NCBI GenBank assembly: GCA_043732185.1
Contig: JAYTHY010000046.1
Span: forward strand, 96,001-160,000
Direction: 5' to 3'
Length of the DNA: 64,000 nucleotides
Origin: Fibrobacteria bacterium
GTDB lineage: Bacteria; Fibrobacterota; Fibrobacteria; UBA11236
The notes beneath the pieces were generated by a model. It made no database searches. It was not told the DNA's origin and was given only the letters and a program-made list of their open reading frames with translations. The translations under genes and the position numbers were made by a program. Shown one piece after another: positions 1-64,000 of this stretch. Each line of letters begins with the position of its first letter. Within the stretch, counting starts at the first letter, position 1.

Positions 1-3000
1 ACAAACGGCTACCTGACCGAGCTCACTACGCCATTCTTAGTAAAGATCACCACTTCGCAAGTCAATCTCACTACCACTACCGACACGTTGAGAACCAAAA
101 CCGGTCTTGACCTTGAAAGCCAATCGCTTTCCAACCCCACCGCGCTTACCAAGTCCATTGTCTTCCAAGGCACATCTCCGCTGGTTGTTTCTGCAACAAC
201 CTCCGGCAACTCAATTGTAGAGGCCACCACTTACGACAGCCTAATTGTTCGTTGGGTCAACCCACTCCTTCCCAGCGATTTCGCAGTCAAAAAGGTCCTC
301 ATCCGTCCTGCGCCAAAACAAAGCACGGTTTATTTCAGCACCTTATCCAATGGTTCAGACAGCACCAGTCTTTTCCCCTTGAACACCACTCAGGTTTTTG
401 TGGTCGTGCGTGATCAATCTCGAAACCCACTTTTGAGTTATACTGCAGTTATCACTTCCGACAAGGACGGATTGGATAATGAAACCCTAACCTTAACTCC
501 ATTGGCAGGTGCACCGGCTGGAACATTCATCGGTTCCATTGCCATCGACAAACTGGCTTTCAAATCTCCCGGTGACGGAAAGTTGGAAGTGTCCTTAGGA
601 GGCGATCAGCTTCATGTGATCTATACCGATCCCGTGGATGGCGATATTGCAGAAGCCTCAGCCGGTTTTGCGGTTAGTGTGCAGGAAAGCCCTTTGGTCC
701 AATTTACAGATGCCAGCGGTGTACCAGTGGTACTTGGCAGCTATTGGGATCCATCCAAAGGAAAACTTTTCTTTTCCTATAGCGATGATTATGCTGGCGG
801 CAAGGTGCCCACCAAGCAAGTTTTCCTCAACTTGGTCAGTAAAAAATATGGCGTACCGATTGGAACCGATCACGAACGCATTACAGTGAATTTAACCGGT
901 GTGCCTACCGGGTCTGGCACTCGAGCCACATGGACCGGGTCCATCAATTTAGCCGATGCATTTCCGGCAATCGATTCCAATGGCACTGCGGAAACCCATT
1001 ACTTGGGAGAAGCCACCATCACCGTTAGCGCGCATGACAATATTGGCACACCCCAATCCCTTACCGTTTCGGACTTTTTGTTGATTGCATATCCCGATGT
1101 ACCCGCCACCATCGATTGGAAACTGGCAGACCCTCTCCCCAAGAATCCCGAAGGATTGATCATTACGGTCAAGGACCAAAGCTTTACGTTGGCCCGTGAT
1201 ACTGTTCTGCTGAGCGTGGGTTGCACGAAATCAGGCGATAGCGTTTCCAGTTTCGGAGGCATCGAATCCTTACCCGGTTCAGGCATTTATACTACCGGCA
1301 CTTTGGTCAAGGATGAAGGCATTCCCAGCTTTGCTGATGTATTGCTCTCTTGCCAGACTACAGATCAAATCCGCATACGCTATGTGGATCCAGTCTATGG
1401 GATATTAAAAGAATTATTAATCGATGAAGTTGCGAAACCGGTGGCAACGCCGATTGGCCGCAAGTTCATTCTCAATGAAATGGTCACCCTAGCTTCGGCT
1501 ACTCCCGGTGCCAAAATATATTACACCCTGGACGGCAAAATACCTGTTCCAGGAGTGAGTCCGGAATTCACCGACCCCTTGCGAATCAGCGTTACCACCG
1601 TGGTTACCGCTATCGCCGTCTTTCCCGGAATGAAGGACAGCAAGGTAATGAAGGAAACCTATACTAAGCAAGTGGAACCATCACGCCTGGAAATTTTGGA
1701 TGAAAACGGCAATCAAATTACCGCGAATACACTCACCGGCGCGGCAAAAGCAATACAACTCAAATTGACCACCACACAGGACGATTTGTTCAGCGTCAAG
1801 GTAAACGTAAACTCCGTTTTAGCTTTGGATGCGGAATCCATCCCGATGGACAATTTTAAACCCTTGGCCAATGCCTTTGAATACACGCAAACCTTGCCAT
1901 TGGCCTCTCCTGCCACTAAGGTAGCGGGTAATTTCACCATTGAAGCCAAAGGCACGGACACGTTAATTGCTAAATGGGTCAACCCTTTCAACCCCTTGGA
2001 CTTTGCCAGCGATACAATTTTCATCAAACCCGCATTTGTTGCCGCCGAGGTCTATTTCTCCTTGACTGAAGGTGGCCCCCGCATCTCCGTGTATCCAGTC
2101 AATCAGGATAGCCTTTTCATTGTGGTAAAAACACGACCAAAGGATCCCGCCTTGGTTTACACAGTGGACGTATCATCCAGCACGCTTGGCAATGATTTGG
2201 AAACACTGGTTCTGAAGGAATTGTCACCTGGCGTCTTTTCCGCCAAAGCCCCCGTGAGCACAATCTTGGCCAAAACTCCGGGAGACAAAATTACGGAAGT
2301 CGCCGTCTCCGGAGATCAAATTAAAGCCATCTTCGTGGATCCTGTTTATAAGGATGTGTATCAAGGCGATGTCGGCTTTGCCCAGCAGGTGCAGGAAAGC
2401 GCCACCTTGGAGTTCATCGACGCCAGTGGAAATTTGGTGGCTCCCACGGATGTATGGAACCCCACTACGGGAAAAGTTTTCCTCCGCTACACGGATGATT
2501 GGAATATCGGCATTGATGCGCTTGTCAAAACTAAGATCGCCATTCTAAACCTCGTCAACAAAATTTCGGGAGTACAGGTAGGTTCGGACAGCGAGAACGT
2601 TGTACTCACCCTAAAAGCCGGCACAGTTGGTACTAAGGGTGTTTGGGAAGGATCTTTGGCACTAGTAGATAAAAATACAGCGACCAATGCCAATGGTACG
2701 TTAGAAACCTATTACCGCGGTGAGTTGACCGCCACTGTTTTTCCGCACAATAATGCAGGTGCACTAGCTGGAAGTGCTGTACAAGATCAACTACTTATTG
2801 CCTATCCCAACCAATCCGCTGCTATTGTAATCAAGGACAATGCCGGAAAAGACGTGGTCCGAGAAACCGGCAAGGTCAACGTATTAATCACGGATCAACT
2901 TTTCACAAAATCCGGAGATGCATCGATTGCTGCAACCGTAAGCTGCCTGAATTCAACGGATAATGTTTCCCATGTCACTTTGGTATGGAATGGCACTCAA

Positions 3001-4833
3001 TATGCCATCCAACCCCTATTGGACAAGGGCGAAACCACTGCCACCCCCAATAAAGGCGATGCCTTGCTGGAATGCCTTATCACGGATGTTCTCAAGGTTT
3101 CCTACATCGACCCAGTCTATCTCGACGAGCGGACCGCAGACGTTCGTTGGAGCGACAATACCAAAAGCCGCATGTACTATGCCTCCACCAAGGACAGCAG
3201 CGAAATTTCCTCAGTATCGGATGCCCAAGCGAAGGATTTTCTGATTGTTGTAGAAGGCGTCAGCCTCAATCGGGACAAAGTGGATACGGTCCTTGTTACA
3301 CTAACAACCGCGCAAGGTGAACTGGAAACCTTTGCCGCCGTGGAAACGGGCGTCTTGACCGGAAAATTCATCGCAAAAACTGATTTCTTGTTCCGAAGTG
3401 CAGATCCGCTCAAGGGGTCAAAAATTGTAGAAGCCAAAATTGTGATCGCGAATAGAGTGAACCAGGTATTGGTCAATGGCAGTGCCAGCGTGGGTGGTAC
3501 CAAGGTGAGTGCCGATATTTCCCTACTCTCTAGCTATAATTTGATTTCAAAAGCGTATGCCAAGGACGAGGACGAAAACGGCCGCGCCGACCATGTATAT
3601 ATCTTCCTCGACCACAAAGTAAGCCGCCTGCCCACGGCACTGGATTCCGTGTACTGGAATCAAGTGGGAAAAGCCTTCAGCCAAAAAGCCGGTTCTGATA
3701 AGATCTCCTTCTTATCGGGTTCAGATTCTTCGGTTCTAGTCCTCGACTTTACTGCTTCACAATTCGGAGCCGGACTAACCGATATCCCTGCGGGTCAATC
3801 CCCCATTGCCCTTCTACCAGATGACAATATTTTTGCCGGTCAGCGCGCAAAACTTGCGGATTCCATTGGCCCCGTTATCGTTACAGCCATCAAGAAGCCC
3901 TCTAACTTGCAGACGTACAACTATTCCGGAACTGAAAAGCGCTTCAATCCTGATACGCTAAACATTACTCTGTCGGAAAAAGTCAAAACCACCACAGCCA
4001 CCTTTAGTAAGATGCTCCGTTTCTCGAAAGGCTGCGCAGAGTATAAGGAGTCCGTGCCCTTGCAAACATTCAGTGAACCAACCGTTGAATTAGATGGCTT
4101 AACTTGGACTATTATTGTGGACAACACTCCCGATTCCCAAACGCCGTTGGTTGGCGACTGTATTTTTATGGAAGTCAATGGAACCTATGTTGACCTGCTG
4201 AACAACAAACCCGCACACCTCGGTGTGCCTTTGACAGGTGAAAACCCAAAATTGGTTATCCGCGGTTTCCGGGGCTTTCCTCCAGTAGCCGGATTGGATG
4301 CGGAAACCCCTGGATTTGTGCTGGTTACAAATGACAATCGGGTGGACAAATCGGGAACATTCAGTAATCAAGGTGCAAACGGGTCCTGGAATGTTGTTTG
4401 GATTCCGCCATTCGGGTACACGGAAAAAGACCCTGTTGGCTCACTACAGAACATTGCCAACCATTTCGGTGAGGGACAAACGCAGGGTTCCAAAGCGGAA
4501 GTCGCCACGCCCAAGGAAATGCCTAAGAACCTTAGTGCAGTGCAAGTTATTACATCGGGTGCCTATAAAGCCCAAATTCACATTTACGACAACCTTGGCC
4601 ATTTCGTGCGCTACATGGAACAAGCTTACGGTCTCAACGGGGAAGACAAAAACCCTTGGCGAGCCACGGACAAAGGCCAGTTGAGCTTTCTAATCTGGGA
4701 TCTCAAAGATGAAAATGGCCAAACAGCTGGGCAGGGTGTCTATGTCTGGAAGGTCAATTTTGCCTTTATTGAGAAGAACGTAAAATCCGAAGTGCGGTTT
4801 ACGCGAACCGGCGTCATGCGACCAAAGAATTAA
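1..4833 (+). CDS. 5'-truncated giant surface protein, paralog of the downstream fibro-slime protein (CHB_HEX_C-like domain, Ig-like repeat modules, FlgD-Ig/CTD-like C-terminus)
   Basis: Frame is open from base 1 (TNGYLTELTTPFLVKITT aligns with SGGYITELNTSYTVKVTT of the next gene), so the real start lies upstream of the window. Contains VTLASATPGAKIYYTLDG (CHB_HEX_C-like) and C-terminal IWDLKDENGQTAGQGVYVWKV. Confidence 0.85.
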   Translation, partial: TNGYLTELTTPFLVKITTSQVNLTTTTDTLRTKTGLDLESQSLSNPTALTKSIVFQGTSPLVVSATTSGNSIVEATTYDSLIVRWVNPLLPSDFAVKKVLIRPAPKQSTVYFSTLSNGSDSTSLFPLNTTQVFVVVRDQSRNPLLSYTAVITSDKDGLDNETLTLTPLAGAPAGTFIGSIAIDKLAFKSPGDGKLEVSLGGDQLHVIYTDPVDGDIAEASAGFAVSVQESPLVQFTDASGVPVVLGSYWDPSKGKLFFSYSDDYAGGKVPTKQVFLNLVSKKYGVPIGTDHERITVNLTGVPTGSGTRATWTGSINLADAFPAIDSNGTAETHYLGEATITVSAHDNIGTPQSLTVSDFLLIAYPDVPATIDWKLADPLPKNPEGLIITVKDQSFTLARDTVLLSVGCTKSGDSVSSFGGIESLPGSGIYTTGTLVKDEGIPSFADVLLSCQTTDQIRIRYVDPVYGILKELLIDEVAKPVATPIGRKFILNEMVTLASATPGAKIYYTLDGKIPVPGVSPEFTDPLRISVTTVVTAIAVFPGMKDSKVMKETYTKQVEPSRLEILDENGNQITANTLTGAAKAIQLKLTTTQDDLFSVKVNVNSVLALDAESIPMDNFKPLANAFEYTQTLPLASPATKVAGNFTIEAKGTDTLIAKWVNPFNPLDFASDTIFIKPAFVAAEVYFSLTEGGPRISVYPVNQDSLFIVVKTRPKDPALVYTVDVSSSTLGNDLETLVLKELSPGVFSAKAPVSTILAKTPGDKITEVAVSGDQIKAIFVDPVYKDVYQGDVGFAQQVQESATLEFIDASGNLVAPTDVWNPTTGKVFLRYTDDWNIGIDALVKTKIAILNLVNKISGVQVGSDSENVVLTLKAGTVGTKGVWEGSLALVDKNTATNANGTLETYYRGELTATVFPHNNAGALAGSAVQDQLLIAYPNQSAAIVIKDNAGKDVVRETGKVNVLITDQLFTKSGDASIAATVSCLNSTDNVSHVTLVWNGTQYAIQPLLDKGETTATPNKGDALLECLITDVLKVSYIDPVYLDERTADVRWSDNTKSRMYYASTKDSSEISSVSDAQAKDFLIVVEGVSLNRDKVDTVLVTLTTAQGELETFAAVETGVLTGKFIAKTDFLFRSADPLKGSKIVEAKIVIANRVNQVLVNGSASVGGTKVSADISLLSSYNLISKAYAKDEDENGRADHVYIFLDHKVSRLPTALDSVYWNQVGKAFSQKAGSDKISFLSGSDSSVLVLDFTASQFGAGLTDIPAGQSPIALLPDDNIFAGQRAKLADSIGPVIVTAIKKPSNLQTYNYSGTEKRFNPDTLNITLSEKVKTTTATFSKMLRFSKGCAEYKESVPLQTFSEPTVELDGLTWTIIVDNTPDSQTPLVGDCIFMEVNGTYVDLLNNKPAHLGVPLTGENPKLVIRGFRGFPPVAGLDAETPGFVLVTNDNRVDKSGTFSNQGANGSWNVVWIPPFGYTEKDPVGSLQNIANHFGEGQTQGSKAEVATPKEMPKNLSAVQVITSGAYKAQIHIYDNLGHFVRYMEQAYGLNGEDKNPWRATDKGQLSFLIWDLKDENGQTAGQGVYVWKVNFAFIEKNVKSEVRFTRTGVMRPKN

Positions 4834-4870
4834 GCCTAAAACGAGCCCTTTCCAGGACTCAGAAAACGCT

Positions 4871-4903
4871 AAAAAGCCGGACCGCAAGTCCGGTTTTTTT
4901 TTT
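4871..4903 (+). terminator. Intrinsic terminator
   Basis: AAAAA-GCCGGAC-CGCAA-GTCCGGT followed by a long T run, about 40 bp after the stop codon. Confidence 0.9.
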
Positions 4904-5133
4904 GCTTTTCAAAGTCAAAAGCCACTTATTGTTGGTAATCGCCCATTTTAAGCCAAAATAAGCATATGATTCCGTCTAAGCGCTTCCAAAAATGAGAGCA
5001 GTATGTTGCGTATTGGCACTCCAAAATAACCCATTTCCATTATATTCTTCTTAAATTAACAGCCCAAGGTAAGGCCGTGGAACACCTTACCGCCGCACTA
5101 TGTACACAGGACAACTTTTTCACCAAAGGATTC

Positions 5134-8100
5134 ATGATGAATTCCAGAAACGTAACAGCATTATCCATGGTTTTGGGATTTGTCCTGGCCAGCTTTGCAC
5201 CCTCCTTGGGCCAAGCACCAGCGACACTTACCTTGAAAGTAAAATTAAGGGATCTACCTGAAAGTCCATTACCCAATTTCCATCCGGATTTCAACACCTA
5301 CTGCTGTGGAACAGACGGTGGTTTTGTCGATGCGAATATTTTAACAAACGGCACTGTGGACACGACGGTTTTCAAGAATGACAATCGCAATCCAAAACTG
5401 ATTTCTGCCCTCAACGCAGGAGGCACACGTTTTTTTACCGATAACCCTCCAGGCCCAACGCCTTATTTTGACCAATGGTTCAACGACGATCCCAGCACGG
5501 ATAAAAACCGCCCATTCTTAGCGGACCTAGTCTTTAACAATATCGGTACACCCGAGGTGCCGTTGTATGAATTCAATGATCAAACCTTTTTTCCGATGGA
5601 CGATTTGGCGAGTGGGGGTCAATGGCAAAATTTACCCGGTAATACGCTATCACCCTTTGGCACCACCCCTGGCTCAAACCCTCCGCATAACTTTGGCTTC
5701 ACTATGGAACTTCACTCCGAGTTCACCTACCTTGCTGGAACCAATCAGGTATTTAATTTTACTGGTGATGACGATGTCTGGGTATTTGTCAATGGAAAGC
5801 TGATCATCGATCTTGGTGGTGTCCATAGTGCAGCTTCAAAATCTTTTACACTAGATGCAGCCACAGCCTCAGCCTATGGATTGGTGGATTATGGCAAATA
5901 TATGTTGGACTTTTTCTTTGCTGAAAGGCACGAAACGTCCTCCACTTGCAGGATCACGACCAGCATTCCACTCAGTCGGAATATTGTCGCCACGCCGGTG
6001 GCGACTCCTGGAGCCACCAAAGGCTTCCCCACGCAACTGAACGTGACCTTAGCAACGCCCACACCAGATGCAAAAATCTATTACACCACCAATGGAACCA
6101 CTCCAGATAACAACAGCACTCCCTATACTATCGGCATCCTTATCACTAGTACTACAACACTAAAGGCAATTGCTTACAAAACTGGATACATAAAGAGTGA
6201 AGTGATGACGGCGGACTATACCAAAAAGTTCGTAGCCTCCACTTTGGACATTCTGGATCAAAATGGAAACCCGTTATCAGGGGGATACATTACGGAACTC
6301 AACACATCCTATACCGTCAAAGTCACCACCACACAGGCCGGACTTACCAGTTTAAGCCCCAAGGCGAGCACCACGCCCGGAGGTTTGGACCTGGAAACTT
6401 TGGTGCTCGGCACAAAAGTGGATCAGGGTACCAGTTACCTTTTTTCCGGTACCTCTCCATTTGCCATTACCACCACCGCAATTGGCAATAACAAAACAGA
6501 GGCGAAGTTTTATGATAGCCTCATCGTACGCTGGACCGACACCACATTCGGTTCAACTGATATCGCCGAGAAGCATGTTCTTGTCAGGCCTGCCCCCGTG
6601 CAAGGCAGAGCTTACTTCTCCCACAATGCCAACGGTACGGATACAGTTGACCAGTATACTGGTACGGAAACCACTCTTTACCTCATCGTTGTTGACGAAG
6701 TTCTACCCACTACCCTTACACCTAAGGTCACCCTGGTTACTACGCCCACGCCTATTTCCGGGCACACGGCGGACAACCTGACCCTGAATCTTGTCCCCAT
6801 TGTCGGCAAACCTGGCCGCTATGTGGCCACTATACCCGTAGACATTATTCTCACCACTTCGACAGCAGATGGCAGATTGCAGCTTTTAGTTGGAGATTTC
6901 ATCAAAGCAACTTATACCGATCCGATGGATGTAGAAACTCCCGCTGTGGCCAATGCTGGCTTTGGAGTAGCTCCTGAAATCGATGCGAATCTACAGTTCA
7001 CGGATGCCTTGGGTGGCAATGTATTGCCAGCTGGGTTCCACTATAGTCCTGCCAATGGAAAGCTCTTTTTGACCTATTCCGATGACTGGGCCGGTGGTGC
7101 CATTCTTACTAAATCGGTTGCACTGACTATCGTGAATACCAATGGTGCGACAACGGGAACGCCAGATGCGGAAACATTCAATGTAACCCTCAACCTGACA
7201 AAACACACTGGCTCCACCGGCATATGGGAAGGCTCCATTACCCTTGTAGACGGACCCTCCATTACACCCGGCAATGGCAAGGCAGAAACTTACGTGTTGG
7301 GTACAGTTCACGCTGTTGTCACGTCACATACCAAAACGGCAACAGCTGGACAGTCCGTTTCTGACGACTTGCTGGTAGCCTATCCCAATCAGGATCCAGT
7401 CATCACCATTACTGGCAATGGAGGACCTGGCGCGGTCATCACCCGCACCGATGACAGCCTCAAAGTAACCATCACCGATCAAAGCATTTCTTCAGCAACT
7501 GATACGCTTTACGCAGTGCTAAGCTGTACCGAAAGCGGTGATAAAGTCAATATCCGCCTCATCGAAACCACTCCCGGTGTGTATAAATCTTCGATCATTT
7601 CCAAAAGTGAAGGCGCCTCCGTTGTGGACGGTGTGCTTCAATGCAAATCCACTGACAATATTAAAGTCACCTACACGGACCCAGCCTACGGAGATATCAA
7701 GCCGGTTTCCATCATACTGGACAACCCTGTCACTCCCAAACTGTATTTCACTACTTCGATACTTAGCGATGTACCCATCAGCTCGGTCTCTGAGAATATT
7801 ACCTCGACCTTTGTAGCCGTGCTTGTAGCGCATGATCCCGATATCAATACTGTGAACATCATACCCTTGACCTTTACCTCTATACAGGGTGAATCGGAAA
7901 CGTTCAATGCCGTGGAAACGGGACCTGCTACCGGAATATTCAAAGTGCTAGTGCCTTACGGGTTTGTAACCGGCGCCATTACTGCTAACCAAAAAGTGGA
8001 AGGCAAAATTACACCACAAGTGCTTGACAACCGTGTCAATATCACCGCTTCTGCAAATGTGGAAAGTGTGCCCGTGAAAACCGATATTGTCCTTGTAGCT

Positions 8101-9390
8101 GCGTTTGACCCGGTCAAAAAGGCGTATATCAAGGATACTGACGGAGATGGAAAGGCAGACAAGGTATTCATCGTTTTTGAAAAGAAGCTTGCCCATTTGC
8201 CTTCCACGCTAGGCTCCCAATGGAATGGCGACAGTTCGGCATTCATAGCCGTACAAGCTGGAAAACTTTCCTTCCTCCCAGGTTCCGATTCCACTATTGT
8301 GGTGGCGGATTATACTCCCAACCCATTTGGACAGGATTTGACCGCCCCTAAGGCGGGTCAGGCGCCTAAGGCCCAACTTCCTGCCGGCGACGCGCTCTTT
8401 AACGGCCAGAACCCCGTACTCGAGGATTCCATTGGACCTGTTATCATTTCTGCCTTTAAACGTCCACCCAATGTCAATGCATTGATTCCCAATGATCCCA
8501 GCTTTAATCATGACACCTTGCGCATCACTCTTTCCGAACCGCTGAGAGCCGGGGTGGATTTCAAGGACATGATTAAGTTCTCGACCACCTGCGGCGACTA
8601 TGCCAATGCGATTACCTTGGTAGCCATTAATAACCCTGTCCCCGATGCCAATGGTACCTATACAGTTATCATCGACAATTCAGTCTCTTCCTCACCACAA
8701 ACCGGAAATTGCATCTTCCTCAATGCGGACAAGGGGAAATTTACAGATCTCAAATTCAATCCCCCAGTTGTTCATGGTGTTCCGTTAGAAGGGGCTAACC
8801 GCAATCTCAATATCCAGCTCTTCCGCGGCTTCCCGCCTGTGGCAGGATTAGATGCCAACTCCTCCAATTTTCAGGTCGCCGTTCAGGACCCACATGATCC
8901 CAAACAGCTCGGTATTACGACTCCTGGCGTAGACCCGGTTACGGGAGCGCCCAATTTGCAGGTCGTTTGGATTCCACCCGCTAGTTATGCTCCCAATAAG
9001 ACCCCCCCAGGCGCCAACGTAGCCGTTCCTAGCCTGAACACCATGCCCAGCGGCAATCGGGAAACAGCAACGCCGGTACTATTGCCAGGCACGCTGAGCA
9101 CCGTGCAGGTGGTCAGTACAGCACCCTATATCGCGCATATTTCCATTTTCGACACGTATGGAAACTTCGTGTTCGCGTCCACCCAAACCTTTGGAGCCAA
9201 TGGTGAGATGCAAAACCGGGCGAGAGTCGTACCCAAGGGTTTGGTCAGTTACTTGTGGTGGGATATGAAGGATAAGAACGGCCAGCTAGCAGGCCAAGGT
9301 GTTTATGTTTGGAAAGTTCGGTTTGAATTCACAGGCGGCAAGCAAGAAATCCAGTACACACGTACCGGCATCATGCGGACCCATCGATAA
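5134..9390 (+). CDS. Fibro-slime (PA14-related) domain surface protein with CHB_HEX_C-like domain, Ig-like module and FlgD-Ig/CTD-like C-terminus
   Basis: AAGGA RBS before ATGATG at 5134/5137; signal peptide. Fibro-slime signature NFGFTMELHSEFTY...FNFTGDDDVWVFVNGKLIIDLGGVH...DFFFAERH; C-terminal WDMKDKNGQLAGQGVYVWKV. Confidence 0.9.
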   Translation: MMNSRNVTALSMVLGFVLASFAPSLGQAPATLTLKVKLRDLPESPLPNFHPDFNTYCCGTDGGFVDANILTNGTVDTTVFKNDNRNPKLISALNAGGTRFFTDNPPGPTPYFDQWFNDDPSTDKNRPFLADLVFNNIGTPEVPLYEFNDQTFFPMDDLASGGQWQNLPGNTLSPFGTTPGSNPPHNFGFTMELHSEFTYLAGTNQVFNFTGDDDVWVFVNGKLIIDLGGVHSAASKSFTLDAATASAYGLVDYGKYMLDFFFAERHETSSTCRITTSIPLSRNIVATPVATPGATKGFPTQLNVTLATPTPDAKIYYTTNGTTPDNNSTPYTIGILITSTTTLKAIAYKTGYIKSEVMTADYTKKFVASTLDILDQNGNPLSGGYITELNTSYTVKVTTTQAGLTSLSPKASTTPGGLDLETLVLGTKVDQGTSYLFSGTSPFAITTTAIGNNKTEAKFYDSLIVRWTDTTFGSTDIAEKHVLVRPAPVQGRAYFSHNANGTDTVDQYTGTETTLYLIVVDEVLPTTLTPKVTLVTTPTPISGHTADNLTLNLVPIVGKPGRYVATIPVDIILTTSTADGRLQLLVGDFIKATYTDPMDVETPAVANAGFGVAPEIDANLQFTDALGGNVLPAGFHYSPANGKLFLTYSDDWAGGAILTKSVALTIVNTNGATTGTPDAETFNVTLNLTKHTGSTGIWEGSITLVDGPSITPGNGKAETYVLGTVHAVVTSHTKTATAGQSVSDDLLVAYPNQDPVITITGNGGPGAVITRTDDSLKVTITDQSISSATDTLYAVLSCTESGDKVNIRLIETTPGVYKSSIISKSEGASVVDGVLQCKSTDNIKVTYTDPAYGDIKPVSIILDNPVTPKLYFTTSILSDVPISSVSENITSTFVAVLVAHDPDINTVNIIPLTFTSIQGESETFNAVETGPATGIFKVLVPYGFVTGAITANQKVEGKITPQVLDNRVNITASANVESVPVKTDIVLVAAFDPVKKAYIKDTDGDGKADKVFIVFEKKLAHLPSTLGSQWNGDSSAFIAVQAGKLSFLPGSDSTIVVADYTPNPFGQDLTAPKAGQAPKAQLPAGDALFNGQNPVLEDSIGPVIISAFKRPPNVNALIPNDPSFNHDTLRITLSEPLRAGVDFKDMIKFSTTCGDYANAITLVAINNPVPDANGTYTVIIDNSVSSSPQTGNCIFLNADKGKFTDLKFNPPVVHGVPLEGANRNLNIQLFRGFPPVAGLDANSSNFQVAVQDPHDPKQLGITTPGVDPVTGAPNLQVVWIPPASYAPNKTPPGANVAVPSLNTMPSGNRETATPVLLPGTLSTVQVVSTAPYIAHISIFDTYGNFVFASTQTFGANGEMQNRARVVPKGLVSYLWWDMKDKNGQLAGQGVYVWKVRFEFTGGKQEIQYTRTGIMRTHR

Positions 9391-9431
9391 GCTTAGGTAA
9401 GCGTCCCAACAAAAATTCAAATAATTACAGC

Positions 9432-9460
9432 AAAGGCCTCCGGAAACGGAGGCCTTTTTT
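9432..9460. terminator. Bidirectional intrinsic terminator between convergent genes
   Basis: AAAGGCCTCCG-GAAA-CGGAGGCCTTT-TTT: perfect 11-bp stem with a GAAA tetraloop. Confidence 0.92.
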
Positions 9461-9463
9461 ATG

Positions 9464-10105
9464 TCAAGCTTTAAACTTCAGGACTTCACTTGCCAGTAAA
9501 AGCGATACTGCTTGGGCACGATGGCTGAGTTCGTCTTTGACAGCATGGGACAGTTCGCCGAAGGTTTGATTAAAACCGGAGGGAATAAAAATGGAATCGT
9601 AACCGAATCCACCCTCTCCCCTTTCACTGTTTGCAATCTGACCTTCGCAAACCCCAGCGAAAAATATTGGCTTTTGTCCCGGCATAAGCCAGCAAAGTAT
9701 GCAGCGGAAACGCGCTGTCCGATTGAGGCAGCCCTCCAATGCCTTTAGAAGTTTTGCCCGGTTTGCCGAGGCTTGGGGCAAGGGTTGTCCACTTACGGAA
9801 TCGAATACAACTTCGGTTGCATAACGGGCGGAATAAACCCCTGGAACGCCGTCTAGTGCGTCGACTTCCAGCCCACTGTCGTCGGATAGGATGGGATAAG
9901 GAGTCCATGGAGCCAAGGCTTGCGCCTTGATCAGCGCGTTTTGCACAAACGTTGTGCCCGTCTCATCAACCTCATCGGTAAAACCGATTTCCTTGGGCGT
10001 CAATAACGTGTACCTTGCGGGAGCCAGCAAGGTCTGGAATTCCAGCACCTTACCGTGATTAGTGGTAGCTAGAACAAGAAAATTCGAAGATGCTTGCGGT
10101 ACCAT
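9464..10105 (-). CDS. rdgB: RdgB/HAM1 family non-canonical purine NTP pyrophosphatase
   Basis: LATTNHGK, DDSGLEVDALDGVPGVYSARY, GFGYDSIF and SHR motifs. Start set at MVPQ (10105), downstream of the leuS stop. Confidence 0.93.
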   Translation of the reverse strand: MVPQASSNFLVLATTNHGKVLEFQTLLAPARYTLLTPKEIGFTDEVDETGTTFVQNALIKAQALAPWTPYPILSDDSGLEVDALDGVPGVYSARYATEVVFDSVSGQPLPQASANRAKLLKALEGCLNRTARFRCILCWLMPGQKPIFFAGVCEGQIANSERGEGGFGYDSIFIPSGFNQTFGELSHAVKDELSHRAQAVSLLLASEVLKFKA

Positions 10106-10127
10106 GGTTAAGGAACGAGCCCCGCTT

Positions 10128-12671
10128 TTAACGCGGTTTGAGAACAAAGTTCACAAGTTTGTCCGGCACCACAACCACTTTTACCACATCCATATTTTCC
10201 AGAAATGCCTGAAACCGGGTATGCTCGCGGGCCATGGCTTCCAACGTAGGTCCGTCGGTGCCTTTGGGAACCGGTTGTTCAATGCGCTTTTTCCCATTGG
10301 TGGAAAAGACCACCGTGACGGTATCTTCGGCCAATAATTCCTGGCGATAAACGGGCCAGGGGGTAGTACTTAGGATTGCCTTTTGTCCCAAAGCCTCCCA
10401 AATCTCTTCAGCGATATGCGGAGCAAAGGGCGCCAGCAATAGCACCAAGGTTTCCGCAGCTGCGCGTGGAATGGATTCTGTCTTGCCCAATTCATCGGTC
10501 AAATCATTGGTGAAAATCATGAGCTGGGAGATGGCTGTATTGAAGCGGAGATTGTCGAGATCGTCCGTGACCTTTTTAATGGTTTGATGCATGCGCTTTA
10601 AAAGGAAAGCCAATGGCGCACTGTCGACAACTTTGACCTTAAACCGGTCGTCGCCGATAGTCAGCCTCCAGACTTTATTGAGAAAACGCCACAAACCTTC
10701 GATACCGGCGGTTTGCCATGGCTTCATGCGCTCCAGCGGCCCCATGAACATTTCGTACAGCCGCATGGAATCGGCGCCGTAGCGCTCCACCACTTCATCT
10801 GGATTGACCACATTGCCGCGAGACTTAGACATTTTTTCACCGTCTTCACCTAAGATCAGGCCTTGGTTCACCAATTTGGCAAACGGTTCTGGGGCGGAAA
10901 CATGGCCCAGATCAAATAGCACCTTATGCCAGAAGCGCGCATAGAGAAGATGGAGCACAGCATGTTCCGCACCACCGATGTATAAGTCGACGGGCATCCA
11001 ATATTTTTCCGCTTCACGGGAGAAGGGTTTCAAATCATTTTCCGGATCGAGATAACGGAGGAAATACCAACTCGAACCCGCCCATTGCGGCATGGTATTG
11101 AGTTCGCGGCGGCCAGCGGGGCCGGGGCCCTTATAATCCGACCACTCCTTGGCTTTAGCTAACGGCGGCTCAAAAGTGCCCGTGGGCTGATAATCGCTCA
11201 TGGCGGGAAGTAAGATAGGGAGTTCGGAATCGGAAACGGAAACGATGCCTTGCGCCGTATGCACCAGAGGGAATGGTTCTCCCCAATACCGCTGCCGGGA
11301 AAACAACCAGTCGCGTAGTTTGTATTGAACCCGGGCATTACCGATTTTTTTTTCTTCCAACCAAGCGATAGCCTTGGCTTTGGATGCCTCAACATCCAAA
11401 CCGTTCAAGAATTCCGAATTGATAAGAATGCCGTCGCCTACATACGCTTCTTTGGTGATATCCCCGCCCTGAATCACCTCAATGATAGGCAGTGAATACG
11501 CCTTAGCGAATGCAAAGTCGCGTTCATCGTGAGCGGGCACAGCCATGATAGCTCCGGTGCCATATCCCATCATCACATAGTCCGATGTCCAAATTGGAAT
11601 GCGCTTGCCATTGACGGGGTTGATGGCATATGCGCCCGTAAACACACCGGTTTTAACTTTATCCAAGCCGCGTTCCATTTCACTTTTAGAACTGGCCTTA
11701 AGCAAATACTCGGCAACTTCCGCCTTCTGAGAAGGATGCGTCATGGCGGCCAATTGCGGATGTTCCGGCGCAACAACCATATAAGTTGCCCCGAATAAGG
11801 TATCGGGCCGTGTGGTAAATACCACTAACGAGTCCAACCCATCCACCTTAAAATGGACTTCCGCGCCCACCGATTTTCCAATCCAATTGCGCTGCATGGC
11901 CTTGATGGAATCCGACCAATCCAATCCATCCAAATCCCGGATTAACCGATCGGCGTAGGCCGTGATGCGAAGCACCCATTGCCGCATGGGGCGGCGCACG
12001 CAGGGGAAATCGCCGCGTTCCGATTTGCCATCCTGGACTTCTTCATTGGCCAATACCGTTCCAAGTTCTTGACACCACCACACGGGCACCTCGGAGATAT
12101 ACGCCAATCGATGTTTGTCCCGATATTGGTTAATAGCCGCCTCACCCTGAACCTCTTTGGGAATGGGCAGCTCTACGATTGGGCGCGCCTTGTCGAGCGC
12201 AAAATCATAAAAGCTTTCGAAAAGCTGTTTAAAAATCCACTGCGTCCACTTTACATAACCAGGATCGGTGGTGCTGATTTCCCGATCCCAGTCATAGGAA
12301 AATCCCAGCGATCGGATTTGGCGACGGAAATTTTCGATATTGTTCTTGGTGGTCTCGGCCGGATGTGTCCCGGTTTTAATGGCGTGCTGCTCGGCCGGCA
12401 AACCAAAGGCGTCCCAGCCCATGGGATGCAGCACATTGTATCCCAGCGCTCGCTTATAACGGCAAATGATGTCCGTGGCGGTATAGCCTTCCGGATGCCC
12501 TACATGCAGGCCATTTGCGGAGGGATATGGAAACATATCCAAGCAATAAAATTTTGGCTTCAAGGCCCCTTGAGCATCCTTAGCCGAAATAGGTTCGGCC
12601 TTGAAAGTCTTATTTTTGAGCCAATGCTCTTGCCATTTGGGTTCGACGGATTTGGGCGTATACCTGGTCAA
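10128..12671 (-). CDS. leuS: Leucine--tRNA ligase
   Basis: [15 protein letters not shown] (HIGH-type), KMSKS and editing motif [14 protein letters not shown]. Likely TTG start at 12671 ([14 protein letters not shown]) with an upstream CAGGTG. Confidence 0.97.
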
Positions 12672-12699
12672 TGTGCACCTGATTTGTTGGTTTTGTGGA

Positions 12700-12740
12700 A
12701 AGATAGCAAGGACGGAAGCAGTTGTGATTCTTGCTATTAT
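12700..12740. promoter_or_regulatory. Putative divergent extended -10 promoters for leuS and the aldo/keto reductase
   Basis: TGCTATCTT on the minus strand (12700-12708) and TGCTATTAT on the plus strand (12732-12740), forming an ATAGCAAG/CTTGCTAT inverted repeat. Confidence 0.55.
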
Positions 12741-12746
12741 TAACAC

Positions 12747-13727
12747 ATGAGATTCAGAAAATTGGGAAAAACCGGACTGCGCGTTTCCGAAATCGGCTTC
12801 GGGGCTTGGGCCATTGGGGAATCCTGGTGGGGCAAACAGGACGACAAGGACTCGCTAAAAGCGCTACATAAGGCCGCGGAGCTTGGCGCGAATTTTATCG
12901 ATACCGCCGCAGTCTATGGAGACGGCAAAAGCGAGAAACTCATCGCCCAGTTCCGAAAGGAATGGAAGGGTGAGCTGATACTCGCCACAAAATCTCCGGT
13001 GGATGGCGGTGACTGGCCCCCTTCCCCCTACTCGACCCCGGAGGTGGCATTTTCGGAAACATTTCTCCGAAAAAACATTGAAGAGCGGCTTCGAAATTTG
13101 GGAACGGATTGTATTGATATATTGCAACTGCACACCTGGACACGTGCCTGGAACCGGGATCCGAAACCTTTTGAGGTTTTGCGCAAGCTTCGCGAGGAAG
13201 GCAAGATCCGTTTTATTGGCGTTTCCACTCCGGAACACGATCAGAACAGTGTTGTGGATTTGATGCGAAACGGTTGGGTGGATACGGTTCAAGTCATTTA
13301 CAATTTATTCGAGCAAGAACCGGCAGCGGAAATTTTGCCTGTGGCCGCCGAGCACGGTGTGGGAATCATCGTCCGGGTTGCATTTGATGAGGGCGCGCTG
13401 ACTGGAAAATTCACACGGGAAACGGTATTTCCGCCGGGGGATTTCCGCGCAGATTATTTTCGGGGCGATCGCCTGGGTCGCACCGTGGATAGGGTTGAAC
13501 GCATTCGTCAAGATTTGGCTGGGACGGGTTTGAGCTTGGCGCAGGCCGCCCTGAAATTTGTGTTGGCGCATCCGGCCGTGAGCACCTTGATTTCCGGAAT
13601 TCGGAACGAGACGCAAGCTGCGGCCAATCTCGGCGCATCGGACCTACCGGATCTCAGTCCGGAAGTATTGGAAAAACTGCGGAAACACAATTGGCTGCGC
13701 GCCAACTGGCATGGCGACAATTGGTGA
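12747..13727 (+). CDS. Aldo/keto reductase
   Basis: [48 protein letters not shown] and QVIYNLF. Confidence 0.93.
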
Positions 13728-13782
13728 ATCAGCCCGTTGGGTCAGGTCGGCAGGTCGACAGTGTAACAGATTTAATTGAGCG

Positions 13783-14526
13783 TCAATCGATAAAATGAAT
13801 GGGTGAATTGCGGTCTACACCGACCGCACTGCGCTCGTAAAAGGTAGCGAGCAACGCCTGCCTTTCCGATTCCGAGAGTCGAAAATTCTCGCGCCCATGA
13901 TCCTTGAGCCAGCGGTCTAGGTTGGCTACCAGCACGCCCGCGCAAACCGAAACGTTCATGCTTTCCGTCAGACCATATTGCGGAATACGAAAACGGATAT
14001 CGGCGGCGGCCAAGGTATCGGGGTGGTTACCCATGGTTTCGGAACCTAGATAAAATGCGGTGGGTTGGGACAAATCGATTTCGTCCAAAGTGGTTGAAGC
14101 GGAAGATGTGGAAGCCACGGCGATTTTATATCCCTTGGCTTTGAGATCGCCAAGGCAACGCACACGTTTGGAATAGCAATGAATATCCAACCATTTATAC
14201 GAACCCTTCAGCACCGATCGTCCCACTCGGTAAGGATTGACCTCGTTGATGACATGCACATCCTGAAAACCGAACACCTCGCAGGTTCGAATGACGGCGC
14301 TGATATTGTGCGGGTCTTTTAGGTCTTCCAAAACCATGGTGAAATGCCGGACCCGTTGGTCCACCACTTTTTGTAAAAGTTCTCGGCGGTGCGGGGTCAG
14401 CTTGTACCCGAATTTTTCGAGCAAAAGTTGCACCTGAATGGAATCGTCGAGATTGAGCGGATTCACACCGGAGGTGTTCAAGGGGTTCAATTCTGGTTGC
14501 TTCAATGGGTCTAGGGCCTCGTTCAA
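13783..14526 (-). CDS. trmH: TrmH/SpoU family RNA 2'-O-methyltransferase
   Basis: VLEDLKDPHNISAVIRTCEVFG, LGSETMG and IPQYGLTESMNVSV (SPOUT motifs); TTG start. Confidence 0.85.
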   Translation of the reverse strand: MNEALDPLKQPELNPLNTSGVNPLNLDDSIQVQLLLEKFGYKLTPHRRELLQKVVDQRVRHFTMVLEDLKDPHNISAVIRTCEVFGFQDVHVINEVNPYRVGRSVLKGSYKWLDIHCYSKRVRCLGDLKAKGYKIAVASTSSASTTLDEIDLSQPTAFYLGSETMGNHPDTLAAADIRFRIPQYGLTESMNVSVCAGVLVANLDRWLKDHGRENFRLSESERQALLATFYERSAVGVDRNSPIHFID

Positions 14527-14533
14527 AATAAGC

Positions 14534-15463
14534 TCATGGTAGTTTTAAAAACGCTTCGATTTTGAGTTTCTCTTCCGGCGTCCAGTCCTTGCTTTTAAGA
14601 ATATCACCGGGTCCTGCAACCGCCAATTTCTGGGCCGTCTTTGTAATATCATCGAGGACTTCTTTAATTTTGTTGAGCACAAGTTTTTTGAACAAGCCCA
14701 GGTTCATGATGCTGTTGATCATTCCATTCCCGGGGAAAACCAGTAACTTCATTTTATAGTGCAAATGTCCGGGCTGAGCCGGCACCGGCGCATAATTGAA
14801 ATCCATCAATGCGGGTCCCCGTAACGTCCACCAGGCCAATGTGGCAATGCCATAACCAAAGTAGAACAGGCGCCTTTCCTTGGCCGATCCAGAGATTAGT
14901 GTAGCATCTCCTTTGAGACGCTTGCCTTTGGTTCCCTCAAAATGATTGTGCGCTGCATCCACATAGACGGCCGTATACGGCTCTTTCTGAAAATAGCTGA
15001 CCAGGCGCGCTGCCAATGGCAAATCGGCCAAGAGGTAAGCCAGACGGGCCTCGCTGATGGGAATGTCCTCTTCCACGAGGTAAATAACCCGATATTCCAT
15101 TCCAAGAAATCGATACAATCGAAATCCAAGAACGGGATGGCCGGGATCGATGCCACGCGCATTGAGCAGCCTGGCTTCCAGACAACGCGTGCTGTCATAG
15201 GTGAATTTGGGCTTTGTAACTAAAGAACGGTCGGGACAAAAGCCTCTCGGCATGGGTAGACTGCAATTCCAAATCAAATTGCAATATTCCGTCTGGGCAT
15301 CAGAAATACGTGCCGGTTGGGGCGCTACAGCCTTTTGAGGCGCAACAACGGGCTTAGAATGGGCGCTATCATGCGTTGAAGGAGCTGCCCCCGCCGTTCC
15401 GACGACGCACAGGACCACTCCAAGAGCCATGGCCAGATATTTTCGGAACGGGACTACGATCAT
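14534..15463 (-). CDS. Hypothetical secreted protein
   Basis: ATG 2 nt after the fabF stop with a GAGG RBS. Signal peptide (LAMALGVVLCVVGTAGA), Pro/Ala linker and a 4-Cys segment; no family recognised. Confidence 0.75.
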   Translation of the reverse strand: MIVVPFRKYLAMALGVVLCVVGTAGAAPSTHDSAHSKPVVAPQKAVAPQPARISDAQTEYCNLIWNCSLPMPRGFCPDRSLVTKPKFTYDSTRCLEARLLNARGIDPGHPVLGFRLYRFLGMEYRVIYLVEEDIPISEARLAYLLADLPLAARLVSYFQKEPYTAVYVDAAHNHFEGTKGKRLKGDATLISGSAKERRLFYFGYGIATLAWWTLRGPALMDFNYAPVPAQPGHLHYKMKLLVFPGNGMINSIMNLGLFKKLVLNKIKEVLDDITKTAQKLAVAGPGDILKSKDWTPEEKLKIEAFLKLP

Positions 15464-15465
15464 CC

Positions 15466-16710
15466 TCAGGAAAACTTTTTGAAAATCAAACTCGCATTGT
15501 GTCCGCCGAATCCGAATGAGTTCGACAGCACTGTCTGAATGGGTCTTTCTATGGCCTGATTCGGAACGTAATTCAAATCGCAATCTGGATCTGATTCCTG
15601 CTGATTGATGGTAGGATGCACAATCCCTTTGACCAAGGCCATGATGAGCGCCACAGCCTCAACAGCGCCGGCAGCCCCCAAGGTATGGCCGATCATCGAT
15701 TTGGTGGAATGCACCAGTAATTTGTCTTTGGCATGATCGCCGAAGCAGCGTTTCATGGCCATGGTTTCACCCGCATCACCCAATGGTGTAGAGGTACCAT
15801 GGGCGTTAACCAGGTCGATGTCGCTGGGATTCATCCCCGCGGAAGCAAGGGTTTTTTTCATGGCCCGATAGGCGCCGGCTCCATCGGAGCAGGGTGCAGT
15901 AATATGATAGGCATCGCAACCTTGGCCATAACCTACGATTTCAGCATAAATCCGTGCGCCCCGTGCTTTGGCATGCGCCAATTCCTCCAGAACTAAAACA
16001 GCGGCACCCTCACTCATGACAAAGCCATCTCGACCTTTGTCGAAAGGACGTGAAGCCCCAGCCGGATCCTCATTGCGGGTTGACAGGGCCTTCATATTTC
16101 CGAACCCGGCGAAAACCATTTCGCTCATTGTGGATTCCGAACCACCCGCGAACATGATATCGGCCGCACCGCGCTTCACTATTTCATAGGCTTCACCCAT
16201 GCTATGGTTGGCACTGGCACAGGCGGAAATAACCGTGAAATTGGGGCCTTGCAAATTATTTTCAATGGCAAAATAAGCCGGTACTGTATTGGGTAATATC
16301 ATCGGGATAAAAAAAGGAGAAACCCGTTTGTGGCTTTTCTCTATCATCACGCGCGTTTCAGATTCAAATGTTGTTGCGCCGCCCATTCCCGTTCCTATAG
16401 AAACGCCGGCCATTTCCGGATCGAACTTTCCGGACTCCAAACCCGAGTCTCGCATGGCCTGCGTAGCGGCCACATGGGCATAGATGATGGCGCGATCCAG
16501 ACGACGGGCCATTTTCTGATCCTTGAACCAAGCCATATGGTCAAAGGCGGGAACCATGCCGCCGATTCTGGTGTTCATGGTGGCATTGTCAAAGCGATCC
16601 ACCACGCCGATTCCGGATTCACCTTTGGCCAGCCTATTCCAAAAGTCCTCGACAGTCAATGCCAGGCAATTGACTGTGCCCAATCCTGTAATAACGACTC
16701 TTCTGGTCAT
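15466..16710 (-). CDS. fabF: 3-oxoacyl-ACP synthase II
   Basis: RRVVITGLG, catalytic SACAS, NAHGTSTPLGD, STKSMIGHTLGAAG and SNSFGFGGHN. Confidence 0.96.
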   Translation of the reverse strand: MTRRVVITGLGTVNCLALTVEDFWNRLAKGESGIGVVDRFDNATMNTRIGGMVPAFDHMAWFKDQKMARRLDRAIIYAHVAATQAMRDSGLESGKFDPEMAGVSIGTGMGGATTFESETRVMIEKSHKRVSPFFIPMILPNTVPAYFAIENNLQGPNFTVISACASANHSMGEAYEIVKRGAADIMFAGGSESTMSEMVFAGFGNMKALSTRNEDPAGASRPFDKGRDGFVMSEGAAVLVLEELAHAKARGARIYAEIVGYGQGCDAYHITAPCSDGAGAYRAMKKTLASAGMNPSDIDLVNAHGTSTPLGDAGETMAMKRCFGDHAKDKLLVHSTKSMIGHTLGAAGAVEAVALIMALVKGIVHPTINQQESDPDCDLNYVPNQAIERPIQTVLSNSFGFGGHNASLIFKKFS

Positions 16711-16722
16711 GATTTGTCCTTC

Positions 16723-18228
16723 TTACTTGCGCGCTTCGATTTCATCCAGGGACAGGAATTGTACCGGTCCAAATCCAGACAAAGAAATACCCCGTTCATC
16801 TTTTTTCATCAAGGCCTCCTTCGGCCCCACTACCACAATACGCATCGAATCGGCGATGAAATATTTCCTGAAAGCGGTTACAACGTCCTCTTTGGTGAGC
16901 TTGTTGATGGTATCAACATATTCTTTAAAGTGCTCCGGGCTGCGCTTCCAGATTTCACCTTGTGCGAAAATCCTGGCGGTGGCAAAAGGTGTGTCAAACA
17001 TAGACGGGAGGCTTTTGATCAAGCCGTCTTTGGCCCGTTGCAGTTCCACATCCGTTACCCCATCCTTGGCCATCCTACGCATTTCTTCCAATACGAGCTG
17101 GATAGCATACGCGCCCGTTTCCACCTTGGTTTGTAAAGAAACACCCACCGGTGCCCGACGGTAATAATCGCTGCCCACGTCCGAGTCCACACCGTAAGCC
17201 AATCCTTCATTGGAGCGCACCTTTTCCATTAGGCGCGAGGTAAACCCACCATCCCCGAAAATGTAACTGGCCACGACCAGTGGGTAGTAATCAGGATTCG
17301 GCCTTTGCACACCCGGTGCTCCCATTTTGATAGTTGCCTGAGTCACGGGCTTATCGACCACATACACGCCGGGTTTTTTCATTCCCACGTAAGGAGGAAT
17401 GGAATCGACACCGGATTTGTATTTGGCGGGAAACTTGGCAATCAGCTGATTGAGCTTGGCGATCATGTCCGCACGATCGAATTGGCCAGCAACGCTGATG
17501 ACCATATTTTCCACGGAAAAACCTGCCCCCGCCCAAGCCTTAACTTTAGCGGGAGTCAAGGCGTCCACTTCTTTTTCAGTAGCCATCCAATTGGTAGGAT
17601 GACTGCCAAACATCACATGCTCAAAAGCCACGCCCATAACTCCTTTTGGGGTATCATAGCGGTGACGGATATTTTCCAAATAAGTGCGCTTCTGCACCTT
17701 AAAGGCTTCCGCATCAATACGCGGTTGCAAGGCCACCTCTGGGAGCAAATCAAAAAGCGCGTAGGCATCTTTGCGCAGCGCATCCAAACCCAAGGTCGAT
17801 TGCATGTCAGACATTCCCGCAGACACACTGGCAGCGACGAATTCCAAGCTATCTTCAAGCTGTTCGGGAGTAAAGCGAATTGAGCCTCCCGTTTTGAGCA
17901 GTGAAGAATACAGGTTCAAAGAGGCAACTTCATCTGGACGTTTTGGCAAGTTGGGATGACCAAAGAAAATGGCCATTTGAATCAAGGCCAACGTAGTATC
18001 GGGAACCAAATAAGCCGTTACGCCTCTATCGAGAACAACTCGAAAGTCCTTGGGATACGGAGCCGTGTAAGTGAAATCCGGAAAAACGATTTTGGAATAA
18101 TGACCGGGAATGGCTCCGGTTCTTGAAACATCTTTAGCTAAAATTGGCCCGGCCGCTAGCCCTGACAAGACCATGGCAATACCAAGTTTGGAAAGCGTAT
18201 TTCGTAAACCAGCGTGAGCAAAAATCAT
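16723..18228 (-). CDS. M16 (pitrilysin) family peptidase, non-catalytic subunit, secreted
   Basis: GGFTSRLMEKVRSNEGLAY motif, no HxxEH, signal peptide; ATGA overlap with the partner gene. Confidence 0.88.
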   Translation of the reverse strand: MIFAHAGLRNTLSKLGIAMVLSGLAAGPILAKDVSRTGAIPGHYSKIVFPDFTYTAPYPKDFRVVLDRGVTAYLVPDTTLALIQMAIFFGHPNLPKRPDEVASLNLYSSLLKTGGSIRFTPEQLEDSLEFVAASVSAGMSDMQSTLGLDALRKDAYALFDLLPEVALQPRIDAEAFKVQKRTYLENIRHRYDTPKGVMGVAFEHVMFGSHPTNWMATEKEVDALTPAKVKAWAGAGFSVENMVISVAGQFDRADMIAKLNQLIAKFPAKYKSGVDSIPPYVGMKKPGVYVVDKPVTQATIKMGAPGVQRPNPDYYPLVVASYIFGDGGFTSRLMEKVRSNEGLAYGVDSDVGSDYYRRAPVGVSLQTKVETGAYAIQLVLEEMRRMAKDGVTDVELQRAKDGLIKSLPSMFDTPFATARIFAQGEIWKRSPEHFKEYVDTINKLTKEDVVTAFRKYFIADSMRIVVVGPKEALMKKDERGISLSGFGPVQFLSLDEIEARK

Positions 18229-19808
18229 GGTTGCCCCTTTCCAGCAGCGGAAGAGTGTGCCGCCGCGGATTTACCCGCATCCTCCGGGAGTATCAAGCCC
18301 GTGGTGGAATTCTTGAGTTGGAAATACTTTTGGCAGACAGCTTGCACCTGATCCGCCGTCACCTTTTGAACCGATTCCGGAAAGCGATTAATATAATCCC
18401 ATCCCCCTCGCATTTCCCAAAATGCCAATTCTGTGGCCAATTCTTCCATATCCAAAAGCTGCCGTTGCTGGCGGGCTACCACTTGGTTTTTGGCCCGGGT
18501 CAACTCCCGTTCCGAAATGGGTTTCTCTCCCAATTCTTTTAGCACTTGCCATACTGCTTTTTCAATTTGATCGAGCTGAGGCTTGCCGTCCAAATCCACA
18601 CTCACGTCGAAGTTGGACGTGTACTTGTCCAATCCATTTCCAGCCCCGGCCGAAAGAGCGATTTTCAATTCCTTAACCAACTTGCGATACAGGCGACCGC
18701 TTTTTCCCGAAAGCACGCCTTCCACAATATCGAGCGCGTACAAGTCTTTACTTGGAAATCCGGGAGTATGGAAAAGAATATCCATGCGAGGTTTTGCTTC
18801 TGATTTGTGAACCACCATGCGCTTCTCGCCTGGCTGGGTGGGCTCCTCGACAACCACGGGAGGAAACTCCGACCCACGCGGGATGCTGGAGAAATATTTC
18901 TTGATGCCAGCTAGAGCCCAAGTTGTATCGATGTCACCGGCCAGCACGAGAATGGCATTATTGGGTTTGTAATATTTCCGATAATGCTCGTCCGCCATTT
19001 CCCGAGTGAGATTGCGGATATTGGACGGATAGCCGATGGTGGGCAAACGGAAGGGGTGGGCTTCATAAAAAACCGCCATCAAACTTTCCCAGTACCGGCC
19101 AGTAGGGCTGTCATCGGTGCGCATGCGGCGCTCCTCCATGACCACGTCCCGTTCCGAATAGAACTCACGCAGGACGGCATTTTGCATCCTATCCGACTCC
19201 AGCCACAGGAACAAATCCACTTTGTTTTTGGGCAAGGTGACAAAGTAAGCGGTCATCAAATCCGAAGTGAAGGCGTTGAGTCCGCTGCCACCGGCTCGTT
19301 CATAAGCATCCCATAGCTCTTCCTTGATCATGAGCTTGCGCTCGTCCGCAATCAATGTGTCATATGATTTTTTCAGCGTCTGAATTTTGAGGCTGTCACC
19401 GGGTCCCAGCAAGCGAATTTGCGCCATCACGGCATCGATGCGTTTTATGAATTGGGCATCCTTAACCGGATCTTTGACGCCAACCTTTTTAGTGCCTTTG
19501 AATAGCATATGCTCCAGCAAATGCGCGATGCCGTTGTTCTCCATGTTTTCATGCACCGAGCCCGTTACATAGAAGATACGGCAGGCTACCGTCGGCGCCT
19601 GTTTGCTCGGAATCAGCATGACTTTAAGTCCATTGTCCAAAACGGTAAAATGGGCATCGATTTTGGCGGATACGGGTTGGGCTAGGAAAGGTAAGGCGAG
19701 GAAACTAAGGCATACCGTAAACGCAAACGAAAACGGAATCCCCAACGACAACTTCAACGAAAACGGTCGGAGCGCATTCTTCGCAAGGGCAATTTTACTG
19801 GACATCAT
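18225..19808 (-). CDS. M16 family zinc peptidase, catalytic subunit
   Basis: GIAHLLEHMLFKGT, NAFTS and ERDVVMEERR. The ATG at 19808 overlaps the XPB stop (ATGA). Confidence 0.92.
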   Translation of the reverse strand: MMSSKIALAKNALRPFSLKLSLGIPFSFAFTVCLSFLALPFLAQPVSAKIDAHFTVLDNGLKVMLIPSKQAPTVACRIFYVTGSVHENMENNGIAHLLEHMLFKGTKKVGVKDPVKDAQFIKRIDAVMAQIRLLGPGDSLKIQTLKKSYDTLIADERKLMIKEELWDAYERAGGSGLNAFTSDLMTAYFVTLPKNKVDLFLWLESDRMQNAVLREFYSERDVVMEERRMRTDDSPTGRYWESLMAVFYEAHPFRLPTIGYPSNIRNLTREMADEHYRKYYKPNNAILVLAGDIDTTWALAGIKKYFSSIPRGSEFPPVVVEEPTQPGEKRMVVHKSEAKPRMDILFHTPGFPSKDLYALDIVEGVLSGKSGRLYRKLVKELKIALSAGAGNGLDKYTSNFDVSVDLDGKPQLDQIEKAVWQVLKELGEKPISERELTRAKNQVVARQQRQLLDMEELATELAFWEMRGGWDYINRFPESVQKVTADQVQAVCQKYFQLKNSTTGLILPEDAGKSAAAHSSAAGKGQP

Positions 19809-21517
19809 TTGGTTTGAGCCTCCAACACAGCTTGATTCCAATCGATGATGGTATAGGAATACCCTTGTTCAGTCAAGAACAGCTGCCGGTTCATTCCAAA
19901 CTCCTGTTCCTTGGTATCCTTGGTAATGATCGTATAGAAATGAGCCAAGGATCCATTCGCCTTAGGCCTAAGCACACGCCCCAAACGCTGCGCTTCCTCT
20001 TGCCTACTGCCAAAAGTTCCTGAAATTTGGATCAAAACATTGGCATCAGGAATGTCCACGGCGAAATTTCCCACTTTGGAAACCATCAGGGTTTCAATAA
20101 TCCCTTCACGGAACTCTCTATATAGTACTTCTCGTTCGGTGTTAGGAGTGGCGCCGGTTATAAGGGGCACCTTTAGCGCAGCTGATAGAGCATCCAATTG
20201 TTCCAAGTATTGACCGATGATTAGAATACGGTCTTTTTTATGCTTGGCCACCAACTCTTTCACAACCCTAAACTTTTCCAAATTGCAGGCAGCGAGGGAC
20301 ATTTTTTTACGCAGATCAGCCATGGCATAGGCCATTTTGTCTTCGCCACGCAAGCCTACGCGCACTTCCGTGCAAGTAGCCGTCGCAATCCAACCTTGCG
20401 CTTCCAACACCTTCCACGGCACTTCAAATTTTTTCGGTCCAATCAGCGAGAACACATCCTTTTGTCGGCCATCTTCACGGATTAAAGTCGCCGTCAACCC
20501 TAAGCGTCGGGTAGCCTGCATGTCCGCAGAAATGCGGAATACCGGAGCGGGCAATAGATGGACTTCGTCATAAATAATGAGTCCCCAGTTGTTCTTTTGG
20601 AAAATATCGAAATGGGGGAAATCCTCACTCTGACGTTTGCGATAGGTGATGATCTGATAGGTGGCCACGGTCACTGGTGCGATATGCTTGTTGTCGCCCG
20701 TATACTCCGCCACTTGGTCAGCCCTTAATGTCGTCTTGTCCAGTATTTCCCGGATCCACTGACGCGCGGCAGTCACATTGGTCGTTAAAATCAAGGTGTG
20801 ACAATGACACTTTACCATGCTCGCCAAACCGACTAAGGTCTTACCCGCACCGCAAGGCAATACAATGACACCCGATCCGCCTTTTTCACTTCCACCGGCA
20901 TGAAAAACCTGGGCAGCATCCACCTGATAATCCCGCAAACGAAGCTGTGGGCCCGTCAACATGGTATCGCGTAGACTCACCTCCAGCGGCGCCCCTTCCA
21001 CATAACCGGCCAAATCCTCAGCGGGGAAACCAATGTTGGTCAGCGCCATTTTGATCATGCCCCGAGTATGCGGAAATAGGCTCGCCCTGTGGCTATCCAA
21101 TGGCGTGTCGATAAAGGCTGCCGTTTGGCGATGGTGAAGAATTTCAGTCATCAAGGCCGCATCTAAGGTTTCAATGATGAGTCGACCGTCCTCGCGAACG
21201 ATACGCACTTGGCCATACCGCTCCATGAAGGTTTCCACTTCATGAACCAAATTGTGGGGCAATTCAAAACGCGAATAGATACGCAAGGTATCCAATACGG
21301 CCTTGGCACTATGGCCGGAAGACGCAGCATTCCAAAGGGATAGATGAGAAATGCCATAGGTATGCATGTGCTCCGGACTCTTGAGGAGTTCGGTAAACGG
21401 TGCAATTTTATCCCTGGCTTCCGCATACGTGGGATGCGCAACCTCCAGGAGTATGGTCATGTCGCCTTGTACAATCAATGGGCCATTAGGCGAAGCCCCG
21501 GTTTGGGTAGCGATCAA
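19805..21517 (-). CDS. XPB/Rad25/Ssl2-like SF2 DNA repair helicase
   Basis: N-terminal PLIVQGDMTILLEV...KSPEHMHTY, GVIVLPCGAGKT, DEVH, LGLTATLIREDG and QRLGRVLRPK; TTG start with a GAGGG RBS. Confidence 0.92.
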   Translation of the reverse strand: MIATQTGASPNGPLIVQGDMTILLEVAHPTYAEARDKIAPFTELLKSPEHMHTYGISHLSLWNAASSGHSAKAVLDTLRIYSRFELPHNLVHEVETFMERYGQVRIVREDGRLIIETLDAALMTEILHHRQTAAFIDTPLDSHRASLFPHTRGMIKMALTNIGFPAEDLAGYVEGAPLEVSLRDTMLTGPQLRLRDYQVDAAQVFHAGGSEKGGSGVIVLPCGAGKTLVGLASMVKCHCHTLILTTNVTAARQWIREILDKTTLRADQVAEYTGDNKHIAPVTVATYQIITYRKRQSEDFPHFDIFQKNNWGLIIYDEVHLLPAPVFRISADMQATRRLGLTATLIREDGRQKDVFSLIGPKKFEVPWKVLEAQGWIATATCTEVRVGLRGEDKMAYAMADLRKKMSLAACNLEKFRVVKELVAKHKKDRILIIGQYLEQLDALSAALKVPLITGATPNTEREVLYREFREGIIETLMVSKVGNFAVDIPDANVLIQISGTFGSRQEEAQRLGRVLRPKANGSLAHFYTIITKDTKEQEFGMNRQLFLTEQGYSYTIIDWNQAVLEAQTK

Positions 21518-21642
21518 TAGGCCCTCTTTGAAAGCCGCTAAATTACAAAAAAATGGCTGAAATGCTAAGGGATCGGGGCTTTTCGGCGGTTTTTCAGGGT
21601 TTTAGGATGTGGGAACAGGGGAAATGGACCCCTTGGGTCTGA

Positions 21643-23736
21643 TTAAAATGGCCGTACGTTTTTATTGATTTTGATGTTATCAAAAATTGTAGAATGCGAC
21701 ACCCAGCGCACGGTAGCGACCTCTTTAAATTGGGGTCCAAAATATAGCGTCTTTGGAATATAATCTCGATTCAGTTCAAAGGACTGTGAAACAGTGGACG
21801 AGTCTCTTTTTACCCCCACGAAAGTGAGAGAACTCTCATTCAGACGATTGAATTGGCCCACATCGATGGAAATAAGTCCGAAAAGATTGTCGTCAACGTT
21901 TAGCACTTGATTCATAATTTCATCCCTTTTAGTTAAATAATTTATGCCATCAGCTTGCCCATTGATTAGGCCCGTTGACCCATTGGAAGGGAACCCTTTA
22001 AGGCCAACAGTTCGAAATGGAGCGGCATTAAGAAAGCCTCCAGATAATAGCATGAATCCTTTTTCGTCATAATAGAAACCGTGGGAGAAAAGCTTATTGT
22101 CGGCGTGTGAAAGGGACTCGAAATCCAAATTCACGGTATCAGCGGAATCTTTTAGTCCAATGAAATTTGCCCTAAGCGCCTCTCTTTCCTTTCGAATAAT
22201 AGTGGGCATGGAAACGGAATAGCGACTGGTATCCGTGGGCTGATACATTGCATTCCTAATTTTACCCATTTCCTTTTCGTCTTTATCAATACCCAGGTGA
22301 ATGGACCAAATTGGCAGCATCCGTTCATAAGTAACCATATGGATAATTAGAGCTTCTTTATCAATGGATTGCCAACTAATTTGAGCTTGTTCCAAACCAA
22401 AATCCTGATTATTTACCCACTTGCCGGTTAATCGATCTACCAAAAGTAGGTAGGGGCGTATTTCTTTTCCATCAGGTCCAAGATTATATCCCGTACTAAA
22501 TGGTGTTTTGCGCTGCAAACGCATTTTAGGAAAGGGGTTGATACCAAATTGTATTGACGTTGGTTTATTTGGATTTAATCTACCCAGATCGAAATTACCA
22601 AGGACAATCATGTACCGACATCCCACACCCGAAATCCTAATTTCTACAAATCGTTCTGGACCGGACGCCTCGACAACGTTCATTTCAACTTGGTCCAACT
22701 GTTTCATCCAACCGTAGTCGAATGTCACAGCATCTTCAGGTCGATAAAAGCCCTTATCGGTAAATTTAGCCAAGCGAACAGGAATTTCTAATACATCAGC
22801 ATAAGTATGATATTGGTCTCGATTTAACACCAAGCCAAACCAGTCTTTGTACATCTCTTCTTCATCTAATTCGAAAAGCTCCCGTTTGGCTCGGTGGCTA
22901 AGTTCCAAAATAGATGCTTTTATTGGTCGTTTTACTTTGGTGAGACTTGAAAAAGGAATGACCTCTGCTGCGGCTAATTTCGAAAGTTCAGAGTATTTGA
23001 TATAGGGATCAAATCCTAAAGTTGGGTTTTTTATTTTTACGAGCAATCGATACAATTCGGGGCTTAATGAAAACCAACTGTGTACAAGTATTCGAAAGCG
23101 TTGCGACTGTTGCGGTGAAGCCTGCGTGGAATCAAACTTAGCATAGTATTTACTGTTTATTACGAGCTCCCACTTACCCGCGTCTAAACAATTGTTAAAA
23201 ACACCAGCCTGATAGGTTCGATTAACAGATTCAATGACATTCTTTCCGCTATTTTTGGCAAGTTTCCAGGCGAACGCGCCTTCCTTTTTGTAATAAAGAA
23301 TTCCAAACCTTTCGAATTCTTTGAGCAGAAATTCTGCGTATTTAATTCCGCTGTTTTGAGTAATGACTGGTACCAAATCAAGGAGGTCGACTGAATGAAG
23401 AATAAAGGTATTGCCAGCATCCGTCTTAAATTCCAATTCAACCAAAGCCTTGGTTGTTTCCTGGACTGGTGAAAGGAAAATGGATAGCTTGGTAAACTTA
23501 AGTCCTGCCATGGAATCTTGATATACAAGGTCTTTTTCAGCTGGGTCCTTGGCATAACTTAATACCGGAGTGTCGACAGTCAGATCAATTCGGTTCCCTG
23601 GTAGTGATTTAAAAAGACGGGTAAACTCCTCAATACCATTTTCACTCTGTGCCTTTTGAGATTTAACCCCGGTTCCTGGGCCTGAGCAGCCCAGCAAAAC
23701 CAGACAAAACAGCCAAATCCGATAATCGAAAAACAT
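21643..23736 (-). CDS. Hypothetical lipoprotein with a C-terminal jelly-roll-like domain
   Basis: Lipobox LLGC after MFFDYRIWLFCLV (alternative GTG start at 23799); AT-rich. The C-terminal ~165 aa (LDFESL...YDEKGF...LISID...FDNI) resemble the lectin-like body of PEP-CTERM proteins. Confidence 0.72.
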   Translation of the reverse strand: MFFDYRIWLFCLVLLGCSGPGTGVKSQKAQSENGIEEFTRLFKSLPGNRIDLTVDTPVLSYAKDPAEKDLVYQDSMAGLKFTKLSIFLSPVQETTKALVELEFKTDAGNTFILHSVDLLDLVPVITQNSGIKYAEFLLKEFERFGILYYKKEGAFAWKLAKNSGKNVIESVNRTYQAGVFNNCLDAGKWELVINSKYYAKFDSTQASPQQSQRFRILVHSWFSLSPELYRLLVKIKNPTLGFDPYIKYSELSKLAAAEVIPFSSLTKVKRPIKASILELSHRAKRELFELDEEEMYKDWFGLVLNRDQYHTYADVLEIPVRLAKFTDKGFYRPEDAVTFDYGWMKQLDQVEMNVVEASGPERFVEIRISGVGCRYMIVLGNFDLGRLNPNKPTSIQFGINPFPKMRLQRKTPFSTGYNLGPDGKEIRPYLLLVDRLTGKWVNNQDFGLEQAQISWQSIDKEALIIHMVTYERMLPIWSIHLGIDKDEKEMGKIRNAMYQPTDTSRYSVSMPTIIRKEREALRANFIGLKDSADTVNLDFESLSHADNKLFSHGFYYDEKGFMLLSGGFLNAAPFRTVGLKGFPSNGSTGLINGQADGINYLTKRDEIMNQVLNVDDNLFGLISIDVGQFNRLNESSLTFVGVKRDSSTVSQSFELNRDYIPKTLYFGPQFKEVATVRWVSHSTIFDNIKINKNVRPF

Positions 23737-23795
23737 ACAACTTAAGCGCTTTAATTGGTCAATTCCTATGGAACCAACCAACTGTAGGTGGCTGG

Positions 23796-24755
23796 TCACG
23801 GAAAAAAATGTAAAATGATGCTATCAGAAACGGTTACATGGCCGCGAACATCCGTGGCCCGGATCTTTAAAATCGCCGAGTCCTGCGGTGGCGCTTCGAA
23901 GGATAGATTGTATAAAGTCTGGACATTCAAATAACGACTGGAAAATTGGGTGGCCTCAGTTTTCACAACGCCATCCAAAAGCACCTCGATTAACTTTATC
24001 TCTATATCATCCGAGGCTTGAACAGTTACATTGACAGGAGCGGTAATGGCTATTCTCGTACCCGTAGCCGGACTCAGGATGCTAACCGCAGGAGCCTGAT
24101 CAGGTAAGGCATTGAACTTGTAGTCATAGCCTCCACTCGCATTTACTTCGAAGGAAAGATTGGAGAGCGCTAAATCAAAAGGATGGAATGGGCTATCGGA
24201 AAAGTTTTCGTAAACTCCGCTTCCGGTAGAAAGAGTAAAGGTAGAATCCAGGCTCAGATCCTTCGGGCCTTCCATGACGCCGGTTCCAGGGGAAAGGCCA
24301 GTCATGGTGTTATAGTTGTATCCATCGAGATGTAATTCACGGTATATAAACTCAATGCCGCCATCAGGATAAAGAACTACTCGGTAGGTCAATTTTATCC
24401 CTGTTGAGGAGCTTTTTGCGTTCAACATGGAGTTGACCCCATACGGAACGTTTCCATCACTGCCGAAGGTTAAATTGCCGCTATAGGTTAAGAACTCACC
24501 CCGTCGAATAAGGATGACTCCAAGCATCGTCGCTCCATCGACAATGGCAGTCATTGAATCCGAATGCTCCAAATTTCTGTGGCCATTGATTAACTTCTGC
24601 GCTGTAACGATAATCTTTCCTTCATCAGAAACAATTACGGAAACAGAAAAATTGCCTGCGACATCACTTACTCCACTTCGATTCCTAATATTTACTATGG
24701 CGCCAGAAACCCCGGTCTCGGCTTTATCCACAATTTTTCCTTGTACCAGGATCAT
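23796..24755 (-). CDS. Carboxypeptidase-regulatory-like + partial nidogen-like + Ig-like protein; possibly the frameshifted tail of the upstream LVIVD gene
   Basis: Paralogous to the last ~380 aa of 24752..28312 (LYPDGGIEF, TDVRG shared). No signal peptide or RBS; ATGA overlap. Confidence 0.65.
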   Translation of the reverse strand: MILVQGKIVDKAETGVSGAIVNIRNRSGVSDVAGNFSVSVIVSDEGKIIVTAQKLINGHRNLEHSDSMTAIVDGATMLGVILIRRGEFLTYSGNLTFGSDGNVPYGVNSMLNAKSSSTGIKLTYRVVLYPDGGIEFIYRELHLDGYNYNTMTGLSPGTGVMEGPKDLSLDSTFTLSTGSGVYENFSDSPFHPFDLALSNLSFEVNASGGYDYKFNALPDQAPAVSILSPATGTRIAITAPVNVTVQASDDIEIKLIEVLLDGVVKTEATQFSSRYLNVQTLYNLSFEAPPQDSAILKIRATDVRGHVTVSDSIILHFFP

Positions 24756-27700
24756 GGAGGCGGGAGCAAAAGAATTGTAACCGGAGTCGATAACGATATA
24801 TTTCCGCGAACGTCGGTTGACTTCGCTTGAACTACAACTGAATCAAGTATGGGACCTATGAAAGAAAACGAGTAAGGCGGATTAGTTAGCGTTTCCGAAA
24901 TAATGCCATCGATTAGAAGTGCGACCGACTGAACGGCAATATCATCATTGGAATTGACCTGCACATTGACAGGTTTGCCCTGAACAAATTCAGTCCGGGA
25001 TAATGGAGAAACAATAGTCACCGTTGGCGCCGCATCCCGCAAATACCCATAAGTAACATCATAATTCCCAGTACCATTTACATTAAAAGTTAGGTAGGCT
25101 AATCCGAGGTCAAAACCTTTGGGTGGCCAGGATGCGTCAAAAACCTCATAAGGTCCATTCTGGTCTGTCGAAGTAAAGGGTGCCTCTGCGGTATAATCGC
25201 GCGCACCTGCATAGCTGCCGTTGCCAGAAGTCAACCCAACCATTGGGCCAGACCAAGGCTGGATTTGCGGGTAGCTGAATTCAATGCCTCCATCAGGATA
25301 TAAGGTAGCCTGAAAAGTCCGTGGCGTTGAACCAGGTCTGGGCCAGTTACTCTGCATTTTATACCAAGTAAATTGAACTCTATCCGAATATTGTTTTACA
25401 TAAACGGTACTATCAAAATTAGGCTGCAATTCATCCCAAAAAGGGGCGATGATTGGGATAGACAAGTCGCTCCAGCGACTTAACTGTTCAAAGTTTGGAG
25501 AATTAAAGGATAGGTTACCGTGATAATTCACGAAGATTCTGTTATAGGTAATGCCGTAGAATGGGAAGGTGAATCCGTTAGCGAAAATAATTTCTTCAAA
25601 TGGATTTGCGGTTAAGGCTAATGGCATTCCTATATCGGTTGAATACCCCCCAATTTGCAGCAAAATATTTCCAACATTTGTTGTTCCACTGGCAATGGCA
25701 ATAATGGAATCTGAAGTGCCTTTTTGGTACCGGGTACCCATTTTTATTTGCGCCGAGGCCACCAGCTTTTTCTGATAGATTGTAACCGAAGGAATAGAAA
25801 AATAACCATTGGCATCACTGGTATCACTAGACCTGTCTACATAAACAATTGCCCCCTCAACTGGGTCATGTGTACTCGATAGAATTCTGCCCATCACCAA
25901 GGTAGTTGGACGAGGATTAACATGAACAATCACTAAGTTGGATGTGGTCTGGTTACCAGCCAAATCAAATGCCACTGCCTTAATTGAAATTGTTCCAATA
26001 CCATCTTTGACCCTATAGGTATGTTGAAAGGGAGTATTACGAACGCTAGTTACTAAGGCGTCATTTACATAGAAGTCAACCTTGGCAACATAAATATCAT
26101 CATAAGCAGATGCGGTAATCACAAAGGAATCGCCTTCCAAAACAGCAGTGTCAGTTCTTGGAGCATAGATCTGAATAACAGGGTGCACGTTTCCCTGATC
26201 ATTTTGGAGGAGATATTGTCCTATCTGTAGTCCACCCGGTGCGGAAACGCCATTCCTTACCAAGGTTCCCACGTTCGTCATATAGGCATACCCATTGTGC
26301 AGATGAACATTGGAAGTTTGAACCTGGCCCCTCTTAAATAAAAAGGTGGAAATGATTGGTGCAGTGCGATCAAAAACGTTAAAAATTGGATTTCGAAAAG
26401 TAGAATTAGCATCCGTGGACAAGGCAAAAGATCCTTCTACGCCAATATGCCTTGCCTGATATAAAGTAGAACTTGCTCCAAGAATGATTGGAGTAGCGGG
26501 ATTGCTAATATCAATCAGGACTATGCCCCCACCACTTCCAGGAAGCAATCCATCCGCAATATATGCGGTATTCCCAATGACCTCGACATCTGAGCTATTT
26601 GAGGTTAAACCGCCCGTATAAACTTGGCCCATTACTACCGGGTTAGTGGGATCAGCAACATTTATGGTCTGAACCGGACCACGGCCGCTGGTAATAACTG
26701 CGATAGAGCCAGAAACGGCCACGCCTGTCAGACTCCCGGCAGGATAATTGATCCGACCTAATTGAACCGGATTTGCAGAGTCTACGACCGAATAAATAGA
26801 CAAACCTAAACTGTCAACAACATAAGCCTTAGTACCTGAAACAAAAAGATCAAAGTTTATTGCTGGCGTAGTCGCACTTCCAAGGATTTCCGGTAGTGAT
26901 GGATTTGAAATATCTACAATAAGCAATTGGTTTCCATCAGCGACATAGGCTCTATTATTCACCACCTTGACATCATTGGCATTTCCCGGTGTATTTATGG
27001 TTCCTACGAGTATTGGAAGGGACGGAATCGAAATATCGACTATATGTAAACCCGCTACCCCAGAAGCCACATAGGCAAAATTCCCATTCACCACCACGCT
27101 ATTCGCATATCCAGTGAGGGGTAAATAGGAAAGTAATCGAGGAGAGAAGGAGATAACATCGGCTTGAATTTGCACGGTGTGTCCACTATTGGATATGGTA
27201 ATCGTATCAAGGCCTGGCCTCACTGCAAAAGCCTGCCCAGAAACTATTCCAAAATTAATGACATTCAAATTACTCGATATATAGGTCGTGCCTTTAAGGG
27301 TACTGGTCAAATTCAAACTTGTGCCATCACTCAATATTCCGGTAACTGTTAACTGACGCGTTACATCAGCGGGTTGAATGGTATTGGTAACTAGGGTAAA
27401 GTTTCGAGGATTTACCTGCAAAGAAGTCAAGGCTAATGCAAGGTTGAAGCTTAATGGGTCGGTGGGATTACTGCTCGTCAGAATTTCCAGACCATCACGA
27501 ATGCCATCCCCATCGGTATCAGGGGACAAAGGATTAGTTATAAATCCATCCGCTCCCGCAATCAATTCTTCACTGTCCGAGATTCCATCTCCATCGGTAT
27601 CGGCATTTCGGATGGCGGTTCCGGCCTGAAACTCCTGTAAATTAGTCAAGCCATCTCCATCTAGATCTAATGCGCCATCGAGGGGATCGTTTGGATTTAA

Positions 27701-28312
27701 ACCTTGCGCGATTTCATAATCATTGGGCATGCCATCCCCATCTGCATCCGTTCCAGTGGATACGGTGATGAAAATGGTTTTGAGAATGGATTCGTATGAG
27801 GCTGTAATCAGGACTCTTCCGCTTGAAACAGCTGTAACAAGGCCATTCGAGTCGATGGTGGCTACAGAGCGGTTGGTGCTTAGGTAGGTTATGCCAGAAT
27901 CGGATCGAGTTACGTTTTTGGTAGAGCCATTGGGCATGGTAGCGATAACGGAAAGTTGGGTGGTGGCGCCGATGGCACTGAGGACGGGGTTTGCGGTTGA
28001 GAGAGTGATATTGGTGGGGACGCGAATTTCAGGCTTGAATTTTATGGAGTCGCTGCCATTGCCTACATTCGCAAGTACTGAAATTATGGAAGATTCACCA
28101 TAGCGTGTCCCAGTGGAGTCTTTGCAGGTGGCCCTAACTCGTGCGCGGCTAACGCCTGCAGGCACATTGAATATTTGATACGAGCCATCGCTCTGTACCT
28201 TGGCAGTTCGATTCAAGATGGAAACCACGCAATTGGTATCCAGTTGCTGGGCATTGAGGAGTGCCGCCGTATACCTAAGCGCGATGATTAAGATTAATAT
28301 CAATTTATTCAC
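24752..28312 (-). CDS. Large secreted Ig-like / TSP3-type Ca-binding / LVIVD-repeat / nidogen-like surface protein
   Basis: GTG start with an AGGGAAG RBS; signal peptide. Big_2-like domains, repeated DxDGDG motifs, LVIVD repeats (AYVASGVAGLHIVDIS, AYVADGNQLLIVDIS), and FTFPFYG...IAPFWDEL (NIDO-like). Confidence 0.85.
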   Translation of the reverse strand: MNKLILILIIALRYTAALLNAQQLDTNCVVSILNRTAKVQSDGSYQIFNVPAGVSRARVRATCKDSTGTRYGESSIISVLANVGNGSDSIKFKPEIRVPTNITLSTANPVLSAIGATTQLSVIATMPNGSTKNVTRSDSGITYLSTNRSVATIDSNGLVTAVSSGRVLITASYESILKTIFITVSTGTDADGDGMPNDYEIAQGLNPNDPLDGALDLDGDGLTNLQEFQAGTAIRNADTDGDGISDSEELIAGADGFITNPLSPDTDGDGIRDGLEILTSSNPTDPLSFNLALALTSLQVNPRNFTLVTNTIQPADVTRQLTVTGILSDGTSLNLTSTLKGTTYISSNLNVINFGIVSGQAFAVRPGLDTITISNSGHTVQIQADVISFSPRLLSYLPLTGYANSVVVNGNFAYVASGVAGLHIVDISIPSLPILVGTINTPGNANDVKVVNNRAYVADGNQLLIVDISNPSLPEILGSATTPAINFDLFVSGTKAYVVDSLGLSIYSVVDSANPVQLGRINYPAGSLTGVAVSGSIAVITSGRGPVQTINVADPTNPVVMGQVYTGGLTSNSSDVEVIGNTAYIADGLLPGSGGGIVLIDISNPATPIILGASSTLYQARHIGVEGSFALSTDANSTFRNPIFNVFDRTAPIISTFLFKRGQVQTSNVHLHNGYAYMTNVGTLVRNGVSAPGGLQIGQYLLQNDQGNVHPVIQIYAPRTDTAVLEGDSFVITASAYDDIYVAKVDFYVNDALVTSVRNTPFQHTYRVKDGIGTISIKAVAFDLAGNQTTSNLVIVHVNPRPTTLVMGRILSSTHDPVEGAIVYVDRSSDTSDANGYFSIPSVTIYQKKLVASAQIKMGTRYQKGTSDSIIAIASGTTNVGNILLQIGGYSTDIGMPLALTANPFEEIIFANGFTFPFYGITYNRIFVNYHGNLSFNSPNFEQLSRWSDLSIPIIAPFWDELQPNFDSTVYVKQYSDRVQFTWYKMQSNWPRPGSTPRTFQATLYPDGGIEFSYPQIQPWSGPMVGLTSGNGSYAGARDYTAEAPFTSTDQNGPYEVFDASWPPKGFDLGLAYLTFNVNGTGNYDVTYGYLRDAAPTVTIVSPLSRTEFVQGKPVNVQVNSNDDIAVQSVALLIDGIISETLTNPPYSFSFIGPILDSVVVQAKSTDVRGNISLSTPVTILLLPPP

Positions 28313-28322
28313 TTATACTTCC

Positions 28323-28376
28323 CTAATCGTCCAAATTTTGGAATTCAAAAAATGGGATCCCAAATAATTTCAACAT
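28323..28376 (-). pseudogene. 5' relic of a third copy of the 207-aa tandem paralog
   Basis: AAAGGAAACAAGCAG-ATG TTG AAA TTA TTT GGG ATC CCA TTT TTT (MLKLFGIPFF) nearly matches the start of 29072..29695 (MLKLFGVPFF), then diverges and stops after 17 aa. Confidence 0.8.
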
Positions 28377-28411
28377 CTGCTTGTTTCCTTTGAAAAGGTG
28401 TCACAGTCTAT

Positions 28412-29035
28412 TTATTTCTTGTAAATTACTGAGGAGTCAGCATGTCGCAACATACCCTGCAGGTTTTGCATAAACCCGATGTTAAAATCACCGCCCTTCT
28501 TTTTATAAACCCCATGTGATTTCACAAAATACAGCGTCCTGAAATAGGATGGATCACCTTTAATATTTTTATAAAAAACAATAATCAAATAAGGTGTCTC
28601 AAAAACGGCCTTAATCTCAATGCTTTTCGCATCCTTCCAATAACCGAAAAAATTTTGTCTGTTTTTTCCAACCTTTAGCATGGAATCTATCCAAGGCCGG
28701 CTTGATTCATCGTGTAGCTCTAACATTTTCTCTTTTTCACCTGAAATTGCAAAAAATAAAAAATTGGAAACGGCTTCAAATGGTGTCTTTGGCGCGGCGA
28801 TCGGACTAGGCGAAATTTTTACAATATCTGAATCTGGAAATACCTGACCTAAAAAATGAACCTCTCGAATTTCCCTGGTAAAGAGACTTTCCTGTGCTGG
28901 TATTTGGTATTTCATGTACTCTTTTTTTGATTTATCAAATTTAACGATTAGGGAGTCAGGAGAATAATTTTGAAATTTAGCCGCCATAATAATCGCCGGC
29001 ATGAAAAAAAATAGATGTCCAAATAATTTCACCAT
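28412..29035 (-). CDS. Hypothetical secreted protein, tandem paralog B (NTF2-like pattern; candidate immunity or accessory protein)
   Basis: 207 aa, ungapped ~70% identity (hand count 145/207) to 29072..29695. AAGGA RBS, hydrophobic N-terminus, TPFEAV..F....SG.KEKM..L pattern. Confidence 0.85.
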   Translation of the reverse strand: MVKLFGHLFFFMPAIIMAAKFQNYSPDSLIVKFDKSKKEYMKYQIPAQESLFTREIREVHFLGQVFPDSDIVKISPSPIAAPKTPFEAVSNFLFFAISGEKEKMLELHDESSRPWIDSMLKVGKNRQNFFGYWKDAKSIEIKAVFETPYLIIVFYKNIKGDPSYFRTLYFVKSHGVYKKKGGDFNIGFMQNLQGMLRHADSSVIYKK

Positions 29036-29071
29036 TTTCTTATTTCCTTTAAAAAAGTTGGGATAGTCAAT

Positions 29072-29695
29072 TTATTTCTTGAAAATTACAGAGGAGTCAA
29101 CATGCCGCAACATGCCCTGCAGATTTTGTATAAATCCGACAGCAAAACTACCCGATTTCTTTTTATAAATCCCATTCGACCTCACAAAAAACAGCATTCT
29201 TAGGAAGGATGGATCGCCATTGACATTTTTATAATACACTATTATCAAATCAGGTGTTTCAAAAACAGCTTTAATTTCAATACTTTTAACATCCTTCCAA
29301 GCACTGAAAAACCTTAGGCTGTCTTTCTTTTGCTGAAGCATGGAATCCACCCATGCTCGACTTGATAATTCATGGAGCGCTACCATTTTCTCTTTATCGC
29401 CAGAATTCACAACAAATAAGTAGTTGGCAACTGCTTCAAATGGCGTCCTGGGATCGGGGATTCGACTAGGAAAAATTTTAACAATATTTGAATCTGGAAA
29501 TATCTGACCTAAAAAATGCAACTCTCGAATTTCTTTGGTAAAGAGGCTTTCATTTGCTGGTATTTGGTAGGTAACATAGTCTTTTCTTGATTTATCAATT
29601 TTAAAGATCAATGAGTCTGGAGAATAATTTTGAGATTTGGCCGCCACAATAATTGCTGGAATGAAAAAAAATGGGACCCCAAATAGTTTCAACAT
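29072..29695 (-). CDS. Hypothetical secreted protein, tandem paralog A (NTF2-like pattern; candidate immunity or accessory protein)
   Basis: 207 aa, starts 13 nt after the stop of the giant gene, with an AAGGA RBS; very AT-rich. Confidence 0.85.
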   Translation of the reverse strand: MLKLFGVPFFFIPAIIVAAKSQNYSPDSLIFKIDKSRKDYVTYQIPANESLFTKEIRELHFLGQIFPDSNIVKIFPSRIPDPRTPFEAVANYLFVVNSGDKEKMVALHELSSRAWVDSMLQQKKDSLRFFSAWKDVKSIEIKAVFETPDLIIVYYKNVNGDPSFLRMLFFVRSNGIYKKKSGSFAVGFIQNLQGMLRHVDSSVIFKK

Positions 29696-29708
29696 TTTCT
29701 TATTTCCT

Positions 29709-32700
29709 TTAAAATAGTGGCCCTAAATCCCACGATACTGCATACGAAATTAACTCGACTTCGGTTGCCATTATAATACTGGCCGTTGCTGTAAGTGTTG
29801 GCGCTGCAATGGTAGGCAAGCTAAACTCCCAATCAGGATAACAAAGCTTTCCTTTTGCAAAAACTAGCGATAGAGCACCTTCAGTTTGCAACTTGATGAG
29901 ATCACACGTCCCAATAACGCACCCTGCAGCTTGAATAGCAACCGTTCCGCTCCCAGATATATCCCCACACACTCTGTCACTATTACACCCTGTCGTTAAG
30001 TTCCCGCTTCCAGTCCCTGTGACTTCCAAAGCAACGGAAAATGAAACTTGAATTTCTGCCCCCAAATTAGGAACGTAGTAACTGTATGAAGGAGTATTGC
30101 ATCCAGCTATTTTTCCAGAAAGCGAGCCGCCTATACCGACAACTTCCTTGTCTTCACAATTGCATGCTTGGTGACTCTTTGTACCAAAAAGACTCCATCT
30201 AATAGTTGGAGAGCAAGCCTTGGTTGCCTCAATATTTTTCAAATAGTTGTTCAATGCGTTTTTATCCCAGCCCAAACCACTTACAGTTTCAGAAAAATCT
30301 GGATTGATTATGCCAACACTGGTAGAAGCACTAGTTGTACCTGCCTTTATCGTGACGATACCTGTACCTTTTCCGCCTGCTAGAGAAGGGACGACCCCAT
30401 CGAAATTGACAGCAGGAGAAAGTTCAAATCCCGCTGGATTTGTAGTTATCTTAAATTTGGATTTCTCTAGAGCTTCACCGGCCTGAAAATATTTGCAAGT
30501 TGTAGAAACCGACGATACTCCAACACAAATACCAAAACTCGACTTTTCAGCCACTCCTCCACCGTTACAATTCCAGGTGGCCTTATTGTAGAATGTTCCT
30601 GGAGTAGTGCATGTAACATCATCAAAATGCAAATGGTTAGAATTGCCTGCAGGTTGACTCCAAGACAAGCTTCCGTTTTCTGGATTAGTCGTCGCATTAT
30701 AGCGAATTTCCTCACCCATCCCAACAATAGGATTTTCAACCGAAACATTTACTTCACATTGCGAACAAGTACCCGTCGGATTCCCCGGCCCACCGCAATG
30801 CCAGCCACCCTTCACAATCCCAAAGCCCTTATCCGAGGTCATCGTTGCCCCATCCTCGCTCACAGTTCCAGTTCCGATGCTCACATAGGTCCCTAAATCA
30901 TGATCAAAAGAATAAAAATGCGTTTGCTCCCCAGGCTTCAGTCCGTTTACATTAGGAAAAGTTATTGGCGCAGGTGGGTCAAATTTAACCTGAGGAGGCC
31001 CAATCGAAACAATAAACCTCGGCTGCATTCCCTCTCCAGGAGGCATGGGAATTTTATCGGCATGCACAGCCGTGACCGTAATGGTATGGTCATCCAGATC
31101 CGGAGGGAAGGTGGCCGACCCTGCGGGTATTTTTAAAGAAAAGCCTGGGATCTCTGAAAGTGTTATAATCTGCTCCGTCGATGCGCTCGGAACCTTACCT
31201 TCTGCATTGTTTCTAGCTACCAGATACATCGGCATCCCGATATCATTATTCTTGCCGCTGATAGCATTCACCTCAAACATCAAGGTCACCCAATCGCCGG
31301 GCTGCGTGGCCGTTGTTCCATCGACATGCAGATGCAGATTGCCTACGGGGGTGTTGGAAAGTTGATATTGCCCTGCACTATTGGTTGTAGTCTGTTGCCC
31401 ATTTTCTTCGATACGTACCGTTACGCCTTGTAGAGGCTGATTGCTATTGTCCAGGATGACACCGCTTACCTTTGTTTCTGAAGGCGGGCCTGGAATATAT
31501 CCGGAAAGCACGAAAATGGCCGGCTGACTGGGATTGCCTGCGAAGGAAGCTTCCACAAGGTTATTATCCCGTCCCTCTTGTAATCCTAAAGTGAAAGAAG
31601 CCACTGCGCGCCCATCTTCTCCCGTTATGGCGGAGTCCAAATTCTGCCCTTGGAAATGGCCGCCGCCTGTTTTGACTTTGAATTCAACCATCATGCCGGG
31701 AATTGGATTACTGGCGCTATCGGTAACAATGGCGACAAGTGGATGTGGGGCTCCGTTTCCAGCCAAGCCCCGTTGCATATCACCGGAGGCGGTCAAAATG
31801 CGTTGCGCCAATTGAGTTTTTGCATTCGCATGGAAAACGACAGCGCCAGCAAAGCCCTCGGCCACAGCTGTAACCTCATTGGCTCCAGGTCCTGCGCGCT
31901 TGCCTAGCACAAACGGAACCGATGCCAATCCATCAGCATCCGTAGTTACCCGCAATGTTCGAGCATTTCCCGTAAAAGAGCCATCCCCCACGCTAACGTG
32001 GAACAGGACAATCTGCCCGGCGACTGGTTGATTCAAGGAGTTTTTGATTGAAACAACGAGTTGCTGAGGGAGAAGCGCGAAAATAGTGCCGCTTTGATTG
32101 TTACCAGAAAACAGGGTCAGAGAGGGAGCTACAGAAACGTCAAGCGTTACATGCGATACGGCACTTTCCACATTCCCGGCCCGGTCAGTTGCTACGGCTG
32201 TAATCGTATTCATGCCGGAGGACAAAGGAAGCACGACGGAAAAAGTATTGTTAACTACTACAGCCTCGATGCCATTCACCTTGACCGAGGGCATGCTTTG
32301 GCCTTGGACATCGGCAATTCGATCCGAAACGCTTCCTGAAACCGTGACCGAATGCTCTCGCATCACCAAGCTATCTGCTGGCGAGGTAATGTAGATTCGT
32401 GGTTTTTCCCGATCTAAAGTAACCGTGAGCGTGGCGGAAACTTGATTCCCGTCTTGGTTAGTCGCCGTGGCCATCAGCGTGTTCCGACCATCAACCAATG
32501 GAACCAACGTCTCAAAATGATTTCCAGAAATGGCCGTGGGAATGCCATCAATACGAAGATTGGTCAAGACACCGTTGGTTTCCCCCGCAACAAGAATATC
32601 GGCAGTTCTAACCGTACTTAAGTTGGCTGGAGAAGTTATGATAAGGGCTTGGGGTGGCAAGGTACAGGTAAAGTCCGACAAAAGGGTTGCCGTATTCCCA

Positions 32701-34619
32701 ATGGCATCCTGCACACTACTCGAAATATGATGTTCACCTTCACTCAAAGAAAGCACAGCCACAGCCGAGTCCGCGGAATGGATAAGGTTGGTGGTAATAT
32801 TTATTCCGTCCAAAAGCACTTGCAGCGTGGCTTGGGCTATAGGTGATAGGGAATCGCTAAAGATTATTTTTAGCGGGACTGAGAGATCGGCCAGTACTTG
32901 GTGGTTAACGGGATTAACTGAGATTCTAGGAGGGATGGTATCCAAGGTCACAACAACCTCAGCTTTACCCAGATTTCCAGCTGCATCGGTTGTATCGACC
33001 TTTAACACATTCGCTCCCGGTGCCAGAGAGAATGTTTTTGATCGCGCTGCGGAGTCTACTGTATAGTGCACCGTGATGGTGCTTGCGGATACAACTGTGT
33101 CTCGCCCCGGGCTCGATATAACCACTACGGGAGGATGAGAATCGCGGTTAATGGTGATCGAGGCCGATCCCGAATTTCCTCCTAAGTCCGTAAAGGAGCG
33201 CGTTACCACGTTGGGACCTTCGGTCAGGACTTCAAAGAGTTGATTGGATTGATCAAGTCCATCCACAGTCCAAGCGATTTCAGATGCCGGTTCTTTAGTA
33301 AATGATCCATTTAGCGGACTTGTGATGGCAACTATAGGTGCCCGGGTGTCCAATGTGACTTTGGCAGTATCTGCACCACGGTTCCCGGCCGCATCCGTGG
33401 AATCCACCACTAGGAGATTTAATCCTTCTACCAAGGTAAAAGTCTTATTAAATCCGGTAACGCCATCGACTTGATAGCTTATTGCAAAAGTTGAATTACC
33501 AACGACCGTGTCGCGACCTGGGCTGGATAGGACTACTACGGGTGCATGTGAATCGCGATTAATGGTAATCGAGGCTGTGCCTAAATTCCCTGCTAAATCT
33601 GTAATGGAGCGCGTCACCACATTGGGACCTTCGACCAGAACTTCACTGCGTTGGCTAGATTGATCAATTCCATCCACAGTCCAAGTGATTTCAGATGCTG
33701 GTTCTTTAGTAAACGACCCATTTAATGGACTTGTAATGGCAACTATAGGCGCCTGGGTGTCCAATGTGACTTTGGCAGTATCTGCAGACCTACGACCAAA
33801 AATATCCACGGAATCGATGATTACCCGATTTACTCCCTCGACCAATTCCACCTGCCGATTGAAGGCCAGCCCATTCACTGTGTATCCTACGGAGAAGGGA
33901 GTCTTGTTTACCAAGGTATCACGAGATGGGGACGTAATAATCAGTGAGACTGGAGGGGGTGGAGGTTGTTCGGCACCCATCCATTGGATGTCATCAAGGT
34001 ATACCTGACCTGAAGCATCGGCTGCTTTAAGCATTAAGCGTCGAATGGTTCCGCTTCCTCTCATATGACCCTGTTTTACAACAGTGACTTCACTGGTACG
34101 GTTTGGCGATCGATCCGCAAAAACCTGATATACCCCGCTGGAAATATTTCCGACGAGGCGCATATAAATCCATTGCCCAGTAACGTTGGAAAGACTTCCT
34201 ACTTGATTGGCGCAAACTCCAACGCGAAATGCCGCCTTGTGATCGACATTACCAACTAAACTGTCAGAAGGGCCAAAACAAAGATTGGAATTGGAATTCA
34301 ACCTGAACCAGCGCCATCTAATTTCAAAGGCTCCTGTTAATATCTGCATGGGACGGAAATACTCCGTACTTCCAGTGACTACACAGCTTAAATACTGATT
34401 GCCGCCACTTGCCTGAATCCTGAATTAATGGGCATTTGCTTGCCCGCATGAAGCCTGAAATTTCCATCCATCTTGACCATCAAGGATTTGGCCGCTTAAA
34501 TATTTCGGTGAAGCAAAATCAAGAGTGTCTGCCCAAACGAACGGTTGGCCAAGATACACTACCAACATCAAAAAGGCTTTAAAGACGCTCAAATTGAAAC
34601 GAGGGAACAAATGGATCAT
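29709..34619 (-). pseudogene. Giant secreted Ig-repeat/Big_1/carboxypeptidase-regulatory/ZU5-like protein with a Cys-rich C-terminal domain, interrupted by one in-frame TAA
   Basis: ORFs 34425..34619 (signal peptide) and 29709..34349 share a frame and are separated only by TAA at 34425-34427 (...QANAH*FRIQASGGNQYL...RPMQILTG). Confidence 0.75.
32930..33950 (-). repeat. Intragenic tandem repeat, ~2.5 copies of a 411-bp (137-aa, two Ig-like domains) unit
   Basis: CAATGTGACTTTGGCAGTATCTGCA occurs at 33351 and 33762; ADTAKVTLDT.APIVAITSPLNGSFTKEPASEI.WTVDG occurs twice. Confidence 0.85.
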
Positions 34620-34780
34620 GCATAGAGCTTAGATAAATCGGAACGTTTTACACATCCCGCACGCCATTTTATTCAAAAATCCATCGACCAAGGCTCATTA
34701 ATTAATTATTTTTCTGCCCTAAAATTTGGCAAATCTCTCTAAAAGCGCACACATAAAACTCTTTGGTAGCAGGATCATAA

Positions 34781-35746
34781 ATGAAATTCAAACGCACCCT
34801 TCCAACCGCCCTCCTCACCTTCTCCACTGCAATTCTTAGCCTAGTCACAGGCTGTTCCACCATTGGAAAAGTGGGCCCGGCAGAAGACCTAGTCGTCCAA
34901 GCCACACCGGAAAGAATCGAACGCGGTAAATACTTGGCGCATCATGTTTCCCTTTGCATTGATTGCCACTCGACGCGGGACTGGACTTATTTTTCCGGCC
35001 CACCAAAAGATGGAACCTGGGGCAAAGGCGGAGAAGTGTTCGATCAGAAATTTGGATTTCCCGGCAGTTTCATCTCACGCAATATTACCCCAGCTGGCGT
35101 AGGTACCTGGTCGGATGGCGAATTGTTCCGGGCCATTACCGGAGGCGTGAGTCGAAACAACAAGCCGCTGTTTCCCATCATGCAATACAAGGCATTCGGT
35201 CAAGGCGATAGGGAGGATATTTATTCTATTATCGCCTATGTGCGTTCGTTGCCGGCCATTGAAAATAAAGTACCGGCTTCCAAGGCGGATTTTCCGGTTA
35301 GTTTGCTGATGAAGACAATGCCACAAAAACCTCATTTCACCACTATGCCGGAGAAGTCAAACAAGGTCGCTTATGGAAAATACCTGGTGACGATGGCTGC
35401 TTGCATTGAATGCCATACGGAAGCCAAACGAGGCAAGCGCGTGGGTCCGGAATTTGCCGGAGGGTTCAAGTTTACCATGGCGAATTTTACCGTGTACTCC
35501 AAAAATATCACGCCTGATTCCGCTACCGGTATCGGCGCGTGGAGCGAACAACAATTCATCAACCGCTTTAAGACGTATGCCGATCCGGCCTACTCCCCCA
35601 AGCCGCTTGCCAAGGGCGACAATCAAACGATCATGCCATGGGTCATGTTCAGCGGAATGACCACGGAAGACTTGTCCGCCATCTATACTTATTTAAGAAC
35701 AGTTGCCCCAGTGAAACGGGTTCCGCCAGCTCCGGTTTTTAACTAG
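34781..35746 (+). CDS. Diheme c-type cytochrome lipoprotein
   Basis: Lipobox LVTGC, two CxxCH motifs (CIDCH, CIECH), repeated NITP...G.G.WS and distal Met motifs. Confidence 0.9.
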   Translation: MKFKRTLPTALLTFSTAILSLVTGCSTIGKVGPAEDLVVQATPERIERGKYLAHHVSLCIDCHSTRDWTYFSGPPKDGTWGKGGEVFDQKFGFPGSFISRNITPAGVGTWSDGELFRAITGGVSRNNKPLFPIMQYKAFGQGDREDIYSIIAYVRSLPAIENKVPASKADFPVSLLMKTMPQKPHFTTMPEKSNKVAYGKYLVTMAACIECHTEAKRGKRVGPEFAGGFKFTMANFTVYSKNITPDSATGIGAWSEQQFINRFKTYADPAYSPKPLAKGDNQTIMPWVMFSGMTTEDLSAIYTYLRTVAPVKRVPPAPVFN

Positions 35747-35760
35747 ACCGGATTAGGCGC

Positions 35761-35788
35761 AAAATCAGGGCTCAAGTCTGTTGAGCCC
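35761..35788 (-). terminator. Probable terminator hairpin between convergent genes
   Basis: GGGCTCAA-N5-TTGAGCCC, followed by TGATTTT on the minus strand. Confidence 0.55.
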
Positions 35789-35795
35789 CCTCCCC

Positions 35796-36614
35796 CTAGT
35801 GTAAACGACCTGGAATGGCGTCCAGCAGGGTTCGTGTATAGGCGTGCGCGGGATTCCGGTATAGCTCTTCGGTATCGGCCAGCTCCACAATTTGTCCATT
35901 ATTCATTACAGCCACTTTCTGGGCGATATGTTTGACCACGCGCAGGTCATGGGAAATAAAGAGATAGCTCAAGCCTAGTTGTGCTTGGAGATCCATCAAT
36001 AGGTTCAGTATTTGAGCCTGGATGGATACGTCCAAGGATGAAACAGGCTCGTCACACACCAGAAATTCTGGTTCAACACAAAGCGCACGGGCGATGCCGA
36101 TGCGCTGTCTTTGGCCACCTGAAAACTCATGTGGGTAACGGTTAAGGTACGTTGGATCAAGTCCCACCAACCGCATTTTGGTCGCCAGTATGTCTTCCCA
36201 GGTTGAAACCTCCTGGGGATGTCCCAGCCCCAAAGCCTCCTTTAGGCTACCGCGTATAGACAACCTGGGGTCCAGAGAGGAATAGGGATCCTGGAAAATC
36301 ATCTGCACTCTTTTTCGGTAGGGCCGGAATTGTTTCTCGTCCAATCGGTTGAGATCCACGCCATCAAAGGAGATACGGCCGCCCTTTGGTTTGAGCAAAC
36401 GCACAATGGCGCGGCCCACGGTGGTTTTACCGCTTCCGCTCTCCCCCACCAAGCCTAAGGTTGCATGTTTTGGGATACTGAAAGAAACTGCACGAACGGC
36501 TTGCACTCTATCCCGTCCGCTTCCAAATTCAACACTAAGTTCCGATACGTTCAGCAAAGGAGTTTCCGTGGGTTGGGATGCAGCCAATCTGGAATCCGTA
36601 TTTTGCGCCATCAT
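35796..36614 (-). CDS. Oligopeptide/dipeptide ABC transporter ATP-binding protein (OppF/DppF-like)
   Basis: GESGSGKT, IFQDPYSSLDPR, YPHEFSGGQRQR and DEPVSSLDVSIQAQ. Confidence 0.92.
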   Translation of the reverse strand: MMAQNTDSRLAASQPTETPLLNVSELSVEFGSGRDRVQAVRAVSFSIPKHATLGLVGESGSGKTTVGRAIVRLLKPKGGRISFDGVDLNRLDEKQFRPYRKRVQMIFQDPYSSLDPRLSIRGSLKEALGLGHPQEVSTWEDILATKMRLVGLDPTYLNRYPHEFSGGQRQRIGIARALCVEPEFLVCDEPVSSLDVSIQAQILNLLMDLQAQLGLSYLFISHDLRVVKHIAQKVAVMNNGQIVELADTEELYRNPAHAYTRTLLDAIPGRLH

Positions 36615-36617
36615 TTC

Positions 36618-37619
36618 TCAAATCATCCTATGCGTGTTCAACAATTCCTCACGCCTTAGGCATGCGGATCGTTGCGTAACTGGACCGACCAAATCCGGCA
36701 CTTGCAGGGAGCAGTCCGATACAGCCATGAAACAGCGTGGATTAAAACGACAACCTGGAACAGCGTCCGTGGGTTTGGGCACCATGCCTTCAATGGCAGC
36801 CAGCCGCGACACCTTTGTATCTAAAGAGGGAATGGATTTGAGCAGACCCAAGGAGTAGGGATGAGAAGGCCGCTGTAAAATTTGAGAAGCACTGCCCCGC
36901 TCCACCACGCGTCCCGCGTACATGACCACCAAATCCTGAACCATATCCTGAACGATTCCGAGATCATGCGTGATCAAAATCAACGCCATCCCGTAGCTTT
37001 TCTGAAGGTCGCGGATCAGCCGAAGAATTTGCGCCTGAATGGTGACATCCAATGCAGTAGTGGGCTCATCGGCGATAAGCAATTTGGGCCGACAGGACAA
37101 GGCCATGGCAATCATAACACGTTGTCGCATGCCTCCGGAAAGTTCAAAGGGATAGGCTAGGCTGCGTCGATCGGGATTGGGTATGCCCATTTGTTCAAGC
37201 AGAGAAATGGATTCCATTTTTGCTGCATGCCGACCTTTGCCTTGGTGGAAACGGATGACTTCGGCAATTTGCTCCCCGCAGCGCATCAGCGGATTGAGAC
37301 TGGTCATAGGATCCTGGAAAATCATGGCGACTTCCCGGCCCCGCAAGGCCCGCCAATCGCGAGGCGGCAAGCTCAAGAGATCTTTTCCATTGAATAGAAA
37401 TTTATCTGCGGTAACTCTGGCGCTACGTTTGGGCAATAGCCCCATTATCGCCAGGGAAGTCACGGATTTTCCGCTGCCGGACTCGCCGACAATGCCAAGC
37501 GTCGCGCCGGCCTCCAAGTTCAAATCGATGCCCGTAGTTACCGGAACAAAATCCTGTGCCGCATCCCCCATGCGAAAGGCAACGGTCAGATTTTTTACTT
37601 CAAGCATCTGTGCGTTCAC
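36618..37619 (-). CDS. Oligopeptide/dipeptide ABC transporter ATP-binding protein (OppD/DppD-like)
   Basis: [34 protein letters not shown] and the Cys-rich GCRFNPRC tail. Confidence 0.92.
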
Positions 37620-38442
37620 CTGTCACTGGCATGTTACCATACCATTCTGGCATGGATTTGGAAACCCGTTCCGCTTCGGACGCAGTCAACGGTGCGCGCT
37701 CCATCACAATTCCCAAAGCCGCCGCAAATCTATCTGAAAATCCCTCCGCAACACTTTCCCAGCGGATGGGCTTATTCAACACTTCTTCCAAACTTACCGC
37801 ATTGCGATCCAGAATCTCCAAATAACCCCTGCGTCGCTGGGCATCCAATCGCAGGCATTCGACAATAGTGCGATGCTGGCTGGAAACCAAAATGGACCCG
37901 TGTTGCAAAAAGGCATTTCGTAGGCGACGCTGGGCGGAACCAACTACCTTCCTATTCCCGTAAACGACTTCAGCACGCGCTGTGGAAGAAAAGCATGGTG
38001 TCATGGCCCGCAGGTCCAAAGGTTTTTCCACCGGGTAGCCCCTGTCCAAGGTGATGCCCAAGCCGTTGGTGGACAAGGCCACGGCAATAGCTTGAGAGAT
38101 GGCCCGATAAGAGGATTCCTGCGTCTTGGCCCAGTCCGCGGACTCGGCGCGAGCCAGCAGAGAATAGGTCAACTCACCAATATGTAATACTGCGCGGCCG
38201 CCTGTGGGCCTCATTACAATATCGTATCCAAGCTCACGCACGCGATCGAGATTTAATTCCCGCTCAGGATTTTGCGAATGACCCAAACTGATGCAGGGTT
38301 TGCTCCAACCGTAGAGTCGAAAAGTTGGAGGAGAATGACCGGCGTCCACTTCGGCTAGAATGGCTTCATCCACAGCCATGTTTACGGCACCGGAATGGGC
38401 AGCAACGGATTTCAAATCCATTTCCAAAAGTCGCCAGATCAT
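37600..38442 (-). CDS. Lipoate-protein ligase A / octanoyltransferase LipM family protein
   Basis: NMAVDEA, RPTGGRAVLH, KVVGSAQ and QHGS motifs; lies in the fab/acp operon. Confidence 0.88.
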   Translation of the reverse strand: MIWRLLEMDLKSVAAHSGAVNMAVDEAILAEVDAGHSPPTFRLYGWSKPCISLGHSQNPERELNLDRVRELGYDIVMRPTGGRAVLHIGELTYSLLARAESADWAKTQESSYRAISQAIAVALSTNGLGITLDRGYPVEKPLDLRAMTPCFSSTARAEVVYGNRKVVGSAQRRLRNAFLQHGSILVSSQHRTIVECLRLDAQRRRGYLEILDRNAVSLEEVLNKPIRWESVAEGFSDRFAAALGIVMERAPLTASEAERVSKSMPEWYGNMPVTGERTDA

Positions 38443-38467
38443 GACTGCAGTTTAGGGCCATGCCCTC

Positions 38468-39286
38468 TCAAAGCGGACCGGTGGATTTCTTATCATTCCG
38501 TCCACGGGAACCCGAACCGATATCCCCGGTTCCCCGCTCTTTTTCACCCGTCATGTTGGCCAAAGCTATCCGGGCACCGGCCTGTTCAGCACTTTTCTTG
38601 GTGTTGCCGCGACCCTGGCCCCATTCCTTGCCCTGAACAAAAACTCCGATCACAAAACTCTTTTGATGCTCGGGGCCTGATTCTTCAACAACCTCATAGG
38701 CGGGAATGCCCGAACCCAGAGATTGGGTATACTCCAGCAATTTGCTTTTGTAGTTGGCCAACTCCTCATCGTCCAAGACACTATCCATAATGGTCATCAG
38801 TGAGCCGTGGATGAGTTTGCGCGCCGCTTCCAAGCCCCCATCCAAATAGACCGCTCCCACAATGGCTTCATAGGCATCGGCTAAAATACTGAGCCGATTG
38901 CGTCCACCGGATTTCTCTTCCGAACGGCTCAATAGAATAAAGTCTCCCAAATGCCATTTGTCCGCGCACAGGCCCAACACCTTGGAACTGACCACCAAGG
39001 ATTTCATTTTGGACATCCGGCCTTCTTCGCGATCCGGGTATTCATGAAAGAGGAAATCGGTGACAACGACATTCAACACGGAATCGCCGAGAAATTCTAA
39101 GCGTTCGTTGGACTCTGATTTGGTTTTGATTTCCGAATTCTGGCTATTGACGTAGGACCGATGGGACAACGCCAACACCAGTAGAGCATGGTTTTGGAAT
39201 CGGTATCCCAAAACCCGTTCCAACTCCGTATGCGAGGGCTTGGAGGGCGCCCGCTTAAAGAGTTTGACTAAAAAATCAAGGAACAT
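38468..39286 (-). CDS. rnc: Ribonuclease III
   Basis: NERLEFLGDSVL signature, ADAYEAIVGAVYLDGG and a dsRBD (NYKSKLLE...KKSAEQ). Confidence 0.96.
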   Translation of the reverse strand: MFLDFLVKLFKRAPSKPSHTELERVLGYRFQNHALLVLALSHRSYVNSQNSEIKTKSESNERLEFLGDSVLNVVVTDFLFHEYPDREEGRMSKMKSLVVSSKVLGLCADKWHLGDFILLSRSEEKSGGRNRLSILADAYEAIVGAVYLDGGLEAARKLIHGSLMTIMDSVLDDEELANYKSKLLEYTQSLGSGIPAYEVVEESGPEHQKSFVIGVFVQGKEWGQGRGNTKKSAEQAGARIALANMTGEKERGTGDIGSGSRGRNDKKSTGPL

Positions 39287-39334
39287 CAGGATACCAAGGC
39301 ACTTTCAAATGCAAATGGTGCCTTCATCCTGATG
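39284..39334 (-). promoter_or_regulatory. Long mRNA hairpin between acpP and rnc that pairs with the rnc start codon
   Basis: mRNA reads CAUCAGGAU-G-AAGGCAC-N15-GUGCCUU-GGU-AUCCUGAUG: a 9-bp plus 7-bp stem whose final AUG is the rnc start. Confidence 0.7.
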
Positions 39335-39344
39335 GTGGTAGGAG

Positions 39345-39581
39345 TTAGGCTTTAGAGTTTACGTAAGCGATAACGTCGCTTACCTTCTTCAGCTTTTCTG
39401 CTTCTTCATCTGGGATCTCGATGTCGAATTCATCTTCCAGGGCCATGACCAGCTCGACCTGATCCAAGGAGTCGGCGCCTAGGTCATCGATAAAGGCCGC
39501 TTCGGGCTTTACCTGTTCCTCGGTTACACCGAGCTTTTCGACGATGACTTTAGTGATTTTCTGATTGATTTCCGATGACAT
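39345..39581 (-). CDS. acpP: Acyl carrier protein
   Basis: [29 protein letters not shown]. Confidence 0.97.
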
Positions 39582-39710
39582 TCAAATCTCCTTAGAAAGG
39601 TTGGCTAAATATAACTAATACCGGTCAATTAGACCGTTTTTTCCCCATTATGAACTCAAAACGAATTGAAATTGGTGTTTTTGTGGGTACATCAAGGCCA
39701 TGGACAAAGT

Positions 39711-40469
39711 TCATATTCCCATGCCCCCATCGATTCCAAAAACTTGACCGCTTAAATATCCCGATTCCCGTGCCGATAAAAAAGCCACCAGGGCGGCCAC
39801 TTCCGATGCAGTGCCCATTCGGCCCATGGGAATGCTTCGCAGGATTTCCGTTTTCTGGTCTTCACTTAAAACTTGCGTCATATCCGAATCGATAAATCCC
39901 GGCGCCACGGCATTGCATGTGATATTCCGCGAGGCAATTTCCTTGGCACAACTTTTAGTAAATCCAATTATACCCGCCTTGGACGCGGCATAGTTGGCCT
40001 GTCCGGCCTGGCCATGGACACCCACAATAGAGGTGAGATTGATTATCCTGCCGTACTTTTGCTTGACCAAAGATCGCAATAGAGCCTTGGTGCATAAGAA
40101 AACGGATTTCAAATTGATGCGCACAACCTCGTCAAAATCCTCGTCCTTCATGCGGAGCAGCAAGCCGTCACGGGTGATGCCGGCATTGTTGATCAGGATT
40201 TCCACTGTGGGAGATTCCTTTAAGATGGCCGCAAAGGTTTCGTTGACCGAAGTGCTATCCCCTACATCTGCGGCCCAGCCCTTGGCTTCGCAGCCGGTTT
40301 CCGAAATGAGGCGAGTTGTAGCCGACTGGATCCCTTCAGCATTTCTAGCTATGAGATGCAGTTTGGCTCCGGACCGGGCGAGACGCTCGGCAATGGCATA
40401 TCCCAAACCCCGGCTGGCCCCGGTTACAATGGCCGTTTGACTGGAAAGACTTAAAAAATCCGTTGCCAT
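39711..40469 (-). CDS. fabG: 3-oxoacyl-ACP reductase
   Basis: TGASRGLG, NNAGITRDGL and YAASK; start set at MATDF, just after the fabD stop. Confidence 0.95.
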   Translation of the reverse strand: MATDFLSLSSQTAIVTGASRGLGYAIAERLARSGAKLHLIARNAEGIQSATTRLISETGCEAKGWAADVGDSTSVNETFAAILKESPTVEILINNAGITRDGLLLRMKDEDFDEVVRINLKSVFLCTKALLRSLVKQKYGRIINLTSIVGVHGQAGQANYAASKAGIIGFTKSCAKEIASRNITCNAVAPGFIDSDMTQVLSEDQKTEILRSIPMGRMGTASEVAALVAFLSARESGYLSGQVFGIDGGMGI

Positions 40470-40476
40470 TGTCTCT

Positions 40477-41412
40477 TTATCCTTTCGAAGCGCCCTGGAG
40501 GCGTTCGATTTCTTCCCAGGATTCCACCGGGGTAACTTTAAGGTCACGGCTGATGCTACGGGCCAATCCCATCAGCACCTTACCGGGTCCGATTTCCAAA
40601 GCTTCGGTACAACCGAGGCTCATGGCGTTTTGTATGGATTCCACCCAGCGTACGGGTGAAGTCAACTGGCGCAGCAACATGGTTCGGATCGTTTCCGGAT
40701 CCGTAAAGGGTTGCGCTTCCACATTACTGATCAGCGGCACTTGCGGCGCAGTAATTTTGACTTGAGCCAAACCGGCTTTAAGACCAGGCACTGCGAATTC
40801 CATTAATGGAGAGTGAAAGGCGCCGCTTACCGCCAACATCACCACTTTTTTTGCTCCAGCAGCTTCGGCGAGTTCGGCTGCAGCTTTTACACCCGCCACA
40901 CTGCCGGACAGCACAATTTGCGAAGGACTGTTGAAATTGGCTGCCACCACCATTCCAGCTGAGGCGGCTTGCTGCAAAACGTCGTTTAACTTCGCTGTAT
41001 CCAAGCCCAATACCGCCGCCATGGATCCGGGGCTTTTGTCACCGGCTTGAGCCATGAGTTGTCCGCGCAACTGAACGACACGCAGTCCAGACTCAAAATC
41101 AAACGCACCTGCGGCGCAAAGGGCCGAGTATTCTCCTAAGGAATGTCCAGCTACATAATCGAAAGTGATTCCGGCCTTTCGCACCGCTTCCATAGCCATT
41201 ATGGAAACGGTAAAAATGGCGGGCTGGGTAATATCAGTGCGGGTGAGTTTGGCTTCTGGACCATTTCGAAGGATATCCCCTAGATCAAAGCCTAGAACCT
41301 GATTGGCTTTCTCCAACACTTCCCTGGCTGGAGCAAAGGTTTCCGCCAAAAGTTTTCCCATGCCTACATACTGGGACCCTTGACCTGGAAAAAGCAAGAT
41401 GCGCTTCGACAT
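40477..41412 (-). CDS. fabD: Malonyl-CoA:ACP transacylase
   Basis: FPGQGSQ, GHSLGEY and VSGAFHS. Confidence 0.96.
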   Translation of the reverse strand: MSKRILLFPGQGSQYVGMGKLLAETFAPAREVLEKANQVLGFDLGDILRNGPEAKLTRTDITQPAIFTVSIMAMEAVRKAGITFDYVAGHSLGEYSALCAAGAFDFESGLRVVQLRGQLMAQAGDKSPGSMAAVLGLDTAKLNDVLQQAASAGMVVAANFNSPSQIVLSGSVAGVKAAAELAEAAGAKKVVMLAVSGAFHSPLMEFAVPGLKAGLAQVKITAPQVPLISNVEAQPFTDPETIRTMLLRQLTSPVRWVESIQNAMSLGCTEALEIGPGKVLMGLARSISRDLKVTPVESWEEIERLQGASKG

Positions 41413-41471
41413 TATTTCACCTGCTGCTCAAGTTCAAACATATTCATTTTTGGTTTTAAAAATCGCGGTGA

Positions 41472-42428
41472 TTACCAGCGCAATAAATTGCATCCCCAAG
41501 ACATGCCACCACCCACAGCAGCCAACGCTACCAGCTTTCCTGGTTGCAGCAAGCCCTTGGCTTCCGCATCACACAAAGCTAAGGGAATGGACGCCGATGA
41601 AGTGTTTCCAAATCGATCCACATTGACAATTACTTTTTCCGGGGGCAAGCCAAGCCTATCGGCAATGGCATTCAGTATGCGGACATTGGCCTGATGGAGA
41701 ACCAAAAGATCCAAATCCTTAACCGCGTATCCAGCCTTCGCAACAGTCGATTCCACGATCTCGGAAATGACGGTGACAGCTGCTTTAAAAACCTGTTTGC
41801 CATCCATATACATACCGCGTACGCCCCGTTCATCGGGTGTGCAGCCCAGATATAAAAAATCTGCTTGTCTTCCATCGCTCTTGAGTTGGGACAGGAGAAC
41901 ACCGCGTTCCTTAGGACCCGCGCTCACCACTACGGCACCGGCCGCATCACCAAAAAGGATGCAAGTATTTCGATCCGACCAATCCAAAACCGGTGAAAGA
42001 ATTTCAGTTCCGATGACGAGAATGTTTTTTGCCTGCCCGGATTCGACAAGCAATGCCGCCATGTTGAATCCAAATACGAAACCGGCGCAAGCGGCGGTTA
42101 CATCGAAAGCGAAGGCATTGTGAGCCCCCAACTTGGCTTGAATAAAACAAGCCGTGGCCGGAAACTGCTTATCAGGATTGATGTTCGCGCAAATGATGCC
42201 GTCGATTTCTTCCGGCTTGACGCCTGCCTTGGCCATAGCCCCTTGAGCCGCCGCTGCGCCGAAGTCAGACGCCACCAAAGTGGAATCCTCGGGTAGGATG
42301 CGCCGCTGCTTGATTCCGGTGCGGGTGGTTATCCACTCGTCGGTTGTATCCACCAATTTTTCAATCTGCGCATTCGTGACAATGTTCTCGGGATAATACA
42401 CCCCAATGCCTCGAATGATGGCGCCCAT
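41472..42428 (-). CDS. fabH: 3-oxoacyl-ACP synthase III
   Basis: WITTRTGI, AACAGF, HQAN and GNTSSAS. Confidence 0.96.
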   Translation of the reverse strand: MGAIIRGIGVYYPENIVTNAQIEKLVDTTDEWITTRTGIKQRRILPEDSTLVASDFGAAAAQGAMAKAGVKPEEIDGIICANINPDKQFPATACFIQAKLGAHNAFAFDVTAACAGFVFGFNMAALLVESGQAKNILVIGTEILSPVLDWSDRNTCILFGDAAGAVVVSAGPKERGVLLSQLKSDGRQADFLYLGCTPDERGVRGMYMDGKQVFKAAVTVISEIVESTVAKAGYAVKDLDLLVLHQANVRILNAIADRLGLPPEKVIVNVDRFGNTSSASIPLALCDAEAKGLLQPGKLVALAAVGGGMSWGCNLLRW

Positions 42429-43390
42429 CAGACCACCTGATTCAATTTAGCTGCGATTTTTTCGGCAACTTTATTATTCGCCAGGCGATAGGCGAGATCC
42501 AATCCGTTCTTGATGACCTTGGCATTGGCCCGGCCATGCGTGATGAGGCCGGTACCATTGAGTCCCAGCAACATCGCTGCGCCAAAATTGGCGTAATCCC
42601 AATCTTGGTGAAATTGTTTCCCAGCCGGAGTCTCAATTTTTCCAAAAGTTTTGAGATGGTATTCGTAGAAACCTTCCATCAATTTCAGCACCACATTGCC
42701 GGTATAGCCAGGCGTCACCACAACATCCGGCGCATCATTCATCAAGTCACGGCCTTCCACATTGCCAATGAAGTTGATGGGCGCTTGTTTCAATAGCTGA
42801 TGGGCTTCTTGCAACACCTCAGTGCCTTTTTTTTCTTCCTCACCCATGTTAAGGAGGCCTACAGTGGGATTTTTACGGCCGAGCATTTCTTCCGAATAAA
42901 TACTGCCACAAATGCCAAAGGCCACCAGGGTGCTGGCTTTTTCATCCACATTGGCACCGCAATCGAGCAGGGTGACTTTTTTGCCGAAGGAAGGTACGTC
43001 GCAGGCGATGGCGGGTCGAGGAATCCCTCCGACGCGGCCGAGAACCATCAGGCACGCAGCCATCATGGCGCCGGAATTTCCCGCACTAATACTGGCATGG
43101 ACCAAACCCGCTTTTTGCAGGCTGACGCAAGTCATTAATCCGGAATTTTGTTTGGTCTTGAGAACAACTGTGGGCGAATCACCCATGGCTACGATATCGG
43201 GCGCATGCACGATTTCCATGCCCGCACCATCGTACCCAAAAGCCGCTAACTGTGCTTTAATGACATCCTCGGGGCCGACCAGCAGTATCTGGAATTTCCC
43301 CTGGTTTTCTTTGGCCGCGAGTATGGCACCTTCAACGATAGCCGCAGGTGCATTATCGCCACCCATGGCATCCAAGGCAACTTTGATCAC
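42428..43390 (-). CDS. plsX: Phosphate acyltransferase PlsX
   Basis: ALDAMGGDNAP, SAGNSGA, LDCGAN and FIGNVEG; GTG start. Confidence 0.95.
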   Translation of the reverse strand: MIKVALDAMGGDNAPAAIVEGAILAAKENQGKFQILLVGPEDVIKAQLAAFGYDGAGMEIVHAPDIVAMGDSPTVVLKTKQNSGLMTCVSLQKAGLVHASISAGNSGAMMAACLMVLGRVGGIPRPAIACDVPSFGKKVTLLDCGANVDEKASTLVAFGICGSIYSEEMLGRKNPTVGLLNMGEEEKKGTEVLQEAHQLLKQAPINFIGNVEGRDLMNDAPDVVVTPGYTGNVVLKLMEGFYEYHLKTFGKIETPAGKQFHQDWDYANFGAAMLLGLNGTGLITHGRANAKVIKNGLDLAYRLANNKVAEKIAAKLNQVV

Positions 43391-43400
43391 GGTTTAGGCC

Positions 43401-43580
43401 TTATTCGACCGGCTGGCGGACTTCCATACCCGCGTAATAGCCGCAATTTGCGCAAACCCGATGCGAGATCTTGATCTGTCCACAATGCGAACATTTCGCG
43501 ACCGCAGGAGCTGTCAATTTCCAATGCGTTTTACGCTTGTCGCGACGGGCTGTTGATGTTTTTCGCTTAGGTACTGCCAT
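43401..43580 (-). CDS. rpmF: 50S ribosomal protein L32, Zn-ribbon form (absent from the ORF track)
   Basis: Hand translation: MAVPKRKTSTARRDKRKTHWKLTAPAVAKCSHCGQIKISHRVCANCGYYAGMEVRQPVE; GGAG RBS. Confidence 0.96.
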   Translation of the reverse strand: MAVPKRKTSTARRDKRKTHWKLTAPAVAKCSHCGQIKISHRVCANCGYYAGMEVRQPVE

Positions 43581-43638
43581 TTTCGACTCCAGTCAAAGTT
43601 ACGTCCAAATCAATCGAGATCCACGTCTCCCGAACTTC

Positions 43639-44184
43639 TTAACCCGCCGCTCCATTGGAGTCATGCGGATTTTTAAGATCCTTGAGTTTAGCCCACCTGG
43701 GATCCACCCTATCCTTTTTAACTGCCTCTGCCTGGAATGCTTGACGGTTGCATTGTAAGCAACGGTCTTTATCATCCAGTGATGGCAGTGGATGCAAATT
43801 GTAGTTGAGAATAATCTGCTCGGCAATTGGATGTTCCAGCGGAATATCCAGAATATCAGGCCCTACCTGGACCAAATATTCTTCAACGCCTAAGTCCTCA
43901 TTCTCTTCCCACTTAAGTCCCTGCGTCTCTTTCTTTTCTACAAGCAATCTCAGCTTGACCTGAAAGGCCCCGGTGAGTTTGTCCAAGCACCTTCCACAGT
44001 CCAAGGTGATAGACCCACGGATGACCATTTCATAGAGATGGCTCGTTACCGTTGGAATCGACTTGACTTTAGCCGTAAGTTCACCGCCACAGCCTAGATC
44101 GACCAGTTCCGGAAAATCCTCGCTTTTGGCTTGGAGAGTGAACTCCGTAGGCGCATTGCCTGTTGTATTTAGAGAGAGTAGCAA
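43639..44184 (-). CDS. yceD: YceD/DUF177 family protein
   Basis: CGRCL and C-terminal DPRWAKLKDL; canonical position upstream of rpmF. Confidence 0.85.
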   Translation of the reverse strand: MLLSLNTTGNAPTEFTLQAKSEDFPELVDLGCGGELTAKVKSIPTVTSHLYEMVIRGSITLDCGRCLDKLTGAFQVKLRLLVEKKETQGLKWEENEDLGVEEYLVQVGPDILDIPLEHPIAEQIILNYNLHPLPSLDDKDRCLQCNRQAFQAEAVKKDRVDPRWAKLKDLKNPHDSNGAAG

Positions 44185-44293
44185 AACGAGGGATAAAGTA
44201 AGAAGAACGGGCGAAAACCGTCAATTAATAGGCGCCGATTTCTTTTATATTTACCTGTCGACCTGCCCATTTTTGGCCCCGAAGGCGAGCCTG

Positions 44294-45472
44294 ATGCTTT
44301 TTTCCCCAATTTCCCTTTTTTTGGGAGCTGCCAATGCCATCTATGCGGGCTTGAATTTAAAGCTTTTACAGGGTTTGGGAAATTTGGCCCGACCGACTTC
44401 TAATGGGCAACCAGGGACTTCTAATGGGCTGTCAGGTTTAACGTCCCCATTGGTAACCATTCTTATCGCCGCTCGAAATGAGGAGTTGCGTATTTCCAAA
44501 TGCCTCGATTGCCTCATGGTCCAAGACTATCAAGCGGACCGGCTCCAAATCATTATTGTCGATGATCGGTCCACGGACAAAACCGCCGATGTCCTAAATG
44601 GGTATGCGGACCGTTGGCCCGGCCGCCTGACCGTGGTACAATTGACCGAAACCAGACCCGGCCTTAGCCCAAAAAAATATGCCTTGAGTGTGGGGATGGA
44701 ACAGGCAACTGGGGAACTTATTCTGACTACAGATGCGGATTGCGTTCTGTCCAAATCCTGGGTGTCCACTATCGTGTCGGAATTCGCACCCAATACTGGG
44801 CTGGTTTTGGGTATGACCAGTTATTACTCTATCGGCCCTAAAAGTATGGCTTGGGGCGTTCAAGCCCTTGAATTCATTTCTTACGGGATAGTGGCGTCGG
44901 CGCTCATAGGCCTACGCTTCCCCATTCACGGCAATGCCAACAATATTGCGTACCGGCGTAAAGTGTATGCAGAAGCGGCCGGCTTCGCCACGCATGCGAA
45001 TATTGTAAGCGGGGACGATGACTTTCTCATCCAATCCATTCATAAATTAGGCCGCTGGAAAATCCGATACTCCATTCATCCGCAAAGCCAAGTGGAAACA
45101 GAACCGCCCTTATCCTTGCATCAGTTTTGGGAACAAAGAAAACGTTGGGCCAGCAAATGCAGCTTTTATGAACCCAAACAAGCCCTCTTTCTTGCTGGGA
45201 TTTTTGCGTATTATTCTCTAATACCGGCTTGCATTGTGCTGGGGCTATTCAACAAAACGTATCTCGTGATGGGCTTAGCCAGCTTTTTCATCAAGACCGG
45301 CATGGACTATCTGGTCATGCGTCGCGGCCTAAGAATTTTTTCAAAGGTTGAATTGCTGCACTGGTTTCCGATAACCTGTTTGGTCCATATCCCCGTAATT
45401 CTCGCCGCTGTACTGGTTGGCAGTTTCGGTGATTTTACTTGGAAGGGACAACGCGTCAAGCGGAAACTGTAG
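44294..45472 (+). CDS. Membrane-bound GT2 family glycosyltransferase
   Basis: ILIAARNEE, VDDRSTDKT, TTDADC, SGDDD and QRKRW; N- and C-terminal TM helices. Start set at the ATG at 44294. Confidence 0.9.
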   Translation: MLFSPISLFLGAANAIYAGLNLKLLQGLGNLARPTSNGQPGTSNGLSGLTSPLVTILIAARNEELRISKCLDCLMVQDYQADRLQIIIVDDRSTDKTADVLNGYADRWPGRLTVVQLTETRPGLSPKKYALSVGMEQATGELILTTDADCVLSKSWVSTIVSEFAPNTGLVLGMTSYYSIGPKSMAWGVQALEFISYGIVASALIGLRFPIHGNANNIAYRRKVYAEAAGFATHANIVSGDDDFLIQSIHKLGRWKIRYSIHPQSQVETEPPLSLHQFWEQRKRWASKCSFYEPKQALFLAGIFAYYSLIPACIVLGLFNKTYLVMGLASFFIKTGMDYLVMRRGLRIFSKVELLHWFPITCLVHIPVILAAVLVGSFGDFTWKGQRVKRKL

Positions 45473-45496
45473 TTGCTTTTCCCAGTTTGGGACGGG

Positions 45497-45940
45497 CTAC
45501 TCCACTGTTACCGTAGCTTTGGCGGTACCGGTTTTTTCCAATCCAATTTTATGCGCTGCCGCTGGGGAAAGGTCCAAAATGCGACTTGATGAAAAAGGAC
45601 CTCGATCATTTACCTCTACAATAACGCTTTTCCCATTCTCAAGATTTGTGACTTTTACCTTGGAATGGAATGGCAAGGTGCGGTGGGCTGCAGTGAAGGC
45701 GTTCTTGTTGAACAACTCTCCACTGGCTGTTTTACGACCATGGAATTTGTCGGCATAAAAGGAAACCATGCCTGTCTCCGTGTATCCCGCTGCGCGAGGG
45801 CGGGTGGCGGAGGGATAGCCGCTCATACCACGATCATATCCAGGTCTAACGGGCGTTTTATGGGATGCACAGCCTATCCAAAATAGGCAAGCCAGACCGG
45901 CTAAAACCGGCCTAAGGCCCTGATTAATACTGATCCACAT
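45497..45940 (-). CDS. rlpA: RlpA family septal ring lytic transglycosylase lipoprotein
   Basis: Lipobox [30 protein letters not shown] and DLSPAAA. Confidence 0.92.
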
Positions 45941-47927
45941 TATCGTAGCCGTTGTCCAATTCTTCCTTGGTCTTGCCCTCTGGCACTATGGTAGAACTGT
46001 CCACGACAGGTGTTGATTCCGGCGAAGGGTGTGAGCCGCCTTCTCCAGAATAGCCATGGCCATAATGTTCAGAATTGGGGTTGGGCTTGCCCTGAATCGG
46101 TGGAACACCGCCAGTTGCGCTGCCTGTTCCAGCTGGAACCGTACCATTTACTGGAGCCGCCACTGCCGGTGTTCCCGGTTTCGGCTGGACGGTTTTTGGG
46201 CGCGACTGAATACCCGCAGCAGCCAATTTGGCGTCCGCCATTGTAAAATAGGGTGTTTGCGGATAATGTTCACGGACCAAGGAATAGGCATTAACGGCGG
46301 AATCGCGGGAACCGACCACTTTTTCTTCCCCGCGGTTCAATTGGTCATAAATCATGGCAATCACAAATTGGGCTTTAGCGGCTTCATGCGTTTTTCCGTA
46401 GACGGATACCACTTTGGCATAAGCGGGAACAACGGTGGCAATGAGATCTCCACCTCCAAAGCGCAATGCTTCCGCTTCCAAAAAGATTTTATGGGCCAAA
46501 TCTTCCTCCGTTTGCACCGTTGCCTTAAGGCCCAGATTGCGTTCCGCCTGTTTGGCGTATTCCGTGCTCGGGAACTTGTTGAGTACAAATTGGTATAAGG
46601 AATCACCGGTTGGCTTGGAGTGCTTGAACTCCTCTTGGATAAAGGCTCGCGCGTAGGCAGCACGCATGCTGTGGTTGGAATCCTGGCGTGGATCTTTTAC
46701 GATGCGATCCAAATGCCCTAAGGCACTGTCGACATTGTCCAGATTGAAAAGAAACAATTCCGCGATCATGAAATCACGATAATGGACCGGTGCCGCTGCC
46801 GTGTCCGTGGACTTGCGAAAATCAGCCAGGCGAGTGAGTGCCTTGGAACGCTCGGACCCTTTGGCTCCAAACTCAAATTGAATGCCTGCAGCTTCTGCGG
46901 AATCAAAAAAAACTTTAGCCGCTTTCTCCTGTTTGAGATCTGTCAATTGATACATGCCCAGGCGATAAAAAGCTTCCGCAGAATTGGCCGATTTGGGGGA
47001 GAGTTTCGGTACCTGCAGGAGCAAGGCTATAGCCTTATCAGGCTTGCCAATCTGAAAATATCCCTCCGCCAGCTTGAGATTGATTTCGGAAAAGTAGGGC
47101 GAGAAAAGCCGATTCTTGAGCATTGCTTCCAATTCAGTTATTCCGTCTTGGCCACGACCCATGCGATACAGGCATTCCGCCGCCAGCATGTCACATCGAT
47201 ACCGCAGCTTGGTAGGCAGATATTTGATTTCCACAGCGCGTACATGATTCCTGGCTCGTTCCCATTGTTCCAGTTTCCAGGCCAGCTTTGCTGCTTCATA
47301 GTGAACCTGCGCTTTAGCTTCTGGAGTGCGGGCCTGTTCCTGTAAAAGTTTTTCATACAGTTCCAACGCCACAGATGGAGAATCATTTTTGACTTCGAGC
47401 TGTGCCAAAAAGCCTAATGTCACGGCTCGCACATCCGGATCTTTGGTCGTAGCCAATACTTTTTCCAATGCCGTAAGGGCGAACGGGTATTGCCCATTCA
47501 GGAATAGGCATTTGGCGCGATGGAATTCAGCCACCTGAATCTCTTCTGCCTTGGGATAAAAGCGTTGCAACTCTTCGTACTTGAGAATGGCTTTGCCATA
47601 TTCGCCCATGGCAAGGTAAGACTCGCCGATCAAGAACAGCGACTTGGGTTGATATTTTATTTCCGTGGAATAGAGCTCCAGGACTTTGGAAGCCTTGGCG
47701 ATACTCCGCTCCAGCTTAACCTTTTCTTCCGGTGAGGCGATGATCGAATCCTCCGGATTCTTGTCCAGCCGTTTGTCATGCATGCGCATGGCCTGATCAT
47801 AAGCTTTCTGCGCGTTGAAATAGGTATTGAAATAAACGCACCCGCCGAGACCAAAAACTAGGACGGGGAGGCATAGTCGGACCAGGCCTAAAAAAAAGCC
47901 AGGTGGTTTTGCGAGGTAGCGGGCCAT
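45924..47927 (-). CDS. Tetratricopeptide-repeat outer-membrane lipoprotein (BamD/SprE-PorW-like)
   Basis: Lipobox LGGC followed by VYFNTYFNA; many TPR-like helices (YPKA, FPST, YPQT turns). Start 47927 or 47966. Confidence 0.8.
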
Positions 47928-48048
47928 GGTATTCTGCACTAGGATATAGTGTACGAATTTAGCCATGGGGAGTCACGGATGGACGGGCAGCGGCACTGGC
48001 CCATGGAACGGGCACCGGCAAGGGCTCATGGCAAGGGCCATTGGATGA

Positions 48049-51000
48049 TTAAGCCGGAACTTGTTGGGTCGCTTCAGGAACGGGTATGCCGCTTTTTCGG
48101 TAGAACTCTTGGAGTGAACAAACATCCAGCTCTCCTCCCCTTAGCGCCTGAATGGCCTCTACAGCTGCTTCAGAAGCAGACAAGGTGGTGGTATACGGAA
48201 TCTGCGCCAATAGTGCGGCTTTGCGAATCACGCCGTCATCGTCTTTGGAAGACTTTCCTGCAGGCGTATTGATCAGAAAGGCAAATTCCTTCTTTGCGAT
48301 AAGCTCAACGACATTGGGGCGTCCCTCCGAAACCTTTTTCACGACCACGGCCGCAATGCCTTTGCTTTCTAGAATCCGGGCTGTGCCCGAAGTAGCCACG
48401 ATTTCAAATCCCATTTCCGTTAGCTTACGTGCGAGCGGCACGACCTTTTCCTTATCCCGATTATTCACCGAGATAAAGACCTTGCCATGCAAAGGGAGTG
48501 AATTTCCTGCTCCCATTTGGGCTTTTGCAAACGCCAGTCCAAAGTTGTAGTCGATGCCCATCACCTCGCCGGTGGATTTCATTTCCGGACTTAGTAACGT
48601 ATCCACGCCGTGAAATTTGGCGAAGGGGAAAACGCTTTCTTTTACCGCGATATAAGGCGGCATGCGGCTTTCCGTGAATCCCAATTCTTGCAAGGTTTTT
48701 CCCACCATGATTTTGGTGGCCAATTTGGTCAACGGAACGCCAATGGTTTTGCTGACAAAGGGAACGGTTCGGCTACCGCGCGGATTGACTTCCAGGATAT
48801 ACACCAAATCATCCTTGATGGCATATTGGATGTTCATGAGACCAATAACCTTTAGCTCTTTGGCCAAAGCGATGGTTTGACGATCCAATTCCCGCAGCAG
48901 CCGGGGCGATAAATCCTGCGGAGGCAGAATGCAGGCGGAGTCACCGGAATGAATGCCCGCCTCTTCGATATGCTGCATGATGCCGGCCACCACTACGGTA
49001 GTCCCATCCGAAATGGCGTCGACATCGACTTCCATGGCCGAATCCAAAAATTTATCCACCAGCACCGGCCGCTCCGAGGACGCTTCAACGGCTGTGGACA
49101 TGTACTTTTCCAACTCTTCCTGACTGTAAACGATCATCATCGCCCGTCCGCCCAACACAAAGGAAGGACGAATTAAAACCGGGTAGGTCAAGCCCTGCGC
49201 AATGGTTACGGCCTCCAGAGTATTGGTGGCAATGCCATGCGGGGGCTGGCGCAATCCCAGTCGTTCCACCATTTCCGAGAACAGTTTGCGATCTTCAGCA
49301 ATGTCAATGGACGTGGGAGAGGTCCCGATGATGGGCGCTTTGGCAAGCTCCAGCGGTTTGGCCAATTTGAGCGGCGTCTGACCGCCGAATTGCAGGATGA
49401 TGCCATCCGGCTGTTCCAGCTCGATGATATTGAGAATGTCTTCGCGGGTGAGCGGCTCAAAATAAAGTTTGTCGGAAGTATCGTAATCGGTGCTTACGGT
49501 TTCCGGATTGGAATTGACCATGATGGACTCATAGCCTTCTTCCTGTAACGCGAATGAAGCCTGGCAGCAGGCATAATCGAATTCGATACCCTGCCCGATT
49601 CGATTGGGTCCCCCACCTACTATGAGCACCTTTTTGCGTGGTGAACGGATGGATTCATTTTCTTCTTCATAAGTGGAATAGTGATATGGCGTGAACGCCT
49701 TGAATTCCGCCGCGCACGTGTCCACGGTTTTGTACACGGGAAGGACACGGATGTTTTTACGGTGCGTCCTTACGGCATCTTCAGAAGACTTGAGTAGAAA
49801 TCCCAACTGGTAATCGGAATAGCCCCATTGTTTGGCCTGCTTGACGATTCCATTGGATACAGTAGCCAGCGTTTGACCCAAAAGTTCCCGTTTTTCAAAC
49901 AGCACCAAATCCTGGATCTGGTTCAAGAACCATGGATCGATCATGCTCATGTCATGCAGTTTTTGCACGCTCCAGCCCAGCTCAAAGCCGCGTCGCACGG
50001 AAAGCACGCGATTGATACCGGGCCTCCGGAAGTCCAGATTATTAGGGATCTCCGCATCCGGGATTTCCTTTTTGCCATCTGCGCCCAGGCCATACCTATC
50101 GATTTCCATGGAACGCATGGCCTTCTGCAACGATTCCTTGAACGTGCGGCCGATGGCCATGGCTTCGCCCACAGACTTCATCTGCGTGCCGAGAATGGAA
50201 TCCGCTTGCGGAAATTTCTCAAAGGTAAAGCGGGGAATTTTAGTCACCACATAATCTATGGTGGGCTCGAAGCAAGCAGGCGTGACTCGGGTGATGTCGT
50301 TCAGCAATTCGTCCAGGGTATAGCCGACTGCGAGCTTGGCCGCAATTTTAGCGATGGGAAAACCCGTGGCCTTGCTGGCCAAAGCAGAACTGCGGGAGAC
50401 CCGGGGATTCATTTCGATGATGAGCATCCGACCGTCTTTGGGATTGACCGCGAATTGCACGTTGGACCCGCCGGTTTCTACGCCAATCTCGCGAATACAG
50501 GCTATGGAAGCATCGCGCATGCGCTGGTATTCTTTATCCGTCAATGTCTGCGCCGGAGCCACGGTGATGGAGTCGCCGGTGTGAATGCCCATGGCATCTA
50601 AATTCTCGATAGAACAAATGATGACCACGTTGTCAGCCTTGTCCCGCATAACTTCCATCTCGAACTCTTTCCATCCCACGATGGATTCTTCGATGAGAAC
50701 CTCGGAGGTTGGACTGAGCTGCAGGCCGCCGGCGGTAATCCGTTCAAATTCTTCCTCAGTATAGGCAAATCCGCCACCGGCTCCACCCATGGTAAACGCA
50801 GGCCGGATTACCAATGGCAAACCGATTTCGGCTTTGGCTTTGCGGGCTTCTTCAATCGTGTGCGCGACAAAAGACCGCGCGGATTCAATGCCGATTTTTT
50901 GCATGGCCACTTTGAACTGTTGGCGCGATTCCGCTTTCTCGATGGCTTCCAGGTTGGCGCCGATCATCTCGACACCGTACTTTTTTAGAATGCCGCGCTT

Positions 51001-51309
51001 GGCAAGTTCGACGGCCGTATTGAGGCCGGTCTGCCCCCCCAAAGTGGGCAAGAGTGCGTCGGGTCTTTCCTTGGCGATGATTTTCTCGCACATTTCCCAG
51101 GTTATGGGTTCAATGTAGGTGGCATCCGCCAGGCCTGGATCGGTCATGATGGTGGCCGGATTGGAGTTGATCAAGACAACTTCAAAGCCTTCTTCTTTAA
51201 GCGCTTTACAGGCCTGAGTTCCGGAATAATCGAATTCGCAAGCCTGCCCAATCACGATGGGGCCGCTGCCGATGAGCATAATCTTATGAAGGTCGGTTCT
51301 TTTGGGCAT
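48049..51309 (-). CDS. carB: Carbamoyl-phosphate synthase large subunit
   Basis: MPKRTD...[17 protein letters not shown], duplicated ATP-grasp halves and a C-terminal MGS-like domain. Confidence 0.98.
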
Positions 51310-51595
51310 CGGGGGGGAAAGATAACATTTTAACTATGGCTTTCAGGTCCATTTCTCCCATCATAGCAGGAGCATCCCCAGCAGCCACTTCCAATTGAGG
51401 GTTGGCTGCCGAAAAACGATAAACCCTTCTGGAAACCATGCCAACCAGGGCTAGGCTGCCACTGCCCAAATATTGAAACAATCGTGGTTCCAGCCCTTTG
51501 ATGGGCTCCCTTTCCAACGTGATGGATTCCGTGCTTGTCGCAGCCATGGCATTGCCCGCCAACCATTGACCTCGTTTATTTCCACAACAACCCAT
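51284..51595 (-). CDS. Small hypothetical protein with an N-terminal MGCCG motif
   Basis: [17 protein letters not shown]...[22 protein letters not shown]...GDAPAMM. The 3' end overlaps the carB start by 26 bp. Confidence 0.7.
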
Positions 51596-51614
51596 ACCGA
51601 TTTTCTCCCCCTGT

Positions 51615-51884
51615 TTATTTTTTTTCCGTCGCTTTGAAAAGCAAACTGGCACCACCGGACAATGCCAGGCCTAGTATTCCCATTTCTAAATAATTGCCAC
51701 CCAAATAGACGGCAAAAGGAATCGCTATCCAAATACTGAGACAGTAAAAACAATCCATCAAACTTCCCAAAAATCCTTGCCCAAGCACTTTCCTTAATTT
51801 GAATATCCAATCAAAAGGCCCATCTTCCTGTGAAAAAAGATGGGCCAGCCGCCACACGGCGAGTGTAGCGACTAAGAATTCCAT
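51615..51884 (-). CDS. DUF1360-like small membrane protein with CxxC
   Basis: [17 protein letters not shown]...LR...[13 protein letters not shown], matching the RLxxL..D.../C.wC.s.W pattern of DUF1360. Confidence 0.78.
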
Positions 51885-51898
51885 GAATGATGTCCGGA

Positions 51899-54232
51899 TT
51901 ATGGCGACAACCTTTCCATGGCAACGCTGGAACTGGTAAGGTACTGTCCACTGCGGCCATCGTTGTATCCATTGGTCACCCGTTTATAGGCGCTCAGTGT
52001 AAAGCTGAGCACAGTATAATACTCGGCAGCTCGAATCCATCCCGTCTCCGAAGCCCCAGGTTGGAACTCGACTTTTATCATTCCAGGAGAAGAAAACGCC
52101 GCTAGCGTGCCCGTGTACCCGGGGCAATTGTTCGCAAAGGTATTGAGCGGTGCGGAACCGGAGGACATGGTTGTACTCAAGGACGTGGTATTTGCCAAAG
52201 GTGGCTTATGTGTGTTGATTTGCAAAGCCAACATCGGCTCCGGACAGCGTCCCATTGTCAGTTCAAATAAATCCACGAAGCCGTAGGGATCATTAGCCAT
52301 AAAAGACAGGTTCAAAGGATCGTTCATTTGTCCATCTGTTAAGCGATACAAGCCGCAACCCGCATTCACAATGGCAGGATTGGCAAATACCGGACCCACC
52401 AGTCCAAAGTTCAAGGGAACATTGTGGATATAAAGCGGAATCATATCGGAAAGGTTTGGCACTCGTTTTCCAGCAACATCATAGCAGTCAATTTTGACCA
52501 GGAAGGTACCAGGAGTAACAACACCCGCCACCATATCAAACAAAGTGGTGTACAGCTGCATGTACCGATCGGAATTGGCGAACTCCCAATCAATCCCTTC
52601 AGCATTGATTTCATGCTGAATGTTTTTGTACGCAGCCACATTAACCAAGTCACCACCATCTACATGTAAGGGCACAGTAAAAGGACCAACGTCATCGCCG
52701 ATATAATTTGGCAAATTGCGATTGGAAAATTTAGGGTGCTTATAATTCTGACTGACAAAGGTCCAATTGGAGGTTCCGGCACGTTTAATTCGGATGGTAT
52801 ACCATTTGGCGAGGTTTTGGTCAGCGGGTTTCGACGTGTCATACATACAGCCGCGCATATCAATGACACCCTCCCAAGCCGCACACTGTATTTTGAATTG
52901 GGCCATGGTGTTATTGACGGATATCCGCCCGGTGGAATCCAAGTCATTGCTATAGCCCGAGCGGGTGAGCGCCACCGCTGATTCAGAACCAAAAGTGTTC
53001 TGATTGCCACCGATAAAGACATTGCCCAAGCTGCCGACCAGATTGCCGTTGAAACATGCGGCAGTGGGCCGGACGGTGGATTTTGGCAAACACAAATTGA
53101 TGCGCTTTAAATTGGGAATATTGTAATAGGGCGCGCTTTCATACAGAACCGTATAGGGCGCGAAACCGGTGACTTTTACAATGATATCCGGATAAATAAT
53201 GACATCCACATTTTCACCGAAAGCGATATCGCCGGCATCAGCCAGTCCCGGAACTTCCAAATCAAATGCAAAGCGGAAGATATAATTGCCGAACATATCG
53301 GTTACGGTATCGCCCAACAATTGCCGGTTGCCCGTGCCCGAATATGCGCCCCCGGCCAACTCCGCTCCAGTGCGATCATACTCCTCAAAAGTTAGGGTGA
53401 TATTTTCAGCCGGTTCCGTTTGACATCCAAAGTAGAGTCCATCAATTGCCTTGGCGATGTCTGGCCGATTGGTAAAAATGTTTTCACTTATGGACATGGT
53501 TTCGCTGGTAGAAAAAGCGGAGGTGGATTTAACAGCCGCAGATTTTAGCAGATTGAATTCATTAAATGGTTTGCCCCCTGAAATCGCGCTCAATTCAGCT
53601 CTAGCCTTAGGCGCAGATTTGGAATCAACGGCTTCCTTGCGCTGGTATACCAACTGGGTTTTGGGAAGTGTCGCTTCGCCAAATAGGTCGAGCACAATAG
53701 GTTTGAAAGGTCCGGGATCGGGCTCGGGAGGAAATGGGAAATGCGGAACTCGCTCTGGATACAAATTGGTAATAAGATCCTTGAGCTTAGGATTCAACAT
53801 GGCATCCAACAACCCAGGATACGTATCGATCACATAAGGACGTTTTCGGCACGGATTGAAAAGGCAACGACCACTGTAAAGCGACACGTTGCCATAAATC
53901 ATGAAGTCATTGATGGTGGCCACTGTGCTGCAAGTTAAAACCAGGTCATTGAAATCACCGTCAGCGCCATCCTCAGATCCAATGTCAAATACATATTCAG
54001 TTCCCACCCTATGGGGAAATTTGATTTGAGCCTTAGATACCCGAAAGCCGGTGCCGGGATTGTTCTGAATGGCGATGGACCATTGATTGCCAACCACGGT
54101 GGCCGAAACTCCGACAGTTCCGGCATAACTGCCGTTTCCTGAAACTGCCCCACTCACTAGGAAGCGCTGGTCGTAGGAAGCACTTTTCGATTTAACTGTC
54201 ACTTTCCAGTTTCCCTGCATCGATATAATCAT
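51899..54232 (-). CDS. Large hypothetical protein (777 aa) with an N-terminal LecB/PA-IIL-like Ca/fucose-binding motif
   Basis: AAGGAA RBS before [24 protein letters not shown] motif; [10 protein letters not shown] linker; no signal peptide. Confidence 0.75.
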
Positions 54233-54571
54233 GATGTATTCCTTTGGTGATTGAATAAGCAGGGACCATCGGCCCCTTTGCGAATTAGACATCGCTATCG
54301 CCAAACCAGGTAACATTTTTTCTGTCTGTCGGCCTTGGCTGTCCCATTCTGAGAGGCTATGATGGCAGAGGCCAATCCGAATAATGCAATTGTGACGGGC
54401 AAGTCAAAAGGTAAATGGCTGAATGGAAGAGCACATTTAGCTACTGTGGGATAGGTAGCCATGAGCATGATCCAGGTATCGGAATTAGACACCAAACCCG
54501 ATTATATTTTTAGTTGCTCCTGGTAGCAGGGAGTGAAACGTGGGATTATTGCGCTGGTAGAGCGCGGCACC

Positions 54572-56602
54572 TTACAGCAGCCTTCCACAAGCATAACGCC
54601 TAATTTCCTGCGTGAGTTCAAAGTCAGCCAGGAGATCCGTATATCGGAGCGCACCATATCCACTTTGATCCGTCCCCTCCAGGTTACCGGTACCACGCGA
54701 TTTGAGATCCATTTCCGCAATTTTGAATCCATCATCGGTTTCAGAAAATCCGGTAAGGCGTTCCAGAGTATCCGCTGGCCATTCCTGCTCCGGCATGGCT
54801 AGAAAGCACCATGCCTGGGTGGATCCGCGCCCCGTGCGCCCGCGCAACTGATGCAATTGGGCAAGTCCAAAACGGTCCGGACCCTCGATGACCATCACAT
54901 TGGCATTGGGAACATCCACACCCACTTCGATCACCGTAGTTGCCAAAAGCAGGTGGATTTCTCCGGCTCTAAATGCTTTTAGCGTCGATTCTTTCTGCTC
55001 CTGCGTGAGTCGCCCATGAACGATTCCCACGCGCCAATCGTTTGTAAACGATCGAAGTTCTTTTTCAACCTTTTCTAAAGTCGCAATATCTTCATCAGGC
55101 CGGCGGGGCACCTCTGGTTTAGGCACTGGAATAGAGAAAATATCCGGATCGTCTGAAACAGGTTTTTCCGGTGACTTTCCGATTTGTGGAACGACCCAAT
55201 AAATTTGATTTCCGTTCAACGCTTCCTTGCGTAAAAAGGTGAGCATGTCGTGGCGTTTATGAGCGGGCACCAGTCGGGTTTTTACGGGCAATCGACCGGG
55301 TGGTTTTTCCTTCAGCACAAGACTTTCCAAATCGCCAAACACCGTATGCGCTAACGTGCGTGGAATGGGCGTTGCGGACATATACAGGATATCCGGATCA
55401 TTTCCTTTAGCAACGATAGCTTGCCTTTGTTGCACGCCAAAGCGGTGCTGCTCGTCGATAAGGACCAAACCCAAATCCCGGAATTGGACGCCTGCCGAGA
55501 ACAAAGCATGCGTACCCATGATAAAAGTCAACTCACCGGAGGCCAGCTTTTTCAGCATTTCCTCCCGCTCGGTTTTTCCGGTGTCACCTGTTAAAAGTCC
55601 GCAAGGAATTCCCGCTGCGGCAAGCCAAGGTGAAAGCGTTTGCATATGCTGGATTGCTAGAATTTCCGTGGGTGCAAGCAGTGAGACTTGACCTCCCGCC
55701 TCCAGCACATTGGCCGCCGCGAGCAAGGCTACCACGGTTTTGCCGGACCCTACATCACCCTGAAGCAATCCACAGAATTGACTGGCTTGCGCTTGACCTT
55801 CGGAAATCTTTTCCACCGCTTCCAGCTGCCCGGCTGTTAGTGAAAAGGGAAAGCCGGCCAACAACGTTTTCGCAAGGTGACGGGAATTTGGCCACGCCCT
55901 TCCGACCTTTAGCCTTTCGCGCTTCAATGCTTCCAAGCGCATGGACAAGGGCAACAGCTCGCGTATTTTTAGCTGCCGCCGTAAGTTGGGAATGCTGTCC
56001 ATACTTTGCGGCTGGTGCAAACCGCGCAGCAGATCCGCTTCCGCGATCAAACCCAGGTCCTTGCGTTCTTTTTCGGGAATGGCATCGGTAAAGGTGAATT
56101 GGTCTAGGGCGGAAAGACAGATGCGTTGTAAAAATTTATGCTCCACATGACCTGCAGCCATGTCCATAGTCAATGGATATCGGGAGAGGATGGACCCCTT
56201 CACTTCCTGGCCCTCTGCGAGAACTTCCCATTCCGGATGGACAATTTGCATGTCCCGAAAAAAAGACGGGACACCGGCTACCAAGATGCGCTGGCCTTCA
56301 TGAAACCGGTTTCTCAAAAATTGCACACCATTGAAAAAGAGGAGTTCTAAAGTGCCGGTTTCGTCCTCCACCTCAACCACCATGCGGGTTTGGATAATCG
56401 ATAGAGAGATGACCTTAGCAGGAAATATGGCGTCTTTTCCCACCTCCAGTTGGCCGATTGGGGTAAACTGGGTGCGGTCGATATAGCGCCTGGGCAGATG
56501 ATAGACTAGATCGCGGAGGGTGTGGATTCCTGCTTCAGCCAGCAGTTTTTTCCGCTTAGGACCCACGCCTTCCAGACGGGACATATCGGATACGCCGGAC
56601 AT
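54572..56602 (-). CDS. recG: ATP-dependent DNA helicase RecG
   Basis: LQGDVGSGKT, DEQHRFGV, MSATPIPRTL, RFGLAQLHQLRGR and DGFKIAEMDL. Start set at MSGVSD (56602). Confidence 0.96.
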   Translation of the reverse strand: MSGVSDMSRLEGVGPKRKKLLAEAGIHTLRDLVYHLPRRYIDRTQFTPIGQLEVGKDAIFPAKVISLSIIQTRMVVEVEDETGTLELLFFNGVQFLRNRFHEGQRILVAGVPSFFRDMQIVHPEWEVLAEGQEVKGSILSRYPLTMDMAAGHVEHKFLQRICLSALDQFTFTDAIPEKERKDLGLIAEADLLRGLHQPQSMDSIPNLRRQLKIRELLPLSMRLEALKRERLKVGRAWPNSRHLAKTLLAGFPFSLTAGQLEAVEKISEGQAQASQFCGLLQGDVGSGKTVVALLAAANVLEAGGQVSLLAPTEILAIQHMQTLSPWLAAAGIPCGLLTGDTGKTEREEMLKKLASGELTFIMGTHALFSAGVQFRDLGLVLIDEQHRFGVQQRQAIVAKGNDPDILYMSATPIPRTLAHTVFGDLESLVLKEKPPGRLPVKTRLVPAHKRHDMLTFLRKEALNGNQIYWVVPQIGKSPEKPVSDDPDIFSIPVPKPEVPRRPDEDIATLEKVEKELRSFTNDWRVGIVHGRLTQEQKESTLKAFRAGEIHLLLATTVIEVGVDVPNANVMVIEGPDRFGLAQLHQLRGRTGRGSTQAWCFLAMPEQEWPADTLERLTGFSETDDGFKIAEMDLKSRGTGNLEGTDQSGYGALRYTDLLADFELTQEIRRYACGRLL

Positions 56603-56647
56603 ACCCGAAAAGATAGCCTCTTTCTTAAACGTCTGGGGCAAGCACCA

Positions 56648-58246
56648 TCAGTACTTGAATTCCGTGGCGTTGATTTCAAAACGACTTAATGCATAGCGAA
56701 GTTGTCTTAGGGACACGCCGAGCATTCGGGCCGCATGCGTTTGAATGCCGCCGGCATTGTGCATGGCCTCGCGGATATCCTTTTCCCGCAATGGCACCCG
56801 CTCATATAGTTGGCGCTCTTTGGAACGGCTACTCAAAGGTGAAAAGGTCACGGCGGCATTGGTAGCAGCTGGTAAAGGTACAGGAACAGGATCCGGTACC
56901 TCAATCATGGAATTGAGTATGGGAATGTCCTTGGGTGTGAGCGCTTCCGACCCGGCCAACACTACAGTTCTCTCGATGGTGTTTTCCAACTCCCGAACGT
57001 TTCCAGGCCACGGGTAGCCTTCCAAAAACTCCATCACTTCGCGCGAGACGGTGATGCGCTTATTGTACTTGGTCGTAAACTTTTTCAGAAAGTAGGAGAC
57101 CAGCGGCAAAATATCTTCTTTGCGTTGCCTGAGTGGAGGCACATTCAGTGGAACAACCATCAGCCTATAGTAGAGGTCTTCACGGAATTTCTTGTCCCTG
57201 ACCATCTGTTCCAAATTCGCATTGGTTGCACAGATAAGGCGCACATCCGCAGTCATAGTTTTGGAGGAGCCGACGCGTTCAAAGGTGCCATCTTGAATGA
57301 CGCGAAGCAATTTGGCTTGGGTCTCCGCCGGAATCTCACCGATTTCATCCAAAAATAGAGTACCGCCATCCGCGGCTTCAAACCGGCCGATCCGTTGCGC
57401 CAAGGCTCCCGTAAAAGCACCTTTCTCATGCCCAAAAAGTTCACTTTCAATGAGGCCACTGGGGAGCGCGGCGCAGTTTACAATGACAAACGGAGCCTTC
57501 TGCCTTGGGCTGGAATAGTGGATGGAACGAGCCAATAACGTTTTTCCTGTACCGCTTTCTCCACGCAACAAAACGGATGCATCTGTACCGGACACTCTTT
57601 TGACCATTGCCAATGTTTTGGACATAGCCGATGAATTGCTTATCAAATTATCGGGGTTGAAGCGCTCTTCCAATTCTGCATGCAGTTCTTTGTTCTCTTG
57701 TACCAGACGGGAATTCTCTTCGCGTATCATTTCCGCAATGCGCAACGTTTGAGAAAGCAATGAAGCGACAATCTTCATTACTCGGATGTCCTCATCCACC
57801 ATGGTGCTGCTGCGCGATGTGCGGTGCGCGGTAATGACACCAATGGGTCGTGAATCGAGAATTACCGGAACGGCGATAAACCCTATCCGATACAAATTGA
57901 AGGCTTCCGCATTGTCTTTGGGTATGGGAATACCCGGCATTTCGTCCGCATCCGGCAATGCCATGGGTAGGCAATTGCTGAAAACCTTGCCTACAAAATC
58001 ATCACCAATTTTATAGACAGCACTGCGAATTTCCTCGGGCGAGAATCCGATACTCGCCTTTATCACTAAAAACTTTCGATCGGAAGTGGGCATCAACAAG
58101 GTGCCTCGTTCCAAATCCAAAGTTTCGGAGAGGGTATGCAGACATTGATTCGCCACTTCCCGATAATCGAGCGAGGAACTGAAAAGTTTGCTGATCTCGG
58201 TTAAGGCAGTCATAATTCTGCCCTGATGAATGGTAAAGTCTCTCAT
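56648..58246 (-). CDS. Sigma-54-dependent transcriptional activator, NifA-like (GAF-AAA+-HTH)
   Basis: N-terminal [33 protein letters not shown] and [11 protein letters not shown]-terminal Fis-type HTH. Confidence 0.9.
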
Positions 58247-58261
58247 GCCTTCAATCCTAAT

Positions 58262-58303
58262 ATGTCAATTATTGACATTAAAGTGAACAAATATCGTATT
58301 TGT
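58262..58303. promoter_or_regulatory. Two palindromic candidate operators in the divergent activator/pepA intergenic region
   Basis: ATGTCAAT-T-ATTGACAT (58262-58278) and ACAAATA-TCG-TATTTGT (58287-58303). Confidence 0.55.
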
Positions 58304-58474
58304 CATTATTTGTCTGATTTTTCATTGCTTTCAAGCGTTGTATCTTAACAAAAGCAAAAAATACACCAAAAAAGCTGGGACGCCATCATCCTAAAATCGC
58401 GAAATCGCACAAAAGAGGTTAAAGCGAGTAGAATTCAGAGTATTCTTACCTAAAACCCCTTATTTGAGGCCCAC

Positions 58475-59956
58475 ATGAAGCTGCTTTTAGCATCGATGGA
58501 AAAATTACCCGCCGCGCAAATTCCACCCCTCATCCTAATTGCCGACCAGGAAAAGTTGCTTGGAACACTGCCCAAAGCCAATGACACAAACTCTGCCAAA
58601 GTCAGGGAAATTGTCAAACAGCAAACGGCCAAACTGCTCACAGAAACCATTGAGCTGCTTTCCGGCACCAGCCCACTACTGGCAGTTTGTCAGGTGCCAA
58701 CCAAAAAAGGGCTCGATGGCGAAGACCGTTTACGCCTCGCCGCTTCTCGCATTCTCGATTTTCAAAAAAGCCGATCCCTTCCCCGCGTGGCGATTTCCTT
58801 GGACAAGGCGACTGCCAGGGAATTTCAAGCGATATGCGAAGGCTTGTTGATTTCCGCCTATGACTTTCGCAAATACAAAAGCGATAAAAATGCAGGTAAG
58901 CATGCTAACAATGAAGTGATGCTGCTCGTATCCGCTCAAGACCTTAAGAGCTTTTCCCTTGTCCTGTCCGAAGTGGAAACCATTTGCCACCAGATCAACC
59001 TGTGCCGCGACCTAGTCAATGAACCCGGCTCCGCTTTGGATCCGCAGGACTTTGCGGAATACGCGCGCAAGGCTGCCAAAGAGTTCTCGCTTACGGTTAA
59101 AATCAGAGATGAGAAAAAATTGGTTAGCGATGGATACATGGGATTATGGACCGTGGGCAAAGGATCGGACCGACCACCGCGCATGGTAACCTTGGAGTAC
59201 ACAGGTGGGAAAGCACGTAAGAACGGGCCCCATCTGTGCATTGTAGGCAAAGGCGTCACTTTCGATACCGGTGGCATCAGCATCAAACCCAGTCAGGGCA
59301 TGTGGGAAATGAAATGCGACATGGCAGGTGCGGCTACGGCCCTTACAGCTTTGTGCGCCATTGCGGCTTTGAAGTTGCCCATTAAAGTCAGCGCCGTGCT
59401 TTGCCTTGCGGAAAATCGCCCTGGCAATGCTTCCGTTTTACCCGGTGATATTTTCACCGCCAAAAACGGCAAGACCATTATGGTGGACAATACCGATGCG
59501 GAAGGTCGTTTGGTCTTAACCGATGGATTGGCAGAAGCCGGTGCCCTAGGAGCGACGCATATAATTGACTTGGCCACTTTGACCGGCGCCATCGTCCGCG
59601 CCTTAGGTACATCGATCGCGGGACTTTTTAGTAACGAGCCGGACTTTTCCCAAACCATTCTCACGGCCGGCAAAAATGTCGGAGAGAAATACTGTGCCAT
59701 TCCCATTGAAGAAGAATACCGGGAGCATCTCGACGATCCGGTTGCCGATATGAAAAATGTTGGCAAATCGGAAGCGGGTGCCATTACCGCAGCACTATTT
59801 CTCCAAGAATTCGTACCCGCCAAGACCGCTTGGTCTCATCTCGACATCGCCGGGACGGCCTTTACCACTTCCACATGGAAATATTTCAAGCCTGGGGGAA
59901 CCGGTTTTGGAGTCAAGACCTTGGTGGAAACGGCCCGTAGCCTTGCCGGACGTTGA
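58475..59956 (+). CDS. pepA: M17 family leucyl aminopeptidase
   Basis: VGKGVTFDTGG, MKCDMAGA, NTDAEGRL and HLDIAG. Confidence 0.93.
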   Translation: MKLLLASMEKLPAAQIPPLILIADQEKLLGTLPKANDTNSAKVREIVKQQTAKLLTETIELLSGTSPLLAVCQVPTKKGLDGEDRLRLAASRILDFQKSRSLPRVAISLDKATAREFQAICEGLLISAYDFRKYKSDKNAGKHANNEVMLLVSAQDLKSFSLVLSEVETICHQINLCRDLVNEPGSALDPQDFAEYARKAAKEFSLTVKIRDEKKLVSDGYMGLWTVGKGSDRPPRMVTLEYTGGKARKNGPHLCIVGKGVTFDTGGISIKPSQGMWEMKCDMAGAATALTALCAIAALKLPIKVSAVLCLAENRPGNASVLPGDIFTAKNGKTIMVDNTDAEGRLVLTDGLAEAGALGATHIIDLATLTGAIVRALGTSIAGLFSNEPDFSQTILTAGKNVGEKYCAIPIEEEYREHLDDPVADMKNVGKSEAGAITAALFLQEFVPAKTAWSHLDIAGTAFTTSTWKYFKPGGTGFGVKTLVETARSLAGR

Positions 59957-60023
59957 ACGAATGGCGTAGAACACGTGGCTCCGGTCTCATCCCGAACCGC
60001 TGGGTTGCTATATTAAATCGCAC

Positions 60024-61811
60024 ATGGAAAAAATTGGAATTGTCGATTTTGGTGGGCAATATACCCATTTGATTGCCCGGCGCATTCGTCAGTTGGGCGT
60101 CTATTCGGAAGTCATTCACCCGCAGACCGAATCTGGGGATTTAAAAGAACTGGTGGGCCTGATTTTTTCCGGAGGCCCTTCTTCCGTTTATGATCCAGAA
60201 GCCCCATCTTGCAGTCCGGCCTTGTTGGATTCCGGCTTGCCGATTCTCGGCTTGTGTTATGGGCATCAACTCATCAGCCATAAATTAGGCGGGGCTGTCA
60301 AGCCCGGTAAAGTCCACGAATTCGGCCGGGCGGAATTCCATCCGGAGATTTCCCATCCCCTATTTGCAGGCCTCTCCGCCGTTTCCACAGTTTGGATGAG
60401 TCATGGTGATGAGGTGGTCAAATTGCCACCAGGATTTCGAAGCATAGGCAATACCAGTGATTGTGAAATGGCAGCCGTGGCCAATGATGTCAAGCGCATT
60501 TACGGAGTTCAATTTCACCCTGAGGTGACCCATTCCATTGAAGGATTGGACATCTTTAAAAACTTCCTCAAGATTTGCGGATGTCGGTTTACCTGGAAAG
60601 TGGCGGACTATATGGCTGCCCTGGAAGGCAAGCTACTGCGCCAATGCGAAGGTCGGAAAGTATTTTTGCTCGTAAGTGGCGGCGTCGATTCTACCGTTGC
60701 CTTTGCTTTGCTCAATCGTATTCTGGGGCCCGACCGTGTACTCGGCCTGCATATTGACAATGGTCTGATGCGGAAAAACGAAAGCGCCGATGTTCTGGAA
60801 TTCATGCACAAGGAAGGCTTTCACAATCTGAAAGTGCGCGATGCAACCGAGGACTTTCTTAAGGCCCTTTCCGGCCTGCATGCCCCGGAAGCCAAACGGA
60901 AAGCCATCGGCGATATGTTCCTGGAAGTTAAGGATAAGGCCTTGGCGGATCTGCAGCTTGATCCAAATGCTTGGCTGTTGGCCCAAGGCACAATTTATCC
61001 AGATACCATTGAGAGCGGCGGAACGCAGCATGCTTCAGTGATCAAAACCCACCACAATCGGGTGGGTGCCATCATGGAATTATTGGCCAAGGGACTTGTG
61101 GTGGAGCCGTTGGCCGATTTGTACAAAGATGAAGTACGCGAGTTGGGTTTGTTACTCGGCATTCCACCTAAACTCATTTGGCGGCATCCTTTTCCAGGAC
61201 CTGGATTGGGCGTGCGGCTCTTGTGCAGCACCGAATCCGGCAGCCATGTCCAATCCGATATCGTTACCAAGGTACACAGCGCCTTATCCATTGAAGGGCT
61301 CGAAGGAGAGGTGCTGCCGGTAGAAAGCGTTGGCGTACAAGGCGATGCCCGTACGTATGCGCATCCCATCCTGCTGCGCGGCCCTAAGGACTGGGAGTTG
61401 TGCGATCGCATCTCGACTCTTTTAACCAATCGTATCCGTGAGGTCAATCGAGTGGTTTTGGAAATTGGGGCGATGCCGGGCGGGGCCTACGTGCCTGTGG
61501 CGGCTGAATGCGACGCCTCTCGCCTGCATTTTTTACGCGAAGCGGATTCCATTTGTACCGATTTTTTAATGGAGTCGAATCTATACTCCTCAGTATGGCA
61601 AATGCCAGTGGTACTGCTACCGCTTACCTGGTGCGACAAGCCCGTGATTGTCATTCGTCCCGTTGTCTCTTCCGAAGCCATGACGGCTACTTTTGCATCG
61701 CTTCCCTTTCCGGAACTTGAAAAACTTTGGCATCGCCTAGCACAGGCAGGCGTTGGTGCGCTTCTGTACGACGTGACGCATAAACCCCCGGGAACCATAG
61801 AGTGGGAATGA
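60024..61811 (+). CDS. guaA: GMP synthase (glutamine-hydrolysing), long form
   Basis: DFGGQY, GLCYGHQ, QFHPEV, SGGVDS, IKTHHN, RHPFPGPGL and KPPGTIEWE. Confidence 0.96.
   Translation: MEKIGIVDFGGQYTHLIARRIRQLGVYSEVIHPQTESGDLKELVGLIFSGGPSSVYDPEAPSCSPALLDSGLPILGLCYGHQLISHKLGGAVKPGKVHEFGRAEFHPEISHPLFAGLSAVSTVWMSHGDEVVKLPPGFRSIGNTSDCEMAAVANDVKRIYGVQFHPEVTHSIEGLDIFKNFLKICGCRFTWKVADYMAALEGKLLRQCEGRKVFLLVSGGVDSTVAFALLNRILGPDRVLGLHIDNGLMRKNESADVLEFMHKEGFHNLKVRDATEDFLKALSGLHAPEAKRKAIGDMFLEVKDKALADLQLDPNAWLLAQGTIYPDTIESGGTQHASVIKTHHNRVGAIMELLAKGLVVEPLADLYKDEVRELGLLLGIPPKLIWRHPFPGPGLGVRLLCSTESGSHVQSDIVTKVHSALSIEGLEGEVLPVESVGVQGDARTYAHPILLRGPKDWELCDRISTLLTNRIREVNRVVLEIGAMPGGAYVPVAAECDASRLHFLREADSICTDFLMESNLYSSVWQMPVVLLPLTWCDKPVIVIRPVVSSEAMTATFASLPFPELEKLWHRLAQAGVGALLYDVTHKPPGTIEWE

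Positions 61812-64000: not shown

Follow-up and report, generated by a model that had tools for sequence, protein, structure and literature searches.

A candidate Sec-exported polymorphic effector/immunity cassette with a ZU5-like domain in front of an exchangeable tip

Introduction

Does a 13-kb locus of a member of the Fibrobacteria, in which two giant Ig-domain proteins are encoded next to small exported ones, serve to attack neighboring cells or to bind them? The window analyzed here is a 64,000-nucleotide stretch of one contig, and a first-pass annotation made from its sequence had proposed that positions 21643..34619 resemble an undescribed polymorphic toxin/immunity or variable-adhesin system. 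The word "undescribed" needs tempering, because Zhang, de Souza, Anantharaman, Iyer & Aravind (2012; PMC3482391) had already noted ZU5 autopeptidases in large surface proteins as well as in polymorphic toxins; the present form of the cassette was not found described in the available part of that source. The polymorphic-toxin-type interpretation itself is supported by the variation of the tip, the co-variation of the small gene, and the co-occurrence of the two giants. It is probable (roughly 0.6) that the locus is a polymorphic effector/immunity cassette whose effector is exported through Sec and set free by autoproteolysis, cleavage, toxicity, and immunity being the parts of this that we infer.

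Results and Discussion

Layout of the locus

All ORFs of the locus lie on the minus strand. Giant A (29709..34619), an Ig-repeat stalk with a ZU5-like domain and a tip, consists of a 64-aa ORF (34425..34619) with a start codon, a signal-peptide-like N-terminus, and ∼40 residues more and, in frame with it, an open frame of 1571 aa (29709..34424), whose longest ORF starting with ATG spans 1546 aa (29709..34349). Two genes for small exported NTF2-like proteins of 207 aa each follow, the first (29072..29695) 13 nt past the stop codon of giant A, the second (28412..29035) encoding a protein 70% identical to that of the first. Farther downstream are the 1186-aa ORF of giant B (24752..28312), a 319-aa ORF without signal peptide (23796..24755), and the gene for a 718-aa predicted lipoprotein (21643..23799). 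The GC content ranges between 0.38 and 0.47 across 21–31 kb, compared with ∼0.50–0.53 in the flanks, and is lowest (0.377–0.396) in the tip and the small genes. No match to RHS/YD, VgrG, PAAR, CdiB, a TPS domain, or an integrase was obtained with Pfam or NCBIfam in the locus or in the flanking ORFs. Strand, AT-richness, the lack of RHS, VgrG, PAAR, CdiB, and integrase, and the 13-nt spacing had all been claimed in the first-pass annotation and were recovered, as were the motifs GWHCGG and LDTNCVVSILNRT, both of which occur in proteins of the locus; its "array" of small secreted paralogs is indeed made of paralogs, but of two genes only.

A ZU5-like domain precedes the tip

From the N-terminus onward, giant A is composed of a head, Ig-like repeats, a Big_1-like domain, CarboxypepD_reg, the ZU5-like domain, and the tip. 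The Pfam matches (Glucodextran_B, Big_13, CarboxypepD_reg, and, slightly below its cut-off with 33.8 bits, Big_1) agree with the Ig, Big_1-like, and carboxypeptidase-regulatory-like domains annotated earlier; the head, previously called lectin-like, matched no family and differs among homologues. The ZU5-like domain (30774..31214; residues ∼1046–1192) did not reach the gathering score of Pfam ZU5 (PF00791; 14.4 bits versus a cut-off of 21, E = 0.048), and in a PDB profile search with this region ankyrin ZU5 chains were the sole matches (E = 0.37–0.78). When its AF2 model (model residues 7–153) was compared with known structures using VIA-align, ankyrin ZU5 domains scored Z 9.7, 9.7, and 9.6, including 3ud1_A (Z 9.7, rmsd 3.0, 130 aligned residues) and 3f59_A (Z 9.6), and GAIN and FIIND chains scored Z 7.7–8.4. 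This backs the earlier label "ZU5-like": as modeled, the domain in front of the tip is a β-sandwich of the ZU5 fold.

Classic ZU5/FIIND/GAIN-type sites read H-F-S or H-L-T. A classic site of the H-F-S type is absent from the ZU5-like domain of giant A, the last strand of which carries the motif GWHCGG (30789..30806; residues 1182–1187). Residues G143, W144, H145, and C146 of the model are invariant across 20 sequences. The residue pair after GW is H-C in 153 and H-S in 8 of 174 non-redundant sequences; the position of the proposed nucleophile is occupied by Cys or Ser in 165 of these and by Gly or Ala in nine, eight of which still possess tails of 302–546 aa. Thus, the domain resembles animal ZU5/FIIND/GAIN domains (3ud1, 3f59, 7jkq, 4dlo, and 9mqr) in its fold (Z 9.7 to 7.7, ∼130 aligned residues) and in the conserved His plus Cys/Ser at its end, where those are cut; it differs from them in a sequence that stays below the Pfam cut-off and in reading G-W-H-C instead of H-F-S or H-L-T. 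Its putative self-cleavage is proposed to occur before Cys1185. If the reading holds, giant A would allow ZU5-type self-cleavage to be tested in a bacterial protein in which the domain immediately precedes a cargo.

The tip is exchanged at a sharp junction

The last bases common to relatives are found at 30753..30764. Compared with the homologue of a congener (G002), giant A is 100% identical over 215 aa ending ...GTCSQC, that is, until 13 residues beyond the GGWHC motif, and about 36% identical thereafter. At the DNA level, the flanks of the two loci are 96.6–97.6% identical, whereas 28267–30756 has no DNA match, the blastn match of the window to G002 beginning at 30756. Contigs from other public runs break at the same place: in run X3 the break lies at 30756 and leads into the G002-type tip, in run X5 it lies at 30762 and leads into a third sequence. 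The variation after GWHCGG that had been made a test of the proposal is thus present. Other close stalks fit the same picture, one that is 81% identical in the ZU5-like part bearing a DUF922 tail (33.5 bits) and one that is 84% identical there bearing a PLA2G12 tail (40.6 bits); the tip of genome G021 contains an HExxH motif, and in genome G008 the protein stops 21 aa past GWHC and no small gene is present. Judged from these sequences, a conserved N-terminal part is followed by a sharp junction and by C-terminal domains that differ among close relatives.

The tip of the window (29709..30755; 348 aa plus stop) is predicted to comprise two Ig-like domains (model residues 158–310, pLDDT ∼80) and a Cys-rich, strand-rich terminal part of ∼195 aa (model residues 312–507, pLDDT <50). 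The earlier description as Cys-rich is borne out by 15 Cys among the 359 aa downstream of GWHCGG. No Pfam match (E ≤ 5), toxin domain, or enzyme signature was detectable in it, and its relatives are confined to G002 and, weakly, P0008/L029. Stand-alone spare tip cassettes, which are common though not obligatory in polymorphic toxin systems, were not found in the genome (G000), where the tip gave one match and the small gene had only its two adjacent copies.

A tip of this composition could also belong to a variable adhesin or kin-recognition pair, which would bind self or a substrate with it; the NTF2-like protein would then act as chaperone, cap, or co-receptor, and the diversity would arise from recognition specificity or from phage or predator pressure. 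Such a role would suit the adhesion-type modules (Ig, TSP3, and LVIVD) of which both giants are made, the weak repeat-level NCBIfam matches in the locus to the gliding protein CglD and the cohesion protein MtsD, the variable heads of giant A, and the divergence of giant B along with the tip block (75.5% identity to G002, versus 98.6% for the next gene). TraA/TraB, a known pair of this kind, is marked by a PA14-like variable domain, MYXO-CTERM, and an OmpA-domain partner, and TraB carries TSP3 repeats. Giant B shares the TSP3 repeats with it and nothing else; no PA14, MYXO-CTERM, or OmpA family was matched in the locus by Pfam or NCBIfam, and relatives bear enzyme tails. As far as the accessible text goes, TraA/TraB of Myxococcus combines a polymorphic surface receptor with a partner in kin recognition (PMC12045341). 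The presence of PLA2G12, M15 peptidase, 3D, DUF922, and RHS at the tip position of relatives, together with co-varying partners that, like immunity proteins (PMC3482391, in the part available), are binders of the HEAT, TPR, and NTF2-like kinds, makes an adhesin unlikely.

The downstream small gene follows the tail

The small gene after the tip of G002 is 33% identical to that of the window, and a corresponding linkage holds for the family. Each of the six small-gene clusters with multiple members is confined to one tail cluster; all 15 pairs of loci sharing a small-gene cluster also share the tail cluster, compared with 26 of 820 pairs overall, and none of 10,000 shuffles of the pairing reached 15/15, a test that overstates the significance because related loci are not independent. 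The expected co-variation of tip and downstream gene was thereby observed. Among 69 loci with complete tails, 41 contain a small gene within −60 to +150 nt; the products include HEAT (four above cut-off) and TPR (two) proteins, 30 of the 41 have a signal-peptide-like start as scored by a crude rule, and 31 of 42 scanned small ORFs matched no Pfam family. The remaining 28 loci lack a small gene, and behind several PLA2-type tails giant B is directly next, an unusual arrangement if the producer must always protect itself.

These loci bring up another role, namely, that the tails would be exo-enzymes used in feeding or predation and not against siblings; the stalk would keep the hydrolases at a distance from the cell, ZU5-type self-cleavage would shed them, and the product of the small gene would inhibit them or aid their folding and thereby shield the envelope of the producer. 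For large surface proteins in which ZU5 is combined with glycohydrolases, lipases, or phosphodiesterases, this has been proposed (PMC3482391, as far as its available text reaches), and the possession of several cassettes by some genomes (e.g., two on one contig in L035 and L039) would agree with it as well. A sharp swap of alleles between near-identical strains together with the matched downstream gene is, however, what rivalry would predict and substrate use would not; the peptidoglycan-directed M15 and 3D domains suit bacterial targets, and the window's own tip lacks an enzyme signature. Secreted enzymes are accordingly considered quite improbable as the general explanation, and an effector with its immunity protein remains the preferred one.

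For copy 1 of the small proteins, the immunity candidate, AF2 returned a model with pLDDT 82. The 50 VIA-align matches listed for it are all NTF2-like or cystatin-like by title (Z 5.9–8.5), and both 207-aa proteins are predicted to have the NTF2-like cone fold. Among the structures compared was Tai3 (4hz9_B; Z 7.0, rmsd 3.5, 96 aligned residues), the immunity protein of the type VI pair Tae3–Tai3, which has the same fold; no sequence relation to it was found, the NTF2-like fold is very common, and the window contains no type VI genes. The family is rare (22 matches in 1.84 billion representatives), and neither NCBIfam, which contained no named immunity family matching it, nor Pfam (one chance-level match at E ≤ 5) assigned it.

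Giant B and the lipoprotein

Giant B begins with a signal peptide, followed by Big_2, TSP3 repeats, an LVIVD propeller, Big_7, and a CarboxypepD_reg/NIDO-like/Big_7 module; the Pfam matches of the 1186-aa ORF (LVIVD, TSP3_bac, Big_2, and Big_7) fit the LVIVD/TSP3/Ig protein annotated before. The 319-aa ORF, which had been taken for a separate tail module, is really what a frameshift and a partial deletion have left of the 3′ modules of giant B: it is 29% identical to a module of the 1186-aa protein, and over its last 200 aa it matches the end of giant B of G002, an in-frame protein of 1967 aa, with 93.5% identity. Among 79 genome loci, 60 have a giant B homologue adjoining giant A, as do 8 of 17 metagenome loci, most records being metagenome-assembled and the repeats of giant B prone to possible mis-assembly; both giants are found together in all four Fibrobacteria genomes holding the stalk, as their suspected co-occurrence would have it, and giant B is absent from five loci despite >5 kb of downstream sequence. 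The 718-aa lipoprotein, rightly annotated as unknown, matched no Pfam or NCBIfam family. It is a lineage-specific companion, limited to the stalk-holding genomes (4 of 41; 98% in G002, 95% in G008, and 50% in G021) and not found in five genomes of other phyla.

Distribution and relation to known systems

Homologues of giant A amount to at least 243 proteins (E ≤ 0.001), and stalk plus junction occur in at least 154 genome loci from several phyla, Acidobacteriota, Nitrospirota, Planctomycetota, and Fibrobacterota among them. Of 120 homologues listed, 103 carry the motif, and the alignments to giant A finish by residue 1209 in 73 and by residue 1239 in 102. The tails include PLA2G12 (phospholipase A2), Peptidase_M15_3, 3D, DUF6973, DUF922, and, in P0082, an RHS/YD shell; 48 of 68 scanned tails matched no Pfam family. 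A type IX conserved C-terminal sorting domain was not matched by Pfam or NCBIfam, and the C-termini of the 120 listed homologues are diverse.

In the cassette as we picture it, a Sec signal peptide would export giant A, in which a long Ig-repeat stalk leads to a ZU5-like domain with GGW-H-C at its end; a short linker would join this domain to an exchangeable C-terminal cargo, made up of Ig-like spacers and an effector domain. The ZU5-like domain would probably cut the chain in front of the conserved Cys, which is Ser in some relatives, thereby freeing the cargo, and the exported small protein, which changes with the cargo, would most likely protect the producer and its kin. Giant B would probably anchor or present giant A on the cell surface, and recombination in the linker would exchange cargo and partner gene between strains; in the window, the cargo would be the Cys-rich, strand-rich domain, paired with two NTF2-like paralogs. 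Toxicity, immunity, and binding are what we infer from the observed arrangement, together with the function of giant B and the path through the outer membrane. A more far-reaching idea, to be entertained only tentatively, is that giants A and B form a delivery apparatus apart from types V, VI, and VII, Rhs shells, and Tc complexes. Giant B might then be a calcium-stiffened surface mount or target-binding partner and giant A a spear that breaks at its ZU5-like joint when it touches a target, so that the freed cargo attacks the envelope of neighbors; if true, this would be a bacterial forerunner of the cut-and-release logic of animal FIIND/GAIN receptors.

In CdiA/CdiB/CdiI systems, the variable C-terminal domain of a giant extended protein begins behind a short motif at the junction, and the cognate gene follows immediately. 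Giant A is likewise extended, with a sharp junction after a short conserved motif and a cognate gene directly 3′; unlike CDI, the locus contains no TPS secretion domain, FHA repeats, or CdiB (Pfam and NCBIfam scans), a folded ZU5-like domain takes the place of a VENN-type motif at the junction, and the small protein has a signal peptide. With ZU5-containing polymorphic toxins, as covered by the available part of PMC3482391, the cassette shares the Sec signal, a ZU5-superfamily domain, variable C-terminal domains, an immediately following partner gene, HEAT and NTF2 folds among the partners, and, in P0082, even the RHS/YD shell. In the same text, ZU5 of RHS proteins is N-terminal and tied to the TcdB/TcaC-SpvB route, whereas in giant A it immediately precedes the cargo and is carried by an Ig-repeat stalk that lacks RHS; the second giant (LVIVD/TSP3) and the mostly exported partners set the cassette further apart. 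Some proteins of the giant A family may be listed in Additional File 1 of that paper. If the effector/immunity reading holds, a large cross-phylum class of Sec-dependent polymorphic effectors would be at hand, which current toxin catalogues would not flag because it carries no RHS, CDI, type VI, or LXG markers; the ZU5-like domain ending GGWHC would be a sequence handle to mine dozens of unnamed effector/immunity families, and the LVIVD/TSP3 giant would be an obligate partner.

Lesions in the window copy

The 64-aa signal-peptide end of giant A is cut off by codon 65, which is an in-frame TAA (34427..34425). The window and run X2 have A at base 34427; the contigs of runs X3, X5, and X6 have T there, so that codon 65 reads AAA (Lys). 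Giant B is split by a 1-base deletion, relative to G002, at the overlap of the 1186-aa and 319-aa ORFs, and the window lacks >1 kb of the giant B module array of G002. Because of the nonsense codon and the frameshift, the copy of the cassette in the window is probably inactive. Neither small gene is disrupted; provided that the reading holds, a weapon locus in early decay would be seen in this genome, with the protective genes still intact.

Organization of the locus

All ORFs reported for this region by the first-pass annotation were recovered, and all lie on the minus strand. A 64-aa ORF (34425..34619) is located ahead of giant A (29709..34349; 1546 aa), the Ig-repeat surface protein, which is followed by two small ORFs of 207 aa each (copy 1, 29072..29695; copy 2, 28412..29035), by giant B (24752..28312; 1186 aa), by a 319-aa ORF overlapping the end of giant B (23796..24755), and by the ORF of a predicted lipoprotein (21643..23799; 718 aa). 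The gap between the stop codon of giant A and the start of the first small gene is 13 nt, in agreement with that annotation. Pfam assigns Glucodextran_B, Big_13, CarboxypepD_reg, and (near threshold) Big_1 domains to giant A, and LVIVD, TSP3_bac, Big_2, and Big_7 domains to giant B; no Pfam family was matched by the giant A head when the stop was read as X. GC content is 0.38–0.47 over 21–31 kb, with its minimum over the tip of giant A and the small genes, compared with ∼0.50–0.53 in the flanks, which carry housekeeping genes (an XPB-type helicase, M16 peptidases, fatty-acid synthesis genes, LeuRS, and cytochrome c). RHS, CDI, type VI, or integrase families were not found by Pfam and NCBIfam in the locus and the flanking ORFs. 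Promoter and terminator scans yielded fewer sites than were found in shuffled sequences; a promoter-like site at 34732..34705 (10/12 match), upstream of the signal-peptide ATG, is a lead only.

Elsewhere in the window, two further giant ORFs are present on the plus strand (1..4833, at least 1581 aa, and 5077..9390, 1437 aa), with Pfam matches limited to CHB_HEX_C_1 and Fn3_assoc; they are large surface proteins unrelated to the locus studied here. Two minus-strand ORFs (51899..54316, 805 aa; 14534..15583, 349 aa) matched no Pfam family at E ≤ 1e-5.

A ZU5-like domain carries the GWHC motif

Residues 1040–1546 of giant A were folded with a 20-sequence alignment. In the resulting 507-residue model, residues 7–153 form one domain (pLDDT about 70–90) and residues 158–310 two Ig-like domains (about 80), and the final ∼195 residues consist of long strands with pLDDT <50. 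When residues 7–153 were compared with 48,161 PDB chains by VIA-align, ankyrin ZU5 domains ranked highest (3ud1_A, Z 9.7, rmsd 3.0, 130 aligned; 6m3q_E, Z 9.7; 3f59_A, Z 9.6), followed by GAIN domains (9mqr, Z 8.4; 4dlo, Z 8.2; 6v55, Z 7.9) and then by the FIIND of CARD8 (7jkq, Z 7.7). Foldseek, run on the 507-residue model, returned Ig-domain chains only. A profile of 26 such domains, searched against the PDB, matched three sequences at E ≤ 10, all of them ankyrin ZU5 (E 0.37–0.78), and the Pfam ZU5 match of giant A was below the cut-off (14.4 bits, E 0.048). The designation “ZU5-like”, proposed earlier from sequence, thus holds for the predicted fold (Z 9.7) but not for membership in the Pfam family.

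The GWHC motif is placed by the model on the last strand of this domain. Among 174 non-redundant sequences, GW is followed by H-C in 153 and by H-S in 8; at the second of these positions, 165 sequences have Cys or Ser and the other nine have Gly or Ala. Exchange between Cys and Ser is the pattern expected of a self-cleavage nucleophile; self-cleavage of giant A at the ZU5-like domain is inferred.

Tails of giant A relatives co-vary with the gene downstream

At least 243 proteins, from 7,999 candidates scored, are related to residues 1040–1546 of giant A at E ≤ 0.001. The best 120 of these carry the GWHC motif in 103 cases; their alignment to giant A stops no later than residue 1209 in 73 of them and no later than residue 1239 in 102. 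What follows varies in length from 21 to about 1600 residues, with diverse endings. A Pfam scan of 29 of these homologues and of 68 tails from genome loci revealed Ig-like spacers (PKD, Big_2), followed by PLA2G12, Peptidase_M15_3, 3D, DUF6973, DUF922, Dicty_CTDC, or an RHS/YD shell; 48 of the 68 genome-locus tails scanned lacked any Pfam family. The cargo domains recognized in relatives include peptidoglycan- and lipid-directed ones. That the system displays enzymes for feeding is an explanation we regard as improbable.

A scan of one genome per species yielded 154 relatives, the best 79 of which belong, according to their records, mostly to Thermoanaerobaculia and other Acidobacteriota, and also to Nitrospirota, Planctomycetota, Fibrobacteria, and others. 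Several genomes contain two to five giant A loci each, and one Thermoanaerobaculia contig carries two complete giant A/giant B cassettes in tandem (L035 and L039), ∼14 kb apart and with different tails.

A small ORF, defined as encoding 90–520 aa with its start −60 to +150 nt from the giant A stop, is present in 41 of the 69 loci with a complete tail. All six small-ORF clusters with more than one member are each confined to a single tail cluster. All 15 locus pairs with a common small-gene cluster also share a tail cluster, versus 26 of 820 pairs overall, a degree of co-variation reached in none of 10,000 label shuffles, although its significance is overstated because the loci are related. A signal-peptide-like start was recognized, by a crude ad hoc rule, in 30 of the 41 small ORFs. 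When these and the 223-aa ORF of G002, a congener, were scanned with Pfam, HEAT (four ORFs, above cut-off) and TPR (two) were found, and 31 of the 42 matched no family.

Our favored interpretation, to which we assign a probability of roughly 0.6, is that giant A and the small gene constitute an effector/immunity system. By analogy with families named in Zhang et al (2012; PMC3482391), giant A would be exported via Sec and cleaved at the ZU5-like domain, the cargo thus freed would act on neighboring cells, and the exported small protein would confer protection.

Several alleles meet at one junction

In the congener G002, this locus occupies the corresponding chromosomal position. DNA identity between the window and G002 is 96.6% over window positions 14476–24376, 79.9% over 24482–28267 (giant B), and 97.6% from 30756 up to the contig end; between 28267 and 30756, the interval of the small genes and of the final 350 codons of giant A, no match was found. 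At the protein level, the two giant A sequences match perfectly over a stretch of 215 residues that ends in ...GWHCGGPGNPTGTCSQC; past this sharp junction, identity falls to ∼36%. The gene after giant A in G002 encodes a 208-aa homologue of the small protein (33% identity), behind which an unrelated 223-aa membrane-type ORF is located. Contigs of other public sequencing runs are consistent with this: a contig of run X3 matches 30756–34696 at 97–99% identity and then continues into sequence reading as the start of the G002-type tip, and in run X5 the match breaks off at 30762, where a third sequence takes over. The contigs of run X6, which are fragmentary, cover the small paralogs and not the tip.

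Other members of the lineage differ at the same place. In G021, the tip is 312 aa long and contains an HExxH motif, and the downstream ORF (223 aa) is a different one; giant A of G008 ends 21 residues past the GWHC motif, with giant B directly following. Two metagenome loci have ZU5-like parts 81% and 84% identical to that of the window; their tails contain DUF922 (33.5 bits) and PLA2G12 (40.6 bits), respectively. The tip type of the window occurs in two of 296 genomes of the phylum, its own genome (G000) included. Among the tails of the best 120 homologues, one weak relative was found (P0008; 27% over 179 aa), and the tail of locus L029 is 23% identical across the whole tip. A word-based homologue search with the tip alone gave no match at E ≤ 0.001, and ESM Atlas, queried with the tip and the 718-aa protein, gave no lead (best scores 0.80–0.82). 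The locus could also be a recognition or adhesin system exposing such variable tips, which we consider unlikely.

The long strands and the terminal Phe led us to consider that the last 195 aa might form a barrel anchor in the outer membrane; this reading was tentatively set aside because relatives have soluble enzymes at that position and the segment is Cys-rich.

Compared with the stretch L004, the giant B DNA (24482..28267) is ∼80% identical between G000 and G002, and the genes on either side are 97% identical. G008 is a mosaic relative to the window (718-aa gene, 95%; giant A, 43–51%; first part of giant B, 36–37%). It seems that the tip, the small genes, and giant B form a block that is either exchanged as a whole or fast-evolving.

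The small proteins are predicted to adopt an NTF2-like fold

The two small genes are 70% identical and are the sole copies in their genome; their products have a signal-peptide-like start. The model of the 207-aa protein (pLDDT 82) shows an NTF2-like cone with an N-terminal strand extension. The best Foldseek matches were NTF2-like, with weak E-values (0.017 upward), and all 50 chains listed by VIA-align were NTF2-like or cystatin-like by title (Z 5.9–8.5), among them Tai3, an immunity protein of type VI systems (4hz9_B; Z 7.0, rmsd 3.5, 96 aligned). The NTF2-like fold is common and as such no proof of function. The family itself is rare, with 22 profile matches at E ≤ 0.001 and eight at E ≤ 1e-10 among 1.84 billion representatives; of 113 stretches matched in a metagenome scan with the small-protein alignment, none was a relative. 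Two distant members, P0130 and P0131, have a C-terminal extension of ∼170 aa that appears Ig-like by eye.

Giant B belongs to the giant A cassette

By tblastn, a giant B homologue was detected in 60 of the 79 genome loci, always on the strand of giant A, after it in 59 and before it in L029, and in eight of 17 metagenome loci. Of the 19 genome loci without a match, five (L038, L045, L056, L093, and L096) extend over 5 kb beyond giant A and lack giant B as far as this tblastn query can tell; the others are cut short or, in G021, continued on another contig. The conserved portion of giant B is its first ∼800 residues (32–49% identity).

In the Fibrobacteria lineage, giant B is followed by the 718-aa lipoprotein, which is restricted to genomes with the stalk (G000, G002, G008, and G021); five genomes from other phyla, also searched, did not contain it. 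Alignment of its family by hhalign with genes after giant B in other phyla gave a probability ≤0.3, and by this comparison these genes are unrelated to the lipoprotein. Six loci (L049, L085, L087, L099, L101, and L103) share a conserved third gene of ∼520–545 aa (45–66% identity among the six), starting −58 to +20 nt from the giant B stop and unrelated to the 718-aa protein. On another contig, G008 contains a second lipoprotein paralog (L012; G008:C26:989-2974; 32% identical).

The cassette follows the logic of polymorphic toxin systems, with a conserved delivery part, a junction, a variable C-terminus, and a cognate downstream gene. It differs from known ones in three respects: the ZU5-like domain immediately precedes the cargo and is borne by an Ig stalk that lacks RHS, the GGWHC junction is near-invariant, and a partner giant with TSP3 and LVIVD repeats is present. 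No description of the giant A/giant B cassette was found in the full text of open-licence PMC papers and bioRxiv.

Two lesions in the copy of the window

The 64-aa and 1546-aa ORFs share one frame and are separated by a single TAA (34427..34425), with the signal peptide on the upstream 64-aa piece. Base 34427 is A at full depth in the window and in run X2, from which the window may derive, whereas it is T in contigs of X3, X5, and X6, where the codon reads AAA. The TAA at codon 65 is therefore a strain-specific nonsense change and not an ancestral structure. Giant B is broken as well: compared with the in-frame 1967-aa gene of G002, one base is deleted precisely where the 1186-aa and 319-aa ORFs overlap (ATGA), and over 1 kb of the G002 module array is missing. 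Assembly errors in the repeated modules may account for these deletions. The small genes are both intact. In G001, a fragment of the ZU5-like region (L025; G001:C78:3085-3287) is broken by TGA stops, possibly representing another decayed copy.
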